From an uncultured archaeon (GTDB lineage Archaea > Aenigmatarchaeota > Aenigmatarchaeia > CG10238-14 > SCSR01): a stretch of 36,692 nucleotides of DNA. Location: positions 1-36,692 of the forward strand of contig CAYRSQ010000003.1 in assembly GCA_964427055.1 (NCBI GenBank), written 5' to 3'. The notes beneath the pieces were generated by a model. That model did no database searches, was not told the DNA's origin, and saw only the letters and a list, made by a program, of their open reading frames with translations. The translations under genes were made by a program, and so were the position numbers. This document shows, in pieces, positions 1-36,692 of the stretch; position 1 is the stretch's first letter, and the number at the start of each line of letters is the position of its first letter.

Positions 1-155
1 GTGACTCCCTTCCAGTTCCATTGCTTTATGGGCATCTTTAGTATGTGGTATCCTATGTAGGACCTGTAATTGTAGACAAGTACTCCGGAAACTACCAAAA
101 GTACGGCTACAAACAGGATTTTCACCTTCCTTTCAGATAGCGTTAGTTTGGCCAT
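1..155 (-). CDS. N-terminal fragment of a small membrane protein (gene continues beyond left edge)
   Basis: ATG at 155-153 on the minus strand. Translation MAKLTLSERKVKILFVAVLLVVSGVLVYNYRSY... stays open to position 1 and has one hydrophobic helix. Too short for the ORF track. Confidence 0.3.
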   Translation of the reverse strand, partial: MAKLTLSERKVKILFVAVLLVVSGVLVYNYRSYIGYHILKMPIKQWNWKGV

Positions 156-289
156 GCCCATCACTAGTATGAAATATAATGACAGATTGAACAGTTAAAT
201 CCTTTTCTATAGCTCACGCTAAGTTGTTGAAAAAGAAAAAGAAAGGGAAAAGTTTTCAACTTTCCCGCGATCGCTTAAGATCGAAGAGT

Positions 290-2581
290 TTATCCTACAA
301 CAGGAGATCCGACAGTACCTGTGACTTCAACTGACGTGCCTGTTTTGCTTGTCAATTTAGTGTCATACTGTTGGACTGCTGATGCAGCGACTCTTGTATC
401 TTCAGCTCTCGTTCCGGCTACTACTAACACGACTTTGCCTGTTGCGAAACCGTCGTCGATCACTTCGATTATACCGAAGTTTCTTCCGGGCCATGCGTCA
501 CATGTGTAACTGAATTTGCCGTCATCGGCCAATTCAGCGACTAATGTGTTCACACAAGGTCCGCCGACGAGTATTAAGTGTTTCGCAGTTTTCAGACTAG
601 ACATTTCGCTGTCTAACTTAGCAATGGTCGATGTTACAGGTATTGACGGATAGTTAGTGTACGTATCACCCGAGGTCGTGGTTTGTGTTCCACTTTGCAA
701 ACCGAAGTAGACTACAGCCTTCAGATCCTTAGCTGGTACCTTGAATACCACTTTGTCCGAATTTCCATTGGAATCCGTATTAAGTAGTATGATACCTGAA
801 TCGTCGACTATTTCTTGAGTCTTCTTACCGGCATCTCTGACGGTAGATTCGGTAGTTGCATTTACCTCACCAACTTCAGCGCTGGATGCTGTTGCACCTA
901 ACCTGAAATTAGGAGTGGATGTCGTTGTAATAGCGGTCTTGTTGTTGAAGTCAATACTGATTGTTGGAGCGCTTCCTTTCTTTCCGATTGTCATGATATC
1001 AATCAGCTGTGAACCGTTGATAGTCACATTCAACCAGTAATCTTGATCTCCAGAGTTTCCGACGTTCAATTTGAACGGATATGTGAAAGCTTCTGATACG
1101 TTTCCGAAGTTGATTAGATGACTTTCATACTCGGATGTTGATTCGAGTGTGTCAATCCTTTCCACATATGTACCATTTATTAAGATTTTATTCTTAGTGC
1201 TATCCTTGAACCCTATCTCGGTATATCCGTGACTAGAGTTTGTAGCGTTAAATAGTACGTAAGCTTCAGAGAACGCATTTCCTCCAAGACTCACTATGGA
1301 ATTAGATCCTGTTTCGTCAACAGATATCTTTATTCCACCTCTGTTACCGTACGCTACGCTATCATCCACTTGATCATATGCCGAGATAGTGCTTCCCAAT
1401 GCTTCTATTGTTACTGTTGCAAATTTGTCAGTATTCCAACCTTCGAATGCCAATTCGGCATAGTCGTTAGGTAGGACTACCTTTTCACCTGCAACTAGAT
1501 ACTGGGTCTGTGTAGGCTTGTAGATGACTTCCAGTGTGTCTCCAACCGATATTACACCAGATGTTGCGAATGTACCGGATTTCACCTGAATTCCCCATAC
1601 GGTCTCACCTGGGAACCTATCGCTTGTAGTACCAGAAGATGTCACATCCGCAGTTGAATCGTATATCTTAGTTGTACCTTCTGTTGAAGGTCCGACTACG
1701 ATGTCCGCGTATGCAGCATTGTCTTGTGTTGCCCTTACAGTAGTTACTTGCACATTTATCCCTGCAGTAGTGGATGTAGCACTCTTTCCTTGATCTATCG
1801 TCAATTGTTCTACTTCATTACCATCGGCATCTCTGATGCTGAGTGTTACCCAACCACTGTTGACACCTATTATGGAGTAGACTGTGTAGTCGCCATATGT
1901 TACACCTTTAGTTGCTGTAGCAGTTCCTACAGAACCGTGCAACATCAATACCTGGCTCGATGAAGTACCAACTATCGAGAAGTCCTCGCCCAGCAACTTT
2001 ATGTTGATTGGGTAAGTGTAGTTTGGAACTGACACTGTACCACCATGAGTGATTGCCTTATCGAACACATATTGGTATTTTATATCACCAGATTCGACTA
2101 CCATTTTTTCTGTACCATTGACGTTAGAGGTTGCTAAGTCATGAGCCATTGTAACTCCGCTTATGTCCACCTGTTCTCTGTAGTCATATTCTGTTGAACT
2201 TGATCCACTCCAAGTGATCTTGGAATCTTTCAATCCAGAATAGTGCGCGGTTTTCAGTATACCAGATGCTGGGAAAGCTGTAGATAAAGCGTCAGCCAAT
2301 CCGACGTTATCTTTTCTTGTCCCTTCAACCGATGTTGACGAGGAGCATGATGTTGACACTTCATCTGATCCGACTTCTGGAAGTCTGACAGCGATGTCAA
2401 TAGCGCCTGCAACATCACTTGGAGCTGCTAAAGAACCGACTACTACATAGGCGTTCAATGCACCGTCGCTACCAGCTAGCATACCTGGAAAGTCTGCTAC
2501 TGTATTAGCGGCAAGTACCGGAGTTGACACTGTTAGCAGTGCCATTAGAGCAGTCATGAATCCTGCAATTATTTTTTTCAT
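290..2581 (-). CDS. S-layer protein (Methanococcus-type S_layer_N / S_layer_C architecture)
   Basis: Cleavable signal peptide (MKKIIAGFMTALMALLTVSTPVLA/AN). N-terminal ...YVVVGSLAAPSDVAGAIDIAVRL and C-terminal ...LILVGGPCVNTLVAEL...VLVVAGTRAEDTRVAASAV motifs are typical of archaeal S-layer proteins. Composition is Thr/Ser/Gly/Val-rich and beta-type. GAGGT Shine-Dalgarno lies upstream of the ATG. Confidence 0.8.
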   Translation of the reverse strand: MKKIIAGFMTALMALLTVSTPVLAANTVADFPGMLAGSDGALNAYVVVGSLAAPSDVAGAIDIAVRLPEVGSDEVSTSCSSSTSVEGTRKDNVGLADALSTAFPASGILKTAHYSGLKDSKITWSGSSSTEYDYREQVDISGVTMAHDLATSNVNGTEKMVVESGDIKYQYVFDKAITHGGTVSVPNYTYPINIKLLGEDFSIVGTSSSQVLMLHGSVGTATATKGVTYGDYTVYSIIGVNSGWVTLSIRDADGNEVEQLTIDQGKSATSTTAGINVQVTTVRATQDNAAYADIVVGPSTEGTTKIYDSTADVTSSGTTSDRFPGETVWGIQVKSGTFATSGVISVGDTLEVIYKPTQTQYLVAGEKVVLPNDYAELAFEGWNTDKFATVTIEALGSTISAYDQVDDSVAYGNRGGIKISVDETGSNSIVSLGGNAFSEAYVLFNATNSSHGYTEIGFKDSTKNKILINGTYVERIDTLESTSEYESHLINFGNVSEAFTYPFKLNVGNSGDQDYWLNVTINGSQLIDIMTIGKKGSAPTISIDFNNKTAITTTSTPNFRLGATASSAEVGEVNATTESTVRDAGKKTQEIVDDSGIILLNTDSNGNSDKVVFKVPAKDLKAVVYFGLQSGTQTTTSGDTYTNYPSIPVTSTIAKLDSEMSSLKTAKHLILVGGPCVNTLVAELADDGKFSYTCDAWPGRNFGIIEVIDDGFATGKVVLVVAGTRAEDTRVAASAVQQYDTKLTSKTGTSVEVTGTVGSPVVG

Positions 2582-2614
2582 ATTTATCTTACCTCTTTCA
2601 GTATGTTATCAAGA

Positions 2615-2630
2615 CCGAGCGTTTGCTCGG
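2615..2630 (-). promoter_or_regulatory. Stem-loop in the presumed 5' UTR of the S-layer gene
   Basis: Perfect inverted repeat CCGAGC-GTTT-GCTCGG lying between the TATA-like box (about 2684-2693) and the RBS/ATG at 2581. Confidence 0.3.
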
Positions 2631-2683
2631 AACCCGATAACCCACTGTGCTTGGGATTTTTCTAAAGTTTAGTTGGTTTTTGT

Positions 2684-2693
2684 TTGTATATAA
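2684..2693 (-). promoter_or_regulatory. Candidate archaeal TATA box for the S-layer gene
   Basis: Minus-strand TTATATAC element in the 266-nt intergenic region upstream of the S-layer ATG. Position is consistent with a roughly 75-nt leader. No experimental support. Confidence 0.3.
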
Positions 2694-2847
2694 CACTTAG
2701 TTGAAACGATTTACATTGTTTCAGGTGTATACTAAATAGACCCTTAAATGGTGAAAATTAAGTGTTTTAATGATGTTAATTGTTTCTGAAGCAAAAATAA
2801 GACCTTTCTGACAAAAATAAGGCTTAAAATAGATTATTATATCGAAC

Positions 2848-3798
2848 CTATTGTTTGTTGAAACCGATTTGCTTTTTGGACAATTTAACTCTGTTGGTTC
2901 TGCCTCTCCGCTCAACTTCTATCAGCCCGCGCTCGGAGAGGCTCTTGACTACTCTGCTTACCTTTGCTTTAGAAAAGTTGCTCAAATCGACTATCTTCTT
3001 CTGCTTTATCTCGCCCTCTTTAGCGATAATGTCCATTATCTGTCTTTCGTACTCGTCTAGAATAGATAGGACTACTTCATCCGATTTTCTAAGGTGCCTG
3101 ATAATTATAAAGCCCAGCACCCCAGCCAAAGCTGCCCCGAAAAGGATGAAATGTCTCATTCTAAGCTGGAACCATATCGGAGGCTCGGCCTCCTCGTATA
3201 AAATCTCGAATGTCACTCCTTCTGTCTCGGAAATTTCTGACAATTCCCATGTCACCAGTATATTCTCTCCCAGTATGTGTGCGAATGCCTTATCTGGATA
3301 AGAAAGTATGCTAGATTCCGTGCTTTCACCCACGAGGAAATGATTTTTTGGCAATCTCACCGTGGCAGTTAGACTGGTAGTGTTCACATTTGGAGAAACC
3401 TCTGCATTGAAATAAAGAATCTTGTCTCCGAGTGCCTTGACAAAATCGACAGTCTCGAAATTTATGTTCAACTCCCTTTTCTGTTCGGTCAGCCCCATGG
3501 AACATGTTATGTCGCTAACTCCCGTTATCTCGATGCCGCAATCCACCGGACCCGCATTGCTGGTAGCATAGAAATTCTCCACTCGTCCGATTACCTTCAT
3601 ATTGAATGCCGTTTCTGGTTCCCAGAAAGTCATGGTGAGATTCACATAGCTTCTTCCCTCTTCGTCTATGATCACATATGCCTTATAGAATCTCAATTGG
3701 TCTGTCTCTGGATGAACTTGCGCGTGGACAAAGGATGTTGATAACAGTAATGATAACAAACATACAGAAATGAATAGTGATTTCGAATTGACAATCAT
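2848..3798 (-). CDS. Membrane-spanning winged-helix (MarR/TrmB-like) protein, COG2512-like: secreted N-domain, one TM, cytoplasmic wHTH
   Basis: Signal peptide (…LLLSTSFVHA/QV), about 190-aa beta-rich ectodomain, and TM helix FILFGAALAGVLGFIII. C-terminal wHTH is IMDIIAKEGEIKQKKIVDLSNFSKAKVSRVVKSLSERGLIEVERRGRTNRVKL. Confidence 0.65.
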   Translation of the reverse strand: MIVNSKSLFISVCLLSLLLSTSFVHAQVHPETDQLRFYKAYVIIDEEGRSYVNLTMTFWEPETAFNMKVIGRVENFYATSNAGPVDCGIEITGVSDITCSMGLTEQKRELNINFETVDFVKALGDKILYFNAEVSPNVNTTSLTATVRLPKNHFLVGESTESSILSYPDKAFAHILGENILVTWELSEISETEGVTFEILYEEAEPPIWFQLRMRHFILFGAALAGVLGFIIIRHLRKSDEVVLSILDEYERQIMDIIAKEGEIKQKKIVDLSNFSKAKVSRVVKSLSERGLIEVERRGRTNRVKLSKKQIGFNKQ

Positions 3799-3863
3799 TG
3801 AATAGTATTAAGTCCGTTGCCTTTATTATCTTAACTAAAACGAGTGAAACAATCTGAAACAAT

Positions 3864-4898
3864 TCATTCCACAATCACATCTATCTTGAACCCGCAATTG
3901 TAGCATCTATCCCCTATGAGATTGATTTCTTCGACCCTGGTGCCGGACCTCTTGATGACCATTTCCCTGCAGTTGTAGCAGTACGTGTTCTCGTCATCAT
4001 GCCCATCGACATTGCCTATGTAGATGTACCTCAAGCCCCTCATCTGCATCTCCCGCATGCACCTTTCCAGCGTCGGCACTGGCGTAGGAGGCAGATCCAT
4101 AAGCTGATAGTCGGGATGGAATCTCAATATATGTATCGGTATGGCAGAACCCAAATTCGCATTCACGTGTTCGGCGAACTTTCCGCAAAGCTCCGTGCTA
4201 TCTCCGAGCTGGGGAACTATCAGGTTTGTTATTTCGAAAAATATCCTCTGTCTTTTGAGCTGTCTCATCGTCTCGTATATGGGACTGACATCTGGCACGG
4301 ACATGAACTTCTTGTAGAATTCTGGATCCAGCGACGCTTTAATGTTGACAACTGCAGCGTCTATGTACTTAGATATCTTCTTCAGGGCGTCCACTTCCAT
4401 GTATCCATTGGTCACAAAAACGTTCATCAGGTTGTTCCTCTTGGCCAGCTTGGCAGTATCATGCACGAACTCGAAGAACATCGTGGGCTCGTTATAAGTG
4501 TACGATATGCTCTTGCAATTGTTATCTTCCGCCTGTTTCACCACATCTTCCGGGGTATATGTCTTGCCGGTGAAATTTTCCAGATACTTATCAGTCTGCT
4601 GGCTTATTTCCCAATTGTCGCAAAACTGGCACTTGAAGTTGCACCCGAAAGATGAGATTGAAAGTGTTTTTGAATTGGGGAAAAAATGGAAAAGCGGTTT
4701 TTTCTCCATCGGGTCCACGCTGACGTTTGTAAGCTTCCCATAGTTCATAGTGTAGAGCTGATTTTCCTCGTTTTTCCTGACATCGCAAAATCCGTACTTA
4801 CCCTTCCCTATGAAACATTTCCTGGCACAAAGACCACATCTTATGCCGTTCCTTTCCTTTTCCCACAACATAGCCTCGTGTAGCTTGTCATCCGCCAA
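3864..4898 (-). CDS. amrS: AmmeMemoRadiSam-system radical SAM enzyme (PflA-like activase family)
   Basis: N-terminal CGLCARKC...GFC cluster, canonical CNFKCQFCDNW (CxxxCxxC) radical SAM motif, C-terminal CYNC...CYNC Zn-ribbon-like end, and overall length about 340 aa. Confidence 0.7.
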   Translation of the reverse strand: MADDKLHEAMLWEKERNGIRCGLCARKCFIGKGKYGFCDVRKNEENQLYTMNYGKLTNVSVDPMEKKPLFHFFPNSKTLSISSFGCNFKCQFCDNWEISQQTDKYLENFTGKTYTPEDVVKQAEDNNCKSISYTYNEPTMFFEFVHDTAKLAKRNNLMNVFVTNGYMEVDALKKISKYIDAAVVNIKASLDPEFYKKFMSVPDVSPIYETMRQLKRQRIFFEITNLIVPQLGDSTELCGKFAEHVNANLGSAIPIHILRFHPDYQLMDLPPTPVPTLERCMREMQMRGLRYIYIGNVDGHDDENTYCYNCREMVIKRSGTRVEEINLIGDRCYNCGFKIDVIVE

Positions 4899-5034
4899 AA
4901 AATCACCAAAAGAGCATTAGTTCGATTTTATCAGGCTCATCCTTCATCTTCGTCATCAAAAACCTACTAAAATTAAATATTATATTGATATTTCATAGTA
5001 ATATAGATTAACTACGATTCCGTGAAATCAATGT

Positions 5035-5107
5035 GCCTCAGTAGCTTAGTTGGTGGAGCAACTGCCTCGTAAGCAGTAGGTCGCGAGTTCAAATCTCGCC
5101 TGAGGCT
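5035..5107 (+). tRNA. tRNA-Thr (anticodon CGU)
   Basis: Manual cloverleaf: acceptor GCCTCAG/CTGAGGC, anticodon stem ACTGC/GCAGT with loop CTCGTAA, T arm GCGAG-TTCAAAT-CTCGC, discriminator T. No encoded CCA. Confidence 0.9.
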
Positions 5108-5162
5108 TAACTTAAAGATAAAAATGATTAAAAATAATAAAAAAGGAGTGAGAGGTGGGCGA

Positions 5163-5462
5163 ATGGATGTCATAATACATTCCGAGGGCGACAAATACGT
5201 GAAGCTGAAGGAAACGCTACTGGCGGACGACACAATCAACAGAGCCAGTATCATATTCAAAGACGCGAAACAGTACGGGAAAGACAATGGTTACCTGTGC
5301 ATAATCAGCGGCGACGAGGAAAGATGCGAAAAGGCGATAGAAATCGCGAAGGAAGGTGACCTCGGGACGGAAATCACAGGAGAAGAAAAGGAAGTCATAC
5401 TTTCAAAGGTCAAAGAAGAGGGAAACAAGGCTTCTGAGGGATTCGGGAGCATTTTTGGTTGA
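5163..5462 (+). CDS. Small acidic hypothetical protein with ribosomal-stalk-like C-terminal tail (…EGFGSIFG)
   Basis: Strong GAGGTG Shine-Dalgarno 7-8 nt before ATG 5163. The track ORF begins at 5124, but that extension is K/N/G-rich and only 17 nt from tRNA-Thr. No family recognised. Confidence 0.6.
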   Translation: MDVIIHSEGDKYVKLKETLLADDTINRASIIFKDAKQYGKDNGYLCIISGDEERCEKAIEIAKEGDLGTEITGEEKEVILSKVKEEGNKASEGFGSIFG

Positions 5463-5473
5463 ATTTCAAAAGA

Positions 5474-5560
5474 GCGGCGATAGTCCAGTCTGGTTAAGAT
5501 ACGGCCCTGCCAATCCATAGCGGAACGGCCGCGACGCGGGTTCAAATCCCGCTCGCCGCA
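5474..5560 (+). tRNA. tRNA-Gly (anticodon GCC) with 13-nt intron (5513..5525) at canonical 37/38 position
   Basis: Acceptor GCGGCGA/TCGCCGC, anticodon stem CGGCC/GGCCG, loop C-T-GCC-A, T arm GCGGG-TTCAAAT-CCCGC. BHB: 4-bp helix CTGC(5507-5510):GCGG(5520-5523) flanked by 3-nt bulges CAA and AAC. Confidence 0.8.
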
Positions 5561-5637
5561 CTCCTAACTGATAGATAATGTAAAAGTTATATTCACAGTA
5601 AACAGAATTTAATTTAGGAAATGACTGCTGGTGCTGA

Positions 5638-6117
5638 TTGATGTCGATTTTTGAAAAGAAGAAAAATGAGGAGGAATTCGTCCCGCCTGTCGATGTCGAT
5701 GAAATAAACGTACCTCCCATGAGGATATCGCAACCGTTTTCTATGGAAAGAGATATGGATAAGATAGAAGACAATTCCCAGGCGCTGGCCCCCGTCTTCG
5801 TCAAACTATCCAAATACAGGGAGATACTGAACACAGTCAACTACCTCAAGATGGGATTCAACCTGATCAAGAACCAGATGTCTATACTCAGCAAGCTGGA
5901 AAACCTACAACGGGAGAACATGAAACTTATGTACAGTGCGCTTGACAAGATAAGCAAGCAGATGGACAAGTTAGACTCGGATTTCTCCAGACCGATGGAC
6001 TTCATGAAGGAAGTTTCTGAAACCGAGCTGCAGGAACTGGAAGGCCTGGAATCGACCATAAGCGACCTAAAGGCCCAGATAGACCAGTTGAAGATAGAAG
6101 TGGACGCGATGGCCTAA
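5638..6117 (+). CDS. Hypothetical coiled-coil protein
   Basis: Intact 159-aa ORF with an acidic N-terminus followed by heptad-like, Lys/Glu/Leu-rich C-terminal half (…LQELEGLESTISDLKAQIDQLKIEVD). No family recognised. Confidence 0.55.
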   Translation: MMSIFEKKKNEEEFVPPVDVDEINVPPMRISQPFSMERDMDKIEDNSQALAPVFVKLSKYREILNTVNYLKMGFNLIKNQMSILSKLENLQRENMKLMYSALDKISKQMDKLDSDFSRPMDFMKEVSETELQELEGLESTISDLKAQIDQLKIEVDAMA

Positions 6118-6167
6118 TTCTGATAACGTTTTTAAATTCAAACCTGATATTAATTAATCACGAATGT

Positions 6168-6303
6168 GCAGGGGTAGCGAAGCGGTCAAACGCGCTGGGC
6201 TCAAGATTATATTTTGAGCGCTGATTAAAGATGATGAAAGCGTGAGTGACATGAGAAACCCTGTGGCTTAGTGCCTTCGTGGGTTCGAATCCCACCCCCT
6301 GCA
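6168..6303 (+). tRNA. tRNA-Leu (anticodon CAA), type II with long variable arm, 52-nt intron (6206..6257)
   Basis: Acceptor GCAGGGG/CCCCTGC, D stem GCG/CGC, anticodon stem CTGGG/CCCTG (one U-U mismatch), loop CT-CAA-G. Long variable arm contains GGC…GCC. T arm GTGGG-TTCGAAT-CCCAC. BHB core: CTCA(32-35):TGAG(6252-6255) flanked by bulges AGA and AAA. Confidence 0.8.
6211..6237 (+). ncRNA. Intron-embedded box D'/C' K-loop-like guide element (antisense arm + CUGA + 6-nt loop + AUGAUGA)
   Basis: ATTTTGAGC(6211-6219) pairs with G31-U(6207). CTGA is at 6221-6224 and ATGATGA at 6231-6237. See finding. Confidence 0.4.
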
Positions 6304-6464
6304 CTTTAAAACCACAACGAACGTGTCTTTATTCTGAAATGAGATGCGGAAGTCGAACTTGTTCCAGATATTTTCTCAATTTACAATCGTCTGAAAACTA
6401 CTGATTCATCTATTTTCATGTGCTGAATCATGGAAAAAGAAAAAATGCTGGAGAAAATAAAAAA

Positions 6465-6779
6465 TCATTTCTCCAGAACAGTTTCGTAAACTATGAATAG
6501 CGATCCCAACAGAGCAAACAGGGCTCCGACTCCTGCAAATAGGGTATCCAAATAAAGTCCGCTCACGAGGTTGTATAATCTCGGAAGCGTGGAAGCGTCT
6601 ATAATTCCTGCAAACAGGAAGAGTACTCCCGCCGACGCCAACCAATTGAATCCCTTCTCTGTCTTTTTCCTCACTTTCGCCCATTCGGCCAAAGCGACTG
6701 ACAGTAGTAACGCTATTCCAACGTCAATTAAAGCTGAACTGAATACCATTTTATGTTCACCTAATAGAATTTCATTCAA
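6465..6779 (-). CDS. Small integral membrane protein (3 predicted TM helices), hypothetical
   Basis: 104-aa ORF that is hydrophobic throughout (…ALIDVGIALLLSVALAEW…, …WLASAGVLFLFAGII…, …LFAGVGALFALLGSLFIVY…). Alternative start at MVFSS (6749). Confidence 0.55.
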   Translation of the reverse strand: MNEILLGEHKMVFSSALIDVGIALLLSVALAEWAKVRKKTEKGFNWLASAGVLFLFAGIIDASTLPRLYNLVSGLYLDTLFAGVGALFALLGSLFIVYETVLEK

Positions 6780-6851
6780 GCATAATATAAAAGTATTAGT
6801 AATTTCGAAAAATCCACCTTTGTCGAGTGGTGACAGGAGGAAGAATTGGAC

Positions 6852-6941
6852 TTACAGAAGTTCCTCGAAATCCGTCTCTTCGTCATCCCAATCTTCAAGT
6901 TCCGGCTCTTCATCGCCGATGAATTCGTCTTCGAATGCCAT
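6852..6941 (-). CDS. Candidate 29-aa highly acidic micro-protein (MAFEDEFIGDEEPELEDWDDEETDFEELL)
   Basis: ATG preceded by GAGGT 9 nt upstream. It sits in an otherwise empty 244-nt gap on the same strand as its neighbours. Below the ORF-track size cut-off. Confidence 0.35.
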   Translation of the reverse strand: MAFEDEFIGDEEPELEDWDDEETDFEELL

Positions 6942-7023
6942 AGTTAAACCTCGGATTACTACTGAGTAAAATCATTATAATCTATTTAAAGCTTTTGAAT
7001 AGAATGAGCGTTCGTTCGGCCGA

Positions 7024-8391
7024 TCAGTCCGAGTTCCTTCCATAGTGCTCGAACATCCTACTGAATGCGTTCACTGCCCTTTCAGGATTCACGTACACGG
7101 GTATGCCAGAATCCCTCATCTTCTTTGACATTTCAGAAGTGTATTTGCCGCCGGCTGCACAAAGGAAAATGGGTTTATCGGACTTCTCGGAGATGTCAGA
7201 CAGCTTCCTAATTATTCCATCGTCCATCGAAACCGTCTGGAATACTACAATGACGAGGACACCGTCATATTCTTTCAGCCCCTCCTTTATCACGCGTTCG
7301 TACCTTTCGCTATCGGCGTCTCCCATTATGTCTATGGGGTTCTTGAGAGAGGCGTATCCGGGCAGTTCATCCTTTAGTATGTCTTTCATCCCTTTGCTGG
7401 GATTTTTCAGGACAACTCCGCTTCTAGCAGCTTCGTCCGCGGCCAATACCCCGAACCCTCCTCCATTGGTCACTATAAGCAGCTTATTCCCTCTCGGAAG
7501 AGGCTGGCATGCAAATGCCTGTGCCATGTCGAACATCTCGATCCAATTGTCGGTTTCAATCATGCCTGCCTGCTTGAACGCGGCAGAATACACTTCCGAG
7601 TGACCCGCCAATGACCCAGTATGACTAGAAGCAGCTTCCTTCCCAACATCAGTCTTGCCGGATTTCAGCACAATCACTGGCTTCCTCCTGGATATTTTTT
7701 TGACCGTCTTTATGAACCTCTTCCCATCGCACTTTATCCCTTCCATGTATGCTACAATAACTTTCGTTGAATCGTCTTCGGAAAGATACTCCAATATATC
7801 AAGTTCATTCACGTCCATAGCGTTTCCATATGAAACGAATTTGGACACGCCTATGGATTGCTCGCTCAGCCAGTCTAGCATTGAAGCCCCTATAGCGCCC
7901 GATTGGGAGATTATCGATATCCCTCCCTTTTTCGGTCGGCCCATCTTCTCTTCAGGAAGGAACATGGTGTCAACACCGTTCGAACTGTTGTATACACCAA
8001 GCCCATTGGGCCCCATCACTCTCATCCCAGACCCTTTCAGTATTCCTTTACATTCCTCCTCCAGCGCCGACCCGTCTTTACCTGTCTCTGAAAATCCAGA
8101 CGATATCACAATGGCCGACTTGACATTCTTTTCAACGCATTCCTTCAAGATGGAAGGCACAGTCTTTGCGGGAGTCGCTATGACTGCTAAGTCAACGTTT
8201 CCTGGTATGTCTTTAACGCTTTGATAAACTCTATTATCATCTATGGGAGTGGAGTCCTGGTTCACCGCGTAAATCTTTCCACTGAATGTCCCATTAGAGA
8301 AGTTATTGAAAATGGTATGCCCTATCTTTCCTTTCTTGTGACTCGCCCCTATGACGGCGACCGAGGATGGGTTAAAAAACTCTGACAGCAT
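7024..8391 (-). CDS. acdA: ADP-forming acetyl-CoA synthetase (acetate--CoA ligase) alpha subunit / CoA-binding NDP-forming acyl-CoA synthetase
   Basis: N-terminal CoA-binding Rossmann motif (SVAVIGASHKKGKIG), succinyl-CoA-synthetase-like domains, phosphohistidine motif SSHTGSLAG, length about 455 aa. Confidence 0.75.
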   Translation of the reverse strand: MLSEFFNPSSVAVIGASHKKGKIGHTIFNNFSNGTFSGKIYAVNQDSTPIDDNRVYQSVKDIPGNVDLAVIATPAKTVPSILKECVEKNVKSAIVISSGFSETGKDGSALEEECKGILKGSGMRVMGPNGLGVYNSSNGVDTMFLPEEKMGRPKKGGISIISQSGAIGASMLDWLSEQSIGVSKFVSYGNAMDVNELDILEYLSEDDSTKVIVAYMEGIKCDGKRFIKTVKKISRRKPVIVLKSGKTDVGKEAASSHTGSLAGHSEVYSAAFKQAGMIETDNWIEMFDMAQAFACQPLPRGNKLLIVTNGGGFGVLAADEAARSGVVLKNPSKGMKDILKDELPGYASLKNPIDIMGDADSERYERVIKEGLKEYDGVLVIVVFQTVSMDDGIIRKLSDISEKSDKPIFLCAAGGKYTSEMSKKMRDSGIPVYVNPERAVNAFSRMFEHYGRNSD

Positions 8392-8440
8392 ATAACTTAA
8401 TTTAATTGGTATACTAAAATTAATTTAGTGGTGTGAACAG

Positions 8441-9610
8441 ATGGTCAATGTGGAGAGGTTCATAACGGATGAGTTGTTATCAGTGCCTGAGAGTCCGCTG
8501 TCCGAACTTTCCAGGAAGGCCAAACAATACCAAGATGTCATAAGCCTCGGGAGGGGCGAACCTGATTTTGACATGGCAGCCTTCATGAAAGACGCCATGA
8601 TACGTGCCATAAAGGATAACGAGACGCATTACGCGGCGGCCGGGTCCATACCAGGGCTCAACGAGGCCATATCGAAAAAACTCGAGGGAGAGAATGGCAT
8701 AAACGTAGACCCGGACTTCGGAATAGTCGTCGGATCTGGATCGTCTCCAGTGCTCAGGGCTGTGATGGCAAGCATACTCAAGCCTGGCGAAGAGATAATG
8801 CTGATGGACCCGACTTACTTGATGTATATACCGCTGATAAAGACCCTGCACGGAAGATGCAATTTTGTACCTGTGTTCGAAGAGAACAACTTCGCCCCTA
8901 CAAGGGAAGACTTGGAGAGGAATTACAATGATAAGACTAAGGCTGTGTTGATAAATTCGCCCTGCAACCCGACTGGAGGCGTCTTCACGAAGAAACAATT
9001 GGAGGAGATAGCAGAATTCGCTGTCGACAAAGACATCTTGGTCATATCGGACGAGATATACGAGTACATTATATATGACGGGCTCAGGCACCACAGCATA
9101 GCATCTTTTGACGGACTCGGGGAAAGGACTATAACTGTAAACGGTTTCTCAAAGTCGTACGCAATGACAGGACTAAGGGTAGGTTACGCCGCAGGGCCTG
9201 CTGACCTGATGAAACACATTTTCAAGTACAATTACTTCGGACACATATGCGCTTGCGTTCCTTCCATGTATGCGGCACTCGAAGGTCTGGTCAACACCGA
9301 TACACGCAAATTCGTCGACGAACAGACAAAAGAATACGACAGAAGGAGGAAGTTCATAGTGAATAGGTTGAACGAAATCGGATTATCAACCAAGATGCCT
9401 CAGGGAGCGTTCTACGCATTCTCAAAATGCAGCGGGTTCGAGCAAAATTCGTACAAATTCTCGAACGACATACTGGAGAACACCAAAGTGGTGGTAACCC
9501 CGGGATCGGCTTTCGGGCCTCACGGAGAAGGCTATGTCAGATTCTCGTATGCCACTAAGTACGAACAGATAGAAGAAGCGATGGACAGAATCTCGAAATT
9601 CCTTAACTAA
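8441..9610 (+). CDS. Class I/II pyridoxal-phosphate-dependent aminotransferase (aspartate aminotransferase-like)
   Basis: Motifs LGRGEPDFD, INSPCNPTG, DEIYEYIIYD and PLP-lysine motif NGFSKSYAMTGLRVGY. GGTG Shine-Dalgarno upstream. Confidence 0.8.
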   Translation: MVNVERFITDELLSVPESPLSELSRKAKQYQDVISLGRGEPDFDMAAFMKDAMIRAIKDNETHYAAAGSIPGLNEAISKKLEGENGINVDPDFGIVVGSGSSPVLRAVMASILKPGEEIMLMDPTYLMYIPLIKTLHGRCNFVPVFEENNFAPTREDLERNYNDKTKAVLINSPCNPTGGVFTKKQLEEIAEFAVDKDILVISDEIYEYIIYDGLRHHSIASFDGLGERTITVNGFSKSYAMTGLRVGYAAGPADLMKHIFKYNYFGHICACVPSMYAALEGLVNTDTRKFVDEQTKEYDRRRKFIVNRLNEIGLSTKMPQGAFYAFSKCSGFEQNSYKFSNDILENTKVVVTPGSAFGPHGEGYVRFSYATKYEQIEEAMDRISKFLN

Positions 9611-9613
9611 AGA

Positions 9614-9621
9614 TTTAAATT
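9614..9621 (+). promoter_or_regulatory. Candidate TATA box for SRP RNA
   Basis: TTTAAATT centred about 26 nt upstream of the first base of the terminal helix (9644). Confidence 0.4.
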
Positions 9622-9643
9622 AGTGCTTGACATAGTTTCTTTT

Positions 9644-9919
9644 GCAGAGAGCTAGGTCTGGGTGATTAGGCCACACCTACTTCGGAAAACGGTCTTTAGG
9701 TCCGAACTGAACGGCCTTGAAAGGTGCAGTTGGTGTAAATCGACCCGGATTCCGGACTGAGAAGCCTTGCCTCTATCGATTTGGGCGTGTGTGAACCCCC
9801 CAGGGCAGGAATGCAGCAAGGATAAGCATTCGTTCAAATGCTATAGGGTAAACAGGGTGGAGAAAGGAACCCGGACAATCGGTCTATGTCACCTGTAACG
9901 ATCTTGGTCCGCTCTCTGC
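9644..9919 (+). ncRNA. Signal recognition particle RNA (archaeal 7S RNA)
   Basis: The 5' GCAGAGAGC and 3' GCTCTCTGC ends form a perfect 9-bp terminal helix. Alu-domain hairpin GGTCT-GGGTGATT-AGGCC has a GGUG loop. Helix-8 signature is CAGGGCA-GGAA-TGC-AGCA-AGG (9801-9821; compare E. coli CAGGUCC-GGAA-GGA-AGCAGCC-AAGG). No credible CDS in the region. Confidence 0.8.
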
Positions 9920-9923
9920 GCAA

Positions 9924-9936
9924 TTATTCTTTTTAT
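9924..9936 (+). terminator. Oligo-T archaeal terminator candidate after SRP RNA
   Basis: TTATTCTTTTTAT lies immediately 3' of the terminal helix. Confidence 0.35.
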
Positions 9937-9967
9937 CGACATATACCATATTATTATAAGTGAATCT

Positions 9968-10735
9968 ATGGAGAACGAAGAAATCATCATAATCCTTGCA
10001 ATAGTCATTATACTTGCATTTTCGGGCAGACTGTCCGGGATTGCAGGGGAGAACAACAATTCTGATGCCGGGCTTGTAAATTACGAGCCGGAGATAACGA
10101 ATGCCTGCGAACTGTCAGACGTTACGTACGGAAGGTCGACAGTCAAGGTGCCCGCTATTGACGAGGATGGAAACGGAGTTGTGACCTTGGTGATGGTAGA
10201 GTCCATGGGAGGGACTGGAAGAACACTGGTAGACATAGACCAGCTACTTTTCTGGACTGACACTCAATATTCAATACAAGTGTCAAAGTTCGTGGCGGGG
10301 CATTACACTAATTACGATCTCTCTAACGTTGACCTGATTTATGCCATAGATACGGAAGCCGGTGCTATAGAGGGACCGTCGGCGGGAGCGGCGTTGACAA
10401 TCGCCACTATATCAGCTCTCTACAACGAAAGCATCAGGAAAGACGTCATGATAACCGGCACCATAGGACCTGATGGAAGCATAGGAAAGGTCGGCGGTGT
10501 GCTTGAGAAGGCGACAGCCGCAAAGGAAATGGGGGCGACAGTATTCTTGGTGCCAGAAGGGCAGGCTACTGCTGAGATAGAGAAAAGTGGTGAGACTTGT
10601 GAGAAGATAGGCCCGTTAAACTATTGCACCGATGAGCCAATGCCAATGATTATCAACATATCCGACTACCTGGGAATCGATGTGATTGAAGTTTCAACCA
10701 TCGAAGACGCGGTACCATATTTCATGGAAGTATAA
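9968..10735 (+). CDS. Membrane-anchored Lon-type S16 serine peptidase (no AAA+ module; COG1750-like archaeal serine protease)
   Basis: N-terminal TM helix (IIIILAIVIILAF). Lon proteolytic domain with catalytic Ser motif GPSAGAALTIA and Lys in ITGTIGPDGSIGKVGGVLEKATAAKEMGA. Confidence 0.75.
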   Translation: MENEEIIIILAIVIILAFSGRLSGIAGENNNSDAGLVNYEPEITNACELSDVTYGRSTVKVPAIDEDGNGVVTLVMVESMGGTGRTLVDIDQLLFWTDTQYSIQVSKFVAGHYTNYDLSNVDLIYAIDTEAGAIEGPSAGAALTIATISALYNESIRKDVMITGTIGPDGSIGKVGGVLEKATAAKEMGATVFLVPEGQATAEIEKSGETCEKIGPLNYCTDEPMPMIINISDYLGIDVIEVSTIEDAVPYFMEV

Positions 10736-10768
10736 AAATAGAAATAATCGTCAATACAATCTAATTTT

Positions 10769-11407
10769 ATGGCAAAAGGGAAAGCGAGGAAAAAGACCAC
10801 GCTCAAGGACCCGTTCAAAGAGCTGGTAAGCATATGCATCGGAATATTGGCTGGAACTCTGATATTCTCTCATAACTGGACCATGCCGTCGGAGACACTG
10901 ATTGAATTCCAAGCCCTTCTCTTGCCTTTCACTCTGTCTTTCTTCTTTTACTACCTTGCACAAAGGTACATGGCGGAAAGACTAAGATGTAATATGTCAT
11001 ACAATCTATGGATACCCGGCATAGTTTTTTCGCTGATGCTGATGTTGGTGGGCATCAAACTATTCCTCATAGGAGGGATAATCATAAGCGCTTACAAGTT
11101 CGGACGATTCGGGATGAAAGACAGGTTGCCCAGTATCCAGGAAATAGGATTCATATCGGTCGCGGGCCCTCTCATGAACATGATTGTAGTGGCGATTTTC
11201 AACGTTCTCACCTATTATATAGGGTCTAATCCGTTCTTCGCGGACATGATATTCCTCAACAGCTGGATGGCATTCTTCAATCTCATACCTATAAAGGACC
11301 TGGACGGGGGAAAGGTGATGTTCTGGTATCCGATGTTCTGGATGATACTGATGTTCTTCGCCATACTGCTGATAACACCATCGAACATGTTGTCATTCTT
11401 CACTTGA
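10769..11407 (+). CDS. Site-2-protease (peptidase M50)-like polytopic membrane protein lacking the HExxH zinc motif
   Basis: M50 signatures AGPLMN and FFNLIPIKDLDGGKV are present. At the expected HExxH position the sequence reads YYLAQRYMAERL, and the only His in the protein is in FSHNW. Confidence 0.6.
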   Translation: MAKGKARKKTTLKDPFKELVSICIGILAGTLIFSHNWTMPSETLIEFQALLLPFTLSFFFYYLAQRYMAERLRCNMSYNLWIPGIVFSLMLMLVGIKLFLIGGIIISAYKFGRFGMKDRLPSIQEIGFISVAGPLMNMIVVAIFNVLTYYIGSNPFFADMIFLNSWMAFFNLIPIKDLDGGKVMFWYPMFWMILMFFAILLITPSNMLSFFT

Positions 11408-11445
11408 ATCAGAAACTTAAAATCCGATAGGAGTAATTACTCTGT

Positions 11446-12684
11446 ATGCGAGTGATAAGTGATTTCCATATACACAGCCGTTTCAGCTACGCGTGCAGCA
11501 AAAACATGGTCTTCGAAGAAATAGCCAAAAATGGGCTGCTCAAAGGATTGGATCTGATAGGGACAGGAGATATCACTCAGCCAGTCTGGTTTAAAGAAAT
11601 AAAAGATAAGCTGTCTCGAAATGAGACCGAACCTGGATCTGGCATATTCGATTATAATGGTATAAGATGGATGCTTACAACGGAACTATCAACCATATAT
11701 TCTCAGGACGGGAAAACCAGAAAAGTACATCACGTTATCCATGTGCCATCCGTGGAAGTAACAATCCAGATGAGAGAGCTCCTTGACAAACACGGTAAAC
11801 TGGACTTGGATGGCCGCCCTACGCTTACCAAGATAACTTCTCCTGAACTCGTGGAGGGATTGATGGAGATATCGGATGACATCTTGATATATCCGGCACA
11901 CACATGGACTAGTTGGTTCGGCGTGCTCGGGGAATTCTCAGGGTTCAATTCAATCGACGAGTGCTACGGCGACCAGACTAAACATGTCCATGCCATAGAA
12001 ACTGGGATGAGCAGCGACCCCTCGATGAACTGGAGGATAAAGTCTCTTGACAAGTTCACAATCCTGTCCAATTCGGATGCGCATAGCCCATGGGTATGGA
12101 GATTGGGAAGAGAAGCCAATGTCTTTGAATTGGACAACCTGACATACGATGAGATAAGCGATTCGATAAAGAAGAACGATCCTAAAAGATTGAAATACAC
12201 GATAGAAGTCGAACCTTCTTACGGCAAGTACCATTTCACCGGCCATAGGAAATGCGAAGTCAATCTGAGTCCATCTGTAGCCGCCAAATTGGGCAACATA
12301 TGCCCCGTATGCAAGAAGAAGATGACAATCGGCGTCATGCAAAGGGTCGAAAAGTTGGCGGACAGACCTGAAGGATATACACCTAAAGGTCGTATACCAT
12401 TCAAATCGTTGATTCCCCTCTATGAAATAATCTCATCCGTCACTGGAGTGAACAGGATGTATTCCAATCCCGTGATAATAAAACAGGACCGACTGATTGA
12501 AACATTCGGGAACGAATTGAAGGTGTTGCTGGATGCGAGCAAAGCTGACCTGATGAAAGCAACAGACAGGAAAATAGCAGACGCCATAATAAAAATAAGG
12601 GATGGGAAAGTCGGATATACGCCCGGCTACGATGGAGTGTATGGCGTGCCGATGTTCTCTGAAGATGCTAATAAAGAAGCTTAA
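11446..12684 (+). CDS. endoQ: Endonuclease Q-like PHP-domain nuclease (TIGR00375 family)
   Basis: N-terminal PHP motif DFHIHSRFSYACSKNM. Other motifs are VHHVIHVPS, YPAHTWTSWFG, LSNSDAHSPWVWRLGREANVFE and GKYHFTGHRKC. Zn-finger CPVCKKKMTIGV. Collinear with my recollection of Pyrococcus EndoQ. Confidence 0.65.
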   Translation: MRVISDFHIHSRFSYACSKNMVFEEIAKNGLLKGLDLIGTGDITQPVWFKEIKDKLSRNETEPGSGIFDYNGIRWMLTTELSTIYSQDGKTRKVHHVIHVPSVEVTIQMRELLDKHGKLDLDGRPTLTKITSPELVEGLMEISDDILIYPAHTWTSWFGVLGEFSGFNSIDECYGDQTKHVHAIETGMSSDPSMNWRIKSLDKFTILSNSDAHSPWVWRLGREANVFELDNLTYDEISDSIKKNDPKRLKYTIEVEPSYGKYHFTGHRKCEVNLSPSVAAKLGNICPVCKKKMTIGVMQRVEKLADRPEGYTPKGRIPFKSLIPLYEIISSVTGVNRMYSNPVIIKQDRLIETFGNELKVLLDASKADLMKATDRKIADAIIKIRDGKVGYTPGYDGVYGVPMFSEDANKEA

Positions 12685-12695
12685 ATTATTTTAAA
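12681..12695 (+). promoter_or_regulatory. Candidate TATA box for tRNA-Val
   Basis: TTAAATTATTTTAAA centred about 27 nt upstream of tRNA position 1. Confidence 0.35.
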
Positions 12696-12714
12696 CCGAA
12701 ATAGAGTTTGCAAA

Positions 12715-12785
12715 GGGCTTGTAGTCTAATGGCAGGACGCTACCCTCACACGGTAGAGAACGTGGTTCAATCCCGCGCAGGCCCA
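12715..12785 (+). tRNA. tRNA-Val (anticodon CAC)
   Basis: Acceptor GGGCTTG/CAGGCCC (one G-U), D arm GTCT-AATGGCA-GGAC, anticodon stem CTACC/GGTAG with loop CTCACAC, T arm CGTGG-TTCAATC-CCGCG. Confidence 0.85.
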
Positions 12786-12824
12786 CTGAATCAATTTTAA
12801 AGTTAAATCACGTAATAAACTATA

Positions 12825-13799
12825 GTGAAATCAATGAAGTTATCCGTTATCTGCTTCCTGGTCGTCAGTTTCGCTATTATCCCAGCTGTATATTCAGCGG
12901 ATTCATGCTACTGTCTGTATGATTGTGACAATTATGCCCAGTGCGACTTCTACGCAGAACAACCAGATAGCCACCATGAACTATGTCCAGACAGTTCGTG
13001 TGATTCAGACGGAAATTCAAATCCAGTCTCATGTGACGATAACTCAGATTGCATACCCGAAGAGACAGACGACGGAATTGACTACACGGTTTCAGGGACA
13101 TGTACTGAATACACTTGTACAGACAATGAATGTGTAGTGAAATATGTGAGAGACGACAGCTGTGCTGGAGCAGGACTGTGGGAATGGTACGCGGAAGGAA
13201 CTTCATGCAAATCCATATATCGAAGTTGTCCAAACGAATGCTGGAAGAGGGAATATGACCAAGGAACTTGTTATGAAGGCGATGGTGAAAGTTACTGTTT
13301 TTGCTACAATAATGGATGGTCTAGTACACCAACAGGCTATTCCGACGACATGAACTCATACTCAAATCAGAGAGACATAGAAATGACCGAAGGGTGGAAC
13401 CTCATCTCCAACCCGTTCAGTGGAACGTATGGGATCGATAGCAACTGCGAGATTATAGCAAGCATCTACGGATATGACGGGGGCCTCAAACCGATATCAG
13501 ATCCTTTGAATGGCATGAAAGGGGGGAAGGCATATTTGATTAAAGTTTCTGGTGATTGCACAATCAGCCTTGGCGGAAACACACTCATAACCGGAATTCA
13601 ACTCGGCTCTGGCTGGAACATGGTAGGTACAACAGGCAATGATGAAATGACAGTAAGCAAATTCGAATCGGATTGCGACCTATCTTCTAGCATATACTAT
13701 TACAACACTGGTACAGGGTATTTGAAGCCCGTGACGTCTACGATGGATCCGGGCATAGGATATCTAGTGAAAGCTGAATATCCGTGTACGGTAGAATAA
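12825..13799 (+). CDS. Secreted Cys-rich protein with two C-terminal GWN…GYL(I/V)K repeats, hypothetical
   Basis: Signal peptide (…FAIIPAVYSA/DS). The track start is GTG 12825, and ATG 12834 is the more likely start. The N-terminal half has more than 25 Cys. The C-terminal half is two tandem repeats of about 65 aa. Confidence 0.65.
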   Translation: MKSMKLSVICFLVVSFAIIPAVYSADSCYCLYDCDNYAQCDFYAEQPDSHHELCPDSSCDSDGNSNPVSCDDNSDCIPEETDDGIDYTVSGTCTEYTCTDNECVVKYVRDDSCAGAGLWEWYAEGTSCKSIYRSCPNECWKREYDQGTCYEGDGESYCFCYNNGWSSTPTGYSDDMNSYSNQRDIEMTEGWNLISNPFSGTYGIDSNCEIIASIYGYDGGLKPISDPLNGMKGGKAYLIKVSGDCTISLGGNTLITGIQLGSGWNMVGTTGNDEMTVSKFESDCDLSSSIYYYNTGTGYLKPVTSTMDPGIGYLVKAEYPCTVE

Positions 13800-13810
13800 G
13801 TATCAAAAAC

Positions 13811-15202
13811 TTAATCCTTGGGTATTTCGAATGGCGGACAAGTTTCATACTTAGTGTATGTCGATCCACAATGGCAATGGTTACTCGAATCGCAATAAGC
13901 GCCTTCGTTGAGACCACATGGACCTGTGCTTTCTAATGCAGTATCTGATTTTTCGACGTTACTGCAGCAGTCCGCATTTATGTAACATTCTATGTCCGAA
14001 CCCGTTGATGTTCCGCTAGAACTCAAAGTGGTGAAAGAACTGCATCCACTACTCGGGTATTTTCCTGTATTGTCTGAAGCATCGGTGGATTCTATCCTAT
14101 AATAATATTTAGTATTCGCTACAAGGCTTCTCAGTGAGATTTCATGGCTCTTGACCATTGAACTTTTGGACGTTTTAGTCAATTTAGATGATGTGCAGGC
14201 TGTTCCATACCAGACATCGCTGTCACTTTTTTCATTCGTCGCCCAGCTTACTGTAGCAGAATCAGAATCTATCCCGCTGACACCAGCTGAACTTATAACA
14301 GGTTTAGTCGTGTCAGTGTATCCGCCGTTGTCGTCATTGTCTTCTATGAACAATGCTTTCAATACAGTGATTTGAGTGGATTCATCCACAAAATAATTGT
14401 AACTCAACACGACTTCTACCGGTATCGTCGTGTACGAATCTATGCTTCCCAGTGTGAATGAACATGCGACAGATTTTTGGCCGCTTCTCGGCAGTTTTAT
14501 CTGCTGGTTGGATACGCACGGAGTATTATCGCCTACCTTAATTTTTTCGACCACAACAGTCATGTCGTCTTCATCATCATTGAACGGTTTACCAGACCCG
14601 GCATTCTTTACGATGACTGTCAAAGAGGAAGTTGTACTACCTTTGCTTATTATTGGTTTTGATAACCCGGACAGTTCCACAGTTATTGGTGAATCTGTCA
14701 CAGTAAAACTTTCAAGGCCATTTGAGCTCATTATAGCCTCAGCGTCCTCTGCCACACTCTTTATATAATCGCTGTCGTATACCTTGATATTTCCGACGGC
14801 GGTGGTCTGATAATTGTATGTCATCCTTATAGTTGCCGTATATACATTATCAACTTTCAGAGAGCTTGGAGAAGTTGCTTCCCAATAGGCTTCTCCCGTT
14901 CCCCCAGGTATGTCGCTATCCATTTTTTCCAAAAAGCCTATCTCATACGTCTTGTCTGGTATATTCCAGTCGTTCCCCAATCCAAATATCCTTACCTCGA
15001 CGTCTTTGGCATCCTCTTCGCCTGCATTTTCGACAACTGCCGTGAATACGACTTCATCGCCCGAATAGATTTCGGATATGTCAGGACTAAAATCAGATAT
15101 CATTACTCCTTTGTTCCCACTGGTAGTACTATCTCCTATGCAACCTGATATGAAAACTACAACTAGAATGAGAAACATCAATGAAACACTGCGTGCGTCC
15201 AT
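13811..15202 (-). CDS. Surface lipoprotein-like protein: lipobox, two CARDB-like beta-sandwich domains, fibronectin type III domain, Cys-rich tail
   Basis: Signal plus lipobox-like FISGC/IGD. CARDB-like segment YSGDEVVFTAVVENAGEEDAKDVEVRIFG. FN3-like segment DTTKPVISSAGVSGIDSDSATVSWATNEKSDSDVWYG…TKYYYRIESTDASDNTG. C-terminal 60 aa contain 10 Cys. Confidence 0.65.
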   Translation of the reverse strand: MDARSVSLMFLILVVVFISGCIGDSTTSGNKGVMISDFSPDISEIYSGDEVVFTAVVENAGEEDAKDVEVRIFGLGNDWNIPDKTYEIGFLEKMDSDIPGGTGEAYWEATSPSSLKVDNVYTATIRMTYNYQTTAVGNIKVYDSDYIKSVAEDAEAIMSSNGLESFTVTDSPITVELSGLSKPIISKGSTTSSLTVIVKNAGSGKPFNDDEDDMTVVVEKIKVGDNTPCVSNQQIKLPRSGQKSVACSFTLGSIDSYTTIPVEVVLSYNYFVDESTQITVLKALFIEDNDDNGGYTDTTKPVISSAGVSGIDSDSATVSWATNEKSDSDVWYGTACTSSKLTKTSKSSMVKSHEISLRSLVANTKYYYRIESTDASDNTGKYPSSGCSSFTTLSSSGTSTGSDIECYINADCCSNVEKSDTALESTGPCGLNEGAYCDSSNHCHCGSTYTKYETCPPFEIPKD

Positions 15203-15259
15203 CTCATCAAACCCTTACTATTATTTTTGACTTCCATGAATTTAAATTGTATTCGATGT

Positions 15260-16234
15260 TCATTTGGGCTGGAGTTCAAATTGCTCTGAGAGCTCATAAT
15301 GGTATTTGTAGCCGTATTCTGCCCATATACTGGCAGTTGTTTCCGGATCGGAGAAATCAGTCGGTATAAAGATGCAATCCATAGTATCTGGGACTTCCAA
15401 TTTCTCATCCGAATAGAGTTTTCCATTGTCTTCGATGAAATCGCAGTTCAATATATTCCCTTTCGAATCCGTGGCTATCGATAGCGAATCCCTCAAATCC
15501 AAGTTTATGCCGCCGGCTTCAATTACTGTGTCTCTCACAGACCCTATTGAACTGCTTCCCACGTCCTCAAAACTCATTTTCACCGTGAAAGGTATTCCTT
15601 TCGTTCCCCAATATTCCTTTACGGTCTTTCCATCGACCACTTTCTCGCCTCTGGATGGCAATGCAAATTCCAGTTTTATAGGACCGTATGTTGCGGAACT
15701 CTGGGAATATTCCGAGCTTGGATTGTCTTTCAGAGTGTTGTCTATGACCGGCACGTCAAATTTCCTGAAACCTGAATACTCGTATTCGACATAGTAATAA
15801 ATCGTGTAGGTTTTGGGGCTTATCGGATTACTGTCAATCGTATTCAATGTCAGTAGGATTCTTCTGCTGTCTTGAGGCTCTATTTCGCCGTATTCGCTGT
15901 TTTCATCGAAAAGGCACACTTCTTTCACTCCGTTGGAATCGTTGTCTTTGTCTATCGCTTCAGCGCCTTCGCATACAAGTTCGAACGACGTTGGATCGAA
16001 TCCCGGATAGTTAGGGAACCCAACTTCCACTCTGGGAACTTTCTCTTCGCCATTGTTCTGCACAACAAATTCTATTACCACCGGGCTATTAGGATATGGA
16101 TTTTTATTAGACACATAATAATCTTCGATTGTGATTATGTCGTCGCTGTAATGTATCAATTCGGTGTCCTGTTCTATGCACCCCGAGAGGACGACTACAA
16201 GGACCAGACTCGCCAACAAAATGCTGCTCTTCAT
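15260..16234 (-). CDS. Surface lipoprotein-like protein with two CARDB-like domains (paralogue of the N-terminal part of 13811..15202)
   Basis: Signal plus lipobox-like VLSGC/IEQ. Segment NSPVVIEFVVQNNGEEKVPRVEVGF. Shared strand motifs YVEYEYSG, GPIKLEFALP and AEYGYKYHYELSEQFEL. Confidence 0.6.
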   Translation of the reverse strand: MKSSILLASLVLVVVLSGCIEQDTELIHYSDDIITIEDYYVSNKNPYPNSPVVIEFVVQNNGEEKVPRVEVGFPNYPGFDPTSFELVCEGAEAIDKDNDSNGVKEVCLFDENSEYGEIEPQDSRRILLTLNTIDSNPISPKTYTIYYYVEYEYSGFRKFDVPVIDNTLKDNPSSEYSQSSATYGPIKLEFALPSRGEKVVDGKTVKEYWGTKGIPFTVKMSFEDVGSSSIGSVRDTVIEAGGINLDLRDSLSIATDSKGNILNCDFIEDNGKLYSDEKLEVPDTMDCIFIPTDFSDPETTASIWAEYGYKYHYELSEQFELQPK

Positions 16235-16272
16235 TGAATAACTTTTAAACTTGGACAGTTATTAATTTTACA

Positions 16273-17055
16273 ATGGATTTCGGCCAAGAGATAATTGACT
16301 ATTTCCTAACACCAACGGCGACAGGATATACCGTATCAAAGACACTGGCATATTCCTTGGTGTTGATAGTTGCGGTCTACGGCATATTCAGACTACTTAA
16401 AAAACTTGGAATAAAGGTTGACAAAAAACTTGTGATATCGATAATCCCTTTCATCGTGTTTGGGTCTACATTGAGGGTAATACAAGATGCTGGACTGGTA
16501 GACTCGTACTTTTTCGTAACGCCTGGGATATACCTGTTGGTGTTTATAATGGCATTCTCATCCATAATGGTTTCCGCCATTCTAGATAAAAAATACTCTA
16601 TGCCGTACTATAAGACATCTTTCATTCTCGGAGTGATATCCCTTCCGTTCCTGTTTGCACGTCTAGATATTCTAGCCAATCTGGAAGGATGCGGACTGGT
16701 TCTTCTGATGTTCCTGCCATGGATTATACTCGCAAAGTTACACACATGGAGTTTAGAAAACAAGATAGTCACTCTTCTCCATGTTTTTGATTCCACTGTG
16801 ACAGCCGTTTCCATGAAATTTTTCGGATACTACGAACAGCATGTTTTCCCGACATACTTCATAAACCTTTTCGGCCCGTTTTCATTCATATTCCTAAAAC
16901 TGGCCGTAATAGGTTCCGTATTGATGATTATAGACAGGATAGCTAAAGATGAGGAGATTGACGATGAGTTCGTTTTCTATGTAAAACTTGTCATCGGCAT
17001 ACTGGGCGCCGCTACAGGAGCTAGAGACTTCATAACACTTGTCTCCGGAATCTGA
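16273..17055 (+). CDS. Polytopic membrane protein (possibly DUF63 family)
   Basis: About 7 hydrophobic segments. The N-terminal pattern …GYTVSKTLAYSLVLIVAVYGIFRLLKKLGIKVDKKL…GSTLRVIQD resembles my recollection of archaeal DUF63. Family assignment not verified. Confidence 0.45.
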   Translation: MDFGQEIIDYFLTPTATGYTVSKTLAYSLVLIVAVYGIFRLLKKLGIKVDKKLVISIIPFIVFGSTLRVIQDAGLVDSYFFVTPGIYLLVFIMAFSSIMVSAILDKKYSMPYYKTSFILGVISLPFLFARLDILANLEGCGLVLLMFLPWIILAKLHTWSLENKIVTLLHVFDSTVTAVSMKFFGYYEQHVFPTYFINLFGPFSFIFLKLAVIGSVLMIIDRIAKDEEIDDEFVFYVKLVIGILGAATGARDFITLVSGI

Positions 17056-18195
17056 TTATTGGTAATATTCAACAGTAAGGAACGCATCGGTCAGCTCATA
17101 GACTGCATTTTCTTCGAACATAAAGAGCAGCGTATTCTTGCCTTCTTTCAGATAAAGCGGATTCCCGAACATGTCCTCGTCAAGTGAGGTTTCCAATATG
17201 GAAACCGGGGGTTTCTGGAAGTATGATATCTGGTTGTTGACTTTGATCAGCATGTTCGGAAGGTAGGAACTATGTGTTTTTACCCTCCCGAAAAGGTTGA
17301 ACTGCTTGAAGTTCTCAATTTCATAATCGTTTAATGTTATGTTGAAAGATTGTGCAGATGCTCCTTCATAATCAAGATTCAGTTTTGCCGACTGTATGTC
17401 ATACCTAGTTGCGCCCCAGAAAACAATTCCGGGATAATCCGCCTCTATCTTCACTATGTTTCCTCGTTCTATGTAGTCCTTGTCAATGGGTATCAGTATC
17501 TCCCCTGCCCCTACTTCATTATCATATATTTTCTGATCATTGATGTATACAATCAAATTACCGAATCCGTTCGTATCCTCTATCAGAAGTTGGACACTCC
17601 CTCCGGTGGTTATGTCTATCCTGTCGTCAGTTATAAGTCCTGTCAGTGTTTCAGACCTGCTGGACACGTAGCTCCTGGACACTGCAACATCCTGTTTAAA
17701 GTCGAGTAAATCGGTCCCTTTCGCATATACAACAGAAAAGTCGATAGGGAATTCGTTCTCTGATATCATTCTCTCAGTGGTCGTAAGTTCATCCTCGTCC
17801 ACGACCTCCACAGACAATGAAAATTCGTCCTTGCCGCCCTCACTCTGAATGTACACCTTTCCGCTGTACGTCCCGAATTCCACATCTTTAGGCGGCTCTA
17901 TTGTAACAACTACGACAGTAGAATCGTCGACATTGAAATTGTTCTTGCTGAACTTTATCCAATCTGACACTTCCCCCTTCGCAGTCAAGTTCACAGAGGT
18001 CAATCCCTGAACGCTGCCTATAGTGAAATCGAACTTCGTCTCTTCGCCCGGAATGGCTTTGATTGTGAACTCCGACGCTTCCACTACAGGGGCGCCTTCA
18101 GTCGGGACCGCCCAGCTGAATGCGAGCACGAATATCAATAGAAGTCCTGCCAGTAAAACGAATGTAAATTCATCTATCTTCGGCAATTCCGGCAC
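17056..18195 (-). CDS. N-terminally anchored extracellular protein, hypothetical
   Basis: One N-terminal TM helix (FTFVLLAGLLLIFVLAFSWAV) followed by a beta-rich ectodomain (…EFTIKAIPGEETKFDFTIGS…GTYSGKVYIQSEGG…). No family recognised. Confidence 0.55.
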   Translation of the reverse strand: MPELPKIDEFTFVLLAGLLLIFVLAFSWAVPTEGAPVVEASEFTIKAIPGEETKFDFTIGSVQGLTSVNLTAKGEVSDWIKFSKNNFNVDDSTVVVVTIEPPKDVEFGTYSGKVYIQSEGGKDEFSLSVEVVDEDELTTTERMISENEFPIDFSVVYAKGTDLLDFKQDVAVSRSYVSSRSETLTGLITDDRIDITTGGSVQLLIEDTNGFGNLIVYINDQKIYDNEVGAGEILIPIDKDYIERGNIVKIEADYPGIVFWGATRYDIQSAKLNLDYEGASAQSFNITLNDYEIENFKQFNLFGRVKTHSSYLPNMLIKVNNQISYFQKPPVSILETSLDEDMFGNPLYLKEGKNTLLFMFEENAVYELTDAFLTVEYYQ

Positions 18196-18246
18196 TATAA
18201 CACCTATGTAAATTTGTCTTTTGAAGAAATTAAAATGTTGCCGGTA

Positions 18247-18435
18247 TCAGTTTTCCTGTGCTTTTAGGTTCGTCACGTATCCGGTTATGGCATTGATCAG
18301 TTTCTTCGATTTCATCGTCATTAGTTCCTTAACAATCCCTTTGTTTTCAGAAAAGTCCAGAGTGAACCTTTCAGGATAATTCACATAGAGCGTTCTACCT
18401 ATCCTTTTTACATACGATGTCTTTATGTTACCCAT
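18247..18435 (-). CDS. rps17e: 30S ribosomal protein S17e (eS17)
   Basis: MGNIKTSYVKRIGRTLYVNYPERFTLDFSENKGIV…SKKLINAITGYVT matches the conserved S17e pattern. Length is 62 aa. Confidence 0.85.
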   Translation of the reverse strand: MGNIKTSYVKRIGRTLYVNYPERFTLDFSENKGIVKELMTMKSKKLINAITGYVTNLKAQEN

Positions 18436-18453
18436 GATTACTACCTCCTATAA

Positions 18454-19026
18454 TTACGGTGTTAACCTTTTTATTTCATAGTATGTGGGTGATCCTTCCT
18501 TGTCCAAGACCGCCCAAACGAAAGTCGCCCTTATGTTGTGCGCCAATCTGACAGCCCTGGACATCTCAGGCAGTGAAAAAGCGGCCTCTTCTGGGACGCA
18601 ATGGACTACGAACTTGGTGTGTTCGTGAGACTCTTTTGGTCCCCTTTTCAGCTTGACGCCTCTTTCATACACTCTGAAATGGGCGCCGAATTTGAATCCA
18701 GTCTTCACGACATATCCTCTGTTCCTAAGATCCCTGTATACCATGAACTGGGCGTAGAACTGGTTGACGGTTTCTGAACCTACTTTCAACATGTCCTCCA
18801 GTTTAAGTGCCTTTTTTCTCTTTCCCGTTTTTTTCTCGAAAATTTCCAATCTGTCTTTCTCCAAAAGGTATGTGGCTTCTACTAGCTCCAATTCCAACCT
18901 GGTAGGTTTCTCTTCGGGCATGAGTGTCCCGAAACTGGACTCGTCAAAGAGCACCATGGCTGAAGAGTGTGAGATTACTACCCTGTTCTCAATCAGTTCC
19001 CCTTCGAATGACCTTTTCTTTGGCAT
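18454..19026 (-). CDS. endA: tRNA-splicing endonuclease, short single-unit (alpha4-like) form
   Basis: Motifs YRDLRNRGYVVKTGFKFGAHFRVYE, HEHTKFVVHCV and LPEMSRAVRLAHNIRATFVWAVLD. Start moved to ATG 19026 (MPKKRSF…) because the longer track ORF overlaps tRNA-Phe. Confidence 0.85.
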   Translation of the reverse strand: MPKKRSFEGELIENRVVISHSSAMVLFDESSFGTLMPEEKPTRLELELVEATYLLEKDRLEIFEKKTGKRKKALKLEDMLKVGSETVNQFYAQFMVYRDLRNRGYVVKTGFKFGAHFRVYERGVKLKRGPKESHEHTKFVVHCVPEEAAFSLPEMSRAVRLAHNIRATFVWAVLDKEGSPTYYEIKRLTP

Positions 19027-19039
19027 GTATATCACTTGA

Positions 19040-19113
19040 TGGGAGCGACGAGATTTGAACTCGTGACACATCGGTCTTCAGCCGATTGCTCTCCCAGGCT
19101 GAGCTACGCTCCC
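19040..19113 (-). tRNA. tRNA-Phe (anticodon GAA)
   Basis: Reverse complement GGGAGCG-TA-GCTC-AGCCTGGGA-GAGC-A-ATCGG-CTGAAGA-CCGAT-GTGTC-ACGAG-TTCAAAT-CTCGT-CGCTCCC-A folds as a perfect cloverleaf. Confidence 0.92.
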
Positions 19114-19179
19114 TTCATTTTTAATGAAGTTTACTGGTTCTTAAGTATTACTTTGTTTGTATTGCCTATTAGAAATCTT

Positions 19180-19863
19180 TCACTTTTTAAAAATTCTGTA
19201 TTTCAATCCTTCTTTCAATATGAACAGTGTTATTCCAGAAACCATTCTAATTCCCCTTGGAATTTCGCTCCTATGATTATAAGTCACCGTTACTGGTACT
19301 TGATATATTTTTAGGCCATTCTTCACCGCGTGCGAAAGTAGAGAATTCTCTATAATATAACCCCCATGGAGAGCATCTTTTGCCATATCGATCGCGTCCG
19401 TTTTAATCGCCATATATCCGCAGTTCGTATCGAACATTTTTGTACCGAAAAATGTATTGAAAGCCGTTTTCCATACAAAATTTCCCAATCTGTGCCTGAA
19501 TGGGACATTGGACCAGTCCCTGAACCCCATTACCATGTCGGCTGTCCCATCTTTCAATGGCTTAAGCAACCTGTCAGCCTCCTCAGGATAATACTGTAAA
19601 TCGGCGTCTATGAAGATTATGTTCTCTATCTCTGGCATGTTCTTTGATACGTATTCTATGCCTGTCTTCAGCGCTTCTCCCTTGCCGGCATTTTTGGTTT
19701 TTCTTATTACAATAGATCCGCTTTTCTCGGCTATCTCAGAAGTTCTGTCAATGGAATTGTCATCAATTACCACAGGAATTAGACCAGCTTTTTGTATCCT
19801 TTCCACGACTTCCTTTATCGTTTTTTCTTCGTTATACGCTGGTATGATGGCGCAGTCTTTCAT
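19180..19863 (-). CDS. Family 2 glycosyltransferase (dolichyl-phosphate sugar synthase-like)
   Basis: Motifs AIIPAYNEEKTI, VVIDDNSIDRTSEIAE and FIDADLQY (DxD) are typical of GT2 / DPM1-like enzymes. Confidence 0.75.
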   Translation of the reverse strand: MKDCAIIPAYNEEKTIKEVVERIQKAGLIPVVIDDNSIDRTSEIAEKSGSIVIRKTKNAGKGEALKTGIEYVSKNMPEIENIIFIDADLQYYPEEADRLLKPLKDGTADMVMGFRDWSNVPFRHRLGNFVWKTAFNTFFGTKMFDTNCGYMAIKTDAIDMAKDALHGGYIIENSLLSHAVKNGLKIYQVPVTVTYNHRSEIPRGIRMVSGITLFILKEGLKYRIFKK

Positions 19864-19899
19864 AAAGCTAATTAAACCGTTAATTTCTTAAACTTTCAT

Positions 19900-20988
19900 T
19901 CAAGGCAAGAATTCCTTCTTTTTTATCTTGTTCGGAAGATACTCCTCGGTCATGAATCTCAACCCTCTGCCTGATAGAGCTTCCAGTTCGGCTTTTTTCC
20001 TGTTTTTTATTAGGAGTTTCAACTCCTTCTGCCATTCCTCGCTCTGGAACCACTCGTATTTCATCATATCTTTCGCTCTCTTAATGTCAACTTCCTTCGC
20101 TTTGATAGTGTATTTGTCCAGCCCGAACTCGTCTATGTCGCTGATAGTCAAGCCGATGTATTGTGCATTAGGGGTGCACAATTCATCGGATACGTGTGCT
20201 AGTGCCATGGAACCGTGTTTTATGACAGAATATATATACCATCCGTAGGGATCAGAATCACAAAAGACGTACACTGGCAGTTTGTGTTCGGTGGATAACC
20301 TGTTTATCAATCTCCTGCAGCCTCTAGCAGCCTGGCCCTGTGTAGTCACTATAACGCAATCATGTTTTTCCCAATACCTGTCTTCATGCAGACGTTCGAA
20401 TGCTGCGTTTTTCTCTATTACAAGTATGTATTTCGCGTCAACTTTCTTGAATTGTATGTTCTCGACGTTGCTAGGTATGGCCCATCCGCCACTTCCCAAT
20501 TTGCTCCAGTCCACATTGTCCCCCCGATCGACTACAGAAACCTTCCCTACTACTCTGCCTCTTATATCAGCCGTCAAGTGAAGCTTTTCTCTTAGCGTGT
20601 CTAGAGCCACTTCAATATCAACGACTATTGGATCACTGTCGCTCTGCTCGTTGAACGTAGTTTCGTTGGAATCCTTCAAGGTCCTCTTTAGGTTATAATA
20701 CATGTCTCTTAGGCTCGTGTTTATTCCTTCCTTGAGAAGGTCCTTGCAAAAAGCGGCTACCATTGTAGTCTGCATGAATTTCTTGGCATGAGAGACGTTG
20801 AACAGGTACCTCTTTGAAACGTTTTCTCCTAGAGATAGCGTCTTGCTTTTCTCGTCATAAACTACATTGGACAATGATCTTATCGGTATCTCTATCTTAG
20901 GGTTTTCCTTGTTCTCGACATCTTTCAATATCTGTTCCCCCATCTGTTCCAGTTTTTTCGTCGTGTCTTTATCGTTCATATCATTCAT
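19900..20988 (-). CDS. top6A: DNA topoisomerase VI subunit A (Spo11 family)
   Basis: Catalytic-Tyr region LRDMYYNL and Toprim region ILVIEKNAAFERL…VIVTTQGQAARGCRRLI…VYVFCDSDPYGWYIY. 8-nt overlap with top6B. Confidence 0.9.
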   Translation of the reverse strand: MNDMNDKDTTKKLEQMGEQILKDVENKENPKIEIPIRSLSNVVYDEKSKTLSLGENVSKRYLFNVSHAKKFMQTTMVAAFCKDLLKEGINTSLRDMYYNLKRTLKDSNETTFNEQSDSDPIVVDIEVALDTLREKLHLTADIRGRVVGKVSVVDRGDNVDWSKLGSGGWAIPSNVENIQFKKVDAKYILVIEKNAAFERLHEDRYWEKHDCVIVTTQGQAARGCRRLINRLSTEHKLPVYVFCDSDPYGWYIYSVIKHGSMALAHVSDELCTPNAQYIGLTISDIDEFGLDKYTIKAKEVDIKRAKDMMKYEWFQSEEWQKELKLLIKNRKKAELEALSGRGLRFMTEEYLPNKIKKKEFLP

Positions 20989-22600
20989 CCTTCTTTTCTT
21001 CCACAGTCATTTCTTCTGCAGGTTCTGCGTCCTGTGCAGCATTCTCGATTATATATGATTCTAGTTTCTTTTCTATGTTCTCTTTGTTTTTATCTGTAAG
21101 GTTCGCGAGAGACTCGGCCACTTCGGGTATGTATCTCTTGAACATGTTCCTTCTCATCTGTTTCTGTTTTGCTTTTCTCTGATTCCTTATGAACCCAGCC
21201 AATTGTCGGCCCGCGTCCTGCAAAGCAAGTTTTATTTCTTTTTCGATAATTGAATAGCTCGCAATCGCTTCCTTACCTTCCGATGTGTATGGTACCCAAA
21301 CAGAAGCGAAATGTACGAGTATGGCCAAAGGCCCCACGGGTATGCTTCCTGAAGACTGCTGAAGTCCGTATCTTTTCCAGTCGACCTGCTCGATTGATTT
21401 TGCTATGGCGCAACCGCTCCTGTTGTAAAGCAACGGAACCTTGTTCGCAAATCTATATAATATCGCGGATGAGTTGGGCTGAAGTTCACCTCCATAAGCC
21501 AATCCAACTTCGACCTGGAACGGATTCCCTCTATAAACCTCAGGTGGTCGAGTGACGGCCACATAATAATCAGCTTTGATCTCCTTCCTAAGTCCATTTT
21601 CTATAAGTTTTTCAGTCAGAGGAGATAAGCAATCAGTCGGAGGCGATATCAACTTGACCATTTGCATGGATTTGTGGAGCCTCTCGGTTTCCATCGCATC
21701 AATATCATCAGGTTTCCTTTTCTCAGAAAGCTTGGAAAGCTTCAATATCTGATCCGCGGACGTCGAGCCGACTCTCGAAAAATCTGTAGTGAGGAAAGAT
21801 TTCAGGCTTCTCGTATTCGTGGTCAGAAGCATCCTTCTCAGGATACCCAATTCAATACCATAAGGGTGTGGTTTTATTTCTTTGGGCCTTTTGGGCATAA
21901 GATTCGTGGTTCGTTCAAACTTCACTACTCCATTCGGACCTTTGTATACAATATGGGCGTATGGATTTGCTATTGCGGTCTGCTTAAGGTATTCCGGTAT
22001 GGACTGAAACCTCTCGATATAAGTGCCTTCAACTTCCAATTCAAGCTTTATTCCTCTCCACTTGTTCTCATTCTTAGATGTCATATGATTGACGATAGAC
22101 GGCTCGTTCTTCACGGTGTCTATCATCATTTCTATCTCGTGTATCTTGCTGTCCCCTGTGCTCGACGTTATCTTGACCGGTTTTCCTGTAGTCAACTGTG
22201 CATACAAGATTGCCCCGCTTATCCCGATTCCCTGAGTTCCCCTAGATTGTTGAAGTCTGTGGAACTTGGATCCGAACAGCATCTTGCCGAAAGCCATAGA
22301 TATTTTTGACTCGACTATTCCTGGACCGTTGTCTTCGAATGACAGCTTGAACCTATCCACGCTTAGCTGTTTAGTCGTAACCTGTATATCGGGAAGTATG
22401 CCCGCTTCGTCGCACGCGTCTAGGCTGTTATCGACCGCTTCCTTGGTTATTGTTATAAGAGCTTTGGTTGAATTTTCATACCCTAGCAGATGTCTGTTCT
22501 TCTCGAAGAATTCGGCTACACTTATGGATTTCATCGTTTCTGCTATTTCTTCCGCACTGCTTATCTTTCTTTCAGCCATTCCAACGCCTATTTTATCCAT
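20981..22600 (-). CDS. top6B: DNA topoisomerase VI subunit B (GHKL ATPase)
   Basis: Motifs SVAEFFEKNRHLLGY, KEAVDNSLDA (Bergerat fold N-box), DNGPGI and SRGTQGIGISGA. Alternative start MAERK at 22579. Confidence 0.9.
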   Translation of the reverse strand: MDKIGVGMAERKISSAEEIAETMKSISVAEFFEKNRHLLGYENSTKALITITKEAVDNSLDACDEAGILPDIQVTTKQLSVDRFKLSFEDNGPGIVESKISMAFGKMLFGSKFHRLQQSRGTQGIGISGAILYAQLTTGKPVKITSSTGDSKIHEIEMMIDTVKNEPSIVNHMTSKNENKWRGIKLELEVEGTYIERFQSIPEYLKQTAIANPYAHIVYKGPNGVVKFERTTNLMPKRPKEIKPHPYGIELGILRRMLLTTNTRSLKSFLTTDFSRVGSTSADQILKLSKLSEKRKPDDIDAMETERLHKSMQMVKLISPPTDCLSPLTEKLIENGLRKEIKADYYVAVTRPPEVYRGNPFQVEVGLAYGGELQPNSSAILYRFANKVPLLYNRSGCAIAKSIEQVDWKRYGLQQSSGSIPVGPLAILVHFASVWVPYTSEGKEAIASYSIIEKEIKLALQDAGRQLAGFIRNQRKAKQKQMRRNMFKRYIPEVAESLANLTDKNKENIEKKLESYIIENAAQDAEPAEEMTVEEKKDE

Positions 22601-22637
22601 TTTATATTTCGTTCTTATTAAATCTTAATTGGTTTTT

Positions 22638-23147
22638 CTATGGTTTGTTTTTCGATTTCATGTTATCTTCTAGGAATTTATATACTCCTCCGTGTTTTCT
22701 GCCTTCTAGGAGCATGCATATAGCTTCTCTGACGAGGCCTATCGAATCCCATCTACCTATGATGCTCACGGTCTTTCCATATACAGAGAGTTTCACATCC
22801 GCCAACTTCTCTAGTATGTTCTTAGTCTTACCTTCACTCCCTATTATTCTTCCCCTAAGGGTCTCGAGTCTGCTACTGGATTTTCCCGAAAAATCGGTTA
22901 TGTTTATCACATGGAGTATATAATCGTCGTCCAGAAGGTACAATGCAGATTCGAAATCGAACCCTCTTCCGTATGCCTTTATGACTTCCTTGGCTTTCAT
23001 TACCTGGATTGGATCTTCCGATTCTATTGAAACCTCTTCTCTCAGAACCACGACGACTTCGATTAATTTCTGCAGCTTTTCAATCAGTTTTCTAGATGAT
23101 TTGAGTTTTTTCAATCTGACTTCTGGTATAGATATAAAATCAATCAT
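22638..23147 (-). CDS. KH-domain RNA-binding protein (archaeal Dim2/Pno1-like)
   Basis: Two KH-like modules. GxxG-type motif in LRGRIIGSEGKTKNILE. C-terminal …AICMLLEGRKHGGVYKFLE. Conserved neighbourhood with aIF-1A. Confidence 0.7.
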   Translation of the reverse strand: MIDFISIPEVRLKKLKSSRKLIEKLQKLIEVVVVLREEVSIESEDPIQVMKAKEVIKAYGRGFDFESALYLLDDDYILHVINITDFSGKSSSRLETLRGRIIGSEGKTKNILEKLADVKLSVYGKTVSIIGRWDSIGLVREAICMLLEGRKHGGVYKFLEDNMKSKNKP

Positions 23148-23156
23148 GTTTTCACG

Positions 23157-23486
23157 TTAATCTGACACTATTTCTTTCAAAAGTCCTTTTCTTTTCAGCC
23201 AATTGGCTTGTGTACCAGTGTACCTAAAGGCGACATCACCTCTTTCAGTGCCCTGAACCTCCCAAGGTTTGACTAGTATCACGTCTCCCGGCCTCATCCA
23301 TACTCTTTTCCTTAGTCTCCCCGGTATCCTGCATATCCTTTCATTCCCGTCGGTACATCTGGCTCTCATCCTGTCGCCACCCAACATGGTATCAATCAAA
23401 CACAATACTTCTCCTTTTCGGGGCGTCCTTATTCTCGATATTTCCATTTCTTCGCTGTTCATTTCTGGCTCCCGTTTCTTGCCCAT
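23157..23486 (-). CDS. eif1a: Translation initiation factor aIF-1A
   Basis: S1/OB-fold signature RIRTPRKGEVLCLIDTMLGGDRMRARCTDGNERICRIPGRLRKRVWMRPGDVILVKPW. Confidence 0.9.
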   Translation of the reverse strand: MGKKREPEMNSEEMEISRIRTPRKGEVLCLIDTMLGGDRMRARCTDGNERICRIPGRLRKRVWMRPGDVILVKPWEVQGTERGDVAFRYTGTQANWLKRKGLLKEIVSD

Positions 23487-23529
23487 TTTTAAACACCTAA
23501 CAATACTTTCGTCTTTAAGACATATACCT

Positions 23530-24447
23530 CTAACGTTTTAAAAGTAAAACTCTGCTCGCTTCGTCCTCTTTTTCTATGCTATACCCAGTCTCTTCTGAAA
23601 GAGATTTGGAAAATTCCCTTATATCATCTAGTGAGGGCACATTAGATTCCGATAACCTTTCCCTGGATTCTCCGACCCAACTATACCCTTTAGGTTCAAT
23701 GAAATCAGGATTGGCTTTTAGAACGAGTTTGGCATAGCCTTTTGGTGAGTCCATATTCATACCTCTCACAAGCGTCAGTCTCATTATTTTCCTGCAATCG
23801 AAACTTCCCATCATTTCCAAACTTGTATTAAGTCTGTTCCAACCGTCCGATATCATGGGTCTGTTTATAGTATTATAGGTTTCTTCGTCAGGGGCACACA
23901 CACTGATGTATAGGTTAGTGGGTTCGTGGTCCAACGATTCAAGTCTGTCAGGTCTAGTGCCGTTCGTAACTAGAAAAGTTATCATTTTCCGTCTCTTGAA
24001 TTCACCTATCATATCCGATATTCTCGGGTACATGGTCGGTTCTCCTGCGAGGCTTATCGCAGCACTAGTAGGATTTATGGCTTCGTCCCACTTTTTCCTT
24101 TCGACGGCATCATTCCCTTTGAATCCCATTAACAGGGACTCCCTCGCCTTTATACACTCGTCTATTATTACTGAAGGATCGTCTGGTTCCGGTTCGCCTT
24201 TCTCTGTGAATTTCAGTGACCTCCAGCAGAACTGACACTGATGGGTACACCATACGAGGGAAGGAGTCATCTCAAGGCACCTATGAGATTCAATACCATA
24301 CCATTTCTCTTTGTAGCAAACTCTGTTCCTTCTCAGGCTTTCCTTAGTCCAATGGCATATTGACACAGCTGAATGTGTCCCAGCCATTCTGTAACCTGCA
24401 TTAACGAATTTTTTCACAGCTTCTTCTGGTACCTGACTATCTGTCAT
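23530..24447 (-). CDS. taw1: 4-demethylwyosine synthase TYW1/Taw1 (radical SAM)
   Basis: Motifs SICHWTKESL…RVCYKEKWYGIESHRCLEMTPS…WCTHQCQFCWR and LAGEPTMYP match the archaeal TYW1 pattern. Confidence 0.8.
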   Translation of the reverse strand: MTDSQVPEEAVKKFVNAGYRMAGTHSAVSICHWTKESLRRNRVCYKEKWYGIESHRCLEMTPSLVWCTHQCQFCWRSLKFTEKGEPEPDDPSVIIDECIKARESLLMGFKGNDAVERKKWDEAINPTSAAISLAGEPTMYPRISDMIGEFKRRKMITFLVTNGTRPDRLESLDHEPTNLYISVCAPDEETYNTINRPMISDGWNRLNTSLEMMGSFDCRKIMRLTLVRGMNMDSPKGYAKLVLKANPDFIEPKGYSWVGESRERLSESNVPSLDDIREFSKSLSEETGYSIEKEDEASRVLLLKR

Positions 24448-24454
24448 ATACTCA

Positions 24455-25021
24455 CTATAATTCCAGTTCGTCAGATATGCCCTTTAAAGAATTCAAAGCT
24501 ATCTCAAAGAACCTCTCTTTCTGTATCCCTATCTTTTCACAGTAAAGCATGTTCTCTCTGCTGCAATTCCTGGCGAAGTCCTTCTCTTTGAACCTTCTTT
24601 CGACGTTGCTGGGATCCAAGTCAGAAAGTTTCCTTGAAGGTAGCACAAGCGCAGCGGCTACGACAAGTCCCGACACCGCATCGGCTGCTATCAGTGCGTT
24701 ATCCAAGTTTGTTTCCGGACTCACACCGGTATACTCGTGATTGTGAGCTTTTATGGAATGTATTATCTGTTCGGGAACCTCTCCTGTGGCTTCCTCTTCC
24801 AGTATCTCCACGCTCCGTTTGGCGTGAAGTTCGGGCTTGTCGAATGTTTCGTCAAAATCCACGTCATGGAGAAGACCAGCCAAAGACCACACCATTTCAT
24901 CTTCCTTGAGTTCGATTGCCAAGTTCTCCATTATGGCTTCTACCGCGAGTATATGCTTGAATAAATTTTTCCTCTTCACATGGCTCTTGACCATGGCTAA
25001 AGCTCGTTCCCTTGCTATCAT
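24455..25021 (-). CDS. HD/HDIG-domain metal-dependent phosphohydrolase
   Basis: Motifs HILAVEAIMENLA… and LAGLLHDVD (H…HD) plus downstream H residues (IKAHNHEY). Substrate unknown. Confidence 0.7.
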   Translation of the reverse strand: MIARERALAMVKSHVKRKNLFKHILAVEAIMENLAIELKEDEMVWSLAGLLHDVDFDETFDKPELHAKRSVEILEEEATGEVPEQIIHSIKAHNHEYTGVSPETNLDNALIAADAVSGLVVAAALVLPSRKLSDLDPSNVERRFKEKDFARNCSRENMLYCEKIGIQKERFFEIALNSLKGISDELEL

Positions 25022-25078
25022 ATTTTTAACTTACCGTTTAAAAGATATTTAATTGTTTAACTGGAGAAATTATATTAC

Positions 25079-25150
25079 GCCTCAGTAGCTTAGTGGTAGA
25101 GCAATTGCCTTGTAAGCAGTAGGTCGCGAGTTCAAGTCTCGCCTGAGGCT
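25079..25150 (+). tRNA. tRNA-Thr (anticodon UGU)
   Basis: Near-identical body to tRNA-Thr(CGU) at 5035. Anticodon stem ATTGC/GCAGT with loop CTTGTAA. T arm GCGAG-TTCAAGT-CTCGC. A/T-rich TATA-like stretch at 25036-25054. T-rich tract downstream. Confidence 0.9.
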
Positions 25151-25172
25151 CTTTTACTACTTTTATCTCTGA

Positions 25173-25850
25173 TTGCACCATTACTATTTAGGTGCTTCAT
25201 TGCTCGAATACGAAGGACTGAAAATCAGGTGGCTTGGTCATTCTTCATTCAAAATCTCCGATGGGAAAGTCATTTACATAGATCCATATAACGTAAAGCC
25301 TGCTTCCCCTGCAGACTTGATACTGATAACACACGAACATTTCGATCATTGTAGCCTCGAGGATGTCAAAAAACTACTGAAACAGAATACAATAATCATA
25401 ACCACATCACAGGCCAAAAACAAACTACAACCAATAGACGCGGAAATACTAGTGATATCGCCTGGAAAATCATACTCTGTAGATGGCGTGACCGTAGAGG
25501 CCGTTCCTGCATACAATGTAAACAAATTCAGGTCGCCGGGCGTCCAATATCACCCCAAGAAGGATGGGATTGGATTTATAGTGACGATTGACGGCAAAAG
25601 GATATATCACGCAGGCGACACGGATTTCATACCTGAGATGAAGGACATAAATAGCATAGACATAGCCATGGTCCCAATAAGCGGAACTTATGTCATGACA
25701 GCCGAAGAGGCCGCGGAAGCCGTTGATGCCATAAATCCGAGAATAGCGATACCCATGCACATAGGGACTCTCCTAGGTAGTGAAAAGGATTCCTACAGAT
25801 TCCAAAAGTTGGCTAGTACCGAAGTTGAGATATTGGAAGAGGAAAAATAG
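25173..25850 (+). CDS. Metallo-beta-lactamase-fold hydrolase (UPF0173-like)
   Basis: Motifs KIRWLGHSSFKI, IYIDPY and LILITHEHFDHC (HxHxDH). The track start is TTG 25173. In-frame TTG 25200 preceded by AGGTG is an equally plausible start. Confidence 0.75.
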   Translation: MHHYYLGASLLEYEGLKIRWLGHSSFKISDGKVIYIDPYNVKPASPADLILITHEHFDHCSLEDVKKLLKQNTIIITTSQAKNKLQPIDAEILVISPGKSYSVDGVTVEAVPAYNVNKFRSPGVQYHPKKDGIGFIVTIDGKRIYHAGDTDFIPEMKDINSIDIAMVPISGTYVMTAEEAAEAVDAINPRIAIPMHIGTLLGSEKDSYRFQKLASTEVEILEEEK

Positions 25851-25913
25851 TCTCTACTGCGCAAATTATAAAAGGGTAAACCGAGAGAAGAATTAGTATC
25901 TATTACCTAAAAT

Positions 25914-26028
25914 GGGGTCGTCGTCTAACCTGGCAGGACATCAGGCTCCAGGTTTGTTGACTTGGAGCTTTGACTCCAACATGATAAGAAGAAACCTGCT
26001 GATGGGGGTTCAAATCCCTCCGACCCCA
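25914..26028 (+). tRNA. tRNA-Trp (anticodon CCA) with 42-nt intron (25952..25993)
   Basis: Acceptor GGGGTCG/CGACCCC, D arm GTCT-AACCTGGCA-GGAC, anticodon stem TCAGG/CCTGC (27:43 mismatch), loop CT-CCA-G, T arm GGGGG-TTCAAAT-CCCTC. BHB-like core: CTCC:GAAG (3 of 4 pairs) flanked by bulges AGG and AAA. Confidence 0.8.
25961..25987 (+). ncRNA. Intron-embedded box D'/C' K-loop-like guide element (antisense arm + UUGA + 7-nt loop + AUGAUAA)
   Basis: CTTGGAGC(25961-25968) pairs with G31-G(25952). TTGA is at 25970-25973 and ATGATAA at 25981-25987. See finding. Confidence 0.35.
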
Positions 26029-26046
26029 CTCGACATACGTGATTGA

Positions 26047-26481
26047 ATGAGAATAGCTTTATGTGGCAGTCTGAGTCTTGGGAGGAGTTTTCTTGATGTA
26101 AAGAAAGAATTGGAGGATCTAGGCCACGAAGTTCTCATACCAGAATCCATACGAAAGTACAAGCTCGACACTGCAGAAGATGCTAAAAAGTTCAAATCGG
26201 AACAGTCTGGATACATGAAAATAAAGAACGTGTACATGAATGAGCATTTCGAAAAAATAGGAAGGAGCGATGCCATAGTTGTGATAAACAAGCCGAAAGG
26301 TGATGTAAAGAATTACATAGGTGGGAACACGTTTGCTGAAATAATAGTCGCGTTTTTCCTGAAAAAGAAAATTTTCCTGTTGAATCCCATACCGACTGAC
26401 GTTTCACTGAAAGTTTTCAGAGAAGAACTTGTGGGTGTAGAACCGACGATATTGTATGGAGACCTCAAACGGATTGAATAA
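26047..26481 (+). CDS. Small Rossmann-like protein, possibly nucleoside 2-deoxyribosyltransferase / DNPH1-like
   Basis: N-terminal MRIALCGSLS strand, and GGNTFAEIIVAFFLKKKIFLL with a conserved-looking Glu before a helix-strand unit. Weak recollection-based assignment. Confidence 0.35.
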   Translation: MRIALCGSLSLGRSFLDVKKELEDLGHEVLIPESIRKYKLDTAEDAKKFKSEQSGYMKIKNVYMNEHFEKIGRSDAIVVINKPKGDVKNYIGGNTFAEIIVAFFLKKKIFLLNPIPTDVSLKVFREELVGVEPTILYGDLKRIE

Positions 26482-27153
26482 TTATTTCCAGCCGTATTCA
26501 CCTTCAAGCGGAACGAACATCACAGAACCCAAATCTTTCATAACAGTGATACGCGAAGTTTTCTTAACGGCGACCAAGGTCTGACTTCCATTCGGATTAC
26601 CTACGGGTATAATTAACATGCCATTCGTTTTTAGCATATCAACAAGCACCTTTGGAATATCCGGACTAGTTGCACTCACTATTATTTTGTCGAACTTTTT
26701 CTTACCTGCAACTCTGCTTATATCCCCTAATATCATCGATACTTTCTTGCTGTACCCAGACTTCTCTAGGTTATTCTTAGCGAATCTATAGACATCAATC
26801 TTTATCTCAATCCCTGTCACTTCCCCCTTGGAACCTACTAATTCTTTCATGTAAGCCAGCAGTATGCCTGAACCAGCTCCCACCTCCAAAACGCAATCAC
26901 CGGGCTTCAGATTCAATTCAGAAAGAACCATTGCATGCATATGAGGCGCGGAGATTGTCGCATCGCTTGGTATCGGTAATGGATAATCGTTATAAGCACT
27001 ATCCCTGTATTCGCCTAGGACAAAATCCTCTCTCCTGACTTTTAGCATCGCAGCCTTTACCTTAGGACTTGTGATGCACTTTCCTTCTTCAAGAGAATCG
27101 ATTAGGTCCCTTCTCTGACGCTCAAACTTGTCGTTGTTTGCCACTATATTCAC
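26482..27153 (-). CDS. pcm: Protein-L-isoaspartate O-methyltransferase
   Basis: Motifs ISAPHMHAMVLSEL and SAM-binding VLEVGAGSGILLAYM, C-terminal …VMFVPL, length about 220 aa. Confidence 0.85.
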   Translation of the reverse strand: MNIVANNDKFERQRRDLIDSLEEGKCITSPKVKAAMLKVRREDFVLGEYRDSAYNDYPLPIPSDATISAPHMHAMVLSELNLKPGDCVLEVGAGSGILLAYMKELVGSKGEVTGIEIKIDVYRFAKNNLEKSGYSKKVSMILGDISRVAGKKKFDKIIVSATSPDIPKVLVDMLKTNGMLIIPVGNPNGSQTLVAVKKTSRITVMKDLGSVMFVPLEGEYGWK

Positions 27154-27250
27154 AAATCACAACTAAAGTTGACTATATTTAAGTCTTACAGAAAACTCCT
27201 GTTGCATCAGTAGTTTAAAAATTAAGTGCTAGTAAAGACAATTCTTTCTT

Positions 27251-28093
27251 ATGGGAATATCCAATTTGTCTAAAGCTGTCAAAAAACTAGAAACTGTAGA
27301 CATACAGGGAGCCACGGAGATTGCTATATTCTCATTGAAGACACTGAGAAGGATTGTAAAGAGAAAGGGATTCGGAAAAGAATTCAACGAAGCATCCCGT
27401 AAACTTGAAAGAGCTAGGCCAACCGCAGTGGTATTGCACAATTGCCTAAATATCCTGAAACGGGAAAAAACCATAGATTCAATAAACAGATTGATTGAAA
27501 CACTGGAAACTTCAGACGAGAAAATCTCCGAGAATGGAATCAAGTGTTTTGGTAAGAAGTCCTACAGGCTATTAACCCATTGCCATTCTAGTGAAGCCAT
27601 AGCTATGATAAAGGGACTTAAAAATAAAGGGAAAAACCTGTCTGTCATTGTGACACAGACCGACCCATTGGAACAAGGAATCAAGACCGCGAAAGAATTG
27701 AGTGGACAGAAAATACCAACAACATTAATAATCGATTCGGCAGTCGGACACTTCATAAATGACATAGATGCATTCGTGTTCGGCACTGATGCCATTCGAA
27801 AGGAAGGAATTGTCAACAAGATAGGAACTAAACTATATGCCATTGCCGCAAAAGAGAACAAAAAACCTGTTTACATAGTCGGCAACAACTTGAAATTGGA
27901 CAGAAGAAGAGAATTTGAAATGGAACAAAGATCTCCCAATGAAATCAAGAGAGAACTTTCCAGGCCATATGACTTGAGAGGAATCGTTATAAAAAATCCT
28001 GCATTTGACATAACTCCATGGAAATACGTCACAAGAGTCATAACTGAAGAGGGTGTCTTCACTCCGTCACAAATACAGAGGATGTTAAGATGA
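27251..28093 (+). CDS. e2b2: Ribose-1,5-bisphosphate isomerase (eIF-2B alpha/beta/delta-like family)
   Basis: eIF-2B-family motifs VDIQGATEIA, LLTHCHSSEAI (catalytic Cys context) and VFGTDAIRKEG (Asp). Its stop overlaps the rbcL ATG (ATGA at 28090-28093). Confidence 0.75.
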   Translation: MGISNLSKAVKKLETVDIQGATEIAIFSLKTLRRIVKRKGFGKEFNEASRKLERARPTAVVLHNCLNILKREKTIDSINRLIETLETSDEKISENGIKCFGKKSYRLLTHCHSSEAIAMIKGLKNKGKNLSVIVTQTDPLEQGIKTAKELSGQKIPTTLIIDSAVGHFINDIDAFVFGTDAIRKEGIVNKIGTKLYAIAAKENKKPVYIVGNNLKLDRRREFEMEQRSPNEIKRELSRPYDLRGIVIKNPAFDITPWKYVTRVITEEGVFTPSQIQRMLR

Positions 28094-29310
28094 AGTACGA
28101 GGATTTCATAGACACGAAATACAAACCTAAAGGAAGAGACGTCGTGTGTGAATTTTTAGTAGAGCCTAACAAGGTGAATATGAAACATGCGGCAGGCGGG
28201 ATTGCTGCTGAAAGCTCCATAGGCACGTGGACAGAACTGGAGACCATGAAAACCAGCATCGAAAAGTTATCGGCTAAAGTATTCCAGATAAATGGGAACA
28301 AAATAGAAATCGCGTACCCACTTGATCTCTTTGAACTTGGAAACATGCCAAACCTGTTGAGCAGCGTTGCTGGGAATGTATTCGGACTCAAGGAGATTAG
28401 GAACCTCAGACTGAATGATATAGAATTTCCCAGAAGATTCGTTAAGAGTTTTGACGGTCCGAAATACGGGATCAGTGGTATCAGAAAACTAACTGGAGTA
28501 AAAGACAGACCATTTCTCGGAACCATAATAAAACCCAAATTGGGACTAAGTTCGATAGACCATTCGAAAATAGCATACGAAGCATGGATTGGAGGATGTG
28601 ACATAGTTAAAGACGACGAAAACCTGGCGAATCAAAATTTCAATAAATTTAGGACGAGGGTAACATCCACGCTGAAAAGCAGAGACAAAGCTGAGAAGGA
28701 AACTGGGGAAATGAAACTGTATATGGCAAACGTGACTGCAGAAACGAATGAGATGATAAAGCGAGCGAAGTTTCTTGAAAAAGAAGGCGGGAGATACGTC
28801 ATGGTCGACGTCCTCACAGTAGGATGGGGGGCGCTTCAGACATTAAGAAATGAGGACTTGGATATGGTACTTCATGGACACAGAGCAATGCATGCGGCCA
28901 TAACAAAGAACAAAAAACATGGAATCTCCATGAAAGTGTTAGCTAAACTATTAAGGATAGTAGGAGTAGACCAGTTGCATGTCGGGACTGGAATCGGTAA
29001 AATGAGTGAAAGCGTGCCCGAAGTCAGAGAAAATATAAGTGCACTGACTCAGACCCTTTACGGAACCAAAAAAACTATGCCTGTCGCTTCTGGAGGCATA
29101 CATCCGCTGTTGATACCGGATTTGATAAGTATTTTTGGGAAAGATGTTGTAATACAGATGGGAGGCGGCATACATGGACATCCCATGGGAACGGAATCCG
29201 GTTCCATTGCAGCTAGGCAGGCTCTGTTGTCCTGTAAGGACAACATTCCACTTAAAAAGTTTGCTAAGAGCCATAAAGAACTCGATGACGCAATAAGAAA
29301 ATGGAAATAG
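28090..29310 (+). CDS. rbcL: Ribulose-1,5-bisphosphate carboxylase large subunit, form III-like
   Basis: Active-site motifs GTIIKPKLGLS, GGCDIVKDDENL (carbamyl-Lys/Asp/Glu), LHGHRAMHAA, ASGGIHP and QMGGGIHGHP. Confidence 0.9.
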   Translation: MKYEDFIDTKYKPKGRDVVCEFLVEPNKVNMKHAAGGIAAESSIGTWTELETMKTSIEKLSAKVFQINGNKIEIAYPLDLFELGNMPNLLSSVAGNVFGLKEIRNLRLNDIEFPRRFVKSFDGPKYGISGIRKLTGVKDRPFLGTIIKPKLGLSSIDHSKIAYEAWIGGCDIVKDDENLANQNFNKFRTRVTSTLKSRDKAEKETGEMKLYMANVTAETNEMIKRAKFLEKEGGRYVMVDVLTVGWGALQTLRNEDLDMVLHGHRAMHAAITKNKKHGISMKVLAKLLRIVGVDQLHVGTGIGKMSESVPEVRENISALTQTLYGTKKTMPVASGGIHPLLIPDLISIFGKDVVIQMGGGIHGHPMGTESGSIAARQALLSCKDNIPLKKFAKSHKELDDAIRKWK

Positions 29311-30860
29311 TGATAATAGTGAAATTGAAAGTCAAGATACTGGGAATGAGCGCTGGAGACAAGCCTATTGTGGTTCTAAATAACGACACGGCTGAAGATA
29401 TGGGAGTGATAAGTCTCAATAGAATTGTATTGGAACGCGGAGAAAAAAGTGTAATCGGCATTGTTAACACTTCTAAGAACGTGGTTGGAAAGGGGGAAAT
29501 AGGACTGTTCGATGAGATAATCAAAAACATGGACTTGAAAAATGGCATGGATATATCTGTGAAAATTTCCAGTCAACCAGCTTCGATAGAACACATAAAG
29601 TCAAGATTGAAGGGGAGAAAACTCAGAGAGGATGAAATATTTGAAATTGTAAAGGATGTAGTTGACAATAGACTCAGCGAAATTGAAATCTCAACTTTCG
29701 TTACTTCCCTTAACAACCATCCGATGGACATAGATGAGATTGTCGGGATGACAAGGGCCATGGTCAAAACCGGGAAGACATTGGAATTGAATAGTTCATA
29801 CATCGTCGATAAGCATTCTATAGGAGGCGTTCCCGGAGATAAGACGACACTGCTCGTCGTGCCCATAATAGCGGCATGTGGAATAACGATACCAAAGACT
29901 TCGTCTAGGGCTATAACCTCTGCAGCTGGCACTGGGGACAGGGCTGAAACCTTGATGCCAGTAGAACTGAGTGTAGAGGAGATGAAGACCGTCGTGAAAA
30001 AGACTAATGGGTGTATAGTATGGGGAGGGTCACTCGAACTAGCCCCCGCAGACGACATCTTCATCAAAGTCGAATATCCACTATCTATAGACCCTATGAT
30101 GATACCTTCCATAATGAGCAAAAAGAAGGCAGTCGGCGCTGAATATCTACTCATAGACATTCCGTGCGGGAGAGGAACTAAGGTAAAAAGCATGGGGGAT
30201 GCTAATTTCCTGGCAAGAGACTTCATAGAGATTGGTAAAAGGTTGGGAATCACCACAAGATGTGCTATAACGTATGGAGAACAGCCCATAGGATACACGA
30301 TTGGTGCCGGACTGGAGGCCAAGGAAGCATTAGAAGTATTGATGAGGCAACGTAACGTACCAGACCTTTTGGAGAAAGCCAAGGGCATATCAAAAATTCT
30401 TCTGAACATGATAGGAAAAGATGGTGACAGAATGGTGGAAGATGTTTTCAAATCCGGAAAAGCCGAGGAGAAACTCAGAGAGATTATATTTGAACAAGGA
30501 GGGGATTCTGAAATAACACCAGACGATATACCTATAGGTAAGTACGGGCTTGACGTGGTATCTGAAAGTTCAGGGCATGTTCTATGGATGAACAATCACC
30601 AATTGGCATCAATAGCGAGGGCGGCAGGATCTCCAAAAGATAAGGGTGCCGGAATAGAACTTTATAAAAAAATAGGGGACAAAATCGATAAGGGAGAAAG
30701 ACTGTTCACCATATACTCGGAGAAGACGAGAAAGCTTAAACACGCAAAGGAAAAATTGGAGGAAGAATATCCGATAGAAATTGGTGAACGAAGAAGAATG
30801 CTGATAAGAGAGATTTCTGAACAGAATCCGATTAAAAAACCTTTCCTGCTAGAAAGCTGA
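29301..30860 (+). CDS. deoA: AMP phosphorylase (thymidine phosphorylase family)
   Basis: N-terminal KLKVKILGMSAGDKPIVVLNNDTAEDMGV domain typical of archaeal AMPpase, glycosyl-transferase-family-3 motif HSIGGVPGDKTTLLVVPIIAACG, and C-terminal alpha/beta domain. GTG 29319 just after the rbcL stop is an alternative start. Confidence 0.85.
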   Translation: MEIVIIVKLKVKILGMSAGDKPIVVLNNDTAEDMGVISLNRIVLERGEKSVIGIVNTSKNVVGKGEIGLFDEIIKNMDLKNGMDISVKISSQPASIEHIKSRLKGRKLREDEIFEIVKDVVDNRLSEIEISTFVTSLNNHPMDIDEIVGMTRAMVKTGKTLELNSSYIVDKHSIGGVPGDKTTLLVVPIIAACGITIPKTSSRAITSAAGTGDRAETLMPVELSVEEMKTVVKKTNGCIVWGGSLELAPADDIFIKVEYPLSIDPMMIPSIMSKKKAVGAEYLLIDIPCGRGTKVKSMGDANFLARDFIEIGKRLGITTRCAITYGEQPIGYTIGAGLEAKEALEVLMRQRNVPDLLEKAKGISKILLNMIGKDGDRMVEDVFKSGKAEEKLREIIFEQGGDSEITPDDIPIGKYGLDVVSESSGHVLWMNNHQLASIARAAGSPKDKGAGIELYKKIGDKIDKGERLFTIYSEKTRKLKHAKEKLEEEYPIEIGERRRMLIREISEQNPIKKPFLLES

Positions 30861-30910
30861 CTAAAAAGTGAATGCGGGGATTGAATAACCTTCCCCATTT
30901 TTCAACGAAA

Positions 30911-31222
30911 TCATTTAGACAGCGTGATGCTTATCGTCGAGACATTTATCTTGGATTTATCCTGAAGTTCTCTTTCCTCTGTTCCTATGTCTATGTTTTT
31001 TATGTGGACATCACTTATGAATTTCTTTCTGGATATTTCAGCGACATCGACTGCTCTCGATATGGCCTTTCCCCTCGCCTTGATATCGACTGATGATTTA
31101 CCATCATTGAATTGTGTTATCACTCCCAAAACATATGCCATGCTAGGTTTTCTCCCAACGTATATTACATTCTCGTCTTCTCTATCATCTGACATGTTTT
31201 CTGTTGTTAATTCTTCTGTCAT
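30911..31222 (-). CDS. albA: Alba DNA/RNA-binding protein
   Basis: [21 protein letters not shown]…[24 protein letters not shown] is the Alba signature. It is preceded by a roughly 17-aa acidic N-terminal extension. Confidence 0.85.
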
Positions 31223-31363
31223 TCTAGCACCTCACGGTTGAAATCAACGTATTTCGCCTCATTTGGATGTTCTTACTATAATTTGTTCTTGATTAGTAAA
31301 TTAAAAAATTTAACTGTTGCAACAATGGTTATTTTCTTTTAAAACCAAATAATTATAGATTTC

Positions 31364-32845
31364 ATGGCCGAAAACTGTCCAAAATGCGGATCGACAAACC
31401 TCAGGTTTGTTGGAGGTTCTACGGAAGGGAAGGCTAAATATAACTGTAAAGATTGCGGAAAAACGTTTTACATAAACACTAAAAACAACGATGTGCCAAA
31501 AGGATTTTCCTTGAATGAAAGGCTGATTAAATCGATTTTATTCGGAGCTGTGGCTCTATACATGGTATTCCTTTTTCCGATGGGAAACTCCATCAGGGAT
31601 TTATTTGAAACTGTTATACCGAATTACGATTGGGTGTTTTGGGCAACCGTCATAATATTCATGTATAGTATGCTGAATTCCATTTGGAATAGCAATTCCA
31701 ATGGAATAGGAATATCATATCTCTTGTTAATCGCGATAACTATGATAGTGTCAAATATAGGATTGACTTATATCGAAAGCCCCATGGGTCAGCAGTTTTT
31801 GTTATCTACAAGATGCGCTATGTCAGGGTTGTTTTCTCCCGGGACCGACATAACAGAATGTATGGTACCGACAAATCCGAATCAAAATGGACCTATAAGC
31901 ACAAACGACGCGATAACCCTAGATTTCGACAATACCAACAGCGAATATACGATATATAAGACTTCAGGCGGTTTCAATGTCAAACCGTTCTTCATTCTAC
32001 TATCCGTTGAGAATCCGAGCGAGACTAGGGATGTGGAAAATTTCATGATTTCTGGTACTGAATCTACTATAAGGAAAAGTGGCAACATACCGACAAAAGA
32101 AAAAATTGAAATAGCATATCTGGAAACTTCTGACGGGAGTTGCATGGATACGCCATGCGACTTGGAAGCAGGCGAGAAAATGAATCTAGTCGTAAAAGCT
32201 GAGGGCATCTCATGTGATTCCGATACACAGTCCGGATGCGAACTACATGAGATATGTGAATGGGATAACGATGATGGTTGTAGCGTTATAACTAAAGATA
32301 TGACAGAAGTCGAAGTCAAACTTGTATTTTCATACAACTATGCAGTGGAAGAGACTAAGGACCTTCTCTTATCAAGAGATTATTTAACGATACAAACACT
32401 GCTACAGAACACCGAAAGCCCTAGTTCAGTGGTGGATGGGCCAGTATACTTGAAAGTTTCATTTGCACCGTCATATCATGTTTTTGATGAAGACGATGAA
32501 ACAGCCGAAATAGACGTAAACATCAAACTTTCCAACGAAGGTGACGGAAGTGCATACCTATCAGAACCAATTGAAATTACAAGAATCGTCAGTAATGGTA
32601 TATTGTCTAAGCCATCCGTCTGCATTGATCCGTGGGGGGACGAAAAACCTTTGGACGAAAATGAAAAAATCACGATTGCTCCCGATACTGTGAAAATAGA
32701 AGATTCGGCCACATTCACTTGCACCTATTCTGTAGATGGCAACTCTGTGAGAGAGTCAGGTGAAGTTATACCAATAACAGCGACTGCTAGGTACACTTAC
32801 GAAGATACTAAATACAAAAAATACATACAAATCGAAGAAATCTAA
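31364..32845 (+). CDS. Zn-ribbon / 3-TM / extracellular two-domain protein (paralogue of the 13811 and 15260 surface proteins)
   Basis: N-terminal CPKCGS…CKDCGKTF zinc ribbon, three hydrophobic helices (residues about 55-135), then an ectodomain with shared motifs ILLSVENPSETRDVENFMISG, VFSYNYAVEET, GPVYLKVSFAP and ATARYTYEDTKYKKYIQIE. Confidence 0.6.
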   Translation: MAENCPKCGSTNLRFVGGSTEGKAKYNCKDCGKTFYINTKNNDVPKGFSLNERLIKSILFGAVALYMVFLFPMGNSIRDLFETVIPNYDWVFWATVIIFMYSMLNSIWNSNSNGIGISYLLLIAITMIVSNIGLTYIESPMGQQFLLSTRCAMSGLFSPGTDITECMVPTNPNQNGPISTNDAITLDFDNTNSEYTIYKTSGGFNVKPFFILLSVENPSETRDVENFMISGTESTIRKSGNIPTKEKIEIAYLETSDGSCMDTPCDLEAGEKMNLVVKAEGISCDSDTQSGCELHEICEWDNDDGCSVITKDMTEVEVKLVFSYNYAVEETKDLLLSRDYLTIQTLLQNTESPSSVVDGPVYLKVSFAPSYHVFDEDDETAEIDVNIKLSNEGDGSAYLSEPIEITRIVSNGILSKPSVCIDPWGDEKPLDENEKITIAPDTVKIEDSATFTCTYSVDGNSVRESGEVIPITATARYTYEDTKYKKYIQIEEI

Positions 32846-34137
32846 CAATATGATGTAAATCCGCAATTGCTTGAGGATACCACCATTGACCCATCATTTC
32901 CATCCATAATTCTGAATTTCAGCGACATCGATTTGTTTTCGACCTTGCCAATTTCCGTTTCATACAATGGATATGCTTTCTCTCCAGTTATAATGACTGT
33001 CACATCCGCGTCGGCTGTAAACGAGAATGAACATACGGTTTCATAAGAAATCTCAGTGCAGATTTCCGGCTCATCATTTACATTAGATGGTGTGGAAGCA
33101 CATGTACAGCAACAAGTGCATCCCCCTTCTGATGTACATGAATATGAAATTCCTGATCCGCAGTAGGCTGAACATTCCGCCGCACCACCCAACAGACACT
33201 CTCCTGAACATATAGAATCTAGGCTAATACCGCCATTACATTCGATCTCATGCTCGCTTGAGCTACAAGAGCAATCATCTATTTCGTAACCCAGAATCAG
33301 ATCGTTCACAGAAACTTCCACTTGAGCACCATCCAAAATTATTTCCCCGAAGTTTGACTCTATCTCATCCTTCAATATGCTCTCCCAATTACCACACTTG
33401 GCATTTAACAAATCTGAACCGTCGATACATGAAGCTCCAGTAGTTGATATGGTTTTACAATTGCCTGAGCTTGTTGCTCTTTCTATAGCATTGTACAATG
33501 GTCTGTCATTCTCAAATAACGCTTTCCCTTTCGATATGAGATTGAAATACTCCGTATCTAATTCTTCACTGAAGTCTGCATTTTCTTCGAAAACGACCAC
33601 GGAGTTTCCTTTGGAAAGTTTAAGTCCCGAGTTGCAATCATCCCGTATCAAGAAAGAATATGATTCATCATCAGACAGTATATCGACTGATCCGCAATCA
33701 TTGAATTCAGGGAGGTCTATGATCATTCCGAGATTGGAATATGAATTAGAGTACTGTTGACCGTAACAATTGAAGACATCCAATATAGCATCCTTGAGGT
33801 TCTTTTCCACATCGTTGTCGCTTGGAATAAAATTCTTTTCATAAACTCTCCAATACGGTTCGCAGTTTCGAACATTTAGTGGTTCCTGAAAGACATAATA
33901 TCCGCCCTTGCTCAATGTGTCGTACGTGGCTTTGTTTACAGATCTACCGACTGAATTTCTCAAGGACAATTTTAGAAACTCCATCGAATCTATGGTTTCT
34001 ATAACTTCTATTTCTTTTCCAGAACTGTTTAACGCTTTACTGTCAACTATTAACGTGTTCACGGCTATAGCAACCAGTACTACGGCGCCCACCATCGCGA
34101 CAACGATTATTGGAACTATGGATCCTTTATTATTCAC
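32842..34137 (-). CDS. Large prepilin-like (class III signal peptide) protein with an extremely Cys-dense module
   Basis: MNNKG/SIVPIIVVAMVGAVVLVAIAV is a short basic leader ending in KG followed by a roughly 22-aa hydrophobic helix. Residues about 285-375 contain more than 20 Cys, including TCCCTC. Confidence 0.7.
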   Translation of the reverse strand: MNNKGSIVPIIVVAMVGAVVLVAIAVNTLIVDSKALNSSGKEIEVIETIDSMEFLKLSLRNSVGRSVNKATYDTLSKGGYYVFQEPLNVRNCEPYWRVYEKNFIPSDNDVEKNLKDAILDVFNCYGQQYSNSYSNLGMIIDLPEFNDCGSVDILSDDESYSFLIRDDCNSGLKLSKGNSVVVFEENADFSEELDTEYFNLISKGKALFENDRPLYNAIERATSSGNCKTISTTGASCIDGSDLLNAKCGNWESILKDEIESNFGEIILDGAQVEVSVNDLILGYEIDDCSCSSSEHEIECNGGISLDSICSGECLLGGAAECSAYCGSGISYSCTSEGGCTCCCTCASTPSNVNDEPEICTEISYETVCSFSFTADADVTVIITGEKAYPLYETEIGKVENKSMSLKFRIMDGNDGSMVVSSSNCGFTSYC

Positions 34138-34138
34138 A

Positions 34139-34618
34139 TCAATTCACCTGTGTATCGGACGCCAATTCTGCGTCAGTTTCCTGTATAAACGTCACTTTTC
34201 TAGGTATCCCTATTGTAACTTTCTCCACTGCATTTTCGTTGTAAGGGAGAATTATATACGTACTCGCCACATAACTGATATCGCAATTGTTGGGATGAAG
34301 TATCTCATTCGTTCCCAAAGATAGCTGATAACACCCTCCAGGGACGAGCTTGTCTAATCTCGACTTCAACACACTTTCTTTCCATGCATCATCTTCCATT
34401 CCGGATGCAATCGACCCCAGTTTCTCATATACATTTTCATCTGATAGCAACTCCAGCAATGTCAGACCCGCATTGTTGTATCCGTATTGTATTTCCAATA
34501 CCCTTACCAAATGGACTTTTAGAAATACCACAAATATGACTAGGCTTGCTATGGCGACAAACATCGCTATAGTGCCTATTACTGCAATTTCTATTCCAGT
34601 TATCCCTTTTCTTTCCAT
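34139..34618 (-). CDS. Prepilin-like (class III signal peptide) protein
   Basis: MERKG/ITGIEIAVIGTIAMFVAIASLVIFVVF, with Glu at +5 as in bacterial type IV pilins. 1-nt gap to the downstream gene. Confidence 0.7.
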   Translation of the reverse strand: MERKGITGIEIAVIGTIAMFVAIASLVIFVVFLKVHLVRVLEIQYGYNNAGLTLLELLSDENVYEKLGSIASGMEDDAWKESVLKSRLDKLVPGGCYQLSLGTNEILHPNNCDISYVASTYIILPYNENAVEKVTIGIPRKVTFIQETDAELASDTQVN

Positions 34619-34622
34619 TTCA

Positions 34623-35261
34623 TCACAACTCGACTACTCTTACAAACAATCTTCCCGGATGCATCTCTGTCCCATCTTTTATCAGGACAGGGAACTCTCC
34701 TTCATAGACACCGGTCTTAGTTTCGTATGTTTGCCAGCATTCATCCCAGTCCCAATAGTTCCATAATCTGAATGGGTAATTGGCAATCATTCCGAAGAGG
34801 CTAAAATCAAGGTTGTCATTTAAGCAAGTTAGGAACTCTTTCTGATTTTCCAGACCGGGACCTCCCACACCCAATGTCCATTTCTCATCAGTTTCCATGT
34901 CTATCACGACTATCTGCATCCCGGTGCTCGGGTACCCTATTTCTTCGGATAGGCTGCTTTCGATGTTAATCTTATTTTCGCTCATCATCTGGATATCCAA
35001 CTTGTTCCTGTCCAAGACACCTCTATGATATCTAACCAATCCTGATACGTATTCCTCGTAAACTAGATCATCCGAACTTAATATCACTTGAGCTATGTTT
35101 ATTGCATGCCTCTGAGTTTCATGTCCAATCACTATTGCATGCAAATCAAAATATCTGCCATATAAAAGGAAGTAAAGAAAGACTACCATGGCTACCGAAA
35201 AAAATGCGGTAAAGGTCTGTATTATCCAAGTGGCTATTCCCTTTCTATTATTAATCATCAT
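34623..35261 (-). CDS. Prepilin-like (class III signal peptide) protein
   Basis: MMINNRKG/IATWIIQTFTAFFSVAMVVFLYFLL. Overlaps the upstream gene by 4 nt. Confidence 0.7.
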   Translation of the reverse strand: MMINNRKGIATWIIQTFTAFFSVAMVVFLYFLLYGRYFDLHAIVIGHETQRHAINIAQVILSSDDLVYEEYVSGLVRYHRGVLDRNKLDIQMMSENKINIESSLSEEIGYPSTGMQIVVIDMETDEKWTLGVGGPGLENQKEFLTCLNDNLDFSLFGMIANYPFRLWNYWDWDECWQTYETKTGVYEGEFPVLIKDGTEMHPGRLFVRVVEL

Positions 35262-35719
35262 TCATTCCGCTCCAAATCATAAGTGTCAGCAATGATACCA
35301 TCGTCATCCCTATCTTTTTCTATAATGAAATTCCTGACATCTTCCAAACTCAAGGAAACATCTCCGTACCCGATTTTAGCCCATCCTTTCGCAATGGTAG
35401 TCTCAGAACTTATCGAGATTTCTCCGTTGACCCTTATATTTTTTATGTCAATCATTCTATCGTCTATCGTGATGTCATAGGAAATTGTCTCATCTTCATT
35501 CTCATAATATATCGTAATCCTGTCCTGGGCTGCACCGCTTATAGTTATCAAACCTCCCAAATCAAGGGCCGTTCTCTCAGCCGATGATAACGTGAGCAAC
35601 GAAGACATATCATCGATTATCTCAGGGACTTTGAAAGCGACCGCCAGCACGCATATGCTTAATATGACAGTCATTAGGACATCTGTCATCTCTCCCTGTC
35701 CCTTGGAATTAAGGTTCAT
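35258..35719 (-). CDS. Prepilin-like (class III signal peptide) protein
   Basis: MNLNSKG/QGEMTDVLMTVILSICVLAVAF has the classic KG/Q archaeal prepilin peptidase site. The remainder is beta-rich. Confidence 0.7.
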   Translation of the reverse strand: MNLNSKGQGEMTDVLMTVILSICVLAVAFKVPEIIDDMSSLLTLSSAERTALDLGGLITISGAAQDRITIYYENEDETISYDITIDDRMIDIKNIRVNGEISISSETTIAKGWAKIGYGDVSLSLEDVRNFIIEKDRDDDGIIADTYDLERNE

Positions 35720-35744
35720 ATAGAATTATTTCTTTTAGTTGGCT

Positions 35745-36026
35745 TTATTTTTGACACTCGTCTTTAGAAGTGGGCTTAGTTATACCGAAATCGTCGCAAC
35801 TGGTCGGTTCTTCATCGTTCCAGTTCCATGGAACGGTATTGAAATTATTGGCTTCCCAATCGGTGCAATATCTCCTGAACTTGAACTCGCATGCATACGA
35901 CTCCATTATCGGGGTTATGGTTTCGTTCCAGTTCGCATAAGCCAGGAAAGCTACGAAAGCGAACATCCCCATCATTATGACCAGGACCAACGTATGGGTT
36001 GCTATAGCTTTGGTCGAAATAATCAT
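35745..36026 (-). CDS. Small prepilin-like protein (candidate pilin), 4 Cys
   Basis: MIISTKA/IATHTLVLVIMMGMFAFVAFLAYA. Shares the …CE(F/Y)xxxxYC… motif with the next gene (ACEFKFRRYC versus KCEYQRMMYC). Confidence 0.65.
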   Translation of the reverse strand: MIISTKAIATHTLVLVIMMGMFAFVAFLAYANWNETITPIMESYACEFKFRRYCTDWEANNFNTVPWNWNDEEPTSCDDFGITKPTSKDECQK

Positions 36027-36062
36027 ATTACTAATTCCAATTTCAAGAGAAAAATAGTTTAG

Positions 36063-36371
36063 TTAAGAACATGAGAACGTCATAGTATCTGCAAATTCAC
36101 AACATTTGTAGGCATAATACACTAAATCAGCTTTTTCTTCAGTGCATTCATTCGGATCATCATTCTGAGTATCACTAGCAAAACCAGCATACATAGATCT
36201 ATCTTCTAAGTTGCAATACATCATCCTCTGATATTCGCATTTTCTATCTCTCATCGATTTCGAGAACTCGCTGTTAGAGTAGAACAGAGAATAAGTTATG
36301 AATCCCAGCACCATGGCTCCCAATATCAACGCTATGATATACGGAACTGGAACGGCACCTTTTGAATTCAT
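36063..36371 (-). CDS. Small prepilin-like protein (candidate pilin), 7 Cys
   Basis: Start moved to internal ATG 36371, giving MNSKG/AVPVPYIIALILGAMVLGFITYSLF. The track ORF extends to 36422 with no signal-peptide logic. Confidence 0.65.
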   Translation of the reverse strand: MNSKGAVPVPYIIALILGAMVLGFITYSLFYSNSEFSKSMRDRKCEYQRMMYCNLEDRSMYAGFASDTQNDDPNECTEEKADLVYYAYKCCEFADTMTFSCS

Positions 36372-36415
36372 TTCTTTCACATATTTTATTTCGTCACGCG
36401 GGTTATTAAAACTTA

Positions 36416-36691
36416 TTAGCACTTAGGGCAGACATAATTCAATCCACTACACTCCACTGGATTCTGATTAAATGGTGTCGTGGTTCCTCCTATATTTTCA
36501 CAGTATGTCTGGGTTTCGCATCTGGAATCTCCATATCTAAACCCGTTGTCACAAGTATCGTCTATAGTAAGGGCACCACTGTAACAACAATAATACTCTA
36601 TGGATAGCTCACATTCACATGTAGCTAGATTGCATATATCTCCAAGGCCCAGGTTCTGACATTCCGCATCGGTTGAACATGCCGAACCGCA
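36416..36691 (-). CDS. C-terminal part of a Cys-rich secreted protein (gene continues beyond right edge)
   Basis: Open frame from the window edge to TAA (36418-36416). Translation …CSTDAECQNLGLGDICNLATCECELSIEYYCCYSG…RCETQTYCEN…VECSGLNYVCPKC has 17 Cys in 91 aa. Missing from the ORF track because the window contains no start codon for it. Confidence 0.55.
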   Translation of the reverse strand, partial: CGSACSTDAECQNLGLGDICNLATCECELSIEYYCCYSGALTIDDTCDNGFRYGDSRCETQTYCENIGGTTTPFNQNPVECSGLNYVCPKC

Positions 36692-36692
36692 T

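Follow-up and report, generated by a model that had tools for sequence, protein, structure and literature searches.

The stretch of DNA analysed here, referred to below as the window, comprises 36,692 nt of contig CAYRSQ010000003.1 (assembly GCA_964427055.1; positions 1-36,692, forward strand) from an uncultured Aenigmatarchaeota archaeon. A gene for tRNA-Leu(CAA) was recognised at 6168-6303 by the Rfam tRNA model (45.3 bits), in whose alignment the anticodon loop carries an insert of 55 nt; the gene was missed by ARAGORN when run without the intron option. The intron reads ATTAT-ATTTTGAGC-G-CTGA-TTAAAG-ATGATGA-AAGCGTGAGTGAC-ATGAGAA, and on re-reading the sequence, what a preliminary description of this DNA had stated about its letters was found to be exact to the base. 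The features of this gene are listed in Table 1, together with those of a second intron-containing tRNA gene and of a splicing endonuclease encoded in the window.

Table 1. Coordinates of the tRNA-Leu(CAA) and tRNA-Trp(CCA) features and of the splicing endonuclease in the window
Feature	Position	Strand	Basis
tRNA-Leu(CAA) 5' exon, tRNA positions 1-37	6168-6205	+	Rfam tRNA match and cloverleaf read from the sequence
Target strand, G31-C32-U33-C34-A35-A36-G37 and intron bases i1-i2	6199-6207	+	Minimum-free-energy hairpin with 6211-6219
Anticodon C34-A35-A36 of tRNA-Leu(CAA)	6202-6204	+	
tRNA-Leu(CAA) intron, 52 nt, at the canonical 37/38 position	6206-6257	+	Sequence, Rfam alignment, orthologous introns
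Guide (antisense element) AUUUUGAGC	6211-6219	+	Pairs with 6199-6207
Spacer, one unpaired base between guide and D'	6220	+	Length invariant in 10/10 distinct modules (alignment A1, automatic scan)
Box D' CUGA	6221-6224	+	Sequence; family consensus YWGA, GA invariant
Loop UUAAAG, 6 nt, closing the K-loop	6225-6230	+	Sequence
Box C' AUGAUGA	6231-6237	+	Sequence; AUGA invariant in 10/10 modules
Variable filler between C' and BHB strand	6238-6251	+	Not conserved; without second guide or D box
BHB strand: UGAG (6252-6255) pairs with C32-A35; AA/A38 forms the 3' bulge	6252-6257	+	Sequence, BHB-constrained fold
tRNA-Leu(CAA) 3' exon, tRNA positions 38-73	6258-6303	+	Rfam tRNA model
tRNA-splicing endonuclease, 205 aa	18454-19071	-	Pfam tRNA_int_endo 1e-26, tRNA_int_endo_N 1e-9
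tRNA-Trp(CCA)	25914-26028	+	42-nt intron 25952-25993, same architecture
Trp guide CUUGGAGC	25961-25968	+	G25965 pairs with C34 (25948)
Trp spacer	25969	+	
Trp D'-like UUGA	25970-25973	+	
Trp loop	25974-25980	+	
Trp C'-like AUGAUAA	25981-25987	+	

The segment CUGA-N6-AUGAUGA (6221-6237) of the Leu intron represents an internal D'/C' pair capable of forming a K-loop, the 6 nt between the boxes being within the 3-9 nt expected of archaeal C/D sRNAs. The pairing of 6211-6219 with 6199-6207 extends over 9 bp, including one G-U, and is present as a hairpin in the minimum-free-energy fold. Counting upstream from CTGA, the fifth base is G6216, and its partner is C6202, that is, C34 of the tRNA, as the N+5 rule demands; on this register, C34 is predicted to be the site of 2'-O-methylation. 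Just such a D'/C' K-loop, together with a guide acting in cis and C34 at its N+5 position, had been proposed in the preliminary description, which gains support from the retention of guide, register and boxes in seven lineages.

The anticodon bases also take part in a bulge-helix-bulge (BHB), with a 4-bp central helix between UGAG (6252-6255) and 6200-6203 (C32-A35), bulges AG/A and AA/A, and a weak outer helix. Position 35 and its BHB partner covary, being A-U in Leu and C-G in Trp and Cys, and an N34-A mismatch occurs in the central helix in the Leu orthologues as well as in the Trp and Cys introns. In energy, the guide fold and the BHB fold lie within 1-5 kcal/mol of each other, or ~1 kcal/mol when the anticodon arm plus intron is considered. 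The sharing of the anticodon bases between two folds of similar energy bears out the earlier suggestion that they exclude each other and, as in a cis guide of the pre-tRNA-Trp type, the intron addresses its own anticodon arm while guide fold and BHB fold compete. The endonuclease subunit (18454-19071) has a size which we take to be that of alpha-type EndA.

Comparison with fetched loci of relatives (L-numbers) was summarised in an alignment of 10 distinct modules (A1). Six more Aenigmatarchaeota-like lineages (L001, L007, L002, L039, L042 and L043) retain the module in a tRNA-Leu(CAA) gene in syntenic position, with an ACS protein 55-61% identical to that of the window; with protein identities of 55-74%, the related contigs are not near-identical strains. 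Orthologous introns were seen in L001, L007, L030, L002, L039 and L042. A metagenome scan returned 6 loci, of which the informative ones were L030, from a near-identical strain, and L031, on the same contig as L002. No match was obtained in a GTDB genome scan anchored on the neighbouring ACS protein or in a viral contig scan with the tRNA-Leu 3' exon, and in L036, L037, L038, L041 and L045 the tRNA-Leu(CAA) gene was not contained in, or not reached by, the locus. Approximately 26 other DPANN tRNA-Leu(CAA) genes, intron-bearing or not, lack the module.

Amongst the Leu orthologues, the conserved pattern consists of guide, 1 nt, YWGA, 3-16 nt and AUGAnnn, the rest of the intron having diverged. 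The filler 3' of C' is unrelated in L001, and in L007 only 2 nt separate C' from the BHB strand. The D'-C' spacer varies from 3 to 16 nt, and in L042 it folds into a separate 5-bp hairpin, so that a true K-turn would result. Degenerate boxes such as CAGA, UUGA and AUGAAAA are found in several orthologues. The guide duplexes measure 6-11 bp, at or below the usual 10-12 bp, and are closed by hairpin loops of 3-7 nt.

Pairing between guide and target amounts to 98.6% in A1, as against 27-45% when the register is slid by 1-3 columns, and each of the 10 modules has the same 1-nt spacer and N+5 register. In four guide-target pairs both partners have changed; examples are G31-C, which becomes A31-U in L002, and A35-U, which becomes C35-G in Trp, where the guide reads UGG in place of the UUG of Leu. 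The pair between D' position 1 and C' position 6 is C-G in five modules, U-A in four and U-G in one, and is in no case unpaired, a covariation which a K-turn would require. The covariation score of A1 was matched by none of 500 shuffles. The comparison of related introns suggested in the preliminary description thus finds the boxes and the 1-nt register conserved, with guide and target changing together.

The intron of L043/L044 keeps UUGAGC-A-CUGA-UCA-AUGAUGU, with C34 at N+5, and appears from its sequence to be situated at 30/31 rather than 37/38. For L043, ARAGORN proposes a tRNA-Leu(CAG) interrupted directly behind the first base of the anticodon, which was judged less likely. Leu(CAA) with a 30/31 intron is favoured by synteny, by the CUCAAGA loop, which is identical, by the fully Watson-Crick stem ACAGG/CCUGU and by the central helix CGAC/GUCG that was made out by hand.

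The same design is found in other tRNAs. Competing guide and BHB folds are present in the tRNA-Trp of the window as in tRNA-Leu(CAA), and Trp orthologues in L046 and L047-L049 keep the module with its guide retargeted to CCA. In the relative L041, a tRNA-Cys intron carries a module whose target is C39, reached by pairing over the 3' splice junction. Altogether, seven Leu, three Trp and one Cys lineage carry the module, and compensatory changes accompany it. No module is present in Thr(CGU) or Val(CAC), the tRNAs of the window which have C34 but lack an intron.

Chance expectation was considered at several levels of stringency. The pattern CTGA-N3-9-RTGATGA occurs once on the two strands of the 36.7-kb window, against 0.53 expected, and this sole match falls inside the tRNA-Leu(CAA) intron. 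In 1,000,000 shuffles of the Leu intron, the strict boxes arose with a frequency of 3.9e-4, and relaxed boxes with a 7-bp guide in the N+5 register with a frequency of 5.7e-5. In 197 kb of clade DNA the relaxed box pattern is matched 58 times, being common in coding sequence, and a loose cis-guide scan gives ~12 background matches when the same 197 kb is shuffled; of the matches to these relaxed scans, only those in tRNA introns are regarded as credible.

Several features of canonical box C/D RNAs are missing. No RUGAUGA is present at the 5' end of the Leu intron and no CUGA at its 3' end. Weak candidates for these terminal boxes (AAGATTA and ATGA/GTGA) show no conservation in L001, L007, L002, L039 and L042, so that the earlier description of the intron as a half-mer holds. 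In place of a symmetric, bipartite architecture with two guides, one guide is found, and the part 3' of C' is unconserved or absent. A second guide or terminal C/D motif in this part (AAGCGUGAGUGAC followed by AUGA) was considered and rejected, the region being unconserved in L001 and absent from L007; in a comparison by hand, 10 out of 12 positions agree between the complement of AAGCGUGAGUGAC and the D-loop, with the N+5 base mismatched. Similarly rejected was CUGA-A-AUGAGAU downstream of the tRNA (~6333-6345), with a spacer that is too short and no counterpart in L001. A strict scan of the window detected no canonical four-box C/D sRNA, nor did it detect any in shuffled sequences. The search with C/D covariance models that the preliminary description had put forward, carried out with Rfam, gave no C/D family, the tRNA model alone matching 6150-6320 at E<=10.

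As for the protein machinery, no fibrillarin, Nop5 or L7Ae gene is present in the 36.7-kb window or in the 396 kb of fetched loci, which are only part of the genomes concerned; in these loci, tblastn with fibrillarin and L7Ae queries of M. jannaschii gave no match. Fibrillarin (COG1889) and Nop5 (COG1498) are near-universal single-copy markers in archaea (PMC9258230). Juxtaposed C/D and C'/D' motifs are reported to be necessary in archaeal C/D RNPs in vitro, and a fully single-site C/D RNP is described as active with its site specificity lost (PMC1635284).

A precedent for self-guiding comes from Haloferax volcanii, where the intron of pre-tRNA-Trp, as reportedly found by Clouet d'Orval et al. 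in 2001, is a box C/D guide for Cm34 and Um39. In the same organism, a separate RNA named sR-tMet is said (Joardar et al., 2011) to guide Cm34 of elongator pre-tRNA-Met on the intron-containing precursor, its atypical C'/D' motif reportedly still being bound by L7Ae; sR-tMet, however, has a gene of its own and possesses a normal terminal C/D motif, whereas the modules described here are without a terminal motif. The present introns resemble the euryarchaeal pre-tRNA-Trp guides (Pyrococcus sR50 and Haloferax) in lying at 37/38 of a tRNA with C34, in having the antisense element just 5' of D' and paired with the anticodon loop such that C34 is at N+5, in the mutual exclusion of guide and BHB folds, and, if the tRNA-Cys of L041 is considered, in a position-39 guide spanning the 3' splice junction (PMC7994747, PMC4090602). 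The known pre-tRNA-Trp introns are, however, double guides of ~65-105 nt with terminal C/D as well as C'/D' motifs, whereas the modules described here have one K-loop and one guide in introns of 29-57 nt. Their hosts also differ, being tRNA-Leu(CAA) of a DPANN archaeon in addition to Trp and Cys in the same clade; a 2014 review terms the Trp intron a 'unique example' (PMC4090602).

In Pyrococcus, C/D sRNAs have been predicted for N34 of tRNA-Leu(CAA), Leu(UAA), Met and Trp, one of them being the Trp intron (PMC7994747, PMC7668247). The trans-acting sRNAs of this set share with our module both the predicted target, C34 of tRNA-Leu(CAA), and the N+5 rule (PMC7994747, PMC7668247), but are free-standing and canonical, with two motifs, whereas the module is part of the intron of its own substrate and has one. 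Engineered half-mer C/D RNPs likewise have one K-turn and one guide, and they assemble and methylate in vitro (PMC1635284). They are synthetic, and the single-site RNP lost site specificity, whereas the natural module is tethered to its substrate by a hairpin. In eukaryotes, the Trm4/NSUN2 system forms m5C34 in the same tRNA-Leu(CAA), at the same nucleotide, with an anticodon-pairing intron required (PMC4090602); it is, however, a protein-only enzyme that methylates the base, without a K-turn or a guide rule.

Considering these comparisons, the Leu intron is probably a natural half-mer box C'/D' guide with a single K-loop, directed at Cm34 of its own precursor and alternating with the BHB fold. 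CUGA, AUGAUGA and the 6-nt loop would fold into a K-loop comprising sheared G-A pairs in tandem, a U-U pair and Watson-Crick pairing of C1 with G6. On the assumption that the genome encodes L7Ae, Nop5 and fibrillarin, this K-loop may be bound by L7Ae, upon which Nop5-fibrillarin may dock. The 8-9 nt upstream of D', after the spacer, would pair with G31-G37 of the same precursor and present the ribose of C34 opposite the fifth guide base, so that the methyl group would be transferred to C34 on the unspliced precursor; alternatively, the excised Leu intron could act in trans on another precursor. The precursor would then refold, with C32-A35 pairing with UGAG at the 3' end of the intron, into the BHB to be cut by the endonuclease (18454-19071), methylation presumably preceding splicing. 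A single K-loop might suffice if two half-mer precursors were held by each Nop5 dimer, and the hairpin tether between the natural module and its substrate may supply the missing ruler.

Other explanations have to be weighed against this reading. It is unlikely that an L7Ae-binding K-loop and an anticodon-masking helix act together, without methyl transfer, as a checkpoint for folding or splicing, or as a chaperone or a protection device of the precursor. The K-loop signature and the covariation indicate selection for a K-turn-like fold only, not fibrillarin action; the guide hairpin and the BHB are of similar energy; and decoys in the D'-C' spacer could sequester the guide in a switch-like manner (CUCCAA in Trp, CUCGA in L039, UUCAAG in L042). 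Half-mers are, moreover, described as poor or non-specific enzymes in vitro (PMC1635284). A pure switch, however, has no need of the exact 1-nt spacing that places N34 (N39 in Cys) at the fifth base in 10/10 modules, and the hosts Leu-CAA and Trp are the tRNAs in which the wobble C is elsewhere known or predicted to be targeted by C/D RNAs (PMC7994747). An improbable variant would have the excised intron, linear or circular, guide in trans on other tRNA or precursor copies, or on an unrelated RNA such as rRNA, with the cis hairpin as a by-product. For the tRNA-Trp intron RNP of Haloferax, action in trans, or between molecules, was reported later (PMC7994747, citing Singh et al. 2004; PMC4090602), and archaeal introns are often circularised (PMC7994747). 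Against this, the guide follows the anticodon arm of its own host, including N31 and, in the window and L007, intron bases i1-i2, and the tRNA-Cys guide pairs across the intron-exon junction, hence its substrate must be an unspliced precursor.

It is quite improbable that the anticodon-intron helix serves a protein-only, intron-dependent enzyme after the Trm4/NSUN2 model, or stabilises the precursor, with CUGA and AUGA being incidental. Intron-dependent C34 modification of tRNA-Leu(CAA) is indeed established in yeast and human (PMC4090602), and the anticodon-intron helix is the most stable local structure; such an enzyme would nevertheless leave unexplained the invariant GA and AUGA, the D'1:C'6 covariation, the fixed spacer, the recurrence of the module in Trp and Cys introns with other guides and its persistence in a 30/31 intron. 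A chance resemblance, or a decaying and functionless relic of a full C/D intron, is suggested by the shortness of the boxes, by the abundance of relaxed boxes in coding DNA and by the shuffled background of the loose cis-guide scan. The low shuffle probability for one intron, the recurrence in Leu, Trp and Cys lineages with compensatory changes, and the divergence of the neighbouring intron sequence beyond alignment all speak against it, and this last explanation is, on the sequences compared, strongly disfavoured and very improbable.

Self-guiding has so far been described in tRNA-Trp only, and the guide of the Leu intron, read from its sequence, most likely extends it beyond that host. A more tentative proposal, to which we give slightly less than an even chance, is that this DPANN clade has reduced the guidance of tRNA 2'-O-methylation to intron-borne half-mers with a single K-loop, at least for Leu-CAA, Trp-CCA and Cys-GCA, that a tethered one-motif C/D RNA can be site-specific, and that the need for the guide keeps the introns in place, even at 30/31. 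The module is a recognisable motif for annotating introns missed by ARAGORN without its intron option. If the favoured reading is true, it would offer a natural exception to the rule of two juxtaposed motifs in archaeal C/D RNPs and a minimal system to study how a methylation site is measured. It would also represent a convergence with eukaryotes, where C34 modification in tRNA-Leu(CAA) depends on an intron, and would provide a functional reason to retain tRNA introns in genome-reduced archaea.

The cloverleaf of tRNA-Leu(CAA), as read from the sequence, has an acceptor stem GCAGGGG/CCCCUGC, an anticodon stem CUGGG/CCCUG with one U-U and an anticodon loop CUCAAGA; ARAGORN run without the intron option overlooks this gene, as it does the window's other two tRNAs with introns. 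The preliminary description had proposed that its intron holds the internal boxes D' and C' of a box C/D guide RNA, folding with their short loop into a K-loop, behind a guide that sets the wobble base C34 at N+5 (opposite the fifth guide base upstream of D'), and that the same anticodon bases pair alternatively in the bulge-helix-bulge (BHB) splicing fold. The intron text matched the sequence exactly, and the boxes, the 9-bp pairing, the register and the BHB pairing were all verified. The guide hairpin also forms when the entire precursor is folded to its minimum free energy, and the anticodon arm with intron has almost the same energy in the guide fold (-13.0 kcal/mol) as in the forced BHB fold (-12.2 kcal/mol). 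A similar element, CUGA-A-AUGAGAU, lies 30 nt 3' of the gene and was rejected, its spacer being too short for a K-loop; it occurs only in the near-identical strain L030 and is absent from the related locus L001.

Features of the window and of related loci (L numbers)
Feature	Locus	Position	Strand	Remark
tRNA-Leu(CAA) gene	window	6168-6303	+	Rfam tRNA model 45.3 bits, large anticodon-loop insertion
Leu intron	window	6206-6257	+	52 nt, canonical 37/38 site; sequence reading
Box D' CUGA	window	6221-6224	+	sequence
Box C' AUGAUGA	window	6231-6237	+	sequence
Guide; target	window	6211-6219; 6199-6207	+	9 bp complementary, one G-U
G6216, fifth base upstream of CUGA	window	6216	+	opposite C34 (6202); sequence
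BHB strand UGAG	window	6252-6255	+	pairs with C32-A35: 4-bp helix, bulges AG|A and AA|A
Rejected CUGA-A-AUGAGAU	window	6333-6345
tRNA-Trp(CCA); intron	window	25914-26028; 25952-25993		42 nt
Decoy CUCCAA	window	25974-25979		tRNA-Trp D'-C' spacer
Mismatched Trp BHB strand	window	25988-25991
Decoy CUCGA	L039	about 9905-9925	-
Decoy UUCAAG	L042	about 4795-4830	-
tRNA-Leu(CAA)	L043	12335-12449	-	syntenic
tRNA-Cys(GCA)	L041	2927-3027	+
tRNA-Gly(GCC)	window	5474-5560
tRNA-Gly(GCC) orthologue	L001	12680-12797		118 nt
Archaeal SRP RNA	window	9645-9918		about 274 nt
tRNA-splicing endonuclease subunit	window	18454-19071	-	205 aa, N- and C-terminal EndA domains
IF-2B-family, RuBisCO and phosphorylase-type genes	window	27251-30860

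With both strands scanned, the 36.7-kb window contains a single match to CTGA-N3-9-RTGATGA against 0.53 expected, and this match falls inside the tRNA-Leu(CAA) intron. When the letters of the intron were shuffled 1,000,000 times, the strict boxes arose at a frequency of 3.9e-4, and relaxed boxes accompanied by a 7-bp guide that keeps the N+5 register at 5.7e-5.

Related contigs, fetched around homologues of the window's ADP-forming acetyl-CoA synthetase, are syntenic with the window and carry tRNA-Leu(CAA) at the same place, and a DNA pattern of the 5' exon retrieved 26 further DPANN tRNA-Leu(CAA) genes from GTDB genomes together with six metagenome loci. Seven distinct lineages share the module of guide, 1-nt spacer, D', loop and C'. 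Boxes and register are kept, whereas the introns are unalignable outside it: AAGCGUGAGUGAC in the window, for instance, corresponds to CGCGCGUGCGGGUA in L001 and to nothing in L007. No module was found in about 26 tRNA-Leu(CAA) genes of Iainarchaeota, Micrarchaeota, Nanoarchaeota and Woesearchaeota, with or without intron.

Guide modules in tRNA-Leu(CAA) introns
Locus	Guide	Spacer	D'	Loop	C'	Remark
Window, L030	UUUUGAGC	G	CUGA	UUAAAG	AUGAUGA
L001	UUUUGAGC	G	CUGA	UUAAAC	AUGAUGA
L007	UUUUGAGC	G	CUGA	UUUCGAG	AUGACGA	before BHB strand: AA only
L002	CUUGAGU	G	CAGA	UUAGUUGAAG	AUGAAGA	N31 is A, last guide base U
L039	CUUGAGC	U	UUGA	CUCGAUGG	AUGAGAU
L042	CUUGAGC	U	UUGA	16-nt hairpin	AUGAAAA
L043/L044	UUGAGC	A	CUGA	UCA	AUGAUGU	intron apparently between 30 and 31

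The same design recurs in other tRNAs. The window's tRNA-Trp(CCA) intron reads GUUUGUUGA-CUUGGAGC-U-UUGA-CUCCAAC-AUGAUAA-GAAGAA, that is, a guide, spacer U, D' UUGA, a 7-nt loop and C' AUGAUAA in the half-mer design of one K-loop and one guide; the guide is complementary to G31-C-U-C-C-A-G37, and C34 again faces the fifth base 5' of UUGA. Known full C/D tRNA-Trp introns are much longer (about 65 nt). The Trp orthologues in L046 and in L047-L049, where the neighbouring MBL gene shows 74% and 65% identity, keep the module. In L041, the tRNA-Cys(GCA) intron carries ACUGGUAU-G-CUGA-UUA-AUGAUGC, whose guide base-pairs with AUACCGGU, a stretch that spans the 3' splice junction (AUA|CCGGU), so that C39 falls at N+5. 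In Haloferax, position 39 is the one methylated by means of the Trp intron's second guide. No module is present in Thr(CGU) and Val(CAC), the C34 tRNAs of the window that lack an intron, or in its short-intron tRNA-Gly. The intron of the latter is about 14 nt without boxes; from its length, the orthologous tRNA-Gly gene of L001 must have an intron that is longer or sits elsewhere.

Ten distinct sequences, related to each other, were aligned by position over 26 columns (seven target bases, seven guide bases, spacer, D' and C'). Guide and target pair at 98.6%, the Leu and Trp targets being set by tRNA position alone and that of tRNA-Cys chosen by complementarity, and pairing falls to 27-45% when the partners are slid by 1-3 columns. 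Guide and target covary, with changes on both sides in four of the seven pairs, and none of 500 shuffles reached the covariation score of the alignment. GA in D' and AUGA in C' are invariant, and D' position 1 with C' position 6 is C-G (five sequences), U-A (four) or U-G (one), never unpaired, as expected if they form the Watson-Crick pair closing the non-canonical stem in K-turns of the box C/D type.

A K-loop guide accounts most simply for the constant spacer of 1 nt, the covariation typical of a K-turn, the host-specific retargeting and the survival at another intron site, and we consider it fairly probable that the intron module is a methylation guide acting by a C/D-type mechanism. The K-loop would recruit L7Ae and then Nop5-fibrillarin, their genes being assumed present; the guide, being tethered, would hold C34 ready to be 2'-O-methylated in the unspliced precursor, which would then refold to the BHB and be spliced by EndA. 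No fibrillarin, Nop5 or L7Ae gene occurs in the window or in 396 kb of fetched loci; these are standard archaeal single-copy markers (PMC9258230). Several introns hold, between D' and C', near-copies of the anticodon loop able to pair with the guide, which suggests a built-in device freeing the anticodon for BHB formation; together with L043, whose intron pairs its 5' portion with spacer and C', they fit a two-state design in which the guide may be parked meanwhile. In most lineages the central BHB helix has a conserved N34-A mismatch (Leu introns of L002, L039 and L042, the window's Trp intron, L041), UAAG, UAGG or GAAG facing CUCA, CUCC or CUGC, while UGAG in the Leu intron of the window pairs perfectly; position 35 covaries with its BHB partner (A-U versus C-G).

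In Pyrococcus, four C/D sRNAs are predicted for N34 of tRNA-Leu(CAA), Leu(UAA), Met and Trp, the Trp intron being one of them; in Haloferax extracts this intron was shown to guide Cm34 and Um39 (PMC7994747, PMC7668247). As an intron encoding the modification unit for its own tRNA, it has been termed a "unique example" in a review (PMC4090602), and neither a tRNA-Leu(CAA) intron with a guide nor a natural half-mer was reported in the literature searched. Unlike canonical C/D sRNAs, the Leu element lacks both the terminal C/D motif and a second guide, as its earlier description as a half-mer implied, and so would work like a C/D guide without being a canonical member. The main argument against a methylation guide is that engineered single-site C/D RNPs were active but non-specific (PMC1635284). 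Speculatively, tethering, or two half-mer precursors paired on a Nop5 dimer, could compensate for the single motif.

Archaeal genes in the window include topoisomerase VI, the cluster of RuBisCO III, AMP phosphorylase and R15P isomerase, Alba, the EndA subunit and an archaeal SRP RNA. The ADP-forming acetyl-CoA synthetase shares at most 61% identity with its best homologues, the named ones being from Candidatus Aenigmatarchaeota (DPANN). By size the EndA subunit looks alpha-type and unlike the three-unit epsilon2 enzyme known from some DPANN; still, BHBs are relaxed in this clade and the intron position is non-canonical in at least one case. The SRP RNA barely exceeds the Rfam threshold (97.6 against 96.5 bits) and is shorter than the 317-nt model, a 38-position stretch having shrunk to 2 nt; it has the same size in the relatives L001, L002, L036 and L038. 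The gene for form III RuBisCO is contiguous with two others, one for a probable ribose-1,5-bisphosphate isomerase of the IF-2B family and one for a probable AMP phosphorylase, a nucleoside-phosphorylase-type protein of three domains; the three would form the archaeal AMP salvage pathway, and L046-L049 keep the gene order.

In L043, and likewise in L044, the 29-nt tRNA-Leu(CAA) intron seems to lie upstream of the anticodon, between positions 30 and 31, with guide, D' and C' kept (ARAGORN parses the L043 tRNA otherwise, as Leu-CAG). If this position is right, the intron has been relocated with its guide retained. Conservation, covariation and recurrence in other tRNAs support the cis-guide reading first proposed for tRNA-Leu(CAA) and its extension to a small family of putative intron-borne half-mer guides in this clade.

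Follow-up and report, generated by a model that had tools for sequence, protein, structure and literature searches.

A candidate single-site box C/D-type guide for C34 methylation in the tRNA-Trp intron of an uncultured archaeon

Intron-borne methylation guides have been described for euryarchaeal tRNA-Trp and for one Nanoarchaeum tRNA-Met intron, both of which are complete two-motif RNAs. The euryarchaeal examples, known from Haloferax volcanii and Pyrococcus (Clouet d'Orval 2001 and Singh 2004, summarised in PMC11408192, PMC4090602 and PMC7714728), are 60 to 105 nt long (103 nt in Haloferax) and carry a full C, D′, C′ and D set with two guides, for C34 and U39. Here we describe a tRNA-Trp intron from the window, the whole 36,692-nt stretch of DNA that was analysed, which shares with these introns the CCA anticodon, the canonical 37/38 site, a C34 target predicted by the N+5 rule and a guide pairing that excludes the splicing BHB. 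In contrast to them, introns of the type found in the window have one box pair and one guide, are only 29 to 50 nt long (42 nt in the window), and lack a guide for position 39. In Haloferax, C34 is reportedly guided by the terminal C/D motif, an assignment made by Singh and colleagues. The window intron is not a simple deletion derivative of such an RNA, because the box following its C34 guide has as its partner a C-type box on the 3′ side of a loop.

The motif itself resembles the C′/D′ K-loop of archaeal box C/D sRNAs (Nolivos 2005, following the accounts in PMC7994747 and PMC6009581) in the order D′-loop-C′, the GA/GA sheared pairs, the U·U pair, the Watson-Crick D′1:C′6 pair and the guide directly 5′ of D′ with one unpaired base between. 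It differs in being the sole K-motif of its RNA, which carries no terminal C/D K-turn, in that the boxes of its family are relaxed relative to the sRNA consensus (YUGA, rarely CGGA or CAGA, and AUGA[U/A]RR), and in that some family loops form a true C-stem and hence a K-turn, unlike the sRNA C′/D′ K-loop. The tRNA-Met intron sRNA of Nanoarchaeum equitans (Randau 2012, PMC3491384) is likewise a box C/D-like RNA within a tRNA intron of a DPANN-type archaeon, but it is 66 nt long, resides in a different tRNA and has terminal C and D boxes and a GC hairpin. Pyrobaculum sR26 (PMC6009581) addresses the same target nucleotide with the same N+5 logic, but is a trans-acting dual-motif sRNA gene and not an intron. 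Engineered half-mer or hemi-complex RNPs (Hardin & Batey 2006, PMC1635284; structures reviewed in PMC3608112) also combine one K-motif with one guide, and half-mer RNAs have been assembled in vitro with L7Ae, Nop5 and fibrillarin (PMC1635284, PMC3608112). Those constructs are artificial and were reported to be non-specific or poorly active, whereas the family described below is natural, conserved and in cis to its target. We found no description of a single-box guide in a tRNA-Trp intron in the searchable literature.

The tRNA-Trp and tRNA-Leu introns of the window

The features discussed here are listed in Table 1. The Rfam alignment of the tRNA-Trp gene shows a 46-nt insert within the anticodon loop; the anticodon C34 C35 A36 lies at 25948-25950, G37 is 25951, A38 (25994) begins the 3′ exon and position 39 is C25995. 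The variable loop has 4 nt, pair 27:43 is a U·C mismatch, and the intron boundaries CUCCAG/ACCUG are the same in all relatives. Between 25880 and 26060, Rfam models at E values up to 10 returned nothing besides the tRNA model, and no sRNA or snoRNA family covered the intron. ARAGORN missed the gene at default settings and, with -i, miscalled it as Gly(UCC) owing to the anticodon-loop mimic within the intron. Neither that call nor alternative placements with the internal CUCCAA copy in the role of the anticodon loop gave a valid anticodon arm or BHB, and Rfam favours the 37/38 position.

Table 1. Positions of the tRNA genes, intron elements and splicing endonuclease gene in the window
Feature	Position	Strand	Remarks
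tRNA-Leu(CAA) gene	6168-6303	+	52-nt intron at 6206-6257 with the same design as the tRNA-Trp intron
tRNA-Leu guide TTTTGAGC	6212-6219	+	followed by spacer G6220
tRNA-Leu boxes	CUGA (CTGA) 6221-6224; 6-nt loop 6225-6230; AUGAUGA 6231-6237	+	order as in the tRNA-Trp intron
tRNA-Leu BHB strand UGAG	6252-6255	+	
tRNA-splicing endonuclease gene (EndA)	18454-19071	-	205 aa; Pfam tRNA_int_endo_N and tRNA_int_endo
tRNA-Trp(CCA) gene, intron-bearing	25914-26028	+	Rfam RF00005, 45.9 bits, full model; acceptor, D, anticodon and T stems read from sequence
Target strand (G31, anticodon loop C32-G37, first two intron bases)	25945-25953	+	pairs with 25960-25968 in every fold
tRNA-Trp intron	25952-25993	+	42 nt, canonical 37/38 site; Rfam alignment insert
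Intron leader GUUUGUUG	25952-25959	+	conserved in no clade but the window's own (L155, L136, L138, L129 group)
Guide ACUUGGAGC	25960-25968	+	core UGGAGC in 26/27 family introns (UGGAGA in L151)
Spacer T25969	25969	+	first position upstream of the D′ box; always one base (U, A or G among relatives)
D′-type box UUGA (TTGA)	25970-25973	+	GA invariant; position 1 covaries with C′ position 6
K-loop loop CUCCAAC	25974-25980	+	7 nt; mimics the anticodon loop
C′-type box AUGAUAA	25981-25987	+	U-G-A core in 23/23; A25986 pairs with U25970
GAAGAA, 3′ end of intron	25988-25993	+	GAAG, 3′ strand of the BHB central helix; AA with A38, 3′ bulge

Read 5′ to 3′, the intron consists of the leader, the guide, one spacer base, UUGA, the 7-nt loop, AUGAUAA and GAAGAA. 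Within it CTTGGAGC (25961-25968) pairs with 25945-25952, one G·U (G25951·T25962) included, and the helix extends to T25953-A25960 and T25954·G25959; a count anchored on the register gives 11 contiguous pairs. This helix dominated free, whole-gene and cloverleaf-constrained folds. At the fifth position upstream of TTGA, G25965 has C25948 (C34) as its partner, and this arrangement makes C34 the predicted 2′-O-methylation site. The first-pass annotation had proposed the 8-bp pairing, the TTGA/7-nt loop/ATGATAA unit with its one spacer base and the G25965-C34 register, and each of these could be retraced base for base. A second UUGA (25957-25960) is made up of the end of the leader and A25960. The K-loop loop is also able to pair with the guide, 25962-67 with 25974-79, over six contiguous pairs, a number reached by 2.4% of loop shuffles.

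Apart from this unit, the tRNA-Trp intron contains no second box pair and no terminal box C/box D K-turn, and no guide complementary to position 39 of tRNA-Trp was found in the window or family introns. A canonical dual-guide sRNA regex had no full match over the 36.7-kb window, and a looser box C...box D match at 30096-30142 lies inside a coding region and was set aside as chance. No fibrillarin, Nop5 or L7Ae genes were found within the window; fibrillarin was present in 140 of 148 archaeal species surveyed (PMC7608942).

The likeness to the tRNA-Leu(CAA) intron that had been claimed for this locus (guide, 1 nt, D′, 6- to 7-nt loop, C′) also holds. There, G6216 pairs with C6202, which is C34, and the design is kept in the orthologous introns of L164, L165 and L169, on three syntenic contigs, one of which (L165) shows a compensatory A31-U in place of G31-C. 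The N+5 register on C34 is fixed in all four tRNA-Leu introns. Introns of tRNA-Thr(UGU) in L146 and L162 contain CUGA...GAUGA; the CUGA there is a copy of the anticodon stem, a guide fits in no register, and we left these introns uncounted.

Conservation and covariation of the intron core

Introns of relatives were retrieved by patterns specifying exon bases only. A near-exact exon pattern gave no match in a scan of the GTDB representative genomes, which therefore include neither the window's genome nor close kin of it; a looser genome scan gave matches of which those listed were mostly bacterial, together with at least about 18 usable archaeal tRNA-Trp loci. The exon-only searches recovered at least 49 distinct tRNA-Trp introns of 20 to 50 nt and, among the matches listed, 27 of 49 (55%) had the layout guide-N-xUGA-loop-AUGAxxx. 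The corresponding regex matched 159 of 98,000 shuffles (0.16%). NCBI labels of the family members, among the matches listed, were Undinarchaeota, Aenigmatarchaeota, Nanoarchaeia, Micrarchaeota and Woesearchaeota, and in syntenic orthologs the intron core was still kept where neighbouring proteins were only 50 to 70% identical. The window itself most likely comes from a DPANN archaeon of Aenigmatarchaeota-like affinity.

A comparison with related DPANN introns had been proposed as a way to see whether the boxes drift while the BHB is kept. In the 23 distinct family sequences on which column and covariation counts were taken, they do not drift: the D′ GA (alignment columns 23-24), the C′ GA (columns 27-28) and the C′ uridine (column 26, T) are invariant in 23/23. 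These sequence-level invariants match the requirements that a review gives for L7Ae binding, namely two sheared G·A pairs and the box C uridine (PMC7994747), and were counted in favour of a K-loop guide. Guide pairs from G31 to A36 are present in 22 to 23 of the 23 sequences. Across all 27 family tRNA-Trp introns the guide-to-box spacing does not vary, and the partner of C34 is therefore always the fifth base upstream of the box. Covariation is precluded for most of the guide helix by its target, the invariant anticodon loop.

Covariation was seen within the K-motif. The D′1:C′6 position is paired in 22/23 sequences (U-A in 12, C-G in 6, U-G in 3 and A-U in 1), the unpaired one being L007 with C·U; double-sided changes occur in seven sequences, and U-A and C-G versions are found in near-identical exons (L155 vs L135). 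Given this covariation, the single departure of AUGAUAA from the seven-position box consensus is compensated by UUGA, U25970-A25986 replacing C-G. The introns range from 29 to 50 nt, with leader, loop and tail differing in both length and sequence. Relatives with 29- to 30-nt versions show that the 42-nt window intron, which the first-pass annotation had called minimal, is not the minimal form. In minimum free energy folds of L007, L163, L069 and L137, the long loops fold into a stem whose first pair directly follows D′ and whose last lies exactly 3 nt (xxU) short of the C′ GA, with bulges GAU, GAU, AAU and GGU, respectively; in these models, the stem register is the defining K-turn geometry. 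The contiguous guide-target duplex has a family median of 6 bp, compared to 11 bp in the window, and in no member is the loop available to a cis hairpin shorter than 3 nt. Box-less tRNA-Trp introns are found in related exon families (e.g., L097, L105, L130 and L134), and the element is therefore dispensable in some lineages.

Guide pairing, splicing and alternative readings

We propose that the tRNA-Trp intron is probably a cis-encoded single-site (half-mer) box C/D-type guide that would direct formation of Cm34 before splicing. In the pre-tRNA, the guide would pair with the stretch from G31 to G37 and on into the first intron bases, and UUGA and AUGAUAA, directly 3′ of it, would form a K-loop with tandem sheared G25972·A25984 and A25973·G25983 pairs, a U·U pair (25971·25985) and the Watson-Crick U25970-A25986 pair. 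L7Ae could then bind the K-loop and recruit Nop5-fibrillarin, and fibrillarin would methylate the 2′-OH opposite the fifth guide position, converting C34 to Cm34. The RNA would subsequently refold so that C32-C35 pair with GAAG (25988-91), leading to endonuclease cleavage; the EndA encoded in the window is the enzyme that would remove both introns. What we infer is the binding of the proteins, the methyl transfer, whether the guide works in cis or in trans, and which step comes first. A single K-loop half-guide placing C34 at N+5, as suggested in the first-pass annotation, is supported by the conserved boxes, the fixed spacing and the covariation.

A relaxed BHB is present in the window, with bulges A36-G37|G and A-A|A38, in which GAAG pairs with C32, U33 and C35 and leaves a C34·A mismatch. 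In the family, the corresponding pairs are C32-G in 22/23, U33-A in 21/23 and C35-G in 20/23, while C34 is paired in 5/23 and faces A in 18/23. The guide-bound and BHB folds, which both use C32-C35, are mutually exclusive as modelled, with predicted energies of -13.4 to -18.2 kcal/mol for the guide-bound folds versus -5.8 for the splice-competent fold. Since the two structures share C32-C35 and the 5′ splice site is buried in the guide helix, methylation should precede splicing.

The same energetics suit an explanation in which no methylation is guided and a conserved K-turn or K-loop, joined to an anticodon-masking helix, serves in folding or quality control, either by binding L7Ae or through the helix alone. 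Such a device would hold the pre-tRNA splice-incompetent, protect the anticodon or time splicing. The covariation and invariants show a K-motif but do not in themselves speak for methyl transfer, the far more stable guide-bound fold buries the 5′ splice site, and the internal target mimic of the window's clade, together with the second UUGA, could toggle the structure. The duplex is also short in most members: free-standing archaeal guides use 10 to 12 nt, and the 6-bp median therefore counts against a guide. So does the lone K-motif, because in vitro work calls for two, single-site RNPs having been reported as inactive, or active but not site-specific (PMC1635284). Further points weighed against a guide are the lack of fibrillarin, Nop5 and L7Ae genes and of a canonical dual-guide sRNA in the window, the guide helix that mostly cannot covary, the box-less introns of related exon families and the C·U of L007. 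On the other side stands the exact N+5 register in 27 tRNA-Trp and 4 tRNA-Leu introns, since a simple masking helix needs no such spacing. In addition, guide-directed methylation of tRNA-Trp C34 is known from two further archaeal lineages: in Haloferax the intron is the guide (PMC11408192, PMC7714728), in Pyrobaculum the free sRNA sR26 (PMC6009581). We counted this established target in favour of a methylation guide. On this evidence, masking without methylation appears unlikely.

We also considered a complete but degenerate box C/D RNA with two guides. Box C would then be UGUUGA (25955-60), and box D the CUGA that lies in the exon 11 nt after the C′ box (25999-26002). Spacers of 9 and 11 nt in the window are near canonical, and GAAGAAACCUG could pair with CAGGUUU (25949-55). 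This is a very improbable reading, as UGUUGA lacks the first GA needed for sheared pairs, the leader that holds it is absent from short family members, the target of the would-be D guide is an intron base, and members of 29 to 35 nt are too short for a second box pair. Earlier doubt about the exon CTGA as a box was well placed: it is missing from the variable loop of every relative, where, e.g., UCAU, CGAU or AAGU is found. A circularised intron (C′, 11 nt, leader UUGA) offered no would-be guide with a target evident in tRNA-Trp by eye, and with its single C-type box cannot serve two D boxes.

Likewise very improbable is a resemblance due to chance, or the neutral persistence by descent of what was once a full-length guide intron. 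Many family members are related, so that counts are not independent, and the element is lost in some relatives. Taken by itself, the box pair is not significant over the window, with four regex matches, two of them the tRNA-Trp and tRNA-Leu introns, against about three expected by chance in our own rough estimate. The composite motif (at least 8 bp of guide pairing in the C34 register, followed by NUGA and, 2 to 12 nt downstream, UGAU), in contrast, arose in 5 of 300,000 shuffles of the tRNA-Trp intron and 3 of 200,000 of the tRNA-Leu intron, or about 2 in 100,000. A neutral origin is further contradicted by the enrichment of the layout in introns over shuffles, by a core that stays invariant while flanks turn over between diverged contigs, by the double-sided changes that preserve the D′1:C′6 pair, and by independent C-stems in exact K-turn register.

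Significance of a one-motif guide

More tentatively, DPANN archaea may use a so far undescribed class of natural single-site box C/D RNPs in tRNA introns as a cis methylate-then-splice checkpoint that is site-specific without a second K-motif, an extension we hold with somewhat less than even confidence. Candidate targets would be C34 of tRNA-Trp and of tRNA-Leu(CAA) and, possibly, C39 of tRNA-Cys. Specificity could come from the cis hairpin geometry or from two introns sharing one Nop5 dimer.

The guide and the internal anticodon mimic confuse tRNA finders. tRNA-Trp has been reported "missing" from many DPANN genomes (bioRxiv 10.64898/2026.05.13.725050), and in our view such confusion may contribute to these reports. 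The 42-nt intron or the 115-nt pre-tRNA is a very small substrate for studying the order of methylation and splicing. If the guide function is true, the conserved 29- to 50-nt one-motif form, found in several DPANN lineages, would rank as the smallest box C/D-type guide in nature. Such a form would call into question the requirement for two K-motifs in site-specific methylation that was derived in vitro, and would also give genome-reduced archaea a selective reason to keep such introns.

The tRNA-Trp intron and its guide helix

The tRNA-Trp(CCA) gene at 25914-26028 (+ strand) scored 45.9 bits against the Rfam tRNA model, the alignment placing a 46-nt insertion within the anticodon loop. Default ARAGORN did not detect it, and ARAGORN -i labeled 25914-26029 tRNA-Gly(UCC) with a 27-nt intron because CUCCAAC within the intron resembles an anticodon loop; such miscalls (Gly, Phe, Lys or Leu) were also seen for the tRNA-Trp of several relatives.

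The intron reads, in order, GUUUGUUGA CUUGGAGC U UUGA CUCCAAC AUGAUAA GAAGAA. On re-reading the sequence, all tRNA-Trp coordinates and pairings of the first-pass annotation were correct, including the pair between G25965, the fifth base 5′ of the D′-like UUGA, and C34 (25948), which places C34 at the N+5 position. The guide helix described there as 8 bp pairs as stated but is longer, extending to 25945-25954/25959-25968 and including two G.U pairs (25951.25962, 25954.25959), and it dominates unconstrained, whole-gene, and cloverleaf-constrained folds. The intron was thought to hold only a single half-guide, and indeed it has no second box pair; the leader UGUUGA lacks the first GA. Doubt over an exon CTGA as a box was well placed: the CUGA at 25999-26002 is in no relative's tRNA-Trp among the matches listed. 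We found no Rfam family for the intron, and no canonical dual-guide sRNA and no fibrillarin, Nop5, or L7Ae gene within the 36.7-kb window; fibrillarin was present in 140 of 148 archaeal species surveyed (95%; PMC7608942). An archaeal SRP RNA lies at 9645-9918 (+; 97.6 bits, only just over the Rfam gathering score of 96.5).

We then asked how often shuffled introns combine a guide in register with C34 (≥8 bp), an NUGA, and a UGAU 2-12 nt downstream; the counts were 5/300,000 for the tRNA-Trp intron and 3/200,000 for the tRNA-Leu(CAA) intron. Across the 36.7 kb of the window the box-pair pattern alone gave four matches, where a rough estimate predicts ∼3; two of the four are the Trp and Leu introns. 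The box pair alone carries little weight; what counts is the combination of guide and boxes in two of the three tRNA introns of the window, the third being the 13-nt intron of tRNA-Gly(GCC) (5474-5560, +), which has a perfect 4-bp helix in its splicing bulge-helix-bulge (BHB) and no boxes.

Features of the intron-bearing tRNA genes and the adjoining cluster (L-numbers, relatives' loci retrieved for comparison)
Feature	Location	Positions	Strand	Remarks
Acceptor stem, tRNA-Trp	window	25914-20 with 26021-27	+	read from sequence
D stem	window	25923-26 with 25936-39	+	read from sequence
Anticodon stem	window	25941-45 (U27-G31) with 25995-99 (C39-C43)	+	U27.C43 mismatch; read from sequence
Anticodon loop C32 U33 C34 C35 A36 G37	window	25946-51	+	anticodon CCA (Trp)
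Intron	window	25952-25993	+	42 nt, canonical 37/38 position; read from sequence
A38	window	25994	+	then 4-nt variable loop, T arm 26004-20
Conserved cluster adjoining tRNA-Trp	window	26482-31222
tRNA-Leu(CAA)	window	6168-6303	+	52-nt intron: UUUUGAGC G CUGA UUAAAG AUGAUGA
tRNA-Leu(CAA)	L164	11945-12082	-	UUUUGAGC G CUGA UUAAAC AUGAUGA; rest of intron 3′ half differs
tRNA-Leu(CAA)	L165	14133-14273	-	CUUGAGU G CAGA ... AUGAAGA
tRNA-Leu(CAA)	L169	4750-4886	-	CUUGAGC U UUGA, 16-nt loop, AUGAAAA
tRNA-Cys(GCA)	L170	5927-6027		30-nt intron: AACUGGUAUG CUGA UUA AUGAUGC GAAGAU; K-loop

The intron family and its covarying boxes

We scanned GTDB representative genomes with CTCCAR-N30-60-GGGGTTCAAATCCC, where most matches listed were bacterial noise, and JGI metagenomes with AGGCTCCAG-N20-50-ACCT-N7-GGGGTTCAAATCCC, which gave 44 loci. 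Because these patterns hold exon bases only, they impose no selection on intron content. The GTDB and JGI matches listed yielded at least 63 tRNA-Trp genes; their introns of 20-50 nt comprise 49 different sequences, and 27 of these share a common layout: a leader of 1-13 nt, the guide core UGGAGC, exactly one spacer base, a D′ box xUGA (UUGA, CUGA or AUGA; CGGA and CAGA once each), a loop of 6-17 nt, AUGA[U/A]RR, and a tail mostly terminating in GAAGAA. The corresponding pattern matched 159 of 98,000 shuffled introns (0.16%). Members carry the NCBI labels Undinarchaeota (L007), Aenigmatarchaeota (L055, L087), Nanoarchaeia (L069), Micrarchaeota (L107), and Woesearchaeota (L111); the nearest kin of the window intron among the matches listed are L155, L136, L138, and the L129/132/141/149 group. 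The shortest family introns among these matches are 29-30 nt long (L135/L142: U AAUGGAGC U CUGA UGAAAAA AUGAAGA A, with the C′ box overlapping a strand of the splice-site helix), so the 42-nt window intron is not the minimal form it had been taken for.

In the window, tRNA-Trp neighbors genes for protein-isoaspartate methyltransferase, a ribose-1,5-bisphosphate isomerase-like (e2B2-like) protein, form III RuBisCO, AMP phosphorylase, and Alba. This cluster is syntenic in more than 10 contigs (L155, L136, L138, L129/132/141/149, L142, L162, L055, L160, L125, and L107), across which the proteins are only 50-70% identical, indicating that the intron core has been kept across deep divergence. The best database homologs reach ∼60-70% identity at most, and the lineage is thus poorly sampled. 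Gene order shared with L055, like the named homologs of the acetyl-CoA synthetase-like protein described below, points to Aenigmatarchaeota; the window most likely comes from a divergent Aenigmatarchaeota-like DPANN archaeon, in keeping with the DPANN placement of the first-pass annotation.

Introns without guide or boxes, 25-33 nt long and consisting of a simple hairpin plus AGAAGAA, occur beside very similar exons in L097, L105, L130, L131, L134, L139, L144, L147, L152, L157, and L159, and the guide element was therefore lost or never gained in some lineages. Separately, a second insertion of ∼15-30 nt in the D-arm/position 26 region, by which L153 differs from L120, was seen in tRNA-Trp of L122, L128/L150, L129, L145, L151, and L153; these are probably additional noncanonical introns.

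To compare the boxes, 23 distinct sequences among the matches listed were aligned without gaps in five segments (27-37; guide, spacer, and D′; C′ box; last six intron bases; 38-43). The guide pairs with G31, C32, U33, C34, C35, and A36 in 22-23 of the 23; as its target is the anticodon loop, no covariation is possible in this pairing. The pair between D′ position 1 and C′ position 6 was U-A in 12 sequences, C-G in 6, U-G in 3, A-U in 1, and unpaired in 1, with double-sided changes in 7 sequences and differing pair types on near-identical exons (UUGA/AUGAUAA in L155 versus CUGA/AUGAAGA in L135). The window's C′ box AUGAUAA, scored earlier at 6/7, is compensated by UUGA, U25970 pairing with A25986. 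Whether the boxes vary among relatives had been proposed as a check; the GA dinucleotides of both boxes and the U that precedes the C′ GA do not vary in any of the 23, and these are the L7Ae requirements according to a review (PMC7994747). Long loops fold into a stem running from just after D′ to exactly 3 nt before the C′ GA (gap GAU in L007 and L163, AAU in L069, GGU in L137), the four stems being unrelated in sequence but all in standard K-turn geometry. As far as sequence comparison reaches, we take the K-motif to be established.

Two extras are confined to the window's clade: a second UUGA (25957-60) directly 5′ of the guide, and the loop CUCCAAC, a mimic of the anticodon loop with the potential to form 6 bp with the guide (25962-25967/25974-25979). 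Such complementarity was reached in 2.4% of window loop shuffles and in ∼2-5% per clade sequence. Together with the C′ box these elements could form a slightly off-canon alternative K-turn that hides the guide, which may work as a switch or be an accident of ancestry.

Parallels in tRNA-Leu and tRNA-Cys

The likeness in order and register to the window's tRNA-Leu(CAA) intron holds, with G6216 opposite C34 (6202); here the BHB helix, CUCA with UGAG, has no mismatch. We searched homologs of the neighboring acetyl-CoA synthetase-like gene, whose best named homologs are from Candidatus Aenigmatarchaeota at ≤61% identity, and fetched their contigs. Three further tRNA-Leu(CAA) genes were recovered, all with guide-N-xUGA-loop-AUGA and C34 at N+5. 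In L165, A31 and a guide U replace the G31 and C of the others, compensating each other in the guide helix. No mention of an intron-borne guide in tRNA-Leu was found in the literature searched. By eye, and as a single case, the tRNA-Cys guide of L170 is complementary to the final two bases of the intron and positions 38-42, with C39 at N+5; in Haloferax tRNA-Trp, position 39 is the second methylated site (PMC7714728, PMC11408192, PMC4090602).

Splicing and the candidate methylation of C34

In the BHB, C32-C35 must pair with the tetranucleotide that ends two bases short of the 3′ end of the intron (GAAG at 25988-91 in the window). In the family, C32-G is found in 22/23, U33-A in 21/23, and C35-G in 20/23, and C34 lies opposite A in 18/23 (25948/25989 in the window). 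This C34.A mismatch is the rule in the central helix (tail GAAG, not GGAG), also in the box-less introns, which have the same GAAGAA end. The tRNA-splicing endonuclease gene at 18454-19071 (-) encodes only 205 aa, with an N-terminal and a catalytic domain, and coexists with relaxed-BHB introns in the same genome. The guide helix and the BHB draw on the same nucleotides, and the 5′ splice site is buried in the former. Predicted energies for the anticodon arm (25941-25999) were -13.4 to -18.2 kcal/mol in guide-bound folds and -5.8 in the splice-competent one. The simplest reading of these models is a guide-then-splice order, in which the guide state would form first and be resolved before cleavage.

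Known systems differ in architecture. The 103-nt Haloferax tRNA-Trp intron contains a complete box C/D RNA for C34 and U39 (PMC7714728, PMC11408192, PMC4090602), whereas the window intron has 42 nt and one box pair; the Nanoarchaeum tRNA-Met intron has 66 nt with C and D boxes (PMC3491384), its author noting that such RNAs were previously known only from tRNA-Trp introns, "in few archaea"; and in Pyrobaculum a free-standing sRNA, rather than an intron element, aims at tRNA-Trp C34 (PMC6009581). One-motif intron guides in DPANN are not described in the searchable literature, including a 2026 Nanobdellota preprint, which is not proof of novelty.

The main caveats to reading the element as a guide for 2′-O-methylation of C34 (Cm34) are that the intron has just one K-motif, that the guide-target duplex is short in most members (median, 6 bp), and that the partner proteins are presumed. 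In vitro, single-site RNPs were reported to be inactive, or to be active without site specificity (PMC1635284). The chief rival, that the K-motif is a folding or splicing checkpoint without methylation, seems unlikely to us. What the first-pass annotation observed is confirmed, and its reading of a single-K-loop guide is supported. Taken together, the comparisons establish, at the level of sequence, a conserved element in tRNA-Trp and tRNA-Leu(CAA) introns that combines an anticodon-loop guide in fixed N+5 register with a covarying K-loop/K-turn. We propose that this element probably directs Cm34, with L7Ae, Nop5, and fibrillarin assembling on it and acting ahead of splicing.

Follow-up and report, generated by a model that had tools for sequence, protein, structure and literature searches.

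Does a cluster of prepilin-like genes with no assembly gene beside it represent an undescribed system, or is it one part of a type IV filament system that is only partly visible? A preliminary description of an archaeal contig suggested a divergent type IV filament or pseudopilus and considered the cluster its best candidate for an undescribed system. We analyzed the whole contig of 36,692 bp, called the window in the following. Its close relatives, found on contigs of 402-783 kb, are labelled Candidatus Aenigmatarchaeota, in line with the assumed origin from a small-genome DPANN archaeon. Our analysis indicates that the seven genes very probably constitute the substrate (pilin) half of an Aenigmatarchaeota type IV filament locus.

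Gene order and leader sequences

The seven genes g1 to g7 are located co-directionally on the minus strand, and the window stops inside g1 (Table 1). The spacers are 44, 36, 25, -4, 4 and 1 nt in the order g1 to g7, exactly within the range of -4 to +44 nt given before; the last three values belong to the four tightly packed genes that begin with g4.

Table 1. Genes of the cluster and the convergent neighbor.
Gene	Position	Strand	Length	N-terminus	Remark
g1	36416-36692	-	last 91 aa + stop	not available	rest cut by contig end
g2	36063-36371	-	102 aa	MNSKG/AVPVPYII...	prepilin-like
g3	35745-36026	-	93 aa	MIISTKA/IATHTLVLVI...	prepilin-like
g4	35258-35719	-	153 aa	MNLNSKG/QGEMTDVLMTV...	prepilin-like
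g5	34623-35261	-	212 aa	MMINNRKG/IATWIIQ...	prepilin-like
g6	34139-34618	-	159 aa	MERKG/ITGIEIAVIG...	prepilin-like
g7	32842-34137	-	431 aa	MNNKG/SIVPIIVV...	prepilin-like; GTG start
conv493	31364-32845	+	493 aa		membrane protein convergent to g7

The six genes g2 to g7 encode a basic leader of 3-8 residues ending in KG or KA and followed by a hydrophobic helix, as had been noticed originally. In g4 the hydrophobic stretch starts about 6 residues past KG, with a conserved acidic motif QGE..[DE] in between. Almost every orthologue in the six families has retained the combination of [KR][GA] and a hydrophobic stretch. For the archaeal signal peptidase III the basic residue at -2 and G or A at -1 are the critical positions (PMC3387779). 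In a scan of all window ORFs, the operon members were the only likely genes with the motif; the scoring likely genes outside the operon have Sec-type or lipobox-type signals instead, and the remaining matches are ORFs which overlap larger genes or lack a Pfam match. Several residues at positions +1 to +4 of the operon leaders (S, G, P, W, H) are presumably unusual for the consensus.

Assembly genes in related loci

No T2SSE, T2SSF or A24 peptidase domain was detected in any likely gene of the 36,692-bp window, and a polytopic GxGD protein was not found within it either. The preliminary description was therefore right that the machinery is missing from this stretch. As a property of the system the absence did not hold up. 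In eight related loci (L001, L004, L012, L013, L014, L015, L016 and L017/L018) the orthologues of g2 to g7 are located directly downstream of genes for an ATPase, a platform protein, tiny proteins and a gene at the position of g1; ATPase and platform are encoded 2-4 kb upstream, counted from the g2 orthologue. The motor genes thus look absent most likely because the contig stops inside the cluster, an artefact of the assembly. This synteny, together with the conservation of the leader motif, bears out the assignment of the proteins to a type IV filament system, as prepilin-like proteins with class III signals.

The ATPase of the relatives (about 750 aa) is of the FlaI/CpaF/GspE type: it contains PF00437 (4.6e-11), its best PDB match is afGspE 2oap (3e-25) followed by CpaF and FlaI, and the NCBIfam models TadA and FlaI match at 1e-34. 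The platform is a single fused protein of about 655 aa of the TadC/FlaJ type with 215 homologues; several of them, 51-69% identical, contain PF00482 (T2SSF) or are named TadB by JGI. The full locus in the relatives begins with two divergent coiled-coil genes, the ATPase and the platform, followed by two tiny class-III-like proteins. The g1 position is occupied by one or two large class-III-like proteins rich in Cys; after these come g2 (one to three copies), g3, the tight group g4 to g7 and finally a convergent Zn-ribbon membrane protein.

The linkage to a type IV pilus ATPase and platform in eight relatives, and the strict conservation of the [KR][GA] position over six unrelated families, make it extremely improbable that these are ordinary type II membrane proteins which keep their N-termini as signal anchors and have no relation to type IV filaments, or that the genes are part of an archaellum. 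Such an explanation would fit with the lack of a peptidase in the likely genes of this window and of sequence similarity to known pilins, and the literature on Aenigmarchaeota names ATPase and platform FlaI and FlaJ (PMC8407114). However, the predicted N-terminal helix of g5, with 58 residues, would much exceed a simple anchor, and the pilin-like genes have no archaellin domain. FlaH, FlaF/G and FlaX/CDE domains are unrecorded in the examined loci, with a weak FlaC-like coiled-coil (E 0.011) as the sole exception.

The related loci bear also on the possibility that the pilin block stands alone in this genome, with ATPase and platform elsewhere, or is an orphan remnant. L007 shows that detachment happens: its g2 copies directly follow housekeeping genes instead of ATPase and platform. 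Moreover, nothing is visible upstream of g1 in the window or in L002, the closest relative, whose contig ends at the same place. In contrast to L007, which lacks a g1-type gene, the window contains such a Cys-rich gene upstream of g2, and this type of gene is preceded by the tiny proteins, platform and ATPase in the eight loci with sequence upstream of it (L001, L004 and L012-L017). The seven intact ORFs and the conserved orthologues of g2 to g7 are further points against this possibility. We consider a stand-alone block quite improbable and regard the genes as the pilin half of a linked filament locus.

Comparison with described filament systems

Conserved type IV pilus-like loci with a CpaF-like ATPase, TadC and coiled-coil proteins have been reported for cluster-2 DPANN archaea including Aenigmarchaeota (Hamm et al. 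2024, Nat Commun, PMC11291902), and homologues of FlaI and FlaJ for most Aenigmarchaeota MAGs (PMC8407114). The locus belongs therefore to a known kind of system, and the earlier term of an undescribed system was overstated; the system is poorly annotated but of an ordinary kind. The DPANN loci (PMC11291902), with Aenigmarchaeota among the listed lineages, share with the present one the core of ATPase and TadC-type platform as well as the coiled-coil proteins, two of which adjoin the ATPase in L001, L004 and L012, and the host-interaction role proposed for them equals the one proposed here. Both studies (PMC11291902, PMC8407114) describe machinery and coiled-coil proteins, but not the 10-12 class-III-like substrates found here. 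A correspondence to 'locus 1' or 'locus 2' of PMC11291902 can be drawn by the published description only.

Archaeal type IV pilus loci generally encode an ATPase and TadC together with one major pilin, five or more minor pilins and a large adhesin, and conserved cysteines are frequent (Makarova et al. 2016, PMC4858521). The present loci share with this plan ATPase and TadC, a putative dedicated small major pilin, at least five putative minor pilins and a large class-III protein that resembles an adhesin. Accessory proteins of the membrane or S-layer-like type and the frequent conserved cysteines are common to both as well. Closest in flavor is System 1 (Epd-type), which has been reported in some DPANN (PMC4858521; Sivabalasarma & Albers 2026, bioRxiv 10.64898/2026.04.22.720090). 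Where these systems have two platform genes, the present loci encode one fused protein of about 655 aa. They also contain no EppA or FleN/MinD, and no PF04021/QXSXEXXXL motif, with only g4 showing a partial KG/QGE..E. In addition, none of the Pfam or NCBIfam models fits the pilin families.

The architecture of g4 to g7 may be analogous to that of bacterial tip complexes of minor pilins or pseudopilins, namely GspH-I-J-K of the T2SS and FimU-PilVWX plus PilY1 of T4aP. The likeness would lie in four packed genes graded in size with the largest last (153, 212, 159 and 431 aa), in their position after a small putative major subunit, and in a large extra protein that is likely an adhesin. In contrast, there is no sequence or detected structural similarity, and the leaders of the operon follow the archaeal pattern: residue -2 is basic, and a conserved E5 is absent.

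Candidate subunits and the downstream neighbor

As had been stated, the pilin families do not resemble recognized pilins: none matches known pilin or archaellin models or structures in Pfam, NCBIfam or PDB. The gene layout fits the proposed set of several minor pilins plus a large Cys-rich adhesin, with the following candidates.

The N-terminus of g2 reads MNSKG/AVPVPYIIALILG... and its 102 aa include 6 Cys. The motif KG/[AD]VP.PYI.AL is conserved in 14 g2 orthologues and paralogues, 1-3 tandem copies occur in the relatives, and g2 has its own upstream spacer of 44 nt; no match was obtained in Pfam, NCBIfam or PDB. We consider g2 a candidate for the major filament subunit. In g3 (4 Cys in 93 aa) all four Cys are invariant and the motif K[AG]/[IV]A.H is kept in 8 orthologues. 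The suggested paralogy of these two smallest genes was confirmed by the common motif CE(Y/F)xxxxYC and by hhalign of both families (96.4% probability, E 1.2e-9). Their small size, the tandem amplification in relatives and the spacers of their own make this pair the strongest candidate for the bulk subunit.

Orthologues of g4 are present in all relatives (38-74% identity) with the conserved motifs KG[QA]GE and SAE.TA.DL.GLITISGAAQD. The AF2 model of g4 (helix 6-60, then strands) is unreliable with a pLDDT of 47. The model of g5 (pLDDT 73) shows a pilin-like fold with a 58-residue N-terminal helix (5-62) followed by a beta-sheet; Foldseek against the PDB gave nothing below E 0.1, and the sequence has no Pfam or PDB match. 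Close homologues of g5 form 16 clusters, and an exhaustive profile search yielded 166 representative clusters. In relatives, N-terminal halves of the g5 family occur fused to glucosaminidase, GH5, or NosD plus SLT. The g6 orthologues, found in all relatives, share EY.Y..A.L.LL.LLSD and 2 Cys. One protein of L014 combines a GH5 domain with an N-terminus similar to that of g6 (hhalign probability 82%, E 1e-5). We regard g4, g5 and g6 as candidate minor pilins.

The reported Cys richness of g7 and g1 was also found. With a background of 1.46% Cys across the window, g7 contains 24 Cys in 431 aa, 15 of them inside residues 289-369, and the g1 fragment 14 in 91 aa (15%). The N-terminal half of g7 (about 200 aa) is conserved and aligns to orthologues of 454-613 aa, the Cys-rich C-terminal half is variable, and the full length aligns to an L016 protein at 33%. 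In all relatives with sufficiently long contigs the operon ends with the g7 orthologue, and g7 is a candidate tip subunit or adhesin. The g1 fragment had no BLAST homologue even among the relatives, and for this reason its equivalence to the Cys-rich class-III-like proteins of 288-826 aa between platform and g2 genes is based on position only. These proteins start with a class-III-like leader in L001 (MRKG/AVPTII), L014 and L017; L002 shows a Cys-rich tail at this position.

The many different 'minor' subunits next to few obvious major ones would also fit a short pseudopilus or a surface-display or secretion device (bindosome- or type II secretion-like) that uses the same machinery to present or export proteins and enzymes. 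The enzyme-carrying pilin-like modules of the relatives, both the g5-family fusions and the g6-like GH5 protein, point in this direction, and functionalized archaeal filament machineries are a published concept (bioRxiv 10.64898/2026.04.22.720090). However, g5 and g6 of the window have no enzyme domain, the locus has no solute-binding or secreted cargo genes, and the small subunits of the g2 type show the tandem amplification typical of filament-forming pilins. We judge such a device unlikely and favor a filament.

For the assembly of this filament we propose a scheme taken from established type IV pilus biology. The precursors would enter the membrane via the N-terminal hydrophobic helix, and a peptidase of the PibD/FlaK/EppA type, with its gene in another part of the genome, would cut the 3-8-residue leader after [KR][GA]. 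ATPase and platform would then pull the subunits out of the membrane and stack them helices inward. In this scheme g2 and g3 would supply the bulk, g4 to g7 would probably form a priming or tip complex, and the disulfide-rich large g7 (and g1) would probably be exposed as a binding surface. The role of the filament would most likely be adhesion to a surface or a host cell, and the host attachment suggested earlier may apply.

The conserved neighbor conv493 is a probable accessory component. Domain matches indicate an N-terminal Zn ribbon, followed by three TM segments and an extracellular Cys-containing domain of about 350 aa. We rejected it as a candidate for the peptidase because the TM segments have no conserved Asp. 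Its stop codon overlaps the stop of g7 by 4 nt, and all relatives with long enough contigs, L007 included, have a homologue in convergent orientation to the g7 orthologue. In the loci with downstream sequence the flank matches that of the window, with the conv493 homologue, Alba and AMP phosphorylase, and several relatives share also RuBisCO and e2b2 with the window.

Anatomy of the prepilin-like operon

The ORF listing bore out the preliminary description of seven co-directional minus-strand genes from position 32842 to the contig end, here designated g1 (at the contig end) to g7 (last in the operon). The measured gaps of 44, 36, 25, -4, 4 and 1 nt agree with the reported spacing of -4 to +44 nt. 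The 3' ends of g7 and of the adjoining gene conv493, which encodes a Zn-ribbon membrane protein of 493 aa, overlap by 4 nt (32842-32845), so that there is no room for a terminator between them.

Prepilin-like and Cys-rich genes g1 to g7 and the convergent gene conv493; entries for g1 to g7 are derived from the ORF listing and translation
Gene	Position	Strand	Product
g1	36416-36692	minus	last 91 aa only
g2	36063-36371	minus	102 aa
g3	35745-36026	minus	93 aa
g4	35258-35719	minus	153 aa
g5	34623-35261	minus	212 aa
g6	34139-34618	minus	159 aa
g7	32842-34137	minus	431 aa, GTG start
conv493	31364-32845	plus	493 aa

Class III signals, the archaeal prepilin leaders, were assigned using the -2/-1/+1 rule, under which a short leader ends in a basic residue at -2 and G or A at -1 and is followed by a hydrophobic segment (PMC3387779). 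Recognition by the archaeal signal peptidase III is determined by positions -2 (basic), -1 and +1, and Glu+5 is frequently lacking (PMC3387779). By this rule all six complete proteins carry the short leader and hydrophobic helix noticed earlier, with leaders of about 4-7 residues ending in K-G (K-A in g3). The same is true for nearly all orthologues of the six families, in which [KR][GA] immediately precedes the hydrophobic segment; in distant relatives the leader is shortened to M-K-G. A scan of every ORF in the window revealed that the likely genes scoring outside the operon have Sec-type or lipobox-type signals, and that the remaining matches are ORFs which overlap larger genes or have no Pfam match.

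The dense packing with Cys noted for g1 and g7 was also evident: Cys accounts for 15% of the g1 fragment and for 5.6% of g7, with 15 Cys inside residues 289-369, at a window background of 1.46%. The proteins g2 and g3 contain 5.9% and 4.3% Cys. Their proposed paralogy holds, as both have the motif CE(Y/F)xxxxYC in common and hhalign aligned the two families with a probability of 96.4% (E 1.2e-9).

To none of the seven proteins could a known family be assigned. Searches against Pfam and NCBIfam gave no match at E <= 0.1 save a chance sortase match at 0.079, and profiles of the g2, g4, g5 and g6 families found nothing significant among PDB sequences. In the AlphaFold2 model of g5 (alignment of 16 sequences, pLDDT 73), residues 5 to 62 form a continuous helix with a beta-sheet after it, and the protein is thus predicted to have the classical pilin layout. 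The model of g4 (6 sequences) has the same pattern of a helix followed by strands, at a pLDDT of 47 which makes it unreliable. Using the g5 model, Foldseek returned nothing below E 0.1 from the PDB, the best matches being unrelated proteins at E 0.14. Similarity to structurally solved archaeal pilins (Aap, archaellins and others) was not detected in these searches. The earlier remark that the head domains resemble no recognised pilin therefore stands, because the families match no Pfam or NCBIfam model, no PDB sequence and, for g5, no PDB fold.

Gene order in relatives and location of the assembly machinery

The database contig carrying the window's own g5 is exactly 36,692 bp long, so the window is a complete contig that ends inside g1. 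Within this contig the preliminary description had seen no assembly machinery, and Pfam analysis of all likely genes likewise detected no T2SSE, T2SSF or A24 peptidase domain. As a property of the system the claim is not supported, as an ATPase and a platform protein are located upstream of the orthologous block in relatives.

For the analysis of synteny, the DNA around orthologues in related Aenigmatarchaeota (stretches L001 to L018) was retrieved and all ORFs were compared by BLASTP. The order g2 (one to three copies)-g3-g4-g5-g6-g7 is kept in every relative to the limit of each contig, and a convergent homologue of conv493 then follows the g7 orthologue. Where the contig extends beyond it, Alba and AMP phosphorylase are found, and several loci have in addition RuBisCO and e2b2. 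The DNA upstream of the g1-type gene could be inspected in eight loci (L001, L004, L012, L013, L014, L015, L016 and L017/L018). In all of them, genes for a large Cys-rich class-III-like protein (288-826 aa; two in L004) and for a platform protein of about 655 aa lie ahead of the block, usually together with two tiny class-III-like genes (47-96 aa); L014 instead has a g2-like gene, located between ATPase and platform. On contigs that are long enough, an ATPase of about 750 aa is the first gene. It precedes the g2 orthologue by 2-4 kb in L001, L004, L012, L014, L015 and L017/L018, is present as a cut 3' end at the edge of L013 and is probably also cut at the edge of L016.

The ATPase belongs to the FlaI/GspE/CpaF type. 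It matches PF00437 (4.6e-11) and the NCBIfam models for TadA and FlaI (about 1e-34), and its best PDB match is the Archaeoglobus GspE 2oap (3e-25), followed by CpaF and FlaI. The polytopic protein after the ATPase gave no direct Pfam or PDB match, including a profile search of PDB sequences. Its assignment to the TadC/FlaJ/PilC type is based on its family, which comprises at least 215 proteins, several of them, at 51-69% identity, with PF00482 (T2SSF) or the JGI name TadB; the platform protein of L015 has a weak PF00482 match. In L001, L004 and L012 the ATPase gene lies next to divergently transcribed genes for two coiled-coil proteins (about 130 aa and 260-290 aa). A prepilin peptidase of the A24 family (PibD/FlaK/EppA) was found neither in the 36.7-kb window, using Pfam and a scan for polytopic proteins with GxGD, which gave no such protein, nor is one recorded in the loci of the relatives. 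We also considered conv493 as a novel peptidase; this was rejected, as the protein contains no more than 3 TM segments and lacks a conserved Asp.

The exception to this arrangement is L007 (CAYRDB010000001.1), where the pilin block is detached from ATPase and platform (L007:1-5600) and has genes for a TYW2 methyltransferase and a nucleotidyl (NTP) transferase in front of it. Further upstream, this locus encodes four small polytopic membrane proteins of similar size and unknown family that look related.

The closest relative, L002, shows 70% identity in g5, ends at nearly the same place as the window and has a Cys-rich g1 tail. L016 and L017, examined as closer relatives with an intact locus, are no closer than L002. 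Because L002 also stops there, the ATPase and platform of the window organism itself, which lie outside the sequence seen, are strongly inferred from the gene order of the relatives. The apparent absence of a motor is probably an assembly artefact, and breaks in the g1-g3 region are probably the reason why the machinery looked absent. Five independent assemblies break in this region (window 36692, i.e. the contig end, L002:1, L005:1, L006:1 and L010), and these shared breakpoints may reflect a strain-level hypervariability of the Cys-rich and pilin genes.

Relation to known type IV filaments

In the typical plan of an archaeal type IV pilus locus, an ATPase and TadC are accompanied by a dedicated major pilin, at least five minor pilins and a large adhesin-like protein, often with conserved cysteines; pilins evolve very fast (Makarova et al. 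2016, PMC4858521). That study does not name DPANN in its text and includes, from this group, Nanoarchaeota only. Homologues of FlaG, FlaI and FlaJ were reported for most Aenigmarchaeota MAGs (Li et al. 2021, PMC8407114), and two conserved T4P-like loci with CpaF, TadC and coiled-coil proteins were described for cluster-2 DPANN including Aenigmarchaeota (Hamm et al. 2024, PMC11291902). Judged by the published description, the loci of the relatives analyzed here, with coiled-coil proteins next to the ATPase, may correspond to these. In a recent classification of archaeal type IV filaments, a few DPANN loci are placed in system 1, 4A or Aap-like groups (Sivabalasarma & Albers 2026, preprint, bioRxiv 10.64898/2026.04.22.720090).

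An archaellum was rejected, because its hallmark components were not detected: Pfam showed no archaellin or Fla domain in g1 to g7, and precomputed Pfam data for the loci of the relatives list no archaellin, FlaH, FlaF/FlaG, FlaX or FlaCDE. The sole archaellum-type match was a sub-threshold FlaC_arch (E 0.011) in a coiled-coil protein. Hallmarks of the Epd/EppA-dependent pili (System 1) are the PF04021 motif, which reads Q-X-S-X-E-X-X-X-L and follows the cleavage site, a pair of platform genes and an EppA gene within the locus. Here, PF04021 gave no match at E <= 0.1 and only g4 contains a partial KG/QGE..[DE]. The loci of the relatives contain one platform gene (about 655 aa) and lack a peptidase. 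Membership in System 1 was rejected on the basis of the missing motif and the single platform gene.

The locus is best placed in the archaeal T4P superfamily, as a lineage-specific member with unannotated substrate families. The preliminary interpretation is partly supported, in that the locus fits a type IV filament system; a new kind of machine is not revealed by it. The significance is that six families without a Pfam or NCBIfam model can be assigned as substrates to the conserved type IV filament locus of the phylum.

Putative subunit roles and genomic neighbourhood

In type IV filaments the precursors enter the membrane, an A24-family peptidase removes the leader, and ATPase and platform polymerise the subunits, with the N-terminal helices in the filament core. 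Judged from the anatomy of the operon, g2 and g3 would be the bulk subunits, because their products are the smallest, a separate spacer precedes each gene, and g2 occurs in two to three tandem copies in relatives. The closely spaced g4 to g7 (the last three gaps) may form a priming or tip complex of fixed stoichiometry, and g7 and g1 could provide exposed, disulfide-stabilised binding modules. Variability of g1 is so high that the fragment could not be linked to a g1-position protein of the relatives, as BLAST gave no detectable similarity to any of them. The convergent Zn-ribbon/3-TM protein conv493 is likely an accessory or anchoring factor; its homologue accompanies the pilin block even in L007. 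The proposed bulk and tip genes can be targeted by proteomics, antibody labelling and cryo-ET.

The tiny proteins directly after the platform (47-89 aa; L001:6424-6627 and 6683-6946; L015:11950-12093 and 12094-12321; L017:11929-12397) have N-termini with [KR][GA] plus a hydrophobic segment, e.g. MKGKRKG/DVNRFIMLLVILL, and a Flp-like size. They could be additional, or the real, bulk subunits. Counterparts in the window organism would lie past the contig end.

By analogy with other episymbionts (PMC9894109, PMC11291902), adhesion to a surface or a host would most likely be the function. In the literature surveyed no characterized symbiont-host system of Aenigmatarchaeota was found. Pilin modules that carry enzymes, found in relatives, may be relevant to host interaction. 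An exhaustive profile search yielded 166 representative clusters of the g5 family, and in three of these (P0232, P0233 and P0236) the N-terminal half is kept and the C-terminal half is swapped for an enzyme: a glucosaminidase (PF01832), a GH5 (PF00150), and a NosD beta-helix with an SLT transglycosylase. A GH5 is also present on a protein with a g6-like N-terminus (L014:17365-19527; hhalign probability 82%, E 1e-5), and the Cys-rich class-III-like proteins at the g1 position of L014 (12342-14822) and L015 (12318-14186) contain modules of the beta/gamma-crystallin/Inhibitor_I36 type. These domain architectures hint that minor-pilin modules may act as carriers of functional domains. This is the basis for a far-reaching reading, which we regard as improbable: g4 to g7 would be a modular tip complex with which type IV filaments throughout Aenigmatarchaeota carry envelope-degrading enzymes at their end, the pilus would serve to breach or remodel the host envelope and would not be a simple adhesin, and g1 and g7 of the window would be host-specific, fast-evolving binding parts.

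Pfam analysis of the window revealed the archaeal markers topoisomerase VI A/B, Alba, aIF1A, tRNA-splicing endonuclease and an S-layer-like protein, together with the AMP-salvage trio of e2b2, form III RuBisCO and AMP phosphorylase. Only 16 clusters of close homologues exist for g5, which is present in three species-level genomes, two of them Candidatus Aenigmatarchaeota MAGs and one labelled 'uncultured archaeon'. Contigs of 402 and 783 kb from relatives fit a small genome. The AMP-salvage module (27251-30860, plus strand; e2b2 as isomerase) is tightly packed. Its synteny with the pilus locus is retained in L001, L002, L004 and L006 and, at least in part, in L015 and L016; L001 has a faint LAGLIDADG-like gene inserted between phosphorylase and RuBisCO. 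Other surface-protein genes of the window are located at 12825-13799 (plus), 13811-15202 (minus), 15260-16234 (minus) and 290-2581 (minus). They encode a protein with a Sec signal, which contains 23 Cys in 324 aa and has no Pfam match, two proteins with a lipobox-like SGC, one of which matches a purple acid phosphatase N-terminal domain (PF16656), and the S-layer-like protein of 763 aa.
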